This document shows positions 1-64,000 of a stretch of 64,000 nucleotides of DNA, piece after piece (position 1 is the stretch's first letter; each line of letters begins with the position of its first letter). The translations under genes and the position numbers were made by a program. The notes beneath the pieces were generated by a model. That model was not told the origin of the DNA. It did not search any database and worked only from the letters and a program-made list of their open reading frames with translations. Origin of the DNA: Convolutriloba macropyga (lineage: Eukaryota); contig NC_134474.1 of assembly GCF_964194025.1 (NCBI RefSeq), positions 21,948,001 to 22,012,000 of the forward strand, read 5' to 3'.

Positions 1-135
1 TGTATGTATGTTTTTGTGTATGTATTTGTATGTATGTATGTATGTATGTATGTATGTATGTATATGTAAATGTATGTATGTATGTATAAAAGTATGTATG
101 TATGTTTGTATGTATGTATGCACGTGTGTATGTAT
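1..135. repeat. (TGTA)n tetranucleotide microsatellite
   Basis: Imperfect TGTA/TATG repeats visible directly; they generate the spurious MYVCMY ORF at 70..276. Confidence 0.95.
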
Positions 136-181
136 TCGATCTCTCTGTTTTTACGTGTTCATAATTGTAAGTTTGTGTTAA

Positions 182-253
182 GGCAGGATGGCGCAGGGGA
201 AGCGCGCTGGGCCCATAACCCAGAGGTCGGTAGATCAAAACTATCTCCTGCTC
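182..253 (+). tRNA. Initiator tRNA-Met (CAT) gene or recent pseudogene
   Basis: 72-nt GGCAGGATGGCGCAGGGGAAGCGCGCTGGGCCCATAACCCAGAGGTCGGTAGATCAAAACTATCTCCTGCTC; anticodon arm CTGGG-CCCATAA-CCCAG, iMet-type T-loop ATC-AAAA, acceptor stem GGCAGGA/TCCTGCT, T-run just downstream. Departs from the iMet consensus at G1 (normally A1), T-loop G>A and a C discriminator. Confidence 0.8.
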
Positions 254-552
254 AATCTTTTTACATAAATTTATAGATTTTTTTGTATGCATATGTGTAC
301 CACAGTTGAAATGTTTTACTTAGAAAAACCTGATTGGCTGGGATTGGCTTTATAAACAACTAGAGATCTCTGATGGTTCGTAGGTCTAGTTTGGGTGTGG
401 TTGGTGTAGGTGCGTGGTGTGTGTGTGTTTGGGTGTTTGCGTGTGTGTGTGCATGCATTGTTGTGTATGTTTGTGTTGATTGTAATTGGCTGATGTTTAG
501 CTTAGTGTTTGGGGTGTGGCGGTGAGATGAATGTTGTTGTTTATCACACCAA

Positions 553-950
553 ACGTGTTTCACAACTTCTCTTATTGATTAAAAGTGAAATAGCGTTGAA
601 ATTTTTTGGACCCCATTTTCATAAAATTTCACATTGATTAAAGCCATAAACTTGACAAAAAATTTTTAGACCCCATTTTGCAAAAAATTTTACAAGTTAT
701 TGTCCCCCTATGGGACTAAAATTTCGATTTTCGAAAAAAGTGTTTCCGACAACTTTTTTCACTCACAAAACATGTTTCACATTATTTCACATTGATTAAA
801 GCCAAAAAATCAAGAAAAATTTTTTAGGCGCCATTTTTCAAAAAATTTTATAAGTTATTGTCCCCCGATGGGACAAAAATTTCAATTTTCGAAAAAGGTG
901 TTTCCGACTACTTTTTTACTCACAGAACATGTTTCAAACTAGTTCACATC
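553..950. repeat. Tandem ~160-bp repeat (2 full + 1 partial copy), probably the interior of a non-autonomous DNA element
   Basis: ttcacattgattaaagcc...gttattgtcccc...gtgtttccgac...catgtttca recurs at about 627-785 and 786-945. Confidence 0.8.
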
Positions 951-1018
951 TTTTAGAGACAAAAACAATAAATTTTTGTGAAATACATTTTTTTTCAGAA
1001 AAAAAATAGGAGCTGATC

Positions 1019-1205
1019 AGAACCACAACGGGGGGGGGAGACATTATGTATTAAGATAGGGAATGTAGAAATTGTCCCCCTAGGGGGGCACTTAGGGGGA
1101 CATTTACTGCGAATTTGCGTTAAATGTCCCCTAAGTGTCCCCCCTAGGGGGACAATTTCTGCATTCCCTATCTTAATACATAATGTCCCCCCCCGTTGTG
1201 GTTCT
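1019..1205. mobile_element. Near-perfect ~187-bp palindrome (MITE/foldback-like)
   Basis: Arms AGAACCACAACGGGGG...GGACATTTA / TAAATGTCC...CCCCGTTGTGGTTCT (~87 bp each) around a ~14-nt loop; a diverged arm copy lies at about 1823-1885. No clear TSD. Confidence 0.75.
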
Positions 1206-1208
1206 AGT

Positions 1209-1703
1209 NNNNNNNNNNNNNNNNNNNNNNNNNNNNNNNNNNNNNNNNNNNNNNNNNNNNNNNNNNNNNNNNNNNNNNNNNNNNNNNNNNNNNNNNNNNN
1301 NNNNNNNNNNNNNNNNNNNNNNNNNNNNNNNNNNNNNNNNNNNNNNNNNNNNNNNNNNNNNNNNNNNNNNNNNNNNNNNNNNNNNNNNNNNNNNNNNNNN
1401 NNNNNNNNNNNNNNNNNNNNNNNNNNNNNNNNNNNNNNNNNNNNNNNNNNNNNNNNNNNNNNNNNNNNNNNNNNNNNNNNNNNNNNNNNNNNNNNNNNNN
1501 NNNNNNNNNNNNNNNNNNNNNNNNNNNNNNNNNNNNNNNNNNNNNNNNNNNNNNNNNNNNNNNNNNNNNNNNNNNNNNNNNNNNNNNNNNNNNNNNNNNN
1601 NNNNNNNNNNNNNNNNNNNNNNNNNNNNNNNNNNNNNNNNNNNNNNNNNNNNNNNNNNNNNNNNNNNNNNNNNNNNNNNNNNNNNNNNNNNNNNNNNNNN
1701 NNN
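1209..1703. other. Assembly gap (N run)
   Basis: Run of N. Confidence 1.
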
Positions 1704-3699
1704 AAATAACTTAAATTTTTTTCAAAAACATGAAGGACACTTTTCGCTTTGTGTTAGAAAATGAAGTGTCCCAGCCCGTTGTAATTTGACAGAAAAAACT
1801 GCGTTGCAAAAAATGTCACAAAATTGTCCCCACTAGGGAGACACTTTATGCATTCCAATCTTATTACATATTGTCCCACCCCTGTCAGCTTCTTATACTA
1901 CTGTTGACATGAATTGTATACATATATTTAAGAACGTACACATTCCTGGAGACAAAAAATCTGTTAATAACGAATATTGTGATAAGCAATTTTTATCATC
2001 CAATAATAAGATTGATATTCTTTGTAATTGATATCTAAGGAAAATAGATTGAATAGGTAAAAGACCATTCGAACTTACAACAAACATGAATTGTTCACAC
2101 AATTGGTTAATTAGGGATCAGACAATTGATCAGGTTGCTCACATGACATTAAACAAAAAGGATTCATTTTTTTAAATCAATTATTATAAACACTGTAAAG
2201 CAACTGTTTGGAAAATGCAAGTTTAATCAAACTGAATTAACTTTCAAATTGGTGATGTTTGTGTTGAGAGGGGATTGGGACGTACACATATCGCAATTAA
2301 CAAACTAACAGTTCAAGGTTTAATTGCAGAATTACACAAAGATAAAATAATTGATAACGAGGCACAATAACGAGTGGTGGCGCATTATTGCCTTGATCAC
2401 GAAGATTTAATGAAAGAATGAGAAAATTTTTTTACTATTGGAAACGGAAGAGCCTAGCGCACCACCTTTTACTGAATTTGAACTGATACCTAATTCTAAT
2501 CTATCAAACATAGCTGACCAGTTACTGAAAGAAAAAGTATTAGCTTATAATAATTTTAACACAAAAATTAACAGTATAAAGTATTAAAAATTATTATGAA
2601 TTTGAGACTTTGAATTTTAGTAAAATGGCAGATAAAAGTCATTATAGTAAAATAGAGGAAAAAAAATTGTAACATTTCGGAGATAGCAGAAATGATATCA
2701 GCTACAATTTGAGCAGTAACCTCATTAGTGTTGACTGAAATTAGAATACCACATTCCATTCCAACTGCCTTTCAATTGTCAATAATTGTTAAAACTAAGA
2801 CACCATTAAAAAATATAAAGTAGTCACAGATATATATTCTGTCCAAATAGTTTAGTAAAAATTTTAACCACTTATATAAAAAACCAAAAACAAGAAAATA
2901 TTACGGAAAATTCTATAGATAAAAATATGATGAACAAGTTAAAATTTATGACAAAGCTAAAAAGAAACTGAAATCAAATTTAATTGTTTATTCTAAAATT
3001 TCTGGATATCAAGATGTTTAGTGAAAACCTTTAGTTAGTGTTACAATTACCCCTTAGATTTTGTGTCCTTGTACCTTAGTATAAATCGTTACATTTTTTT
3101 AAATTCTAGACGTTTACCTGTAGTATAAGTTTGATTATGCAGGAGTTGAAGGTAATACTTTTCCAGGATGTTTAAATAAAATTGATATAACAAAATTGCT
3201 TGCTATTTCTAATGCTCACTGCTTTCTTCCGAAAACAATCGCTGCTTTACCTATCTATATTCTTAAAGAAATATTTCAATCATCAGCTTCCATTGTTTCA
3301 TCAGACACAGTCAGTAATTTATTCCTTTTCTTGTTTTACATGTACCTTTAACATCTTGCTTTTGATAGAGTTTGTTTACTCCAACAATAATAGTTTTACC
3401 TGACAATCTTCTGCTACAAACGTAATATGACTTAATTTACACCTTTTAAACTGTGATACTAAATTTTAATGAAATACTCGACAAAAAAGGTGTTAAAACC
3501 ATTTAAGTATAACCCTTTTTGTAAAAATGATTCCTAAAGCAAAACCAGAAATAAAAAGTGAAGGTCAACTTAAAGTTTAACTTATAAAAAACTACAAAAA
3601 TATCAAATATATAAGTTTGCAACTACGTTGATACGTAAAAACTTTTCGAAGGTCAGGAACCTGCTGGGATGAGAAATGGACCTTTCGTCAAATACGCTA

Positions 3700-4560
3700 C
3701 AAAAGATTCAGTTACATTCAATTCACTTGCATCATGAGTTTGTCCATATACATTATTATTTTTAAATGCAATAATTACTTACAGTGGACTTTGCATTCCA
3801 CATTCCATTTCAAGATCAAAAGAGAAGTTAATTGCATAAGATACATTTTATACTTCTCGTTTGATATTTTTGTTCTAATATTCTACATTTAAATGTACAC
3901 ACTAAGATATGTCTCTAATTCTATAATTCCACAATTGGTTACTTCCTTAGCACCAGCATTGACTCTATATACGGCTCTATTTCTACGTTTACCATTTAAT
4001 ATTGAATAAGTCCTTAACTTTATTAGATCGTTTCTAAATCAAAATGAATTCAAATAGATCACTCACCTGAACCATCAAATTCAAATATCCTCCCTTTGCA
4101 GCAACAAAATCTCTTTTAAGTTGATTTCCAACAAAATCTGATGCAATTTTATCATTGATAATTGTAAGTAACTTGTACATCGATAACTCGAAAAGTCAAT
4201 AATAAAAAATTTTCAATTGATTGTCCACCACTAGTTTCAAATCTTGCTCAACTAAATAATGCAAGTAAATCATAGTTTACAAGTTTAATTTTAACATTAT
4301 TAGCTTATATTACAGCAGCATTATCTAATAAAACAAACCCGACTTCAAGATATAGACCGTGTTTCAATCATTCTTTTCTCTTTCAAAACAATTTTAAAAC
4401 TAGTATTAATAGCATCCATTGTTGCCAGCTGATTTTATTTGTTTTTCAGTATCTTACTTTAATATATCATTAATAGAATAAAAAGCTAAATCTCCGATGA
4501 AACCTTTTGTTGTTGGGAAAATGATAGCAACTATGTTGACAGTTTTGTTAACGTTGAAGT
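3700..4560 (-). pseudogene. Polinton-type major capsid protein remnant, copy A (C-terminal part deleted)
   Basis: Colinear with copy B 7620-8500; many stops and frameshifts. Confidence 0.45.
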
Positions 4561-4599
4561 TATTTTTAAATTTGAAGGACAATTAAGAAAGAGTTGAAA

Positions 4600-5250
4600 T
4601 CATTCAAATAAACAAAATTGCTAGCTACACCAAATTTGAACTGAATTGAACTTCGACTTTCATCTTTGACATCGAATTCAATATATTCAATTCTTTAAAT
4701 TGTTAAATTCTGATAAAACATATTGGTCAAAACTTTGGCAATTATTTTGCCTGATGGTTCAAAAGATTAGTACCGTCCAAAGTATATGTTTGTTTACAAA
4801 AATCTTTAATTCCAGATACAATGTTTCACTGAATATTAATTCTCTTGAATCCCAAAATGTCAACTGTTTTATTTGCGGTTCATTTGCTTGTTTTTTTTTT
4901 GTTTGGTAATTCCGCGTAAGTACGCAGGCGAGTTTTTTTCAACAAAATTAATTACACCTTGTTTTACTGCCACTTAACATTTCTTTGTATTTTTATCTAC
5001 ATCTATTATAGTTGCAAAATTTTTCGTGCTTTTATTTCCTCTTCTATTTCTAGATAGTTCACAATTACCAGCTGTTAAATCAAAGATTAAACCATTATAA
5101 AAAGAAGCTTACAAGTATAGGCGACATTAAAAGAAGTATACTAACCTTCATTTCTACCTGTTATTCTTTCTGTCAGTTATCCTTAGCACTGAATAAAAAA
5201 TGATAATCAGCTAAAACCTAAATTTCAAGTAATGAAGTAATGAGTATAGG
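4600..5250 (-). pseudogene. Polinton-type minor capsid (penton-like) remnant, copy A
   Basis: Colinear with copy B 8560-9200 (shared ENSxAYLRG and KxVDI segments). Confidence 0.45.
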
Positions 5251-5329
5251 TTCATTGAACGAAAGCAATATTTTGATCCTATAATTTTAAAACAAAGTGC
5301 ATTGTTATCTTTAGTTTTATATCACTCTT

Positions 5330-5920
5330 TTCTTTAAAGTTCACATAAAAAAATTTGTCTGTCTGTTTTGTTACATAATCGTAACGTTAATTATGTGAGA
5401 TCTTTCCAAATAATTTTAGTTAAAAATTATTACTTTAAAATTTAATAACATTGCAACTACGTGGTTCATCACAAACTTGTATTACATAAACAATGAAAAC
5501 TATAAAAATATTTTCTCTGTAAAGTATGAATTTATTATCTTGCCTTTCAGTGGTGCATCATCATCTATCATTAGAAAGCTTTCGTTGTTATCTAATACTT
5601 TTCTTAGATTCTTTTTGTAGATCTTTAATATCAAAATTATCAATAACATCTGCATCAGCTTGCCATGTTTCACTTTCACAAACAACATCATCATTTTAAT
5701 TAACTGTGAGTCCATACCTGTCTTATTGTTTATTGAATAGTTGTGTTAAGAGCTCTGTTTTGTAACACTCATATGGACCAGGCATCATTCATCTGAAAAA
5801 ACCATGCGAAAAAAATTTCTGTCTTTTTCTTGAAATTTTCAGATGTTTATTTTCAAAACAACTCCATTGAGCCGATTTTGAGATTGTCTATGTTCTTATC
5901 AATGCGATTGACTTTCTCTT
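5330..5920 (-). pseudogene. FtsK/A32-like packaging ATPase remnant (ATPase-1, copy A)
   Basis: Degenerate Walker A GPYECYKTELL near 5750-5785; Walker B FLMIDDD followed by INSYFT in ORF 5500..5715. Confidence 0.65.
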
Positions 5921-7299
5921 AACAAATTCTTTTACGTAGTAGCAATTTTAATACTAAGAACCTACCGCACCACCTTTTACTGATGTTGAACCCAAACTTT
6001 ATTTTAATCTATCAAACATAGCTGAACAGTTAAAAAAAGAACAAATGATAGCTATTAAAAAAATTTACAGTAAAGATAACAGTATAAAGAATAATAGAAG
6101 TTATTATGAAGCTGAGACATTGAATTATAGTAAAAAGATATAGATATTAGATAGTTGTTTTAGATGTAGACGATAGATAGTAAAATAGAGATAGGGACAA
6201 TTTTGTTAATGCGGAGAAAACAGAAATGATATCATCATCAACAGCTACAATTAGAAAACCAACCTCAAAAGTGTTGACTGGAATGAGAATACGAAAATAT
6301 CACTCCAAATGCATTTGATACAGCATTAATTCATCTCTCACTTTCAAAAACTATTAAAACTAGGTCACCAATAAAAAGAGGTACTTGCAGATATAGTCTA
6401 TCCAAACTGTTTAGTGATATGTTTAATCTTTTATAAAAAAAAACAAAAAATGATAATATTGCAAAAAATTTTATGGATGAAAAAAATAGAATGAATTAGT
6501 TAAAGTTTATGACAGAACTCAGAAGAGTCAGAACATAAAATTGATTAATTTTACTTAAATTTTTGAATATCAAGATGTTTGCTGGAAATATTAATAATAT
6601 TACGCTTACCCATTAGATACTTTCTCTTTGTACTTTATTATAAACCTTTACATTGTTGTACAACTTCAATACCCTTCCCTGTAGTCGCACACTGATAACT
6701 GAAGGAGTCGAAGAAAATACTTTTCTTGGATGTTTAGTTGAAATTGATATACCAAGATGAATGGCTCTATATGATGCTTACAGGATTCTTGTCTGCTCTC
6801 TTTCCAAAAACAACGCTGCTTTACCTACTTATATTCTTACAGAATTATTTTAAGACTTGTCTTCAATTTTTGCATCAGCTATTGATTTTTCTCGTTTATT
6901 TTTACATGTACTTTTAACATCTTGCTTTCGTTAGAGTTTGTTCACTCCAAGTATACTAGTTGTACCTGAAATTTTCTCTCTACAAACGCAATATGACCTA
7001 ATTTAAAAATTTTGTAATTGTGGCTTTGTATTATAATAAATTAATTGACAAAAAAGTGGTAAAACCTGTTAAGTATAACCCTTTTGTAAACTAATACCTA
7101 AAACAAAACCAGAATCAAAAATTTTAGGTTAACCTAAAGTTGAACTACAAAAAAGAAGCTATATATTTATTTTACAAAAAATGAGATAAATAATTTTGTA
7201 ACTACGTTGAGACCTCTGATTTTTTCAAAGATCAGGAACCTGTTGGGATTATAAATGGACCTTTTGTCAAATTAGCTGATTAGATTAATCATAATAATA

Positions 7300-8500
7300 C
7301 TATCACTACTAGCACTCATATTTCTTTATAGCTTCAACTAATGCATGGCAAAAAATATTGTTAAAAATGTAGTTTAACTGAAAAGGTTGCAGACCAAAGT
7401 GTTCATTTTGATATCTCAAAGATAATGGATCAAAGATATTTGTGCTGTAACTACTTTTAAAGTTTCTACGATTTATATATGAACTAATGCTATGTGGCAA
7501 TCCATTGTAATCTCTATTAAAGTTAGTAATTTCTCTGAGAGCGCCATTATAATTGATCATTCCAAATTAGCTTTCATTCCATCTTCAGGATAAAACTCAC
7601 TCCCAATCTTACACAAGTTTCAGTTACATTCGTAACATCAAATTCACTTGCATCATGAGGTTGTCCATTTACCTCATTATTTTCAATTTCAACAAAAATT
7701 TATTGTGGTTTTCTATTCCACTTTCATTTCGAAGATCAAAAAAGAAATTAATTGCATTAAGTACATTTTTATACTTCTATTTTATAATATTTTGTTCTAA
7801 TATTCTAATATTGCATGTACACACAAAGATGTGTCTCTATTTCTATTGTTCCATAAATGAAGACTTCACTCGTACCAGCAATAACCATAATTACGGCTAT
7901 ATATTTATTTGTATAGTATAAAATTAGCATAAGTCCTACTCTTTATTAGATCGCTTCTAAATCAATATCGAATTCAAATTGATCACAATGAACCATCAAA
8001 TTCATATGTAGCTCTTTTTGCAGCAATAACTTTTCATTTAAGTTGATTATCTCTAATACTTTGATTTCCAAAAAAATCTGATGCAAATTTACCATCAGTA
8101 ACTGTGATTAAATTGTACATCAATATCTTAAATCGACAATGTAAATTTTTTCAATAATTCTTTCGTCAATAATTTCAAATTTAATTGAACTAACGAATGA
8201 ACGTGAAACATAGATTACAAGTTTAATATCAACATCATTAGCATAAATTCCGCCATCATTTTCTAATAGAGCAATTTCAATTTTAAGATATGAAACGCGT
8301 TTCAATCATTCTTTTGTCTATTAAGAATAATCTTTCTCTATAATAATAAATTACTAGTATCAACAGCACTCATTGTTGCAAGCATTATATTTGTAGTTTA
8401 GTCTCTTACTTTAATATATCATTCATAACAAACAGCTGTATCTCCGTTGAAGTCGTTTTTGTTGGCAAAAATGCCACCACCTTTGTTGACATAGTAGTTA
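7300..8500 (-). pseudogene. Polinton-type double jelly-roll major capsid protein remnant, copy B
   Basis: N-terminal-like SYLKIEIALLENDGGIYANDVDIKLV (ORF 8120..8305) and C-terminal-like YINRRNFKSSY...IFD...LRYQNE...PFQL (ORF 7309..7560); lies downstream of ATPase and minor capsid. Confidence 0.55.
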
Positions 8501-8559
8501 AAGTTGAGGTTAACTTAAAGATTGAAGTACTGTTAAGAGAAAAATTATTCAAATGAAAA

Positions 8560-9200
8560 AAAACGCTAATTTCACAAGATTTGAACTGAATTGGAATTCC
8601 ATTTTCATATTTGTCACTGAATTCATTATAATTAACTTTCTTTTGTTACATTTTGACATCATATTGGTTGAGGGTTTGTCAATTATATTGCCTGATGGTT
8701 CAAGAGATAAGTATCTGTACGATTACAAAAATTTTGAACTGAGATAAAATGTTTCACAGAATTTTAATTGTCTTGATTTCCATAATGTCAACAATTTTAT
8801 TTGCGGTTCAACTGCTTCATTTTTTTGTTTCCTAATTCCGCGTAAGTATGCAAGCGAGTTTTCTACAAAAAAACTAATTACACCTTGTTTCAATTCCACA
8901 TTACAATTCTTGTTGTTTTATTATCTACATCTATTATAGCTGCAAATGTTTTCGCGCATTTATTTCCTTTGTTTTTTCAGATAGTTTAAATTTACCAGCT
9001 GTTAATTCAGAGATTGTACCATCGTAAAGTAAAACTTAAAAGTATAACCAAAACAATTATATCCACATTCATTCCTATATGTAACCTTAACCTGTCAGTT
9101 ACAATTAGCACTGAATAAATACTGATATTCTGAGAAAACCTAAATTTGACGTAATGAGTTTAGATTAATCGAATTAAGTCGTTTTGTTTTGTTTTATAAA
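8560..9200 (-). pseudogene. Polinton-type minor capsid (penton-like) remnant, copy B
   Basis: Minus-strand fragments ELTAGKFKLSE...IDVDNKTT...ENSLAYLRG...KIVDIMEIKTIKI...EPSGNII resemble the polinton single jelly-roll pattern; heavily frameshifted. Confidence 0.5.
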
Positions 9201-9239
9201 TATAAAACAACGTGTATTTTTAATTTTAGTTTTAGATCA

Positions 9240-9960
9240 TTCTTTTCTATGAATTTCAGATAAAAAAATGTTGTCCGTTCGTTTAGTAAGACGATTGTAA
9301 TGTTAGTTCAGTGAGATCTTTTCGAATAACTTTTCGTTTACCATTAATACCTTAACTTTTAACAATTATGCAATTGTGTGGTTCATAACAAACTTAAATT
9401 GCATAATCAAGCAAAACTATACAAAATATTTTTTTCTGACTTAAAAACTCCTTTTAAATAGTATTGAATGATTTACCTTTTTGTTGAAGTAGAATAATCA
9501 GGTTATTGTTGTCTCTAACGTTTTTTCTATCAGATGAAAAATGTTTTCATTGAGTTAAATCACATTAAAGTTTTTGTGTCTACATCTAAAAAAGTATTTA
9601 TTTTTTATCTGGTCTTTTAGAGGTACATCATCAAGTAACATTAGAATGATTTCAGTGTTATCCAATTCTTCTGTTTTAGGTAGATCTTTAATATCATGAT
9701 TACCTTTAAGTTCGGCATCAGCTTGCCATGTTTCGTTTTTATAAATAACATCTTCAAATTGGTTGAATAATGGTCCAATCATATATAATTTATCAAACTC
9801 TAATTGTGGAAGTGGACATCATTCGTCTGAAAATAACTGGGATTCAATTTCTCTCCATCTTTTTGTATTTTTCGGCTGTGTTTTTGCAAGACAACTCCAT
9901 CGAACAGGTTTCGAGATTGTCTAAATCTATGTGTTTGACGTTCTCTTAACAATTTTTTTG
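9240..9960 (-). pseudogene. FtsK/A32-like packaging ATPase remnant (ATPase-1, copy B)
   Basis: ORF 9555..9782 has IILMLLDD (Walker B) and YFFRCRHKNFNVI (RH arginine-finger motif of A32/polinton ATPases). Confidence 0.75.
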
Positions 9961-10210
9961 TTCCATGTAGTAGCAACTCCTTCGATTTACTATGATTCTC
10001 TATCAGATCGTTTTCTTTGATCCGATTCTATATCAAAGCATTCTTTTTGAAAACTGGTGGTGTTTCAATCACAATTATGATATCAAAACAAATTTTATTT
10101 TTCGATCTTTTTCCGGAAACAACAAATACACCATGTCTGCCTTTATTTAAACACAATTTTTAAGTTTACATTTATGTTTGGATTGGGGTCAAGGAAAAAT
10201 GTACGTGTTT

Positions 10211-10236
10211 GCTCTCTCTCTCTCTCTCTCTCTCTT
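10211..10236. repeat. (CT)n microsatellite
   Basis: Seen directly. Confidence 0.9.
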
Positions 10237-10449
10237 AATAATTTCAATTGCTTTTAAACTCATTTTTGTTGATCTATATTTTTTTCACAATCACGTGTGG
10301 CCTTATTCTCTATTTTGCGCTCCATAAAAAAATCGTCCAATGATTAAATAGACAATTTTTTAAACGTTTTTTGGTTTCTTTGTTGTTTTTCTATTAGTCT
10401 TATGTAGAATACATTATACTTACAGATAAATATCGAAATCTGGTTTTAA

Positions 10450-11002
10450 AAATGTTTTAGAGGTTATGATGAAAAAGAACTAAGAGAATTCAAACTTGAA
10501 ACGTCATCATTACACACTCTGATATAGTTCATCAGTGTCAAGCAAGAATGTTTTTACGCAAAAACAATAATAGTTTGATGAAGAAAACAAAAATAAAACT
10601 TGAGAGATTGGGATAGATACGATTGCGGAACTAAAATTATTTTGCGGCATAAGTAATTTTGCGGGATTTGCGCTTGTGTTAGATGACACGGATGATAGAT
10701 TAAATAAAACAATAGTTCAGTATTTTACAGCTGGTAGAAAGTTTACAAATTATTGTTATGTGACAAAAACCAGCACAAATAGATTATATGTCAGGATGAA
10801 ATTTGAAATAAAATATTTTATTCAATATAATGATCCCGCATGTTTGTTAACTTTGTTGCTATATTCGGTTTTAATTGCAAATTTGATTAAAAATTTTTTG
10901 AATTACAAACATGGTATAAAAAGGTACGACTCAAGAGAAGAGTCATTCATTGTTGTTGATAAAACAATGGGTTTTGATTCTAAGGTAGGAGAAAAAAATT
11001 AG
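10450..11002 (+). pseudogene. Second, distinct FtsK/A32-like ATPase remnant (ATPase-2, copy B)
   Basis: LVLDDTDDRLNKTIVQYFTAGR (Walker B plus YFTxGR motif) at the start of ORF 10676..11002; the Walker A is better preserved in the duplicate at 12372. Confidence 0.6.
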
Positions 11003-11019
11003 ATTTCTAGAATTCACAC

Positions 11020-11800
11020 TTTTCTCTGAAGTTTTGTATTTCTGTTTTGTCAGATAATTGTAATGTTAGTTCTATGAGATTTCTCCAAATAACTTAGTTT
11101 ACCATTAATACCTTAACTTTTAATAACATTGCAACTGTGTAGTTCATTACAAACTTATATTAAATATGCAAAAAACGTTACATTTTTTTCTCTGTCTTAA
11201 AAATTGCTCATAAATAGTATTAAAAACTTAACCTCTTTGTTTAAGTAGAAAATAAGGTTATTGTTGTCTCTAACGCTTTCTCTATCAGATGAAAAAAAAG
11301 TTTTCGTTTGGATAAATCCTATTGAAGTTTTCGTGTCTACCTCTAAAAAAGTGTTTATTTATTATCTTGACTTTTAGAGGTACATCATCAAGTAAATTAG
11401 AGCTTTTTCATTGTTCTTCATACTTCTGTTTTATGAAGATCTACAATATCAAGAATACCTATAAGTTCTGCATCAGATTGCCATTTTTCCCTTTTACAAT
11501 TAACATCATTATTTTGATTGACTGTTGTTACAATCATATGTAATATATCAAACTCTAATTGTTGGAAGAATCGATGCTTTAAGACCTCAGATTTAAAACA
11601 TTTACTTGGAACAGACTTCTTCCGACTGAAAAAATCTGGGATTCAATTTCTCTTTTTTCCTTGTAATTTTCAGATATGTATTTGCAAAACAACTCCATTG
11701 AACAGGTTCCGAGGTTGTCTAAATTCTTATCTATGTGTTTGACTTTCTCTCAGCAAATTTCTTGTTCCATGTAGTAGCAAATCCGTTGATTAATTATGTT
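11020..11800 (-). pseudogene. ATPase-1 remnant, copy C
   Basis: Colinear with 9250-9960; degenerate Walker A VPSKCFKSEVL near 11580-11612. Confidence 0.6.
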
Positions 11801-12289
11801 GTTAAGAGCATATTTATTATGAAAACCAATACTAAAGAATCTATGATGATTCTCTATCAGATAGTTTTCTTTGATTTGATCCTATATCAAAAGATTCTTT
11901 AAAAAAAGAGTGGCGGTGTTTCAATTACATAAACATCAAAATAAATACTATTTTTCGGTTTGTCTCTTAAAACAACAAAAACACAATGTCTTTACTTAAA
12001 CCCAAGTTTTAAGTTTCAATTGTGATTTGATTTGGGTCATTAAAAATGTAAGTGTTTGAGCTCTTTTAATATGTTCAATTGCTTTTAAACTTTCCTTGAT
12101 AAACTATATCTTTTTTCACAATTACGTATGGCATCGTTCTCAATTTTTTATTTTCTAGAAAAAACTGTCCCAAGTTTATATAAACAATGTGTTACACTTT
12201 TTGTTTTTCATGTTTCTTTGTTGTTTTTCTATTAGTTTTATGGGGAACATTTTACAATTACAGACCTAATAAATATCAAAATCTGGTTG

Positions 12290-12680
12290 TAAAAATGTTT
12301 TGGAGGTTTTGATGAAAAAGAACTAAAAAAAATTCAAACCGGAAAAGTCATCATTACACCTTCTTTTATATGGCGCATCAGGGTCAAGCAAAGATTATTT
12401 TGTTGCGTAAAATCTGTAAAAGTTTGATAAAGAAAACAAAATTGAATTTTGAGAGATTGGGATAGCTACGACTGCGGAGTTATTAAAATTACTATCCAGT
12501 ATTAGTAATTTTGCATCTTTCTAACGTTAAGGCTCTATTCGGTTTTAAAAACAAATTTGATGAAATATGTTTAAATTACAAACATGGTTTATTAAGGTAG
12601 GACCCAAGAGAAGATTCATTCATTGTTGTTGATAAAATAATGGTTCATGATTCCAAAATAGGAGAAAAAAATAGATGCCT
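12290..12680 (+). pseudogene. ATPase-2 remnant, copy C (internally deleted)
   Basis: SSLHLLLYGASGSSKDYF = degenerate Walker A (GxSGSGKT), GGC codon at 12372; colinear with 10450-11000. Confidence 0.6.
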
Positions 12681-13139
12681 GCAATTTAAAAAAATAATAA
12701 TAAATGATGAAATAACCAGATTAATAAATTATTTAAAACTGAGATAAGTTAATGATGTTGAAAATAGTGTCAACGTTTTGAGGCCAATGTTATTCGTTCA
12801 GGCAATGGACCAATAAAGTTTTTTAAAAAGTTTTTCGGCATTTTAAGTTTCATATTTTCATCCATTTTTTCCAAAAGATTCTAATTTAAAACCATTGTTA
12901 ATATAGTAGGCATTTTAAATATAATTATGAAAAATCTTGGAACAAAAGTTTAGGGGTTTAGCTTTAGGGAACATTAAGCGTCACCAATTAAGGAATATAA
13001 GGCTACACAACAAGTTGAACCACCCGTTTTAAGCCTGAAAAAGCAGGAGTTTTTTTTTTTTAAAAAAGTATGTGAATAAAAGCTGAGGTTTTTGAAGAAA
13101 TTTGAAAAGTATTTAGACTTTGTGCACTGAGAGAGACAT

Positions 13140-14620
13140 CTTTCTTTTAAAGATGTCAGTCAATTCAAATTAGATAATTTACCTTATGCAGACCCTCCGA
13201 CGTTTTTATCTACTGGTAGGAAGAACAATGATTATCTTCTCAACAAATTAAATCCCCTCCCTCATTGATAGTGGAATTATTAATCTAATTAAAGAAGGAC
13301 AAAAAAATCTAGAGGAAAGAATTTATTTCTATGCGTTAACAGGAAAAAGGGTTTTGTTAAAGATGTCAGTCATTTCAAGTTATGTCATTTATCTTACGCA
13401 GACACTAAAACTACTTGTAAGAAAAAAATAATTGTTAGGGACTCATTGATTTCATATCCCCTGATTAAAAGAAGAAAAATTAAGTTAATCAAAGATGGTT
13501 CTAATTTAGAAGAAACATTTTAGGTTTTTACTCATTAAAAGGGACTAAGGGTTTGTTTAAAGGTGTCCGTCAATTCAAGTTAGACTATTTATCTTACGCA
13601 GACACTAAAACTGGTTTTTTAATTAGTAGGAAGCATAATCATTGTCTACTCATTAGATAAAAGGTATCCGTCAATTCAGATTAGGTCAATTATCTTACAC
13701 GGACACTAAAACATTCTTATCTACTAGTAAGAATTATAAGGATATTCTAATCCAGAGGAAAAAATTTAGTTTTTAACACGTTAGCATGGAATAAGGGCTT
13801 TGTTAAAGATGTCAGACAATACAAAATTGATCAATCACATTACGCAGACCCTAAAACGGTTTTATTAAATGTTCAGAAGTGTAATGATTATCTACGGAGC
13901 AAAATAGATCCCTTGAATTAATGGGGAAACATTGAACTAATTAAATATGAACATTCTAATCTAAAATCTCTTTTTTATACATTAAGAGAGAATAAGGGTT
14001 TTGTCAAAGATGTTAGTCTTTTCAAATTATATCATTTATATTACGCAGATCCTAAAACAGATTTATCCACTGGTAAGGAGAATAAAGATTATCTATTCAA
14101 CAAATTAAATCCCTTGGTTGATAGGGGAAACATTAAATTAATTAAAAAAAGACATTCTAATCTGGAAAATTTAATTTAGTTTTTCACACATTAACAGGGA
14201 CTAAGGGTTATCTTAAAGATGTCAGTCGATTCAAGTTAGAGTATTTAATTTACACAGACACTAAAACTGTTTTTTAATAAGGAGGGAGCAGAATGGTTGT
14301 CTACTCATTAAATAAAATCCCTTGATTGATAGAGGGAACGTTAAATCAATAGAAAAAAATACTCTAAGACAGAAGAAAAAAATATTAGTTTTTAACACAT
14401 TAACAGGAAATAAGGGTTTTGTTAAAGATGTCAGAAATGGCAAGTTCGATCGTTTATCTTATGCAGACACTAAAATTGGTTAATCTACTTTTAAGAAGTA
14501 TAATGATTGCCTACTCATTCTAGATTCTAATCCTGGAGATTCTAATCCAGGAAAAAAAATTACTGAGGAAATGTTAAGTAATCAAAGAAGGATCTTCTAC
14601 TCTAGAAAAAAATTATTTTT
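13140..14620 (+). repeat. ~205-210-bp tandem array (8 units), probably a decayed ORF of ~70-aa repeats
   Basis: AAGATGTCAG-like unit starts at about 13149, 13359, 13560, 13661, 13806, 14007, 14216, 14425; units translate as GFVKDVSxFKLxxLSYADxKT...NPLxDRGNIKLIK...SNLE. Confidence 0.75.
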
Positions 14621-14639
14621 TTACTCGACTTCTTGCAAC

Positions 14640-16860
14640 TCCAGATGGCGTGCTGTCCATATTTGAACGGACTTTCTGGTTTTTTTCTTTTGTAGAACCT
14701 TCAGCGTTGTTTGCGAAAGTCCTTGTTTTTGATTTGGAAAGTTGTCTGAGCTAACAATTCTTCATGCATAAAAGCTGTTGATAGTAACCAGTCTTTGGAA
14801 ACAATCAAATTTGCCGCCAGTAGCCGATGGTCCTGTAGGTGTCGCAGCCATTGCCCTTTAAGCTGAGGGTGAAGTTTTCTCGTTGCTCTAACTCCTTCCA
14901 TTTCCAGATCAAGCTGAGATCCAAGCCGCGTCAAAATGTTAACGGTATTTGTTACTGTGTTTGCAAAACGATCAGATCTACTGGAATCAGAGTGTTACTG
15001 GTAGGTGGCTGTACATCTTTTTAGATTAAGCTTCGACTTTGACTCTCAGTCTGCCAAACCTTTTGCAAAGTACGTCCCAAGCTTGACAATATAGCTGAGA
15101 GCTGAAACCCAATCCAGATATTGCCTCTTTTGACTGACCAGCAAATCTAATCTTAAAGCAAAGCAAATACTGCATTTCTCAGTACCGCTTAGCCGTTTTT
15201 GATGCACAATGATATCAATTATTTCTGCCACTCGAGCCACTCCAATTGGTCTCCTGAGAACTCCGTTAACTTTTATAATCCTCTTGGATCACCAATCGTT
15301 TGGTAAACTACTGGTGGGGTAGTTTGGCATATCGCAGCTTGGCATTGACTGTTACAAGATTTGTGCTCGGGACTTTGACTTCTCTGTCGGTTTTGGAATG
15401 CTGACGTTTTTTGCTGTTGGAACGCCTTAGGCAAATGCGTTTGTGTTTCTGTCACCATAATGATTTAGGGACTTCTTGTTTCCATGAATACTCGAGTCAG
15501 GCAATTGCATTGAGAAGAGTAGTACAGCCGTTTTGAACAGCGGGGGTGGTTTTCGGGTAGGCGCTCCAAATTTTTTGCAACGGTCCTGTGTGTCATTTCT
15601 AGGAGGGTCGAGCAGAGCACGTGGAGATTGTGGCCGGCTGGGGCCAGACTGTTGGGTGACTGAATCTGCCAAGCCTGCCGTTTTCTCTAGCTTATGTCTT
15701 GTGTCTTGATCTAACACTTTCTATGTCTTCTGCCTGCGACCTAGATGCTCTTGCACTTTTTTTCGTTTGTTTTCGAGGTCTCGCTCATGTTGTCTCACAT
15801 GTAGTTCGTCTCGCTATAGTCTCTACTTTACTTTAGATGTTAATTGTGTCCCTGTTATCTTTGTTATCGTTGCTGTAGAGGTAGATCTAATTGCTCTTGC
15901 CGTTGACATAGTTCATCAATTTTTCTAGCTCATATTTTTGCGAGCTCCACTTCAATCTCGCGCCTTCTTGGTGAACGTGAGAAAACAATACTCGGTTTTT
16001 TCCTGCTTCGGTGTGCATTAGAATGCCTAGAAGAGACCTCAATGTTTTCTTCGAAATGTTCCGTCACTCAGTTTCCCATCTCAACTAACGTTTTGTTTAG
16101 TTCCTTTTCACTTGAAGAGATTGATGATGCTAGAGATCTGATTTCCACTCTCTGTGGTTTGGCAATGCTGTTTAGTTAGACCTGGATAGAATCTCCAATC
16201 TTTACTAGAAATGTTAAATCCTACAACTCAAACGTCCGGTGTGCAAGTTGAGTAATCTCTGTGTTTCTTTGGTCTAGTTTTATGATCTTTTCTAATGTTA
16301 AACAATCTTTGCTTCAGAGAGTCACTTAGGTTCTCTGCTTCGCAATCATTATTCACAACGGACAATTCAGCATGAATTACCTCACATTCTTGCACCAGTT
16401 GGTGCAGTCGGAGAGTATCTTTCCCATGGATAACAATTTCGTTGCGGCACTGTTCAATTTTTCCAAGTTCTGGTATTTGTTCGACCAAAAAGTCGAGTCT
16501 TGTTCTTTTCGCCCAAATTTCGCTCAGTGTTAGCGCTGAAATTTTCCGAATAATTCGGCTTCAGTAGTCGCCTCTGTCGCTATCTGTTTTCTTCGAGGTC
16601 ATCGTAAGTCTCAAAAAAATATCGATATGCTCTTTCGGCAGACACTGTTTTTTTCTGGGCTAAGTGACTATCCACATTAGCAAGATGTCTGTCAAAAATC
16701 TTGAGCAATTCACCTTGCTCATTTTATAGTCTCTTGAATTGTCCTGACATGTTGAAGTCAGAAGTTTCCTAATGTCTGTTGGGGTTCCTTCCAGCAATCT
16801 TGAGGATTTCGTTCTGCTCCACCAAATTGAACTGAAGATTCGTTGCTGCTCGTGTTGATG
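14640..16860 (-). pseudogene. BEL/Pao LTR-retrotransposon gag remnant (DUF1759-type), 3'-truncated
   Basis: Minus-strand KLTEFSGDQLEWLEW (~15230-15275), EMQYL...GQSKEAISGLGFSSQ, FGRLRVKVEA, KLHPQLKGQWLRHL; many stops. Confidence 0.8.
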
Positions 16861-16877
16861 TCCGGGTTGGCGGACCA
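16861..16877 (-). promoter_or_regulatory. Primer-binding site, tRNA-Tyr-like
   Basis: Minus strand ...CGCGACA-TT-TGGTCCGCCAACCCGGA: LTR-end CA, 2-nt spacer, then TGG-TCC...CCGGA, complementary to a tRNA 3' end with G72/A73 (Tyr identity); immediately upstream of the gag. Confidence 0.65.
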
Positions 16878-16879
16878 AA

Positions 16880-17525
16880 TGTCGCGGCTGTTGCAGAATC
16901 TCAGCGGAACCGAATTATCAGAGCCTGGTTCTTGAGTTTAACGCCGCCCTGGTTTTTCACTCATTTGAATTGTCTGATAATCTCGTCGAATCAATTAGTA
17001 GCTCGGTCTTATTAAAAGAGTGTAACTGACTTTTGATTTGATCAAATTAAAGTTAAGATTATCCTAAGTGATAAACTCTTTCCAATCTTTAAATTCCATG
17101 TAATAAAATTTAAAAGGCTTCAGTAAGTTTTAGTTATTTTGCCAATTTTTTTAAGAAAGCTCAAACAACTCAGAAAACTTTTTTCCGACTTTAGTACCTA
17201 GCAACTTAAACTTGACAAAGACTAAAGATGATCACGAATCAACTTATAGTCAATTTGAAAACCAACTGATCTAGGTAACAGCTTCTTGAGGTTCTAAATT
17301 TGAAACAATTTCACTATCCAAATAAATGGTTTAAAGTTAAAAAAATTTAAATGTCATTTATAACGTCATCATAAATTGCTCCTGGTAGGTTAATCAAGTA
17401 AAAAAATTTATGCCAATATTTAAACTGTAAATGTCAAGTATCTGCGCAGTATGGTTTCATTGAAAAACGGCACCAAGGGTTATTACGTAGCAATGGATGC
17501 CTTCAATATATTGCGTGAAACCACA
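16880..17525 (-). mobile_element. Probable 5' LTR of the BEL/Pao element (distal boundary uncertain)
   Basis: Begins TGT at 16880 next to the PBS; candidate ...CCACA end near 17525. No second LTR in the window to confirm. Confidence 0.4.
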
Positions 17526-19254
17526 AGCAAATAACCAAGAGTTCACTTAATTAACATAAGCGGATATTTAACTATAAATAGAAATTTGTAAAAAATGTAA
17601 TTTTGCACTAATTATGTTTTGATAGCCACACTTGTGAGTCTTATTTAAAATTGTTCGCGGTGTCCAGGCTGAGACAGTTGGTTGCTCAGGTTTTCTATTC
17701 AAAAAATCCGGGGCGGAGGCGGGAGGGCGAACAGCTTTGGAGTTCAAACTTGTGAAGCTTTCAGTTTCAATTTTTTTTTATTTCTGACAAATGAAATGTT
17801 TTTTAGTTTCAAAAGTTAGTTCTTGCTGCCTGATGGCTCTTTCTTATGATTTGAAGTGGGGCCAACAAAAAGTTCATTGAACATTATCAACAAAATTTAA
17901 AAGTATGATGCGTTAATTTTGTAACTTATAATTTACTCTCATCTTCGTAAAGCATATGCCAAAGAGAAAGTTAGCGATCAAGCATTGAGCATGGGGTCAG
18001 TTACCAAGGATTGAGGTTAGAAAAATTTAATAACTGTGAAAACTCTTAACCAATGAAAGCGGGATATAGCCCAATATGTCCACATTGAAGCGAACTGTGA
18101 AATCGTATTTCTTCCTGAATTCAAAATAAAAACTTAAAAAGGTAAAACAAATTGCGTCCCAGATATTGCTAACGTTGTTGTGTAGTTATTTACTCATTAA
18201 CAACGATCTGTGAAAAAAAACCCTATCATCTTTTTGTTAAGTTGTCACTGCCAAAATGCCAGAAAAGCTATGAGTGCGAGGAAAACACTTTTTAGTTATA
18301 CTGCTGGCCTCAGATACTTAAAAGACGGGGTAAATCGCGTGACCACGTGTATAACCAGAGAGTTCAAACTCTTGGTAATTGGTTTAGTATAAATGCAAAT
18401 TAAATTCAAATAAGAATAAATAAGTTTTTGTTAAACAGCATCAAACAGAAACCGAGCTTGAAGGGATAGAGTTATTCTAAGGAGCTATTAAATTAATGTT
18501 AAGATAGTACATTTTCGATCATTCTATTTTGCTTTTATAAATTAGACATAAACTAAAAGGTATTAGAGAGCGATATTTGGAATTTATATGGAATTTTCAT
18601 TGAAAGTTTTACGCTAAATATTGAGTTTTATATGAATTAGAATGATTTTTTTTAGCCAAGATCTTGTACCAAATGTTTTTAGGTTAGAAATATATCTCAA
18701 GGAGTTAAGAGACGAGTAAGGGGGACAATGCGATAGTGTGTATCAAATCAGCAAGTTACCAGGGATCAAAATTGTTGATGGTTGAGCTCCTTTTCTACAT
18801 GTGGATACGCAGTCTCTAAGCTCCTTTTGGTAGAGATAACGATATCGTAGTTCCAAAAAACTAATTTAGTAATCTCAAAGTTGCGTGATATGATCACGTT
18901 ATGATGTTATGCTCATTTTCACGTTTGTGATCTAAAATAATAAGTACTCAAAACTACTTAGTAATTTGTTCACATGATATAGTTGACTTTGTCCAAATCA
19001 GATTTCTGCTTAACGCACTATAAAGTAATTCTCAAAATAAAAATAGATTATCAATTTCATGGTACTGATTGTAGCACACTGTAGTACATAGTCATACTAG
19101 CTCATATATGATGTGCATGATTTCTTAGAAGTCATACAAGAAAATAGAAATTTCTTCAAGAACTAATAAAAGCCGCCGATTTTGACTATATAGAGCTTCC
19201 TATATCATCTTGAGACAAACGCAGGCAAGTTTTAGGCATTTGTTTTAAATCAAG

Positions 19255-19284
19255 AAACATATGATTTCCTGGGTTTCGTAAAAT

Positions 19285-19347
<63 letters not shown>

Positions 19348-19770
19348 CCAGGTTTAACAATCATATATTGTTTGCTGGGTCTATAATTTTTGAATAAATT
19401 GCTTTTTTTTCAGTTACTTAGGTATTGCGAGAGGTTAATTGTAATTTAAATCCTTGATTTTCCTTAAGGATCATATAGAATTTCCTAAATTTTGTACAAG
19501 GATCCTGCATGATTTCCTGAATTTCATTCAAAAATTAAATACGATTTCCCGGATTTTATACAAGGACCTTATATTATTTGCTGGGTCTCATATTTCTCCA
19601 TAAATTGTTTTTTTGGTTGTTTGAAGTCGTACGAGATGTGATCTGTGAATAAAATATAGTTTTACCGCAAGAATCAAATTTTATTTCCTAAGTTTGTTGC
19701 AAGGATCATATAAGATTTCCTGGCTTTCGTTCAAGGACAATATATGATTTCCTTGGTTACTTGCAATTTA
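19255..19770. repeat. Degenerate ~35-40-bp repeats (caaggatcatatatgatttcctg) with an embedded (AT)n tract at ~19288-19343
   Basis: GATTTCC(T)...CAAGGA motif recurs about 9 times. Confidence 0.7.
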
Positions 19771-20123
19771 ATTTCAGTTATTAAAATTGTGGAAATTGTG
19801 TCAATTTTGGACTTATCATCTCTGAAGATTGGTTATATACAATTTTTTTCCATCAAACTGCGCCCCTCATATCTTTTCACCCAAATTCCAAATTTTATTT
19901 GCGGATTGACCAACACTGGAATAATTAGCAAGAAAAAATGAGTTTTACGCACAAACACGCAGTGCTCATCGGTTTTCCACGCTTAAGCTGCAGCACTGTT
20001 TATATTTTGTTCGCAATTGCCTTTTTGATCGTAAACCAGCGACCAAATTGTACTTTGAAAAGTCATGAAAAGATAAACCCATCAAAAGATCTTGTCATCA
20101 ATTATTCACGTACAACTACCACC

Positions 20124-20345
20124 ATGGACCCAGAAAGTGGCGCCGTGCTCAATTGTGAAGATTTAAAGAAGTCGGTGATGAAAACAGGTAGATAGCCTTT
20201 TACTTTAAGTTAGTTTTATGTTTTGTTACCTACGTCTATTCATTACAATCAAGTCAAATAATGCTTTTAATTAGTGGCCAGCCAGTATTTGGTCAAGCAA
20301 GCAACCCAGAGGCTAATAAGTCCAGTTTTGGAAACGCGTTCAAAA
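20124..20345 (+). CDS. Two candidate 5' coding exons of an unidentified host gene (20124-20187, 20275-20345)
   Basis: accATGg start, GT donor at 20188, ttaattag acceptor, AAA|GTAAGC donor; splices in frame to MDPESGAVLNCEDLKKSVMKTVASQYLVKQATQRLISPVLETRSK. No homology recognised. Confidence 0.3.
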
Positions 20346-20489
20346 GTAAGCCAAAAGTTTTAAAGATAGCGGCATTGTAAATTTGATTAGTGGAAAGGGG
20401 AGGGGTCGGGGCTCGCAGTGGGGCGTTTTCCCGCCTGCCTGTCCATCCCACAGCAGATGAAGGGTGACAGACATAGCCATGAAAATGGT

Positions 20490-21780
20490 CGGCTGGGGCT
20501 CGCCATATAGGTCAGACCTCGACTTATGAAAAAACCGTGCTCGACCCAAAATATGTATGAAAAGACCACGCTCAATCCAAGCTGCCTCTGAAAATACAAA
20601 AAAGACTTTATCTCGACCCAGTTTTTAGCGTCCAGACTTCAGCGCGACCCAAAATTCTGCTTCTCAAAATTAGCTCTACGCAAACTGTGCTCGACTCAAA
20701 GTAATAAATAACAAATAATTGGGTCCAGCTGTAGACAAATATTGAGTCGTGCAAAAGTCTTCCTGAATCTGCTCTTTGACTCAAAAATTTTCACGTGCAA
20801 GTTTATTGCTCACCATTTTTGCTTATAACATAGTCAGCATAACCGCTACTTCATCTGCTATTCTGAGAAGCCACTAACCAAAAAAAAATGCACTTTTTCA
20901 ATAAACGGCAATTCAAATTTAAGAAAAGAAGCAGCTGAAAATTGTCAAATTTTCATCATGGCTACCGAGAAGACGCCAATTACACCTAAACCACCTGGTT
21001 TCAATCAGTCAAACATTTTGTCAAAAGACTCCATCGGCGAAAACTTCTTTATCTTAACAGTTGACCACATTTTAAAATCTTTTGGCTCCAAGTTCAGAAC
21101 TCGACTTATGAAAACACCATGGTCGACCGAAAAAGTGGAGTGAAAAGACCGTGCTCGACTCAAAATGTTTAGCTGGACCTAAGACCTCATTTAGATTTCC
21201 GACCGACAAAAATTTTGATGCCGAACTTGAACTCGACCCAAATATGATGCTCGACTTTATATGATGCTCAACCGAAAATCTTTACACTGGACCTGAAAAT
21301 TCACATTTGTGCTGAAAATTGGCTAGTAATTATAACGTAGTCAACGGGTTTGACCGTTGAAATTGTTCAATAATTCTAAAATTTTAATGAAAAACGAACT
21401 GTGCTATTATAAACATACAAAATAAAACGAATTTAAGAATCAAATGAACTAAACTATAACACACTCAGCTCACTGCCGTTGAAAAGTCGACAGAAATTAT
21501 TGTTTCATAATATTTTTCGCAAATTTACACCTCTTTTTCGCAGGCAGAAAGCTTGTTGCAACACTAGTTTGGTGTTGTTGGTGGATGCTACACATCTACA
21601 AAGAAGTATAGAAACATTAAATATTTTTAATCCCTGAAAATCGAAACCCTCAACTCAGCAGGACCATGCTCGACCTATTAAAAGACCATGCTCGACCTTA
21701 AAATTTTATGAAAAGACTTTATCTGGAACCATGAAAAATTTCTACCTCGTTTCTAACTAGGATCTGGAACATGTAATTAC
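20490..21780. repeat. Dispersed repeat family with spaced CTCGACCCAAA-like motifs
   Basis: More than 15 CT(C/G)GAC(C/T)CA motifs at ~20-40-bp spacing; a similar cluster and the same unique segments recur at 48140-48910 and (inverted) 25010-25290. Confidence 0.65.
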
Positions 21781-22106
21781 AGTCAATATTGGAATCCCCT
21801 AAAATAAAAGTAAAATCATTTCATGAGTCTAATCCAGGGCACGTTCCCAGCTGTTATTAAAATGGACTGCTCTACAGCTATCATGTTTAGTCTTGCTCTG
21901 TTGCTGTTTTTGATTGCACAGAAGCAGAAAAACGTCTATGAAACACAAATATTGCAAAGAAGGCGATTTGAGCAAAAGATTGCTCGAACAATTTTGACTG
22001 ATCTTCAATATCTTGTAACTCGGCCAATGAAAAGTTTTCCAACGATCCACGAAACGACCAAAATAGGCCCAATTTTCCAATGAAAAGTTTTTCACTTCAA
22101 TGTGTA

Positions 22107-22306
22107 NNNNNNNNNNNNNNNNNNNNNNNNNNNNNNNNNNNNNNNNNNNNNNNNNNNNNNNNNNNNNNNNNNNNNNNNNNNNNNNNNNNNNNNNNNNNNN
22201 NNNNNNNNNNNNNNNNNNNNNNNNNNNNNNNNNNNNNNNNNNNNNNNNNNNNNNNNNNNNNNNNNNNNNNNNNNNNNNNNNNNNNNNNNNNNNNNNNNNN
22301 NNNNNN
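22107..22306. other. Assembly gap (N run)
   Basis: Run of N. Confidence 1.
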
Positions 22307-24426
22307 ACACTGTCTCGAGTGCCCTTTTTAAAAAAAACAGCAGCTCAATTTTGTTAACCGCGGATCAAAGTTTTCAATGGCAATTATGTAATAATTGCGC
22401 TGAGAGCCACTAAGAGAAAAAAATTTTTTAGCAGATAAACTTTACAAAATTATCCGCTCAATGTAGTGGCTTTTAAATGTATCACAAGTCAGGCTCTATA
22501 ATTGGGAACCAATGGACGACTGAATAATGAAGCAAGTTTTTTCTTACTTGCACTGAAAAGCCTTATTAAACCAAACTCCCTATTGTGTTTGTGTGTGGGA
22601 TTGTGTGAGCGGTTGTATGTGTGTTAGAGTGTACTTGTTTCTGCTTGTTTTTGTTTTTGTATCAAAATATTTAAATTTTTCAACGAGAATTTGTTCATGA
22701 ACTGCATCGGCCATTGGGCACAAAAAATTAAGCGATATAAAAGCAACTCCAGAAATTGTCAGCGGATCTTTTTTTCTAATCCTTAACATTGATAAATTTT
22801 TATTACTGAAAATCGTTGCATACCAAAAAAAGGATATCGTTTTATAATGTATTTCAGTGCATCTAAGAAACAACACACTTCATTATTCGTTCATTCACTG
22901 GTTCTCAAATTCAGACCTCGACTTTTGTCAGACTCATAAAATTTAGTGGTTTGTCATTATTGACTGAGCATACACAGTGAAGTGGAATTATTTGCAATAC
23001 AGTATAACACAATTGTCATGTTTTCATGGGTTGTTTTAAAATGCTTTTCTGGATACGTAAGAAAAAACTTGTTTCAAAATTCAGTCATCCATTGGTTCCC
23101 AAATTTAGAGCCTGACCATGTGAATGCGTTTAAAAGCCACTACATTAAGCTGATACCTTTGTAAAGTTTGTCTGCTGAACTTAAGCAGATAAACTTTACA
23201 AAATTATCCGCTTAATGTAGTTGCTCTTAAACGTATTCACAAGTCGGGCTCTAAAATTGGGGATCAATGGATGACTGATTAATGAAGCATGTTTCTTCTT
23301 AGGTGCCCCAAAAAGCATTATAAACAGAAACTCCGTTTTTGGTATGCAACGATTTTCAATTATAAAAACTTATCATTCTATAAAGATTAGAAAACAAAAT
23401 CCGTTAACAATTTTTGGAGTAGCTTTTACTTCGCCCAATTTTTTGTGCACAATGGCCGGTACAGTTTATGAACGAATTCTCGTTACAAAATATACGCATT
23501 TTGATACAAAAAACAATAACAAGCAGAAGCAAGTACACTCTTACACAAATACACCCGCTCACACAAACCCACAAACACAAACACACAAATGGGAGTTTCG
23601 TTTTATAATGCTTTTCAGGTCACCTAAGAAAATCTTGCTTCATTTTTCAGTCATCCATTGTTTCCCAATTTTAGAGCCTGACTTGTGAATGCGTTTAAAA
23701 GCCACAACATTAAGTGGATAAATTTGTAAAAATTATCTGCTGAACTTAAGCATCTAAACTTCACAAAATTATCCGCCCAATGTAGTTGCTTTTAAACGCA
23801 CTCACAAGTCAGGCTCTTAAATTGGGAATCAATGGATGGCTGATTAATGAAGCATGTCTCTTCTTAGTTGCTCTGAAAAGCATTATAAAAAGAAACTCTC
23901 TTTTTGGTATGCAACGATTTTCAATTATAAAAATTTATCATTATATAAAGATTAGAAAACAAAATCCGTTAACAATTTTTGGAGTTGCTTTTACCACGCC
24001 CAAATTTTTGTGCACAATGGCCGGTACAGTTTATGAACGAAGTATTTTTATAATATATACGCATTTTGATACAAAAATAAAAACAAGCAGAAGCAAGTAA
24101 CCTCTAACACAACTACACCCTCTCACACAAACCCACACACATAAACACACACATGAGAGTTTCGTTTTACAATGCTTTTCAGGGCACCTATGAAAATCTT
24201 GCTTCCTTGTTCAGTCATCCATTGGTTCCCATTTTTAGAGCCTGACTAGTGAATTCATTTAAAAGCCACTACATTGAGCGGATAATTTTTTAAACTTTAT
24301 CTGCTGAAAAATATTTTCTTTTAGTGGCAGTCAGCACAATTATTACATAATTGCCATTGAAAACTTTGATCCGCGGTTAACAAAATTGAATTGCTGTTTT
24401 TTTTAAAAGTGCATTCGAGACAGTGT
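22307..24426. mobile_element. Foldback-type element with long TIRs and three internally palindromic modules
   Basis: ACACTGTCTCGA...CCGCGGATCAAAG... (from 22307) is the inverse of ...CTTTGATCCGCGG...TCGAGACAGTGT (to 24426); modules ~22430-23177, 23184-23741, 23748-24305 joined by CTGCTGAACTTAAGCA. Confidence 0.8.
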
Positions 24427-24574
24427 CCATATTAGGAGATATTAGTATTTCACGTGCTATTTTCAGAAAATCATTCACTTGTAAAATTAGGTCTTCAACT
24501 TTTGATTTTGCAGAAATTTTCATCTCAAAGCTGTTGAAAATAATTGTGCACGACCTGAGAAGTCCATGAGTAGA

Positions 24575-24629
<55 letters not shown>

Positions 24630-24691
24630 ATGTACAAGAAAGATTTTCTGAAAATAACACGTGAAATACTAATATCTATTAATATGGACAC
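24423..24691. repeat. ~60-bp inverted repeat enclosing an (AT)n tract
   Basis: gtgtccatatt...tatttcacgtg...ttttcagaaaatc vs gattttctgaaaa...cacgtgaaata...aatatggacac; (AT)n at about 24580-24626. Confidence 0.8.
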
Positions 24692-25419
24692 AGTATTGAA
24701 CGCACATTTTTAAAAGAAAAAATTAGCAAGTCAATTTTGCTAAATACCTGATCAGAGTTTGCAATATCAATTCTTTTGAGAAATGCGCTGACAGCCATTG
24801 AAAGCAAATGTTTTTCAGCAGACAAACTTTACATAATTATCCGTTGAAAGCGGTGAATTTTGAAGCAATTTCCTAGAAAAATTCAGCACTTGTCAACACT
24901 TGTGTAGCATCTATAGCACTGGCGCAAGATTTACTTACTGGAAAAAATTTTTCCTTCTGCGGCTGTCATCTCAATTCTCACATTTTTTTCAGTTATTTGG
25001 TCTCTTTTCCTAGCACCTAGCTATTTTAGCACTTAACTTACGCATTTTCAAAGCTTTCCTTAAACAATTTGGAATATTTTTTGAATTATTTTTTGTGCTC
25101 CTGTAAATATAGAAGCAACACCGGACCACTTTAAACAGCATCGCACTAGAACATTCCAACATAAACACATTTGGAAAACTGCCAAAAAGCTTAAGAATTT
25201 TGTCAACTCTTAACATACAGCATTTATCGCACCTGGAGTATGTAGTCAAATTAATAGATTGAATGAAACCAGGTAGCTTGGTTTCATTCAATCAAAAAAT
25301 TAAGTGTAATTATCGTCCTTCCAATAGATAAGATTAAAATGTGGCGCTTTTCAGTTGTCTTGTTTTTCAAAAATTTGAATTATCATTTAAAAATTAATAC
25401 AGATTTTTAATAGATTAAT

Positions 25420-25860
25420 GGCTGAAACTTAAATTGTTGATTTTTTGTAAGGAATATGTTGAAAGATGTGCTCAATTTTTGTAAGAAATGTGCTGAATTT
25501 ATGTAAAGAATAAGCTGAAAGCGCTGAAATTCTCTTTTTCTGAAGTGCTAAAATTATATAAGAATTCTGCTGACCATTTGAATTGTTGAATTTGTGCAAG
25601 GATTGAGTTGAATGATGTGTTGCATGTTTGTAAGAATTGTGCTGAATTTATGTAAGAATGTGCGGAAAGTGCTGATTCGGGGATTTTTGGAAAGTGCTGA
25701 AATTATGTAAGAGATGTGTTGAAATACGTGCTGAAATTCTGTAAGAGATGTGTTGAGAAGCGTTGAGAACGTTTTTATTCAGCACATTCAGCTCCTAAAA
25801 TTATAATGTCATCACATTCAGCATATTCCTTACATAATTTCAGCACATTGAGCGTATTTT
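25420..25860. repeat. GTGCTGAA/TGTAAG motif array whose orientation flips near 25775 (subterminal-repeat-like)
   Basis: About 15 (t)gtgctgaa(a)tt...tgtaag units, then inverted ttcagcaca/ttacata units. Confidence 0.7.
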
Positions 25861-25930
25861 ATACGAAATATTCCACCTACGCCAGCTGATATCTCGACCC
25901 AGGCCCGAAGTAGTTTTTAACTTAGCGTAG

Positions 25931-26223
25931 GTCCTTCAGTCTGAATATGATGTACGAAACCAATTTATAGAACAGGGTAGTGATTCGTTCTGACTAATGA
26001 ATAAACATACTGTCTAGACTTTTTGCAGGGTACTCCATTTCTGAATGTCGTGGTCGCCTTGGCAACCAGTTGGGAATGATGGCTCTGGGATTGCAGGTTC
26101 ACTTGAGATTTGGGACCAGACTACTTGTTCAACCTTTACAGTACACAAAACTGGTTAACGTATTTGACATGGAGCAAATTTGCAAAAGTGATGCTAGCTC
26201 GTTCTGCATTGTACTTCCTAAAG
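25931..26223 (+). CDS. Exons of a GT11 alpha-1,2-fucosyltransferase-like gene (25931-25976, 26029-26223), possibly pseudogenised
   Basis: A 52-bp GT..AG intron joins in frame to VLQSEYDVRNQFIEQGYSISECRGRLGNQLGMMALG...; GRLGNQ is the N-terminal GT11 motif. The next candidate exon (from 26281) has an in-frame TGA. Confidence 0.6.
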
Positions 26224-26504
26224 GTTGGGTTGAAAAAGTATAGTTTTGTAATCATACAGCTTTAAAACCCAAATTAACAGGTGAATTGGTTCGGCACCGA
26301 AGTGGCAGTTGTACAGTTCCAGTTATCTGAAGAATTCCAGATCTTATTTTCAACAATGTGAGATGTTATAAACAGATCCAATATTATCTAAACTGTAGAA
26401 AAAATAGATAATGTCACTTCTGCCTTACATCTAGGATTACCAGGATTCTCATAACCTCTTGGGATAAAATAAATACCCCCCCCCCCCACTGTTACATCTT
26501 TTTG

Positions 26505-26770
26505 CCCAGGTTTAGGTGCGCGACCCTAGACCGCTCTGATCAGACCATTTGGGTCGCACACCGGTGGAGTGGTGCGACACAAAATAGATGGTCTGGGAAA
26601 CGTTTGAGTCGCACGATGGTCTGGACAATGGTCGCACTACGGTCTGATTAGAGGGCAAAGTCGTGCTATAGTCTGATCGCAGGTCGCACAAAAGTCTGGA
26701 CAATGGTCGCACTACGGCCCGATCAGAGGGCAAAGTCGCACTATGGTCTGATCTGAGGTTGTACCAGGAG
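26505..26770. mobile_element. CCCAG-initiated end of a probable non-autonomous DNA transposon with GTCGCAC/GGTCTG subterminal repeats
   Basis: About 10 gtcgcac...ggtctg units at ~20-bp spacing following cccagg; the same motif block heads each unit of the downstream array. Confidence 0.45.
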
Positions 26771-29700
26771 AGGCACGTGCCAAAAACTGTAACATTAGGA
26801 AACCAAGTCATAATGTTGATTATATAGATGTAATTCAATGGTTAGGAAATGGATGACTTTTTCACGGTAGCAAAAGAAGATTCGTGAAGCAAATCTCACG
26901 AAAGTTTTAACTGTTGTCAAGGAACAACAGTGGGCAAGGGTAGCCCATGCATATCGTGCCAAAGTAACTATAACTCAAGGGTCTTTTCTGAAACACCACC
27001 AACACTGGTGTCAGTGAAGCAAGCTGATTAGTTTGCTTTTCTGACTTCCGGCCACAGCACCACCAACACTACACATTCAATATTAACTGAAGGTGGAACA
27101 CCGCACAGAGGTCACATGAAAGTCTTGACAATGGTTGCACTACGGTCTGACAGAGGGCAAATTCGCACTACAGTGTGATTATAGGTCGCATGAGAAGCGT
27201 TTTCTGAACGAAATATAGCTGTAGTGTCCGAAAAGTCTCATAGTCAAGATGAAAATCATGATCTGTTTTTTTACCATCCTCCTTTTTCATTCCTGGCTTA
27301 GAAGCAGCAGCGGCGGAGCTAGATAAAACAACTAAAAGTGAACCGAGCAGATCACGAAAAAAATCTGGCTCGTAACGCTCTCTCCACAACAAAACAAATA
27401 AAACAAAACTAAACATGCACGTGGTCTGTCAAATGAGTAAAAAAGATGTAGGAGTTGGTAGCTTATGTAGAACTTATTCACACACCTTGAATCATCTTGC
27501 CCTCGTTGATAGACCAAGATGATGTAAGAGTGGGGGTTAATTTGCTATTTACGACCCCCACTCTTAAATCATCTTTACATCATCATATTTCTTACATCAA
27601 CTCCGCTTGGCAGCCCTTTGCAGCCAAAAATGATGTAAAGGTTTGGGGCCTCATTTTCCTAAAAATTGTTTTTTATTGCAACCCCACTCATACAACATTA
27701 CACAATTTTGGCAGTTTCAGCCTTACAACATTTTACAACCTCTCAACAAGTTATCATTCACCCTTAAATCATTTTACCCCCTTGGCAGCCCAACTCTTGG
27801 ACCATTTTAGCCTCTTTCAACAAATTACACCCCCCTCTTACTTTATTTACCCCTGGAAGACCTAATCTTACATTGTTGCAGCCTCCCCACATATTTTAAA
27901 ACTGACAGTCTTCAACACCAAACCTGTGTACACTGAGCCAGTTCTCCTTAGCCTCAAGAACATCAATGCTTGCCCAATTTTTGACGATCAATCTATGTGT
28001 ACACTATTTGCTAGAATTACCCTCTGAACAAATCGCCCATAACTCTTTCGCCGTTTTGGAGCTCACTCTCGCATCACACTTTTGCTCATCTGAGATAAAA
28101 CTTCAATTTCTTCCAATTGCATACCCCTTTTTCTTTGAAAATTTGATCACAGGGAGTAATTCCTTGAAAGCTGTCCTTTTGTAGCCCCACGTTCACATCA
28201 TTTCTGTCCCCTCACTGTTGCATCTGCATCTGCCATTGTTAAATATTCTCTAATTTTCTGATCTTTGGTGTCACGTTATCTGAGAAAATCTTTTCGTCTA
28301 GATTTAAAATGATCATATTTTAAATTATATTTTGATTTATGAACTTATAATAATAAATTGATAGAATCTGATTGAACTTCTTTGCCAATATCGTGTTACC
28401 AAAGAGAGTACATCTTACATTTCATCTCTTTTGATCACCAATACAGTCATTTGTGTTTGCCTTGTTGAGGACTGCTATCGTCTGGTCACAAGTCGCACAA
28501 AAATCTTGACAATGATTGCACTACGGTCTGATCAGGGGGGAATGTCGCATCATAGTCTTTTCATAGTTCGTATGAGAAGTGGTTTTTGAACAAAGTTTGG
28601 CTGTAGTATCCGAAAAAGTCTAATAGTCAAAATAAAAACCAACTTTTTGAGTTTTTGCAATATATGATCTGTTTTTTTACCCTACTCCTTTTTCGTTCCG
28701 GGCTTGGGCCAGAAGTTGCGGAGTTACATAAAACAACTACAAGAGAATTGAACAGATCTTTAGTTTAAAAAAAGCTGGTTCAAAACGCTCTCTCCAAATC
28801 AAAACAAATAAAACAAAACTAAACATGCAAGTGGCCTGTCAAGAGGGTAAAAAGACGTAGGAGTTTGTAAATTATTTAGAACTTATCCCCAGACTCTTAA
28901 ATCATCTTGCCCTCGTTGACAGACCAAGATGATTTAAGAGTGGAGGTTAATTTGCTATATACGCCCCCACTCTTACATCACATTTACTTCATCATATTTC
29001 TTACATCATCTCCCCTTGACTGCCCCTTGCAGCAAAAAATGATAAAAAGTGTTTTGAGTTTCATTTTCCTGAAAATTGCCTTTTATTGCAGCCCCACTCA
29101 TACAACTTTTTACATCCTCTCAACCAGTTACCCATCACTCTTACATCATTTTATACCCTGGAAGACCTAATCTTGCATTGTTTAAGCCCGCCCCTGTACT
29201 CGAAAACTGACAGTCTGCAACGCAAAACCTGTCTACACTAAGCCAGTGTTGCATCGCACTTTTGCTCATCTGAGATAAAACTTCAATTTCTTCCAATTGC
29301 GCACCCCTTTTTCTTTGAAAATTTGATTACTGGGAGTAATTACTTGAAAGCTGTCCTTTTGCAGCCCCACGTTCACATCATTTCTGTCCCCTCACTGTTG
29401 CATCTGCATCAGCCATTGATAAATATTCCCTTTTTTCTGGTCTTGGGTATCACGTTATCTGAGAAAAAATTTGAACTCATAATAGTAAATCGATAGAATC
29501 TGATTGAATTTTTTTGCAAATTTTGTTTTACAAATGAGAGTACAGCTTACATTCCCTCCCTTCCCTCTCTTGTGATCACCAATACAGTCTTTTGTGTTTG
29601 CCTTGTTGAGGACTGCTATCGTCTGATCAAAAGTCGCACGAAAGTCTTTATAATGATCGCACTACGGTCTGATCAGATGGCAAAGTCGCACTATAAGGTG

Positions 29701-31904
29701 ATCATAGGTTGCACGAAAATCTGAGAATTGGTCACACTACGGTCTGATCCGGGGGAAAAAGTGCATCATAATCTTTTCATAGTTTGTATGGGAAGCGGTT
29801 TTTGAAAAAAATATAGCTGTAGTATTCCAAAAATTCTTCTAGCTTAGTTAAAGACCAATTTTTGAGAATTTGCATTATATGATCCATTTTTTGCCCTCCT
29901 CGTTTTTCGCTGCGAGCTTGGGACCAGCAGACGCGGAGATACATAAAACAACTACAAGAGAATTGAGCAGATCACTAGGTTAAAAAAACCTGGTTCAAAA
30001 AGCTCTCTCCAAATCAAAACAAATAAAACAAAACTAAACATGCATGTGGTCTGTCAAGGGGGTAAAAAAGATTTAGGAGTTTATAGTTTATGTAGAACTT
30101 ATTCCCACAATCTTGAATCATCTTGCCCTCGCTGACAGACCAAAATGATTCAAGAATGGATGTTAATTTGTTATTTACGTCTCCCACTCTTACATCATAT
30201 TTACATCGTCATATTTCTGATGTCAACCCCCCTTGACCGCCCTTTGCAGCCAAAAATGATGTAAGAGTTTTTGGCATCATTTTGCTAAAAATTGCCTTTT
30301 ATTGCAGCCCAACTAATGCAACATTACACAATTTTGGCAGCCTCAATTTTACAACATTTTACATAATCTCAACAAGTTACCCTCACTCTTATATCACTTT
30401 ACTCCCTTGGCAGCCGGACTCTTGGACTGTTTTAGCCCCTCTCAACACATTACACCCCCTTCTTACATCATTTACCCCCTGGAAGACCTAATCTTACTTT
30501 GTTGCAGCCTCTCCCCCCCCCCCCTGAACTTGAAGACTGAAAGTCTTCAACACCAAAGCTGTGTACTCAAAGCCAATTCTCCTTAGCCTCCAGAACATCA
30601 ATGCTTGCCCAACTCTTGGACCATTTTAGCCTCTTTCAACAAATTACACCCCCCTCTTACTTTATTTACCCCCTGGAAGACCTAATCTTACATTGTTGCA
30701 GCCTCCCCACATATTTTAAAACTGACAGTCTTCAACACCAAACCTGTGTACACTGAGCCAGTTCTCCTTAGCCTCAAGAACATCAATGCTTGCCCATTTT
30801 TTGACGATCCATCTATATGTAAACTATTTGCTAGAATTACCCTCTGAACAATTCGCCCATAACTCTTACACCGTATTGGAGCTCACTCTTGCATCGCACT
30901 TTTGCTCATCTGAGATTAAACTTCAATTTCTTCCAATTGCATACCCCTTTTTGTTTTAAAATTTGATTACTGGGAGCAATTACTTGAAAGCTGTCTTTTT
31001 GCAGCCCCACGTTCATATCATTTCTGTCCCCTCACTGTTGCATCTGCATCTGCCATTGATAAATATTCCCTATTTTCTGGTCTTGGGTATCACGTTATCT
31101 GAGAAAAACTTTGAACTCATAATAGTAAATCGATAGAATCTGATTGAATTTTTTTGCAAATTTCGTTTTTACAAATGAGAGTACAACCTACATTCCCTCT
31201 CTTGTGATCACCAATACAGTCTTTTGTGTTTGCCTTGTTGAGGACTGCTATCGTCTGATCAAAAGTCGCACGAAAATCTTTATAATGATCGCACTACGGT
31301 CTGATCAGATGGCAAAGTCGCACTATAAGGTGATCATAGGCTGCACGAAAATCTGAGAATTGGTCACACTACGGTCTGATCCGGGGGGAAAAAGTGCATC
31401 ATAATCTTTTCATAGTTCGTATGGGAAGCGGTTTTTGAAAAAAATATAGCTGTAGTATTCCAAAAATTCTTCTAGCTTAGATAAAGACCAATTTTTGAGA
31501 ATTTGCATTATATGATCCATTTTTTGCCCTCCTCGTTTTTCGCTGCGAGCTTGGGACCAGCAGACGCGGAGTTACATAAAACAACTACAAGAGAATTGAG
31601 CAGATCACTAGGTTAAAAAAACCTAGTTCAAAAAGCTCTCTACAAATCAAAACAAATAAAACAAAACTAAACATGCATGTGGTCTGTCAAGGGGGTAAAA
31701 AAGATTTAGGAGTTTATAGTTTTTGTAGAACTTATTCCCACAATCTTGAATCATCTTGCCCTCGTTGACAGACCAAAATGATTCAAGAATGGAGGTTAGT
31801 TTGTTATTTACGTCTCCCACTCTTACATCATATTTACATCGTCATTTTTCTTATGTCAACCCTCCTTGACCGCCCTTTGCAGCCAAAAATGATGTAAGTG
31901 TAAG

Positions 31905-33605
31905 CCAGCTTTCCTTAGCCTCTCGACCATCAATGCTCTTCCAATTCTTGACGGTCCATCTATATGTACACTATTTGCTAGAATTACCCTGTGAACAAAT
32001 CACCCGATGACTCTTACACCGTATTGGAGCTCACTCTTGCATCGCACTTTTGCTCATCTGAGATAAAACTTCAATTTCTTCCAGTTGCATACCCTTTTTT
32101 CTTTGAAAATTTGATCACAGGGAGTAATTACTTGAAAGCCGTCCCTTTGCAGCCCCACGCTCACATCATTTTGGCCCCCCTCACTCTTGCATCTGCCATT
32201 GATAACTGTTCTCTGTCTTTCTGGTCTTTGGTATCAGGTTATCTGAGAAAATTTTTTCGTCTTGATTTATGATGATGATATTTTTTAAATATATCGTTGA
32301 TTTTTGAAATCATAAAGGTAATTTGATAAAATCTGTTTGAATTTTGACCCCAATTTCCTGTTACAAATGAAAATACATCTTACATTTCATCTTTTGTGAT
32401 TACCAATATAGTCTTTTCTGTTTGCATTATTTAGGACTGCTATGATGAAGCGATTGCGCAATGTAGAATTGAATGTTTTAAAATCAAAGAAGTCATTTCT
32501 CTTGTTACTAAATCTATAGTCAAATCGTGTTTCGGCTCTGTTTATTCAACCATGATGTGTTTTTGTTCTTGTTTTTTCTGCTTAGAGAATTCAATCAACC
32601 GATGCTAGCACATAGGTTTGCTGCATCAAGTAACCTTTTCCGTTCTATAGCCCAATATTTTTAAATTTGCCGTTGGTTTGTATTTGTCAAAAGCGTTGAA
32701 ATCACCACTCATCCAAACCGTTGTTTTCCAGCTTGTTGGTGCCTGGAAGAATTAAAGCAATGCAGAAAATTGGCGATGTAATTTTTTTTGAATAGATATT
32801 GTAGAATCATTCTGCACTTAAAAGCAACGTAATAGGGAAGACGAACAAAGAACTTCCTGATTTTGCTTCAAATGTTGCTTGAAGTATCTATTTGACATAA
32901 ATTTTTGTCGAAGTGAACTTACGGTTGAAAACGAATGTTTAAGGTTTTGCTTCTTGCAATGCCTTTACAGTGTTTTCTTCTGCCAGCTTCTCTTTTTTTT
33001 CGTCAAAGAATCTCTGTTTGCTCAAGGTGGTTTGACAAACCACGGCAATTGAACATCAATAAAGTAGCTATTTTTGGTCTGCTTAGCAGCTGTTTTTTAG
33101 TTTCCTAAAGGTCTTTGATTTTCGTCCTGATTATTGCCTTATCAAGCTTGCTTGGTTGCAATAGAGTTTAGCTTGTTGTTTGCTTTGCTGGATCTCGCTA
33201 GTCGTCGGCAGCTTTACGAGGTCAATTCCTTTATAAATTTTTTGTCGATTTGTAGCTCTGGCTGTCTTTCTTCGTTGTTTTTGATGTCTTTTCTAGTACT
33301 CTCTTCATGTTGGGATGATGTTGTTACTCTTTCTTCTTTAACCTTGCATGGTTATTCTCAGCATGAGTCGTTCGGAAAGCTCATCAGAATTAGTGTCCAA
33401 AAATCCTCTAAAGTAGTGGACGCAGTGCGTTTCAGGAAAATTAGGCCGTTGATCTTCAGGTAACTAAAACTCTCGGTGGTTTTAATAGGGGCTCAGACAA
33501 AACATTTTTGCAGGTTTTTCTCGTCAATTCGCAAAACGGTTTTCGTTATCGTAATTTTGGGTCAAAAGTTTAGCTGGAAGTTTTTACTGTCAATTCTATA
33601 ATTAA
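31905..33605 (-). pseudogene. Non-LTR retrotransposon (APE-type LINE) ORF1 end plus ORF2 endonuclease, copy 1
   Basis: Highly similar to 36731-38340; minus-strand MFNCRGLSNH...ALQEAK and GDFNA motifs. Confidence 0.7.
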
Positions 33606-34962
33606 TTGACTTTTGCAGCCCCACGCTCACATCATTTTTGCCCCTCACTGTTGCATCTGCATCTGCCATTTATAAATGTTCTCTTTTTTCTGGTCTTTGG
33701 TATCACGTTATCTGAGAAAATCTTTTCGTCTTGATTTTAATGATCATATTTTAAAAAATTATTTGATTTTTAAATTCATAACAGTAAATCGATAGAATCT
33801 GATTGAGTTTCTTTGCAAATTTTGTGTTACAAATGAGAGTACAACTTACATTCCCTCCCTTCCCTCTCTTGTGATCACCAATACAGTCTTTTGTGTTTGC
33901 CTTGTTGAGGACTGCTATCGTCTGATCACAAGTCGCATGAAAGTCTTGACAATAGACGCACTATGGTCTGATCAGATTGCAAGGTCGCACTATAAATTGA
34001 TCATAGGTTGCACGAAAATCTGAGAATTGGTCACACTACGGTCTGATCAAGGGAAAATTTGTATCATACTCTTTTCATAGATCGTATGAGAAGCGGTTTT
34101 TGAACAAAATATAGCTGTAGTATCCAAAAAAGTCTTATAGTCTAGATAAAAATCGACTTTTTGAGAATTTGCATTATAAGATCTGTTTTTTACCCTCCTA
34201 CTTTTTCGATCCGAGCTTGGGACCAGCAGTTGCGGAGTTACATAAAACAGTTACAAGAAAATTGAGCAAATCACAAAAAAACCTGGCTCAAAACCTTCTG
34301 TCTAAAACAAAACAAATAAAACAAAACTAAACAAGCACGTGGTCTGTCAAGGGGGTAAAAAGATGTAGAAGTTTGTAGTTTATGTAGAACTTTTCCCCAC
34401 ACTCTTGAATCATCTTGCCCTCGTTGATAGACCAAGATGATTTAAGAGTGGAGGTTAATTTGCTATATACGCCCCCACTCTTACATCATATTCACTTCAT
34501 CATATTTCTTACGTCATCCCCCCTTGGCTGCCCTTTGCCCTAAAAATGATAAAAAGTGTTTTGAGTTTCGTTTTATATTGCCTCACATTGCCTTATATTG
34601 CAGCCCCACTCTTAAAACGTTACACACTTTTGGCAGCCCCAATCATACACAATTTTACATCCTCTCAACAAGTTACCTTTCATTCTTGCATCTTTTTACC
34701 CCCTTGGCAAACCTACTCTTGGACCCCTTTATCTCTCAACAAATTACACCCCAGTCTTACATCATTTACCCCCTGGAAGACCTAATCTGGCATTGTTTAA
34801 ACCTCCCCTCCCATACTCGACAACTGACAGTCGTCAACACAAAACCTTTATACACTAAGCCAGCTATCCTTAGCATCCCGACCGTCAATGTTTTCCCAAT
34901 TCTTGAAGCTCCATCGATATGAATACTTTTTGTTAGATTTACCCTCTGAACAAATTACCCCA

Positions 34963-36728
34963 CCCGGGTCGAGGAATTTGGCCAAAACTTTGTAAGATCA
35001 GCTGCAACTAGCGTTGACAAGTCGGAAAATTCACCGCAATTTTCATAATTTTGCAATGAATGCGTTGAATTCGAAGACAAAAACTCAACGCATTCAACGC
35101 AAAGTTTTGTAAAAAAAATTGCGGTGAATTTTCCGACTTTTCAACGCATGTGCCGCTGATCTTACATAGTTAGCGTTGAATATAGCTTAGATCTTACATA
35201 TTTAGCGTTGATTTTAGCGTAGATCTTACATATTTTTGCGTTGAACTTAGCGTTGATCTTACAAAAAATCAAAGCGTCCACCTGAAATATTACCCTCCAG
35301 TTGCGTATGGGACTCGAATTGCTGACCTCTTGTTTGCTTGTCGCCTCTTCTACCATTGTGCCACAGTTCCTTGGCTTCCTTAAGAGCCGCAATTCTTATA
35401 AAGCGTAGATCTTACATATTTTGCGTTGAATTTAGCGTAGATCTTACATATTTTGCGTTGATTTTGCGTAGTATTTAACTTAGCATATTCAACGCATTTA
35501 CCATGTGAGGCGTACTGGGAAAAACTTTAATTTTTTTAAACGTTTTGAAAAAATTTTGAATTACAAAAATGGTCTGAAATGGTTTTTACACCGTAAGAGA
35601 GCACTGAAAGGTTATTTTTTGCTGATTTCATATTTCTCACTTGTGCAGAATAGGGGTCGAAACAGTAAGAAAATTAATTTTTCGGAAAAAAATAGAAAAA
35701 TTTGAAATTGTAACATGGTCTGATTTGGATTTTGCACTATAAAAGAGCACTAAAAATGATTTTTTCTGAGCTCATGTTTTTCACATTTGCAGTATAGGGT
35801 TCGAAACAGTGAAAAAAATTGATTTTTTGAAAAAAAAAAACTTGAAAAAGTTCTGAAACCGTAAAATGGCCTGAAATGGATTTTGGAATATAAAAGAGCA
35901 CTAAGAAGTGATTTTTTGCTGACTTCACTTTTCTCAACTGTTCAGTATAGGGGGTCGGAACAGTAAAGAAATTAATTTTTTGAAAAAAAAACTTGAAAAA
36001 TGTGAAATCGTACCATGGTCTGAATTGGATTTTTCACTATAAAAGAGTACTAAAAATGATAGAGGTCAATATTTTTTGCAATTTTACATTTAATTGATTA
36101 AAAAATTAATTGATCAACGCTAAATTCAACGCTAAAAATGTAAGATCTACGCTAAAATTCAACGCTAAACATGTAAGATCTACGCCAAAATTCAACGCAA
36201 AATTATGCAAATTTAGCGTTGAATGCATTCAATGTATATAAGATCACCGCTAAAATTCAACGCTAAATATGTAAGATCTACGCCAAAAATCAACGCAAAA
36301 TTATGCAAGATTAGCGTTGAATGCGTTGAATGTATGTAAGACCTACGATCAGGCGTAGATCTTACATAAATTCAACGCATTCAACGCCAATCTTACATAA
36401 TTTTGCGTTGAATTTTGGCGTAGATCTTAAATACTTAGCGTTGAGTTTTGGCGTAGATCTTACATATTTAGCGTTGAATTTAGCGTTGATCTTACATACA
36501 TTCAACGCATTCAACGCTAATCTTACATAATTTTGCGTTGAATTTTGGCGTAGATCTTACATATTTAGCGTTGAATTTTAATGGTGATCTTACATAAATT
36601 CAACGCATTCAACGCTAATATTGCATAATTTTGCGTTGATTTTTGGCGTAGATCTCACATAAATTCAACGCATTCAACGCCAATCTTACATAATTTTGCG
36701 TTTTTTAGCGTTGACAAATCGGCCCGGG
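34963..36728. mobile_element. Non-autonomous CMC-EnSpm/CACTA-like DNA transposon, copy 1
   Basis: Termini CCCGGGTCGAGG...ATCGGCCCGGG flanked by CA/CA; the uninterrupted site cccCAtaact is present in sibling array units (~28037, ~30857), supporting a 2-bp TSD; inverted arrays of ~32-bp subterminal repeats. Confidence 0.85.
35303..35370 (-). promoter_or_regulatory. tRNA-like A-box/B-box module inside element copy 1
   Basis: Minus strand TGGCACAATGG...AATTCGAGTCC; homologous to 57411-57477. Confidence 0.5.
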
Positions 36729-36730
36729 CA

Positions 36731-38450
36731 TAACTTTTACACCGTATTGGAGTCCACTCTTGCATCGCACGTTTAGTCATCTGAGATAATGCTTCAAAAA
36801 TCCTCCGATTGCAGCCCACTTTTTCATTGCAATTCTGGTCACCGGGAGTAGTGCCTTAAAAGCTGTCCCTTTGCAGCCCCAAGCTCACATCATTTTGGCC
36901 CCCTCACTCTTGCATCTGCCATTGATAACTGTTCTCTGCCTTTCTGGTCTTTGGGATCAGGTTATCTGAGAAAATCTTTTCGTCTTGATTTATATTGATC
37001 ATATTTTTTGAACATATCTTTGATTTTTGAACTCATAATGGTAAATTGATGGAATCTGTTTGAATTTTGATGCCAATTTCCTGTTACAAACGAAAATACA
37101 TCTTACATTCCATCTTTTGTGATTACCAATATAGTCTTTTGTGTTGGCCTTGTTGAGTACTGCTATGATGAAGCGATCGCGCAATGTTTTAAAATCAAAG
37201 AAGTCATTGCTTTCATTACTAAATCTATAGATAGTCAAATCGTGGTTCGGCTCTGTTTATTCAACCATGATGTGTTTTTGTTCTTATTTTGTCTGCTTAA
37301 AGAATTCAATCAACCGATGCTGGCACATATGTTTGCTGTATCAAATAACTTTTTCTGTTCTATAGCCCAATATTTTTAAATTTGCCGGTGGTTCGCATTC
37401 GTCAAAAGCGTTGAAATCACCATACTCAACCAAACCGTTGTTTTCCAGGTTGTTGGTTTCTGGATGAATTAAAGCAATGCAGAAAATTGGCGATGTAATT
37501 TTTTGAATAGATATTGTAGAATCATCCTGCACTTAAAAGCAACGTAATAGGGAAGACAAACAAAGGACTTCCTGATTTTGCTTCAAATGTTGCTGGAAGT
37601 ATCTATTTGTCTATTTGACATAAATTTTTGTCGAAGTGAACTTACGGTTGAAAACGAATGTTTAAGGTTTTGCTTCTTGCAATGCCTTTACGGTGTTTTC
37701 TTCTGCCAGCTTCTCTTTTTTTCGTCAAAGAATCCCTGTTTGCTCAAGGTGGTTTGACAAACCACGGCAATTGAACATCAATAAAGTAGCCATTTTTGGT
37801 CTGTTTAGCAGCTGTTTTTTTAGTTTCTTGAAAGTCTTTGATTTTCTCACTGATTATTGCTTTATCAAGCTTACTAGGTTGCAATAGAGTTTAGCTTGTT
37901 GTTTGCTTTGCTGGATCTCGCTTGTCGTCGGAAGTCGGCAGCTTTACGAGGTCAATTCCTTTATAATTTTTTTGTCGATTTGTAGCTCTAGCTGTCTTTC
38001 TTCGTTGTTTTCGATGTCGCTTCGATGTCGCTTCGATGCCGGGATGATGTTGTAACTCTTTCTCGTTTAACCTTGCATGTTCATTCTCAGCATGAGTCGT
38101 TTGGAAAACTCACCATAATCAGTCTCCACAAATCCTCTAAAGTAGTGGACGCAGTGCGTTTCAGGAAAATGAGGCCGTTGATCGTCAGGTAACTGAAACC
38201 CTCGGTGGCATTGATAGGGGCTATGACAAAACATTTTTGCAGTCTTTTCTCGTCAATTTGCAAAACGGCACATTTACAAATCGTAATTTTGGGTCAAAAG
38301 GTTACCTGGAATTATTTACTGTCGATTACATAATTATTACTTTTTTGTTCTTTTTGCGTCAGCTTTCTTTGCGTTTACCTGTTATCACGGGCACAATTGT
38401 CTTTTGCATCTTGTCTTAGTGACACTTAACGATCTAAACAAACATGAAAT
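36731..38450 (-). pseudogene. Non-LTR retrotransposon (APE-type LINE, L1/Tx1-like) ORF1 end plus ORF2 endonuclease/linker, copy 2
   Basis: MATLLMFNCRGLSNHLEQ (~37790-37740), KALQEAK, LVEYGDFNA (ORF 37341..37532) match APE motifs; no RT domain retained. Confidence 0.75.
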
Positions 38451-40249
38451 AGTTATAATCCCTCTTCGAGTCGTAAAAAAGAAAAAAGCATAGTTGTTTC
38501 TTTCGAACTCAATTAACGCTTTTTTTAACGAAGAAAAATCAAATAGAGGGAAAATGAGGAACTAATGAGGATCACTTCTACGTCAGGTTTACTACTGCAC
38601 TAATCTCAATTTCAATTTTCCTACGCTATTGGTACGCTATCTGGATTTTTCGCGAGGCTCATACTTTTATAAACTATAATCACTTCTAAATCATTGTTAT
38701 TGGTGGAGTCATCTGGTCTGGTGACCTTGTTTCTGTCATTTGAAAAACCGCTTTGCCCGAAAGCAGTATTTTGTGTAATCAAAGATAAAAAGCATATTCT
38801 CAGAAAAAATTTTTTTATGTATTAGCTGCAAGGATCTTTTTTGTTTGTTAAGGTGTTTGTTTTGGTGAGGCTACCATTAGACAAAACTAGGTATAGGTTT
38901 TTCAACTTGCTCTTTGGGAAAATTAGGCGAAAACACATTAAAACTTTTTGAAACGGTATTCAAGGTCACTTGACGCTACAAATTACTCATGTACCCATGG
39001 CAACTTTCCTGGCATGACGACGAGCGAAAGTATAATTCTACTAATTTTCAACTTTTTACACGCTGTAGTACACCACTCAGTGTTATCTGAGAACACAATT
39101 TTTCCAAAAGTGGCGCCGGAAAGGTGAAAATTTTACAAGTTTTTAAATATTGAGGTAAAAAGGTAAACCTTTGGGTCACAGGAAACATCGCGAAAAATGA
39201 TTGTGGGATGGAACAAAACTGAAATTTTGACAAAAGATCAAATGAAAAAAAAATTTTCGTCTATACTTGTCTGCTATAATGATATTAGGCACTTGCTAGG
39301 TACAGTTGAGTACTTTTTATTGTCAAGTGAAGTTTTATGTATCGCTTTTTGTTGTGTCTTAATTGGTTTTTGCATAGTTCCCACAAATACTTAGTTGGCA
39401 AATCGCGCTCACTGCTACAGAAATTAGCTTCATCTAGTGGATTTTGCGCCTAATGTCCCCACACAACAATTAGCAGTCTTTTATACGCAAGACAGCATGT
39501 TGAAGCTCAATCTTCAATTTTACTTTCACTGATTTCTCATTTGACTTTCTGTTCTAACATGATTTGATTTTGTTCCTTTCCTTGAAATTCAACTGACTAT
39601 TTTCTGAAGAAACTAAAAGTGCGAGTTTAAAATTGTCAAATCAATCTTGTAGGCTAGTCAGCCAATGTCTGTGAACCTGATAAAAATGAATTGCAACAAG
39701 AATTTTGGAAATGATGTTAAAACAGGGCGTACTTTGAATTTTTTATGATAAAAGATTTTCATATTCATATAACTCAAATATTTTTTGCTATGCTTAAAAA
39801 CAATTAAGAACAGTAACTGCGATTCATCATGAATACAAAACAAAAAAATTGAAAATTAGACAATTGAATAAACAGAAAAGTGCAGATATAAATGAGAAAG
39901 TAGAGGTAATAGTTTCAAAATATGACAAGAGACTGATGATTATAGCAACAATCGTTTATTAGAAAATATTTATTTCTCTCCTTCTAACGATGAACAAAGT
40001 AGAAAAAGTAAAGACGTCTCAATTCTAAGTAACCTATATCCACAACAGCTATTCGCGTATATTTAAATAAACATCTAATATCATTTTTATAAACTGAAAC
40101 AGTCTTTGTCCAAATGTTTTTGATATCACAGAACGTGGTGATGCGCAGTTAAACTTCCACGACGAAACAAGACCAATTTTGACGTTCTGTGACTATCTGA
40201 AAAAACCATTGAAATCAAATTCACATCACAACACTAACACTGAAAGCAG

Positions 40250-42650
40250 ATGGAGCTGTAGGAAAATTTCTGCTCAATTAACATATCAATATGAAAAAAC
40301 ATCTCTACAAAACAACTGATTGCATCTTCTGTCATCTAATAAGCGGACCGTTAAAAAACTCACTGCGTTCACTTTGCATATTAGTTGAAAAATACAATGC
40401 AACCAACAGACAACAGTCGTATAGAGCTGCATTTCCCAACCTGAGGTAACACTGAAAACTCTTGCGAGCAACAATACAGAGGCTCTCTTATCGGTTGTGC
40501 AGTATGAATTTCCTGAGATGCCCAATCAAACTGCTCAAAACCACAGTAAACTAAATAAAAACAGTTCTAAACTGTTCATACTGTATAAAAAATTTATACC
40601 AGGCTGTTCAACACTAATCTGCGCTGAACAATTAAATTTCAGACAAAGAATATTAAAAACTCCACTCAGCAAACACATTAAAACCACCGGCATAGTAAAC
40701 AAACAAGAAGAAGAGAAGTTGATCCCAAAAATCAGGAGACGTGAGGTCGATTAGGATGCAACAGTCAAGATCATTCCGAAACAGTATCGAACCTATGACT
40801 TTGACGTTATTCAGGTCACGTATAACACTCTCCAGGATTGAAATACTTGTTTGGACAAACTTTTGGATATTTTCTACGAAATTTCCACGTCAAATTATGC
40901 CGAATATGGGCAGCATAATATGATTGCTTGTATGAGAAAAACGTCTCTTTAGTTCAAAAACGTCTTCATATTCAACTTTATCAAAATGATATCAACCAGA
41001 TACACATGTTGCTATAAAGAATAAGGCTCAACATCACAAGGAAGTATAGTTTGCATAACATATCTTTTTACTATTATAATTCATAACAATCATCACCATC
41101 AGATAACTCTCTACGTAGTGCAATCTCAGTATTACTTCAATATGACTCCTACTTAAAAATGACCAATACAAACGGTAAGCACTTTTATATCTCTGAACAA
41201 ATGGAACCCGGCAACTAACAAAGAGAGAGCACTGAGAGAAATCAACCATTGAGTTTTCAAAATCAGATCGAAAGCTTTTCATCCAACAGCCAGCAACAAA
41301 AGGAAAAAGGAAAAGGAACCTCCAAGAAAATTTCGAGGAAACGGCATTGGATGAGTTGGAGAAAACACAAGAGATATAAGCGCACTGAACAAAAATTAAC
41401 CCACAGATTTGAACAGAAGCAGTTTACAACAGGGATTGTTTCGGACAAATATGGAGCAGATCAGTATTCGACAAATTATAAAGAGAGAAATGAACAGAGC
41501 AAAAAACTTGACTAAATCGAAATTAAAAAACAATGGGAAACCGACTGGCAGAATGAATCTAACGTACCAGCTGAAATGGAAAACCTTGTTTTTAAAAAAA
41601 TAAAAAAAAATGAATGCCTCCTAGCCCAGAGGAACCCAAAGATCTTCAGTGCCCAGACGACGATTAATTCAAACATTAAAGAAACCTCATACCTCAAAAA
41701 TTAGTACTGAATGTTTGTCAAAGGACACCTGCAACGACTATGACACTTAAGACAAACGAGTTTCAAGAAAAATGTAACTTTTCTGCAAAAATTTTGTCAA
41801 AGAACAAAACATCGAAGCTACGGTTTTTAGGAGATGACGCGAGCCACAAAGAACCATCGAAACCAAAAAATTGATCTCCAAGTTTGCAATTTCCATCTTC
41901 AAGCAGTCAGAAGCAATCAATTGATAGAATCAAATGAAAAATTTTCTTGTTTAAAAAAGGAACAATTTTTTACAATGGTTATATCAAGATCACACAGAAT
42001 CCATTCAACCGTCAATCCACTTCAGCAGAATCAAATCACCCGGTAAAACAAACTAGGAATCGACACAACCAAAGTCAGAGTGTACAGGAAATCGCAGACA
42101 GATAACAAGTGTGGGAGATGCCAAAAAAGGCCCAATTTTGGACAACCCCAAGTCCGCTTCGAATTCAAAACTCAATTATCTGATGACACCGCTAATTCAA
42201 CAATCGATTAGTCAAAGAAAATTTATCAAATCAAAGAAACCATCAAATCGATTAGTCAAGGAAAATTTATCAAATCAGAGAAAACCGCACATCAAGTGAA
42301 ACTTCCCAATGACACGTTTGAAAATGGGACCACCTCAAAATAAGCGGTATCATTTTCTCCGAAACAACAATAGATGACAATGTTTTCTGTAACGCAGCTC
42401 AGAAAACTTCTGTTCTCCACAACGCCTTCAAAGACCGCGCAAAAATTGATTTTCAAGTTTCATATGATAGAGAGACGATTATCTGAACAACAAAAATTGA
42501 AGCCAGGACAAAACTTCGAAGACTACAACTGAACATTGCAGCAAATCTCAAAAATTGGAACGGTGGTGGGTTCTTAAATGGAAAAAAACGGAACGCGTCA
42601 CACTATTTGCAATTTTTCTTAGACAATTAGTGCAATTTATTTTTTTTTCA
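40250..42650 (+). pseudogene. Very old non-LTR retrotransposon (APE + RT) relic
   Basis: Faint motifs in the expected order: TNTNGKH...NPAT...KSTIE (APE), GFxxxRAT...EQFFTMV (GFR...AFDxV), GxPKKGPIL and QLSDDTA (GVPQG / YADD) near 42115-42190. Confidence 0.45.
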
Positions 42651-42789
42651 TAACTACACTCGAGCTGCATTCATCCACCGTTCTGATAACAGCTGAAGGA
42701 ATACCTCCTCCTGCAATGATAAAAAAGAGTTGGAACAAACATGCCATCCCTAAAGGAATGATTCATTCAAACCTGGTTCATTTTATTCG

Positions 42790-45539
42790 TTTCACCAATC
42801 TTCTTGGTAAAGTGCTACTGATACTCTTCCTAAAAACTAGAGTGTAGTTGCTGTAATCCCACTTATTCCTGAGCATGCGTGATGACTCTTCCGCAGATGA
42901 AGTAGTCACTTTCAGTCCAATGGATTGAGATGACCCGTCAATTCGGCCGGCCACGTCTCTTATATTCCTCGAAAAACTTAGTGAAACTGAACCCAACTAG
43001 ATGCAGAAATTGCACCAATTTTCTTTGAACCACGTTCGGCGTTCTAGTGCGGCTTCACCATGTCTAAATATGGGGCGATATAACAGTTCTCAGAGACGGC
43101 TTTTGCTGGTTTTGGGTACCTGATAATATTAAGAAGTGCTGTGCGTTGTAGCGCGTATTTCGCAGAAGTGGGTAAATCTTTAGCTTCAAGTACATGGCTC
43201 GTGTTTCGATGCCCACAACGTTTGATGTGGGGTCCTCACATCACAAACATTTCAAAGATAACTAGTCGAATTATGGAAGACTGACCTGTGAAAATATTCC
43301 CCCTAAATTTGTCTAAAACGCATATGGTTGTTCTCGCACAGTTAAGAATCCATGAATAAGTTTTTGTATTTAATTTGAACCAGTAAGTACTGCTCCGTTC
43401 AACGGTGAAATCTGGATTTTAGCTGCCCCCTTGAACGCCCTGTTAGTCGGATTATTAACCCGGTGTTCCAGTAGATAGCACTGGCGATATCAGCGACTTT
43501 CCAACTTGTTAGCTTCGAAAACCTTTACTACATAAGCTTTATCAAGATCCTCTTGCAGGATGTTAGTGTTTTTTTCTCAAAGTCTTTGAACATCGTTGAG
43601 CCTTAGTGCGTCACCGTGCAATCCGGGTCCATCTTCGAGACTACTGGAATGGTAAAACAGGCGGCATCCCATAAAACTAAAACTGGGGTATCTGTACCAG
43701 AAGAGTTAACCAACTTTGTTTTAATCACTTGAAGGATGCCCTTCATATTACTAACAGATCACGTATTAGTGGTCTCAGTTAATGACTGCCCATTTGATGG
43801 TTTATTTTGATGTAACGTTGTGTTGCTGCTGTTAATTTTCCTTCAGTCTATAGGTGAGAAAATTTCTTCATTTCCAAATGGAAAAGTACATTCTGAGTTT
43901 TTGCAACCGTCGTATTGGCATTTTTGGTCTAGGGCACTGACTGAGCAAATGTATTTCTCCTAAGCAAGAAAGACAATCTTTGCCTCGGCCGGTATTTTAG
44001 TTAACTGATTGGGAGTTTTATCTGTCAATACTCGTCACTCCCATATGCCGTGATTACCCCCACACAATGCAGCGAGAGGATTGAGGGGCTCCCAATGTTG
44101 AGGCAAGACTTTGAGTGCCCCTAGTTTGCGTATTAGCAGCAAATAAATTTGAAACAACTGGATTAAAGAATTGGTGTTATCGTCCGTTCTTGTCTTTCCG
44201 ATGTTTGTTTCATCAAGTCAAGTGTCTCGGTTTTTTTGCTTTAACCAGTCATTGAAGTAGAGGTGTGTCGGTTTTACCAATTGCTTTTGGACAGTGAAGA
44301 GTGACGCAGACTTTTTCATGTTGGGTGGACTGTCTTGTTTTCGCACTGCCGTGTTAAGTCATCGTCATATGAAAATGAGTTAAAGACCCCAACAAGACTT
44401 GAAATGGCTGGTCGAACTGATGTTTAAGTGTCTTAAGTCAATCTTTGTTCATCACGCCAAAGTAGGCAAACTCATCGATGGCGGTTTTGGTTTTTCCAGT
44501 CAAGAGAGTTTCCATGTATGCCGAATTGACGTTGTCTGTCAAGTACTGCAAGTTTATGGTGCTTTTAAATTGCGCAAACCATTCTAGCTACAGCAGTGGG
44601 TCACCATTATGCTGCAACAAATTCTTTTCAGGCAATGGATCGTTCTTCATACCAGTTAATGCGTCTGCGGAAATCAAAAATTGTTTGGATCCAGCGAACG
44701 ATCAGCTGCATGGGTTGAGCAGACAAGACATGGGTGCTTGTTGAATAAAATCGGTGCTGCCAGGTTTTTGTGGGATTGGAAAACATGAATAGTGGATTTG
44801 AGGGAAGTAGTAGATGCGATAGTTAGGGTAAAAGTAAGAGTAGGGAATTGTGTTACCATGCTTGGCATTACGGATAGAATTAAGGTGGGAGGGATAAAGG
44901 GAGACATTGCTGAGGTAACAGGTGCTGCTCGCGGACTTTTACCTATCAAGTGACAAAACATTGAGGTGCCTGCAGTTGCAAATGTTCATTAGACTTATTG
45001 TGTAAAGTTCACTGGGCTCAATTTGTACTTGTGGGAGCCTTATAGAAAAATAAAAAAAAAACAAAAAATGATTTGTGTTAGCGGTGTTCAAATTTTCTGG
45101 TCTTCTCAGTCTGCGGGCTGTATAATGACTTCCTTAGGGCGAGCCTGCATAATTTATTGTGACTTGAAATAAAAGTAGCTACGGACTCGGAGCGTTTAAT
45201 GGCGGGAGACTGAACGTTCGCGCTGCAATTGAGGAGCGGATGTAGAAGATTAAAGGTTAAACGCACTGGTGTCAACTTTGTTGCCATCACTATTACCATG
45301 GGGGAAATTTATTTGCCGCTTCCTGCTTAATGCAGCCGTGTTTGCAGAAGAGCCTGGTTAACAACTTTTTCGTTGGCACTTGATAACGCTGCTGCGTTGA
45401 AGGTGTACGGCAAATTAATTTCAACTGCATTGATGTCATTAAAAATGGCAGTCAGTTATTGTTTCAAGGCAGAATTTACCGAAGAGACTTGGCGTGACTT
45501 GGTTTCCTGTGGTGCTTTCTCTCTCTCTTCTCGCTCTCG

Positions 45540-45583
<44 letters not shown>

Positions 45584-45800
45584 TTGTCTTCAACAGAATC
45601 ATTGTATTCTTGTCAGTTTTGCTAGGGAAACTGTTGAGCCAGTACTCAAGATTCTCATGTGTGGAAGACTCAGGTGTTCCAGCCTGCACTGTAGTTTAAA
45701 ATAGCTCCTCGATCTTCTCTATGAGTTTCACAAAAAACAGCTTTGCTCTTTAGAATGAGACCATGACATGCCTATCCTTCTAGCTGTGGCATTGTCTAGT
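42790..45800 (-). pseudogene. BEL/Pao LTR-retrotransposon gag-pro remnant
   Basis: Minus strand QHNGDPLL*LEWFAQFKSTIN...LLTGKTKTAIDEFAY, PPNMK...KPTHLYFNDWLKQK, and Cys/His knuckles (CLSCLGEIHLLSQCPRPKKCQYDGC); many stops. Different family from the element at 14640. Confidence 0.8.
45519..45579. repeat. (CT)n/(CTCG) microsatellite
   Basis: Seen directly; produces the ERERE/SLSLS tracts in ORFs 45456..45689 and 45373..45699. Confidence 0.95.
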
Positions 45801-46399
45801 TCATCCTGGATATTCCGTAGGTCAGGCGCCAACGTTGTTCATGCACTATACAATCTATTAAACTCTTCCTGTAGGGTATTCTCGATCTTACAAAAAAGAG
45901 GAACCAAAAGGATTATTCGCTATTAGAGAGTGAGCATACAAACACACTCAAAAACGATAATCGGTTAGACCAAACCCTAGGAGAATCATTTGCCAAGGAA
46001 ACTGACAAAAAACAATGTTTTTGTTGGATTCAGAAGTACCCGACGAAGGAACTGCAGCGAAACATACAGTAGTGCACGTTGCCAAGCGAAATGTGAAACG
46101 GGACTGGAGGGACAGAAACGCACGCCGGGCAAAAGACACACGACTGGAGAGCAATGGGATCGACGGAGCGGAAAAGTTGGGCGACGGGAGTGGCAAACAG
46201 CGCAAGAAAACGAGGCGACGTGGAACGAGCAGCGCACAGCGGAACGGGAAGACAAGCGGACGAAAGGGAATTGTCGAGCAGACATCGCTTTACAAAACGG
46301 GAAGATTGGAAAAGACCGTCAGGAAAAAAGCAATCAGCAGGTAAAGAGGCAGGAAGATATATGCTAGCAGCTCACCACAACAAACTCAACCGAAAAACC

Positions 46400-48050
46400 T
46401 AGCTGTAACTTCAAAAGAAGCTTAAAACCAACCTTCGGAAAGAAGAGCGAACCTACAACAAGACAAACTAGCACAAATCGTTTTGGGGTTTCATCCACCA
46501 GCAACAAATTGAAGGTAAAGCAGTCGATTGATAAAATTTGAAAACATTCAAGAAACTTACAAGTCGTAAAACCAGAATCATTTTGTGTCACAACCTAAAA
46601 AAAGGCCATAATCAGACAACAAAAAAAAATACTACCAAAAAATTAAACAAGCAACAACAAAATGAAAGCAACATAATTTTGTTAAAATTGCAAAACAAAC
46701 CTGGCTTAACTCAAGAACAAACTTAAGTCAAACGCTATCAAGCTGGAAGACTAAACAACCATCCAGAAGACTAGCAGCGACGTGAATTTTTCTGCCGAAA
46801 AACTCAAAGTACTACATACAACAGAAAAACTGGAAAAAAAAGAAGGAGATACAGCAAAATGGAAGCAAGAGGGATGAAAAAAAGTTTTTTAAAATGAAAT
46901 GAAATTGACTATGGAAAAAGCATACCGAAAATTTTGTTTTATCTAAATTAATTGAAAGAGCGAAAATTATATTAAAGAACTTTTGAAGACATCCAACAAC
47001 AAACTAATCCTTAACTCGTCTTTAATCTAAGTGACACCACAAGTGGGCAGGTGTACTCCAACAGTAATGCAAATCTAACCGAAATTTATTTGATCAAAGG
47101 TATCAGTAAGTTTCAACTTCTCAAACGCACGACGGATACAAAAAGTTTGTCCAACAAGGCTTAGATTTTTCGTTCGGGAACGTCTGATTAAGGACCGGAG
47201 GTTTTTCTTATGCGCTGACACTATTGTCAGGGTTTCCAGCTCAAGTAAATAAAAAGTTCTGATGTGGTGCTCTCTATTCTCTGTGTATACTAGGGGCTTT
47301 CTGTTTACGTTTGGGCACTTTAATTTTCACTTTATTGCAAGTAATTAGAGTTCTACGGTTGAGCTTAAGTATTAGGACTAGAGAAACTGCAGGTTCTATA
47401 CGCTTCTGATTTTTTCGAGCGCTGAGTTGAGCTGTGTCTCTGTTAATGCTCTATTTTTATTGCTTTGAGAGGCAATGATTTGTTCGTTCATCACATCATG
47501 CCATAGAACTGGGCTCTTTATATCATAATAGAAATGATTCAATTGCAATTGTGCAGTTTTTCTTTCTTTCCCGGCAAATATCAGACAGAGTAATGTTTAA
47601 ATCTATTTTTTGTAATAGTCATATAACGCTTGGGGCAAGGTTTTTATGGCATGAAGCAGAACTTGAAGCTAGTATGAAGACCAAAACATTTTTTACTTTG
47701 CTAAAACTCCGAAGCTTAAAGAGTGTTTGTCTGGTTTTTGAAAAAAAAAAATTTCCAAGAATGAATGCAATTTAGAGTTTTCTGATTTCCTCGTTGTCAA
47801 ACTTGACGAACGTGACCATTTTTTCTCGAACGTGATCTTCTACTAGCAAAATTATTAAGGTTTGGGTTTTTGATGACAAAATTGCCGTCGAAGCAGATAT
47901 ACGACTGCTCAATAACTTGGGTTCAACTAGATTTGCCGAATAAGATAACAAATTCCAAAAGCATCAAATAAACCCTTTTTAAGATAGTGTAACGGTTTTT
48001 TCTCTTCGGTGGATTAATCTGATTGCGTTGGATTAGATCCGTTTTACTTA
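46400..48050. pseudogene. Possible Penelope-like element fragments in opposite orientations
   Basis: Plus strand LVFNLSD...NLTEIYLIKGISKF (~47015-47115) resembles a PLE N-terminal motif; minus strand PCPKRYM...ESFLLxYKEPS (~47500-47650) resembles a GIY-YIG end. Very decayed. Confidence 0.35.
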
Positions 48051-48079
48051 AACTGTGTTGATTCCAGGGACCGGTTTGT

Positions 48080-49010
48080 CAGGTCCTATGAAATGTTGTT
48101 TTGATCACTCCCCAGGCCTAAGTACACACTTAAGAAACGACAACGCTCGACCAAAATGTATTATGAAAAGACCGTACTCGACTCATTTCAGCTATGAGGA
48201 GACGTTAGCTGATTTTGAAGTCATGCTAGACTTTAGCTCGACTCACATTTTTCTCAAAAGACTGGAACTGGACTCCAAATTTTCTCGAAGGATTTTAGCT
48301 CGGCCCAAAACTTTACGAAAGACTCTAGCTGGACCCAAAGTTGGAGCTGGAATTAAGCTCGACCCAATGTTTGCAAAAACAATTACCTAGACTCAAAAAG
48401 GTTTTCATTGTCCAGCTAGGGGTCCTATCATAGCCAATTACAGACGAACAATGTCTTTCCATGGGTCCACCATTTGTTTTTTCACAACCAACAAAATCGA
48501 TTTCATGTCTTTCCATGGTTCCACCGTTAGTCTTTTCATAAACAATTAAAGTTGAGCAAAATTTTGTCATGGGTTCATCATTAGTCTTTTCATAAGTCTG
48601 TTTTTTTGCCTCTTAATCTCTACGTGCAACTCTATTGTTCATTACGGCTTATAATCTAGTCAGCATGTATGCTACTTCTTTTTTTACGTTTATCAACAAC
48701 CACAAATCCCCGATAAACCTGCATGGTTTTGGAAAAATGATGATTCATAATTTTGAAAGGGAACGCAAACCTAATAACCCCACTTTTTGTCATGGCTAAT
48801 GGGAACAGGACAATTACACTAAGGCTACCTGGCTTCCTTCAACCAATTAATGTGGCAATATACTCCAGCTGCCATAATGCTTTATCTTAAGAGTTGACAA
48901 AGTTCCTAAACCTTTAGTCAGTTTTTCAACTCTTTCTTAAGTTGGATTGCTCTGGTGCACAGTTGTTCTGTCTGGCTTCGGTGCTGCTTCTGTATTTACA
49001 GAAGCAGAAC
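48080..49010. repeat. Second copy of the CTCGACCCAAA-motif repeat family
   Basis: About 10 spaced motifs at 48140-48400, then segments homologous to 20790-21070 (cgtgcaa...gcttataa...gtcagcat...gctacttc; atggcta...caattacac...acctgg). Confidence 0.65.
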
Positions 49011-50367
49011 AAAATACCAGTGTTAAAGTCCACTGAAAAGAAAAAGATTTTTTCAGTGTTAACTTTATAAATCTTTTTTATTTTCTACCCTGTCTCATTA
49101 AGGACAGGTCCCATGTCCGTTTTATTGAACTAAAATTAATATTAACTTTGTTGAGCGTTTTGTTTTTTGAATGAACATTGAGCTCTGATCGTAATTAATG
49201 ATTGTTTTTGCTATGAGATTTTTGTTGTTTGCTTTGTCTCGTTGATGGCATTTCTCGTCGGACATTTTGAGCGGCATTATTAAATTCATTTGATGGTTTG
49301 AGTTTAACGCAATTTACAGTCCTACACCATTTATTTTCAAAAAAATGCATTTTTTTGAAATTTTTCAATCTTTTCCTAATTTGGAAGACAGTTAAGTCAA
49401 AACTCTGGATGAGCAGGGTTCAAAAATTATGTGCAAACCCACGTTACCGAGTGTAGTTGTTATTTTCTAAATTGCACTCTAGAAACCTTTTGGCGTTATA
49501 ATGTCAAGTTCTTCGACTAGTCTACAAAGGATGCAGCCTGCTCTTGAAACTTTAACGGATAATTTTCCAAGATAATATAACCAATGCCGCATTATACTCA
49601 ATTTATACCTTATTCCGTCTTTTCTTTCAGTAATGCAATTATAATTTAGCTCGAATCTCGGTTTTTCAAGTGATATTTCAAACTTACGCGGATAATTTAG
49701 TTTCATATTCGGTTGTGACAGTTTCATATTCGGTTGTGACAGTTTCATATCAAGTCCCACGAGCCGCTGATGCATGACCAAATGCACTTAGCTAAATATT
49801 AAGCTAAATAATCTTTCCGTTAATTTCAGTTTTAGGATTAAACATTGAGTATATATTGCGTATTTTATCACATTGGGTATATTGGCATTGTGTATTTTGT
49901 CCTGCATGACACCATTTTTGCTCAGTCAAATTGCTGGAGCGATTTTGTTGTAAATCTCTATTTATTATTCTAGGATGTCGGTTGACTGCACGAAAGAAAG
50001 ACACGATATATTTTAAGAGAGAGCAATTATGGAAGAAAGGGATCTCTCTGTATGGAAAATATCCGTCTGCTCTGAAAGGAAAGCGAGTACAACTGAATGA
50101 TTTTCCTCAATTCCTTCCCTGGCTTGTCGAAAGTAAGTCTACACAATGAATCGAAACTTGATACAGCTTGGTAAGAAAAAATCTTGACATATCATGCAAA
50201 ATTTGGATTATCTTGCAAACTTGAGTTAAAACCATCTCTCTGTAAATTTTATAAGATCTTGGTAAGATCTTATCAAGATAAAACAAGAAAATTTCCTGAC
50301 AGCTCTTGACAAAATCCTGCCAGGTCTCGATAAAACTTTTTGTCATTTGAAATTGCTGTTCGATATA

Positions 50368-51525
50368 CACTATGGTACCAAAAAGCTACGTACACCTAAA
50401 GATTTTTTATAAAGCAATACAAACATCAAGTAATATAACATTTTCAGTTCAGATTTTGTTCTCTAATAACGTGTCATTACACCTTTAGCTTTTTTGACGT
50501 CTAGAAGACGGTTTGTATAGTTTTCATACAGGGTTCTCACGACGTCTGGGTTAATTTCTTTCCAAATTTCATACACATTTTCTTCTAAATTTTCCCAAAA
50601 AAATGTCTGTTTTCGTAATCGTTGATTTAAAATTGCCCATAAATTTTCAATAGAGTTCAGATCTGGGCTGTATGCCGGCCATTCGTGTACCTTTCTTTCA
50701 TTTTTTAGGATAAAATTGCTGATAATCTTCGACATATGCACAGGAGCATTATCTTGTTGAAAAATAGTGTTCAGGAAATGCATTTTTTCTTCGTAAATTT
50801 TCAAAATTTTCAAATGACCGAGAGCGTTTAGCTTGTCTAGACACTTAGCAAACAATTTCCGTCCCTCTTATTGTTTTGCACCACAAAACATAAGTGATCG
50901 TTTGAGCGAACTCAAATTTTTTGTTTTTTTTTTCAAGAAATCTCGTTCCATTTCTTCGAAAAACTAGCAATTTCGTTGCTGGAGATGTGCATCAGTAAAA
51001 CAAACATTCTGCCAGAAAGAGAACGGCTTCTTTAGTATATTGATAAACGATTTGGAACAAAAACACTTGCTTTTCGTCTTCAAACTGCCTTTTTTGCCAG
51101 CATTTCTTAAAAAACCGCCATAATTTCTGAGAATTCGTCTAGCTGTACCTCTGGAAACTGTATTCTATCAAGAAAAAGCGTTTTGAGCCACTCTGATGCG
51201 TTCCAGTTAGGTTTTGGGATCTTTGATCCTCGAAACTGTTATTTTTCAAGTAACGTTTGCATGCACACTGTGCACTGGATCTTGACTTCAATTTGAGTTG
51301 TTTTTGTATTTTAGATCATGAAAATCCGACATCTTGTAGCGTAACAACTTGGCGAACGGTGGAGGAACGGTTTAACCATCTTTTCTGTTTAAGCGAAGAA
51401 AAAGAAAATGAAATTTCTTTTAAAACTTCTAAATTTCACGCCTTAGCGCAAATCATGCTTATGAAGCACGAATCACGCTTTAAAAGAAGAAATCATGCTG
51501 TACGTAGCTTTTTGGTACCATAGTG
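50368..51525 (-). mobile_element. Tc1-family DNA transposon, full length, decayed transposase
   Basis: 27-bp TIRs CACTATGGTACCAAAAAGCTACGTACA / TGTACGTAGCTTTTTGGTACCATAGTG with TA duplications at 50366-67 and 51526-27. Confidence 0.95.
50463..51330 (-). pseudogene. Tc1 DD34E transposase pseudogene
   Basis: WQNVCFTD, FQQDNAPVH, WPAYSPDLNSIENLW with 34 residues between D and E; the 5' half is frameshifted. Confidence 0.9.
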
Positions 51526-51599
51526 TATATCGTCCCAAGAAAAAACAATTATAGGTAAAGCATTAGTGACTTCATGTTTAGGTTCAACTGGACTCTCAA

Positions 51600-53800
51600 G
51601 TTTATTTTTAAAATAAAAACCAATAAAATTTTTGATTTTATGTCTTTTTATATTACAACACAAGATCCATCCTTTTGATTACATTAATCAAAAAATTGTG
51701 TTAATCAAGTTTTTTTCTTCATTTAAAATTGTTATACGTCTATTCATATTCAACACAAATTTTTCATTAACAAAATTTTAAATCCTGTAGTTCAGAATCT
51801 CTTTCTGTTCAATTTTTTTTTGTTTTAGCAATCAAGGGATTTGCATTGTAGAGTATATACTTTTTATACTCCTTACCAACATAGATGCAACTTTTTGATA
51901 ATAATAATTATAGTCATAAAATAAAAAAAGAAACCACAATCTTGCGATAAAGAATACTGTTAACACTATTAATAGCTGTTTTCTTTTTATCTATACAGTA
52001 TTTAATTTTTGAAATTGATCTTTTTGAATTAGATTTTGCTGGTGGATTATAACATAATCATGCTAATATTAGAATTTTAAAGTTTTGGTTTATTTGCTTT
52101 TTTAAGGACAGTTAAATTTGAAACTAGTTGTGGAAGATCACTTGAATGAGAAAATTGTTTTCAAACCAAATTATTTTAAATTATTTAACAAAACTGATGA
52201 CGATTTTGAACCAGGTTTCTTTTAATAGAAATCAAGGTACTAAAGACACTCAACTTAAAGGAAATCATATTGCAGCAGATAGTCATCTGATTTTTGTAAC
52301 AAACTAATGTATCACAAGTAAAGGGATCTACCTGAATGCTAATTTAAGATTGGAAGTGAGTTTTACGCCGGCTGTACAATGAAAATTAAATAAATAACAA
52401 AATCACAATGAGGTTTTCAGAGAAACTACTAAATTCCCCTAAGGTTATAATTGACTGCCACATTACATTAAGCCATATACAAAATATATAATCATGTTGT
52501 TCACAACGTAATCAGTTAATCTTCAAGTGTGCTAGAACTGTTACTGATACTATTTGTAATGCTGTAATGCATTAGTTTTAACAAGAAAATTTATTAGTGT
52601 TAGTAGTGATAGGAATGAGATGGTTGATTTAGCCAGCTAGATGACTTATGACCCAAGTCTATCTATTCAATTATTCTAGTTTTGTATTTTCAAAAAACCT
52701 ATTGCACAATTAAAGCCTGAGTTCAGCCTTTTATTTTCCAGTGAAACTTTAGTGAAACTTTAGTGAAACTTTAGCTGTTTTCTTACAACTAAAAAAATTT
52801 AAAATTGATCAGATTGTATTGGCGGCAGACGTTATTCAGTTGCAACTTATATTCATGTCGTAATGACTTCTAAGGGAATTCAAAAAAATAAAAAGCCTTT
52901 GTGAAAATTGTAAAGGAAATAAATCAATGACTTTATCTGAAACAATAAAAGAAGCTGACGAGCTGAAAGATTTCATTAAGAATGTAGGTGGGCAACCATT
53001 AATTTTGGAATCAAAATAGGCTAGTTAGAGCATTCGAAATATTAATTTATATTCGTACATCAATTGCAACTAAAAATAACATTCAATTATTATCTTCAAC
53101 TCCTGCATTAATTAAGTATGCTACTACAGATAAAGAGTTTACGGAAAGTTAATGGTATTTTACATAGGTTGGACGAGAAAGTAACAAACGGGCAAGGGCA
53201 ATATTGAAATATTTAGGTCAGAACACCTTGATTTCTGAAAACATTAGATTCTAAATTATTACTTTTCTTGTGTTCATCATAGACTTTAACTAGCTCATCA
53301 CTTTTGATATTACTATCTTTAATGGATTTGCTATGCAAAAGATGAAGTATATCACAAAATTTTTAGTTAGAATCATCATCTGAGAATACGTTATGAGTTT
53401 ATATTTTACCTTAGTATTAACAAACATTTTTGAAAATGTACCACATACTATGGATGTTGCAAATGCTGATGGTGTGAAACCTGGTCTACATTTATATGTT
53501 AATGCAACTGATGATAATGTCCCAGCTGTTACTATAGATTTAAGTATGTTTTCTGTTATCTCTAATGTATGCGAATTTTTTCTGTATCTGGTTAACATTC
53601 TCTGATAATTCATTGTTTCAGTTTCAGGCTGGTTTTTAATACCTTTTATAATGTTAAGCATATTACCAAAATTTTCAGCTATATTTTATCATTTACGAAC
53701 TGTTCAGATATACTTGATAGTTCAGGGTGAATAGTTTGTAGCAGAATATATACTACTAACAAGACTGTTTTAGGTTTGTCTTGATACACTACTGTCTATC
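51600..53800. mobile_element. Further Polinton-like accessory gene relics
   Basis: Plus strand CIGGRRYS...CENCKGNKSMTLSETIKEADELKDFIKNVG (~52815-52990); minus ORF 53290..53661 with a basic/coiled segment followed by a hydrophobic hairpin, similar in style to the small genes at about 2570-3440 and 6240-7000. Confidence 0.45.
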
Positions 53801-55667
53801 GCTTCCTTACATAATCTCAAACTGATCAGTAGCTTAAATAACACGTAGTTTCAAGATCAGGTGGGCGTGTGGATTTCTAGCCAAGATTAAAACAAATTAC
53901 TCAATCAATACAGTGGATGCAGCCTCAAACTTAAGTGTTGTTCATTTATGATTTTTTTTTACTCTGAATCTCTTAAAATATGACGATACTGTCTTAATAA
54001 AGCCTCCTTTTTTCAGTTCTTTTATATGAAGAAACATGAAACTGCTTTTAAGTTTTAAGTTTCATTATGCGCTTCTGAAGTGTTGCTCTAGATTCAAGGT
54101 TCGTTCGTCCCTTTCAAGTAATTTGGGTCAGAAATATGAAAATCTGACACAAGGAATTACTCAACAACTGAATCTATATCTGAAACCATATATGGGAAAA
54201 ACAACTTGCCTCTTATCGTTATGCGGAATTATAGCCTGAAACTTGTTGAACAACTGCAGATAGGAAAATTATAGGAACATCGACAAACCTGATCAGAAGA
54301 ACAGATTGTTGGTCGACACATCAACAATCATATGAAAAACGCATCTGACAAACTTAATCGATTCCAGGACCTTTTTGTTTTCAGTCATGAACTTCAGTTT
54401 CTAAAAATTGCGTTAATTGGCTGAGTTTGAACTTTTTTTGAACTTGTTTGGTTGTTGTGTTTGTAAATAATGAGAGATCAGAGCTACAACACAGTGGCGG
54501 AATTCAGACATTCCAACAATTCATCCATTTAAGAGGTCCATGAGGACTCACACTACGCTAAATATTTTATATGCATCGCAATAATACGGCCAGTATTTTA
54601 TATGCATCGCAATAATAAAAAATGTTGCGAGGCCAGCAACACACTGGAACAAGCTTTGGGCACCTCGCCAGAAAAATGTGGACTTACGCAGTAGAATTGT
54701 GCAACGTGCTGAATATTTCGGCGGATTCCGAGTTTGCGCTGAAGACGACTAACGGAGTTCTCATTGAGAAAAGTTTGTCCTGTCTGCTCAATTTATGTCT
54801 CATTTAAATGCACTCACTGTTCGATGCTTCCGTTGAACAAATCAGCTTCGATTCTATGATAATAAAAAAACTGCTGTGGTATTAATCAACGCTTTATTTG
54901 AAGGGAAAGCGGTGTTATGATTTCTGGAAAAGGAAATTTATTTGAGATAAGTTTACGTTGTTTTCTAAACTAACATTACGGGCGTCTACACCAAATTTTT
55001 GAGCAATTTTACTCGTTTTTAATACCAGATTTCACTTTTCCTATGTAAATATATTAAGCGTGGGAAACATGCTTAGTTTTTTCACCAGTTGGGTGCTAAA
55101 CAACAAAAGTAGTAAGAATGAATAGTGGTGAAAAGGGATCACAAGTGACTTAGAGTCAGAAGTGACTGATATGCAGATGTCACAAGTTCTGAGGCCTGTT
55201 ACTGAGGTTAATTTTTGTGAAAATTCCAATGATTGAGATGAAATAACTTCACCGCTAAAAACCGCATGTCTGACAAAATTACACCACTTTCACCGTACTC
55301 ACCTTCTAAATTTGTAGGCACTCCGGAGCTACCTAACGGAGCTTTGCAGCCCTGAATCAGTACAATTTGCATCATCCATTTTTTGAAGATCATTATTATG
55401 TGCATGTCACTTTCTGTTATGTATAGGCTGTAGTTTATCAACTTAATGAGTCATATGCATGCAAATTTTATGCACATTCTTTCTCGCCTAATATATCTTA
55501 CATGTACATGTACTTGCAACAGATTGCTCTTAAGATGCACATAAAGAGCGCCAGTGTGATTTTGATCTGGCCAGGCGTAATTACAAACCACTTGAGGGTG
55601 AACAAATTCAATCTGCTAACGCGAGATAATTGCCCCTAATTGTTTTCGCTCTACTACAAACTATAAC

Positions 55668-55945
55668 TCTTTTATTAAATCCATGCACTCGCATCTCTTT
55701 TATTAAATCCATGCACTCATCTCTTTTTATCATAACTCATCCTTTGCACTATTTGCACTCATCCTTTGAAGGAAAAAAGGAAAGAAAAAAATGACATGAA
55801 TTTATAAATGAAGGAAAAGATGACATGAATTTATAAATAAATGACATGAATTATAATGACATGAATTATAATATATAACTATACGAAGCAAATTAATAAG
55901 ATCGGAGTTTCATTAGTTTTAGTTTCATTAGTTTTAGTTTCCAGT
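55668..55945. repeat. Cluster of short local duplications
   Basis: ctctttttattaaatccatgcactc x2, actcatcctttg x2, atgacatgaatt x4, gtttcattagtttta x2. Confidence 0.8.
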
Positions 55946-56150
55946 TCTCTGTTCTTTCTTCTAGCTGGAATTGCACTTCAAATTTGCTTTAAATTGGCAA
56001 ATATTGCCATTTTCAGCTTGCAACTCTACCTGCGGGGTCAGTGAAAAAGGTGGCCAACGGTACCGTATGGTGAAAATTTTAGGTTCATCGAAGAGGTCAG
56101 CATGCAAAAACCTTGCCCTGGGCAGCCAATTTAGGTGTACCCAATAAGCG

Positions 56151-56317
56151 GATCTATTCTGTTTCGCCCCCCCCCCCCGTATTCTTTATGACCCTCAGTT
56201 ACAAATTATATGTTGTTATGTAGCACGATACTATGTTAAAGAATAGCACGTGCGCCTGGGGATCATAAAAGATTTGTGCTCACTAAGCTGGGGGGGGGGG
56301 GCAAAACAGAATAGATC
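56151..56317. mobile_element. ~167-bp MITE-like hairpin
   Basis: TIRs GATCTATTCTGTTTCGC(C)n / (G)nGCAAAACAGAATAGATC; no clear TSD. Confidence 0.7.
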
Positions 56318-56710
56318 ACATTAAGCAATCACGTGGAAAAGCAAAATTTCTTTCAGACAACAAAAAGCATCAATAACACCGTTTTGTGTCACTGCCTAAA
56401 ATAGATGTACGAAAATTAAAAATTTTAAAAATTCATTAGGGTTTATGAGAAAAATGACAATTTTGATTAAACATTGGTCAGTTTTTGTTCTTTTTTACAT
56501 TTTTGTCTGGCTCATATTCAATTTAGTTTTTTTGAAATATAATTTTCTCTCCTTTTCATGAAGTTTCATGAAAAGTAATGAAAAATTTTCATAAAATATA
56601 AATTTCCTCAAACTTTTTTAACGTTCTAGGACTACAACTGTTCATAGTCATTATATGAAGATGTAGTTATACGTTTTTTTGGTGTATGAGGGTAACCCGG
56701 TTTATTTCAG

Positions 56711-56863
56711 TATTATCGGAGTTCAGAAAGAGGATGAAGATCCATGAGCGGGTTGTCTCTGCCGCAACTGAGATTGTGAACAAAACTAGAGAGGCGTACA
56801 ATTGCACGGATGTCTCTTTCTGTGTTCTGGTTGTTGTTCACATGCGCATTGAGGACTACACAG
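56711..56863 (+). CDS. Internal exon of a GT11 alpha-1,2-fucosyltransferase-like gene
   Basis: tttatttcag| acceptor, CAG|GTGAGC donor; open frame LSEFRKRMKIHERVVSAATEIVNKTREAYNCTDVSFCVLVVVHMRIEDYT, where VVVHMRIEDY matches the GT11 GDP-fucose motif (VGVHVRRGDY). Confidence 0.65.
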
Positions 56864-57410
56864 GTGAGCACATTCCACCCTCACTATCAATTCAATTTTT
56901 GGGATGAGCAGTGGGGGAGCTTTATTTAACTACCCGGGCCGAGGAATGTGGCCAAAATTATGTAAGATCAGCGGCAACTAGCGTTGACAATTCGGAAAAT
57001 TCACCGCAATTTTCTTACATAATTTTGCGTTGAATGTGTTGAATTTAAAGACAAAAATTCAACGCATTAAACGCAAAATTATGTAAGAAATGGCGGTGAA
57101 TTTTCAGACTTGTCAACGCTAGTTGCCGCTGATCTTACATATTTAGCGTTGAATTTAGCGTAGATCTTACATATTTAGCGTAGAATTTAGCGTAGATCTT
57201 ACATAATTAGCGTTGAATTTAGCGTAGATCTTACATAATTAGCGTTGAATTTAGCGTAGATCTTACATAATTAGCGTTGAATTTAGCGTAGATCTTACAT
57301 AATTAGAGTTGAATTTAGCGTAGATCTTACATAATTAGCGTTGAATTTAGCGTAGATCTTACATATTTTTGCGTTGAATTTAGCGTTGATCTTACAAAAA
57401 ATGAAGTCTG

Positions 57411-57477
57411 GGTATGGGACTCGAACCACTGGCCTCCTGTTTACTTGTCGCCTCTACTACCATTGCGCCACCGTACC
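57411..57477 (-). promoter_or_regulatory. tRNA-derived Pol III A/B-box module inside element copy 2
   Basis: GGTACGG-TGGCGCAATGG-...-GGTTCGAGTCC-CATACC: consensus A and B boxes and a 6/7 acceptor-like stem, but no proper anticodon arm. Confidence 0.6.
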
Positions 57478-58164
57478 TTGGTTATCGTAAGAGCCGCAAT
57501 CCTTATAAAGCGTAGATCTTACATATTTTGCGTTGAACCTAGCGTAGATCTTACATATTTTGCGTTGATTTTAGCGTAGATCTTACATATTTTGCATTGA
57601 ATTTAGCCTAGATCTTACATAATTTCAACGTATTCGACGCATTATTATGTGAGAAGTACAGGTAAAAAACTTAAATTTTTTTTTAAGTTTTGGAAAAAAT
57701 TTGAATTCTTAAACGGTCTGAAATGGTTTTTGCACCGTAAGAGAGCAATTGGTTATCTTTTGCTGACTTCATTTTTCTCAATTGTGCAGTATAGGCGTCG
57801 AAACAGTTAAAAAATTAATTTTTCGAAAAAAAATTGAAATCATCAAATGGTCTGAATTGGATTTTGCACTCTAAAAGAGCACTAAAAAAAGACTTTTTCT
57901 GACTTCTTGTTACTCACTTTTTGAGTATAGGCTTCGAAATAGTGAAAAAATTAATTTTTCGAAGAAAAAATTTGAAAAAAAGTTTGAAATCTTAAAATGA
58001 TCTGAAAAGGATTTTGCACTATAAAAGAGCACTAAAAAGTGATTTTTCTCACCTGTACAGTATAGGGTCGAAACAGTTAAAAAATGTACTTTTTGAAAAA
58101 AAATTGAAAAACTTCTGAAATCATAAAGTTGTCTGAAATAGAATTCAAAAAATTCAACCTTTAA

Positions 58165-59450
58165 TTTGTAAGATATACGCCAAAATTCTACGCAAAATAT
58201 GTAAGATTGGTGTTCAAAGCGTTGAATTTATGTAAGATCTACGCTAAAGTCAACGCTAAATATGTAAGATCTACGCTACAATTCAACACTGAATATGTAA
58301 GATTAGCGTTGAATGCGTTGAATTTATGTAAGATCTACGCTAATTTCAACGCTTAATATGTAAGATCTACGCTAAAATTCAACGCTAAATATGTAAGATC
58401 TACGCCAAAATTCAACACAAAATTATGTAAACTTAGCGTTGAATGCGTTGAATTTATGTAAGATCTACGCTAAAATTCAACGCTAAATATGTAAGATCTA
58501 CGCTAAAATTCAACGCTAAATATGTAAGATCTACGCCAAAACTCAACGCAAATTTATGTAAGATAAGCGTTGAATGCGTTGAATTTATATAAGATCTACG
58601 CTAAATTCAACGCTTAATATGTAAGATCTACGCTAAAATTCAAGGCTAAATATGTAAGATCTACGCCAAAATTCAACGCAAAATTATGTAAGATTAGCGT
58701 TGAATGCGTTGAATTTATGTAAGATCTACGCTAAATTCAACGCTTATTATGTAAGATCTACGCTAAAATTCAACGCTAAAGATGTAAGATCTACGCCAAA
58801 ATTCAACGCAAAATTATGTAAGATTAGCGTTGAATGCGTTGAATTTATGTAAGATCTACGCTAAATTCAACGCTAAATATGTAAGATCTACGCCAAAATT
58901 CTACGCAATATAATGTAAGATAGGTGTTGAAAGCGTTGAATTTATGTAAGATCTACGCTAAATTAAACGCTAAAAATGTAATATCTACGTTACAATTCAA
59001 CGCTAAAAATGTAAGATCTACGCCAAATTTCAACGCAAAATATGTAAGATTGGCGTTGAATGCGTTGAATTTATGTAAGATCTACGCTAAATTCAACGCT
59101 AAATATGTAAGATTGGCGTTGAATGCGTTGAATTTATGTAAGATCTACGCTAAATTCAACGCTAAAAATGTAAGATCTACGCTAAAATTCAACGCTAAAT
59201 ATGTAAGATCTACGCGAAAATTCAACGCAAAATTATGTAAGATTAGCGTTGAATGCGTTGAATTTATGTAAGATCTACGCTAAAATTCAACGCTAAATAT
59301 GTAAGATCTACGCCAAAATTCAACGCAAAATTATGTAAGATTAGCGTTGAATGCGTTGAATTTATGTAAGATCTACGCTCAAGCGTAGATCTTACATAAA
59401 TTCTACGCATTCAACGCCAATCTTACATAATTTTGCGTTTTTTAGCGTTG
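58165..59450. repeat. Higher-order satellite: ~130-bp units made of four ~32-33-bp monomers
   Basis: Landmark agcgttgaatgcgttgaattt at about 58305, 58435, 58567, 58696, 58826; monomers centred on gtaagatctacgc; orientation flips near 59380. Confidence 0.9.
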
Positions 59451-59646
59451 ACACCTCGGCCCGGGTAATGCGTATTATGAATTTAATGGTTTTGATCTTC
59501 AAAAATTATCTATAACAGAAGTTCCTCAGCATTTAACGTTAAAATGTTTAGAATTTTCACGAGTAACATTTCATCAAATCTGTAAGTTTTTAAAATTTTA
59601 AAATCAGAGTAATTTTTTGTATTATCGAAATATTTATTGTGAGCAA

Positions 59647-59946
59647 NNNNNNNNNNNNNNNNNNNNNNNNNNNNNNNNNNNNNNNNNNNNNNNNNNNNNN
59701 NNNNNNNNNNNNNNNNNNNNNNNNNNNNNNNNNNNNNNNNNNNNNNNNNNNNNNNNNNNNNNNNNNNNNNNNNNNNNNNNNNNNNNNNNNNNNNNNNNNN
59801 NNNNNNNNNNNNNNNNNNNNNNNNNNNNNNNNNNNNNNNNNNNNNNNNNNNNNNNNNNNNNNNNNNNNNNNNNNNNNNNNNNNNNNNNNNNNNNNNNNNN
59901 NNNNNNNNNNNNNNNNNNNNNNNNNNNNNNNNNNNNNNNNNNNNNN
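59647..59946. other. Assembly gap (N run)
   Basis: Run of N. Confidence 1.
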
Positions 59947-60719
59947 GGCTTCCAGCCACCAGCCAACTTGAAACCATTTCCTCTCGTAAAAACTCGGGGA
60001 AATGGACCAAGCCGTCCGCTAACTGGGAAGCCCTGTTTTATCCACTACTATAAGCAAAACGATATACACAATACGCGCTCACCTTGCTCAATCTATAAAT
60101 AGTTCATTAACTGATGAAAAGGAAAAGAGCATGTCATGCTGAAATGGCCGCCTCCATTAACAGAAATGACCATCAACATTAGCAGAATGATATTAAACGA
60201 GTGAAAATTTCGAAAATAAGACATATTTAAATATTAGCTTGCAAGTTGAGTATTTATTAAAATTTTTATTTAATTTTTAATAGATTATACAAAGAATTCA
60301 ATTTAATAGAAGGATTTAATTATTATTTTACTTTAAAATAGGTAAATACTTGATTAATGATAACTAATTTTAATTTAAAAATCAAGTCCGAATATTCCAG
60401 AAAAAGAATGTTCGAGAATAATTCCCTATGACTGAAACTTTTTTCTCCACGGCCTTTTTTGGGTAATAATCGTGACTTTCACTTCTCTACAAAAACAATC
60501 AACAGTTTTCAAACAATTTTAAACAGTTTTCATCATTTGATGAACAAATGTATAACTGACAAAACAAACAAACAAACAAAGAAAAGCAGAAATCTACTGG
60601 TTAGCAAGAATATTTCTAACAATGTTCTTAGCAGAATTTCATAAGGATAGCCAGCTACAGTGTAGGTGCATGACAGAATTACAATTTTCATAAATGATAA
60701 ACAAATAAAAACAATTTTT

Positions 60720-60852
60720 TATTAATACTGATATCTTTACTACTGATACATTAAACATTGATAACCTTACTGCTGATACATTAATATTAATATTTTTACT
60801 ACTAAAACATTAATTTTGATATCCTTACTAATAATAAATTAATATTGATATC
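60720..60852. repeat. ~30-bp tandem repeat (4 copies)
   Basis: attgatatc(c/t)ttactactgatacattaa-like units. Confidence 0.75.
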
Positions 60853-61578
60853 GGCTAAAATTACTATCCCTGTATTGAATAAAACTTTTTTTGCTCGAAT
60901 TTTGCTACTAACTAAATTTAGAAACAGAATTTAGGAATTGCCGTTCCTAAAAATTGTAGTCCGATAACTTGGCTATAACTATGCAAAGGTTCAACCCGCC
61001 ACAATTAGCAGTTGTTAAACACGTGGTTTTACCAGATTGAAAAACTAATAGCAATAATAAATTTTTTTCTGACTTTAACATTAGGAAGTCTCTCTATTGG
61101 ATTCAATAACTCCATTTCGAACTAGACTTAGGCTTAGGCTTCACTAAAGCCAGCAAGAGCAACTGACTATTTCCATGCGAAAATTTTGTCTAATAATCCG
61201 AACAAACAACAGATTGAATCCCAACCAATTGTAAAGAATCTAATGTAGTTTAGTAATGAATTTCGTCTGTTCTTCCGAATAAGACTTATAAAAAATTATA
61301 AGACTCTGAAGCTAATATTACATATATTACATATAATACATATATTACATATATATTCCGAATAAGACTTCAAAGAGAAATTTTTGGACTTCAGTGCAAT
61401 AGTCACAGCTGTTGGTCACAGCTGTTGGTGACAAACTGGGAAATTTCCCATTAATTATTCGCCAGATTCGGGGAGAAAAAAACTAAAGATATTTTACTGA
61501 AGCTAATATTACATATTTTTTTCCAAAAATCATAATTAAGCCTTATAACCCAGTCACTTGTGCCAAAATACAATGGAG

Positions 61579-61930
61579 TTAAATCCGGGGGGAACCAGCC
61601 ACAACTATCTGCGAAACGGTTTTGCCGATATTATATTTATAAACATGCTCTCTGAACTGATTTCTAGTATGACCGAATCCATATCTATTAAGATAGATGC
61701 ATAATCTGCATCTTCCATTTCTAAAACTAAAGACAGAAATATGCTTGTAAAATTTACACATATTACAATAGATATTGATTTCGATTGGCATAATGGTCAC
61801 CCAAAAGTTTAATATAATCTTTTACTTTAACTATATCTTTACATATATAACAACAATACTCTAATATTTTGCAATCATTACAACAATCTTTCCAAGGATT
61901 ATTTTTGCACTTATCACACTTCATTTTTGA
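61579..61930 (-). pseudogene. Small Cys-rich (multi-CxxC) gene, frameshifted, divergent from pPolB
   Basis: ORFs 61763..61978 and 61579..61800 join into CDKC...CNDC...CYIC...CNMC...CRLC. Confidence 0.4.
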
Positions 61931-61976
61931 ATTTCGAAAAAAATTTTTTCCAACATTTTCCCTAATAAAATACACC

Positions 61977-64000
61977 ATGTCTCACTCAACTAACAGTAAT
62001 GTAAACATGTAAACTTCTGCGACGTCTGTGATTTATCCTTTGAAACAAAGGATTTATACATGCATCAAACATATGATTCTAAACATAAAAAATTGTTAGA
62101 GAAAATGTTTGGCTCTGATGATGAAGCCCCAATCGATGTTAAACCCAAAGCTGAAAAGGTTATACCCCCATCACCCCAACCCATACCTGAAAACATGGAG
62201 AGAGTGTATGACTCATAAGAAGAATATTACTTCCTCAGACCTAAGCCTAAATCTGAGAGTAAGCCTACAGGGGCTTCGCCCTTGGCTCCCCAAACTGAGA
62301 GTATACAAAAAAATAACACTAATGATATTTTTAGAACTATACCCAATACTATATCTGAAACTAAAACAAAGATGACTCGGAGACCACGTCACGTCATAAT
62401 ATCCATTCTATTATTAAGTATGAATGTAAAGAGTGTCATGCAGAATTTAGAAATAAAATAGCCCTAACTACTCACTCATATAGTCATATTCGTAAGTATC
62501 TCGAAAATACAGATAACTTTGACATAAACTCTAGCCAGAACATGAAACAATTTTATAATACTGATAAAGTCGTTTACTTTGAAGATATAGATGAAGCTAT
62601 TAATAATTCTTAAGAAAAAATTAAAAACTGTTACCAGTGTCGTAAAGTTAAGAGTTTTAAATATAAGATCACAGCCGAGGTCTGATCTTAAAAGGAAATA
62701 TATGAAGACTATGGAAATATATGAAGACTATGGCTATGACTTTGAGTTTCTTAGATTAAGAAGTATTCAGATAAATATTGAACCAACTAAAGAATCTATT
62801 GGTAGTTATATAGATTTATCCCCCGATCACAAAAACTCTTAATCAATATTGAATATACGCAACTCCAAATACAATTGCTTGCAACCAACTATTACTGCTT
62901 GGCTAAATCCCGCCATGGACCATGCAACACGTGAAAGTAAATACCAGAATAAACTAATTGCACCAAGACAACAACATGAAGATGACTTCGGCTATATATA
63001 TGACTTCTGCTGAAGGCAAAGTAGAATTGTTTAAGCGGGTGGATGGTTTTAATAAAGACAGAAAAGACGTGAGAATACTAGTTTGGGGGAATGGACAAAG
63101 AGAACACTATGCTCTAATTAAAAACATAGAAACCATGTTAGATCGATCGAAAAAAATGAATCATAAATTCTCTTACTGTGATAGATGTATACATTGGTTT
63201 AAATCTCAGATTGAATATAACAATCATATATGTAGTCACTCTTTCAAACCAGAGATTGTTTGTCCAAAGAAAAAGCATATTACTTTTATAAATGAACACA
63301 AGCGTCAGAATACAAAAAAAAGTATTATAACTGATGATATAGAATATTGCATTGTTAACGTCTCATCTAATTACTGCAAATACGTAATACCTGAACACAT
63401 ACCAATAAGTTTGGTTTCATATGGCAAGGTAATTTCATACACTACTTTGGTTTGGACTGTATCAAAAGATTTGCTAGAGATCTATTAGATATAGAAACAG
63501 AGAATAATTTCAAGTTAAAGAAACCAATGATATTTAATAAAGAAGATGATTTATATCATGAAACCAATAACACTTGTAATATTTGTAGCAAAACAAGTAT
63601 TAAAAAAGTAAGGGATCAATGTCATGAAACTGGTAAATATAGAGGACCAGCATGTAAATTTGTGATCGAAGATACTAACAACAAAACTTCATTCCCATAA
63701 TATTCCATAATGGCTCCAGTTATGATTTCAATCTACTATATAGTGAACTCTTTAAACAGAATGATGATAAACAAAAGTAGATAACATACCACTAGTTGCT
63801 GGCAAGTCTAAGATGTTTAGCATCGGTTGTCTTAAATTCTTAGATAGTTATAACTTCTTAGCTATGCATCTAGATCAAATGGCAAAGATATATCAATGTA
63901 AAACTAAAACAATATTTTCATATGAATACTTTGGTTTAGATGACTTGTAAACCACGACAAAGTCGTTTGATAATCTTACAGGTAATCTAAATATAGAAGA
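61977..64000 (+). pseudogene. Polinton-type protein-primed family B DNA polymerase (5' part) with N-terminal C2H2 fingers and an endonuclease VII-like insert
   Basis: In order: CDVC...H, YECKECHAEFRNKIALTTHSYSH, GSYIDL...ILNIRNSKYNCL, EHYALIKN...YCDRC...H, KVRDQCHETGKYRGPAC, IPIIFHNGSSYDF, LKFLDSYNFL, FSYEY; multiple stops and frameshifts; runs off the window. Confidence 0.85.

What the first reader, a model, noticed from the sequence alone, without database searches (positions are those of the whole stretch)
9240..12680. Two different FtsK/A32-like ATPase genes arranged back-to-back in one polinton-like element
Seen: minus-strand ATPase-1 (degenerate GPxxCxK(T/S), LLDD, YFxxxRHxN) and plus-strand ATPase-2 (LLYGASGSSK, LVLDD, YFTAGR) diverge from a ~500-bp spacer, and the pair is duplicated together. 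Known: canonical Polintons are described with a single packaging ATPase. Inference: a lineage with a two-ATPase (possibly heteromeric) packaging motor or a repurposed paralogue; this is the best candidate here for an undescribed system.
Basis: partly seen in the sequence, partly recalled or inferred. Interest (0 to 1): 0.7.

Follow-up and report, generated by a model that had tools for sequence, protein, structure and literature searches.

The report
Two-ATPase Maverick with capsid-less palindromic relative
This broken stretch is a fossil of an abundant virus-like transposon family that carries two different DNA-pumping-type enzymes: one is fused to the capsid-maturing protease and likely packs DNA into particles, and the other, predicted to sit in a membrane, is shared with mirror-symmetric relatives that have no capsid genes, so it likely does a separate job.

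Summary
Window 9.3-12.8 kb is a decayed, tandemly duplicated piece of a high-copy Maverick/Polinton family (A). The '500-bp spacer' is the protease gene. In younger copies it is fused in frame to ATPase-1 (32 of 39 copies), and ATPase-2 lies head-to-head with it in 77 of 78 loci. Both ATPases keep A32/FtsK-type motifs; ATPase-2 is not an SF3 helicase and not a nested insertion. They are not sister duplicates. ATPase-1 resembles the single ATPase of a sister family. ATPase-2 has a predicted N-terminal membrane helix, and its closest relative is the only ATPase of family D. D elements are 13-15 kb palindromes with pPolB, Maverick termini and 6-bp target duplications, but no capsid, protease or integrase gene (15 of 15 loci). 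Best reading: ATPase-1 is the packaging motor, and ATPase-2 is a separate membrane-anchored DNA pump (inferred). A heteromeric motor is less likely. Ten literature searches found no report of this; the original Polinton paper and Repbase could not be read. No earlier scan note held it.

The parts
9328..9812 (-). ATPase-1 remnant, copy 1 (C-terminal domain of the protease-ATPase fusion in younger relatives); frameshifted, Walker A region damaged
   Evidence: 83 bits; 68 bits to family-A ATPase-1, 16 to family B
10003..10339 (-). cysteine protease (adenain/Ulp1-like) remnant, copy 1; fills the supposed spacer
   Evidence: 29 bits; shuffles none at 5 bits or more
10370..11002 (+). ATPase-2 remnant, copy 1: hydrophobic start (seen in the translation), Walker B and arginine-finger region in ORF 10604-11002; cut at the duplication junction
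   Evidence: 51 bits
11140..11645 (-). ATPase-1 remnant, copy 2
   Evidence: (73 bits)
11861..12144 (-). protease remnant, copy 2
   Evidence: 34 bits
12200..12765 (+). ATPase-2 remnant, copy 2: hydrophobic start and Walker A; internal deletion of about 175 bp removes Walker B
   Evidence: (39 bits)
8558..9278 (-). minor capsid (penton-like) gene remnant, same strand as ATPase-1 and MCP; penton label rests on position and homology across families A, B and C, with no Pfam hit
   Evidence: 84 bits
7330..8442 (-). double jelly-roll major capsid gene remnant
   Evidence: relative hits PF21738 E 1.2e-21
1903..5945 (-). further duplicated block of the same element: MCP (3665-4458), penton-like (4621-5363), third ATPase-1 remnant (5556-5798), two small accessory genes

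Best explanation
The window holds a dead, duplicated piece of a Maverick family that encodes two distinct A32/FtsK-type ATPases which likely do different jobs: ATPase-1, fused behind the maturation protease, likely packs DNA into the capsid, while ATPase-2, predicted to be membrane-anchored, likely acts as a separate DNA pump that does not need the element's own capsid genes. SHOWN: conserved head-to-head linkage; in-frame protease-ATPase-1 fusion in younger copies; retained catalytic motifs in both ATPases and the protease; ATPase-2 plus a downstream zinc-finger gene form a cassette shared with family D; D lacks capsid, protease and integrase genes yet has Maverick termini and 6-bp target duplications; A and D have exchanged pPolB end modules. 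INFERRED: the fusion brings the protease to the packaging vertex or is self-cleaved; ATPase-2 forms its own ring on a membrane and moves the linear element DNA across it (nuclear envelope or an entry/exit membrane), as membrane-bound FtsK/SpoIIIE/TraB pumps do (recalled); D is integrated by a helper integrase; the D palindrome is the dimer intermediate of a replicon with one hairpin end.
For: Linkage: ATPase-2 lies head-to-head with the protease in 30 of 30, 20 of 20, 15 of 15 and 12 of 13 loci. All 15 whole or near-whole family-A elements mapped carry both ATPases, protease, integrase and pPolB; 14 of 15 carry MCP. Fusion: in frame in 34 of 41 rows and stop-free in 25; after removing two duplicate loci, 32 and 23 of 39. 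71 of 120 database homologues have protease and Walker A motifs in one chain. Class: ATPase-2 hits Pox_A32 at E 4.5e-8, 33 bits, cut-off 22.8. ATPase-1 is 28% identical over 220 aa (E 1e-16) to the sole family-B ATPase, itself Pox_A32 E 2.7e-16. Motif retention: Walker A K 62 of 63, Walker B DD 63 of 64 each, arginine finger 61 of 64 in ATPase-2; 21 of 21, 20 and 22 of 22, 22 of 22 in ATPase-1; protease H/D/Q/C 62/61/58/58 of 64. Orthology: ATPase-2 vs D ATPase hhalign 99.6%, 29% over 251 columns, against 89%, 100 columns for ATPase-1 vs ATPase-2; the tree joins ATPase-2 and D at 95/95. Membrane helix: hydropathy 2.38 (ATPase-2) and 3.01 (D); none above 1.3 in the B and C ATPases; helix 3-22 is the best-supported part of the model. 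D: no MCP, penton, integrase or protease by profile in 5 of 5 and 10 of 10 loci; 6-bp target duplication in 4 of 4 tested. B (4 of 4) and C (3 of 3) carry one ATPase and a separate protease.
Against: No functional or expression data. Selection on ATPase-2 is only modest: net dN/dS 0.41-0.57 between subfamilies, against 0.24 for the protease. In D it is about 0.45 against an arm-vs-arm baseline of about 0.63, so the method is biased low. The linker is built of 6-nt repeats, so frame would be kept by slippage alone. ATPase-1 scores below the Pox_A32 cut-off (19 bits in one copy, not listed in a second); its top Pfam hit is PF00910 over the Walker A region only. One D ATPase gave no Pox_A32 hit, although D loci passed the cut-off. 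The tree has only in-genome sequences and warns of long branches. Both structure models are poor (pLDDT 45 and 37). D could use ATPase-2 for packaging into helper capsids, which would make it a packaging motor after all. Whether the fusion existed in the window's own lineage cannot be read through the decay.
Confidence: 0.55

Rival explanations
1. ATPase-2 is a second, membrane-anchored packaging motor. Family D is a satellite that keeps it to load its own DNA into capsids made by a helper Maverick, and family A carries both motors after capturing or sharing this module.
For: ATPase-2 is of the packaging-ATPase class. D has no capsid or integrase genes but has Maverick termini and target duplications, so it already depends on a helper. 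A and D exchange end modules: D-type pPolB in 4 of 15 A elements. D length (13.4-15.4 kb) is near A length (15.2-17.4 kb), as a shared capsid size would require.
Against: No reason is evident why A should keep two motors for one capsid across three subfamilies; the membrane helix is absent from the single ATPases of B and C; no particles are known.
Confidence: 0.25
2. ATPase-1 and ATPase-2 form one heteromeric packaging ring, with ATPase-2 supplying the membrane anchor.
For: Head-to-head linkage in 77 of 78 loci; both keep an arginine finger.
Against: The ATPase-2 orthologue persists without ATPase-1 in 15 of 15 D loci; ATPase-1-like enzymes stand alone in B and C; the two are only about 25% identical over about 108 aa.
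Confidence: 0.12
3. ATPase-2 is an accessory passenger with a host-directed or largely relaxed role, unrelated to moving DNA.
For: dN/dS is higher than for the protease; it carries expanding low-complexity inserts and a long unique C-terminal part; no relatives outside this lineage were listed.
Against: All catalytic motifs are shared between A and D at about 28% identity; D keeps it among only four or five genes.
Confidence: 0.08

Closest known systems
Animal Mavericks/Polintons (Polintoviricetes; Krupovic 2014 PMC4028283, Barreat and Katzourakis 2021 PMC8097293, Starrett 2021 PMC8502044, Jeong 2023 PMC10748475; passages read)
   Same: pPolB, RVE integrase, double jelly-roll MCP, minor capsid, cysteine protease, A32-like ATPase, 128-378 bp TIRs with AGTAGT/AGTAAT ends, 6-bp target duplication, 15-17 kb.
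   Different: The passages describe one ATPase and a separate protease. Here the protease is fused to ATPase-1, and a second, longer ATPase with a predicted membrane helix is conserved.
Capsid-less Polintons in Krupovic 2014 Table S1 (for example Polinton-2_HM 42.5 kb, Polinton-3_HM 38.8 kb, Polinton-1N1_DR; supplement 1 read)
   Same: Polinton-type elements without MCP, penton or protease are already known.
   Different: Those are listed without an ATPase. Family D keeps pPolB and a membrane-anchored ATPase, lacks integrase, and is a full palindrome. Whether the listed elements are palindromic is not stated in the table.
pPolB exchange among nematode Polintons (Jeong 2023, passages) and PLV end-module turnover (Barth 2024, PMC11296320, passages)
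   Same: Replication/end modules are swapped onto one morphogenesis module, as in 4 of 15 family-A elements.
   Different: Here the exchange partner is a capsid-less palindromic element of the same genome.
Membrane-anchored FtsK/HerA-superfamily DNA pumps (FtsK, SpoIIIE, Streptomyces TraB); recalled, not tested
   Same: N-terminal membrane anchor followed by an FtsK/HerA-type P-loop domain.
   Different: ATPase-2 is closer to viral A32 (Pox_A32 E 4.5e-8, FtsK_SpoIIIE only E 0.02), has one predicted anchor, and lies in an animal element.

Membership tests
Maverick/Polinton (family A, relatives of the window copy) | pPolB gene | tested here: met
   DNA_pol_B_2 E 5e-12 for the D-type enzyme; the A-type matches it at about 28%; none found in window 1-16000 itself
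Maverick/Polinton (family A) | RVE integrase | tested here: met
   PF00665 E 3.6e-8, above cut-off; in 15 of 15 mapped elements; not found in the window remnant
Maverick/Polinton (family A) | double jelly-roll MCP and minor capsid | tested here: met
   PF21738 E 1.2e-21; the penton-like gene has no Pfam hit and is assigned by position and cross-family homology
Maverick/Polinton (family A) | TIRs and 6-bp target duplication | tested here: met
   TIRs in 7 of 7; exact 6-bp duplication in 4 of 7 at my coordinates
Maverick/Polinton (family D) | integrase and capsid module | tested here: not met
   absent in 15 of 15 loci; D is a dependent relative, not a full member
A32/FtsK-HerA ATPase (ATPase-2) | Walker A, Walker B ending DD, arginine finger, polar residue after the next strand; Pox_A32 profile | tested here: met
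   motif definitions recalled (Iyer 2004 not held)
A32/FtsK-HerA ATPase (ATPase-1) | same motifs and profile | tested here: met
   motifs kept; own Pox_A32 score below cut-off; linked through the family-B ATPase at E 1e-16
SF3 helicase (ATPase-2) | SF3-type Walker B, B-prime and motif C (recalled); profile hit | tested here: not met
   alignment shows DD plus GRH as in the packaging ATPases; PF00910 only E 0.11
Ulp1/adenain cysteine protease | His-Asp-Cys triad with oxyanion Gln | tested here: met
   62/61/58 of 64 and Gln 58 of 64; Peptidase_C48 only E 0.029; 25-28% to the family-C protease
Membrane-anchored DNA translocase | membrane insertion, ring formation, DNA translocation | not testable with these tools
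   only hydropathy and a predicted helix
A32 phylogeny with outside polintons, virophages and NCLDV | placement among external A32 ATPases | not tested
   no outside homologues were returned

The most novel reading that the evidence does not exclude
An animal genome hosts a helper-satellite pair of Mavericks: a capsid-encoding helper with a protease-packaging-ATPase fusion, and a high-copy, capsid-less, integrase-less satellite that integrates as a giant palindrome (the dimer of a hairpin-ended, protein-primed replicon). Both keep a membrane-anchored A32-derived DNA pump that moves their DNA across a membrane or into borrowed capsids.
Probability: 0.3. Interest if true: 0.8.

Novelty: new variant of a known kind. 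Interest (0 to 1): 0.6.

Why it matters
Mavericks are described with one packaging ATPase, and how their DNA enters and leaves nuclei or cells is open because no particle has been seen. A second, membrane-anchored A32-type ATPase that is kept even by relatives without capsids points to a DNA-transport step outside capsid filling, or to a satellite that borrows capsids. The protease-ATPase fusion suggests physical coupling of maturation and packaging. Family D would be missed by screens that require MCP, penton and ATPase together (as in PMC11131425, passages read).

Tried and rejected
Complex prediction of the ATPase-1 domain with ATPase-2 residues 24-345: no answer (score 0.13, mark 0.34; alignments not used); no evidence either way. 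Structure models were too poor for fold searches; BFVD searches gave nothing reliable. The protein atlas gave no result. No RNA holder was listed, which is no evidence on expression. No relatives in viral contigs, phages or metagenome contigs. Protein searches listed only the top 120-150 hits, all unnamed and apparently of this lineage, so distant relatives are not excluded. PDB searches gave only generic P-loop hits. Rejected: SF3 helicase; nested unrelated insertion (77 of 78 linkage); in-element gene duplication as the origin of ATPase-2; assembly artefact for the window duplication (74% identity) and for D palindromes (arms 94-97% identical, target duplications). Literature searches. 'Polinton + second ATPase' and 'Maverick + two ATPases' gave 0 papers. 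Not held: Kapitonov and Jurka 2006 and Iyer 2004; Repbase was not available. The Starrett supplement was cut when stored. Of the Krupovic 2014 supplements only file 1 was read, and the .doc file cannot be read here. These unseen sources may already note a second ATPase or a fusion.

Full report
1. Observation. The window has no intact gene here, but six-frame translation shows the quoted motifs, and self-comparison shows a tandem duplication: 9281-10662 vs 11044-12514 at 73.5%, and 10838-11004 vs 12513-12676 at 82%. Profiles from natural relatives place ATPase-1 at about 9328-9812 and 11140-11645 (minus) and ATPase-2 at about 10428-10993 and 12221-12765 (plus); ten shuffles gave nothing at 5 bits or more. 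Contigs of three other DNA runs of one study cover the stretch, two of them across the junction. The supposed spacer is the decayed protease gene (29 and 34 bits). Upstream lie penton-like and MCP remnants, themselves duplicated. No pPolB or integrase of this element was found in window 1-16000.

2. The family. The window lies in a 1.18-Gb eukaryotic assembly. An ATPase-2 query gave 4307 first-look candidates, of which 150 were scored. Seven young elements are 15.2-17.4 kb with TIRs; 4 of 7 showed an exact 6-bp target duplication at my coordinates. They encode pPolB, RVE integrase (E 3.6e-8), MCP (E 1.2e-21), a penton-like gene, protease, both ATPases and a zinc-finger ORF. Eight older elements (ATPase-2 45-63% identical) keep the same order; one lacks MCP. 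ATPase-2 lies head-to-head with the protease in 77 of 78 loci. ATPase-1 fell within the short flank in 29 of 30, 20 of 20, 12 of 15 and 5 of 13. These loci were chosen by ATPase-2 hits; the 15 ATPase-1-led loci were not scored for ATPase-2 as a set. The window's ATPase-2 ORF finds family-A ATPase-2 as its best hits in the 13 loci checked (35-40%). Its penton runs with MCP and ATPase-1, unlike all 15 mapped A elements, so it is a separate, older branch.

3. The fusion. Protease and ATPase-1 are in one frame in 34 of 41 rows and stop-free in 25; two loci were duplicates, giving 32 and 23 of 39. 71 of 120 database homologues carry both motif sets in one chain. The linker is a variable Asp/Asn repeat of 6-nt units, which would keep frame without selection. 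The protease triad and oxyanion Gln are kept in 58-62 of 64 copies. Families B (4 elements) and C (3) in the same genome have a separate protease and one ATPase.

4. Two different ATPases. ATPase-2 (about 540-550 aa) hits Pox_A32 above the cut-off. ATPase-1 falls below it, with PF00910 over Walker A as top hit, but matches the family-B ATPase over 220 aa at E 1e-16. Both keep Walker A, Walker B, arginine finger and the following polar residue (motif names recalled). ATPase-2 begins with a hydrophobic helix absent from the single ATPases. Net dN/dS between subfamilies is 0.41-0.57 for ATPase-2, 0.24 for the protease and 0.02 for ATPase-1 on very small dS. These are rough pairwise values and biased low.

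5. Family D. A Pox_A32 scan exposed a further ATPase that is the orthologue of ATPase-2 (hhalign 99.6%; tree 95/95 with a long-branch warning, 30 in-genome rows). It has the same membrane helix and a weakly similar downstream zinc-finger gene (E 1e-4). It sits in 13.4-15.4 kb palindromes with arms 94-97% identical, each arm encoding pPolB, one or two small genes, the ATPase and the zinc-finger gene. Of 141 places, 76 form 38 convergent pairs, and 9 of 10 sampled singles also show a second inverted arm. No MCP, penton, integrase or protease was found in 15 of 15 loci with profiles that do detect the decayed window remnants. Four of four tested have AGTAAT...ATTACT ends and 6-bp duplications, so an integrase acted in trans (inferred). 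Four of 15 A elements carry D-type pPolB modules; one of them is 82% identical in DNA.

6. Mechanism. The most likely reading (0.55) is division of labour. ATPase-1 is the packaging motor, tethered to or released from the maturation protease. ATPase-2 is a membrane-anchored pump that moves the linear element DNA across a membrane, which explains why capsid-less D keeps it. Rivals: a second packaging motor used by a satellite (0.25), a heteromeric ring (0.12), an accessory passenger (0.08). All functional steps are inferred; none was tested.

7. Prior knowledge. Passages of PMC4028283, PMC8502044 (also section 3.2), PMC11161782, PMC3671162, PMC11131425, PMC8097293, PMC10748475, PMC4981718, PMC11296320 and three preprints describe one A32-like ATPase per element. 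The tool showed at most 12 passages per paper. Capsid-less Polintons and pPolB swaps are known. Ten searches found no two-ATPase Maverick, protease-ATPase fusion or palindromic family like D. The original Polinton paper and Repbase were not seen. Earlier scan notes held nothing on this protein.

8. Verdict. The feature is real and conserved, and the window copy itself is dead. It is a new variant of a known kind; interest 0.6.

Noticed in passing
G000 C3:32.93-32.95 Mb, C4:53.47-53.49 Mb, C6:28.68-28.70 Mb, C5:41.185-41.20 Mb, C8:27.46-27.47 Mb (L101-L102, L123-L141): Family D: recurrent giant palindromic pPolB elements without capsid or integrase; two subfamilies share the ATPase centre (about 91% DNA identity) but differ in pPolB (65-69%) and termini. 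Worth its own study.
   Followed up: partly
window 8558-9278 and 4621-5363: The penton-like gene is co-directional with MCP and ATPase-1 here, as in family B, but inverted in all 15 mapped family-A elements.
   Followed up: partly
window 61627-64000 and L227: A younger family-A element begins at the window's end (zinc-finger gene, pPolB, then integrase, MCP, penton and ATPase-1 downstream).
   Followed up: partly
window 52008-53637: Another old remnant of the same family (MCP and two small genes).
   Followed up: no
window 13147-14519: Diverged array of about 200-bp units directly after the ATPase-2 remnant; origin unknown.
   Followed up: no
L226:1987-7512 (just upstream of the window): Decayed family-C Maverick (protease, MCP, penton, integrase, single ATPase).
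   Followed up: no
L093, L103, L104 (family B): Family B carries a very long repeat-rich ORF (760-870 aa, perhaps a fibre) and small ORFs that look like U-box and repeat proteins (labels recalled); one complete copy (C11, TIRs 512 bp) showed no pPolB hit.
   Followed up: no
family-A TIRs, e.g. G000 C10:17954587-17954710: Each TIR of the commoner family-A type holds an internal imperfect palindrome of about 125 nt.
   Followed up: no
L079 (G000 C232): A lone A32-like ATPase with different amino-acid composition on a small contig; possibly a PLV or non-host sequence.
   Followed up: no
window 26600-37200 and 57100-59440: Large complex direct and inverted repeat arrays unrelated to the finding.
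   Followed up: no
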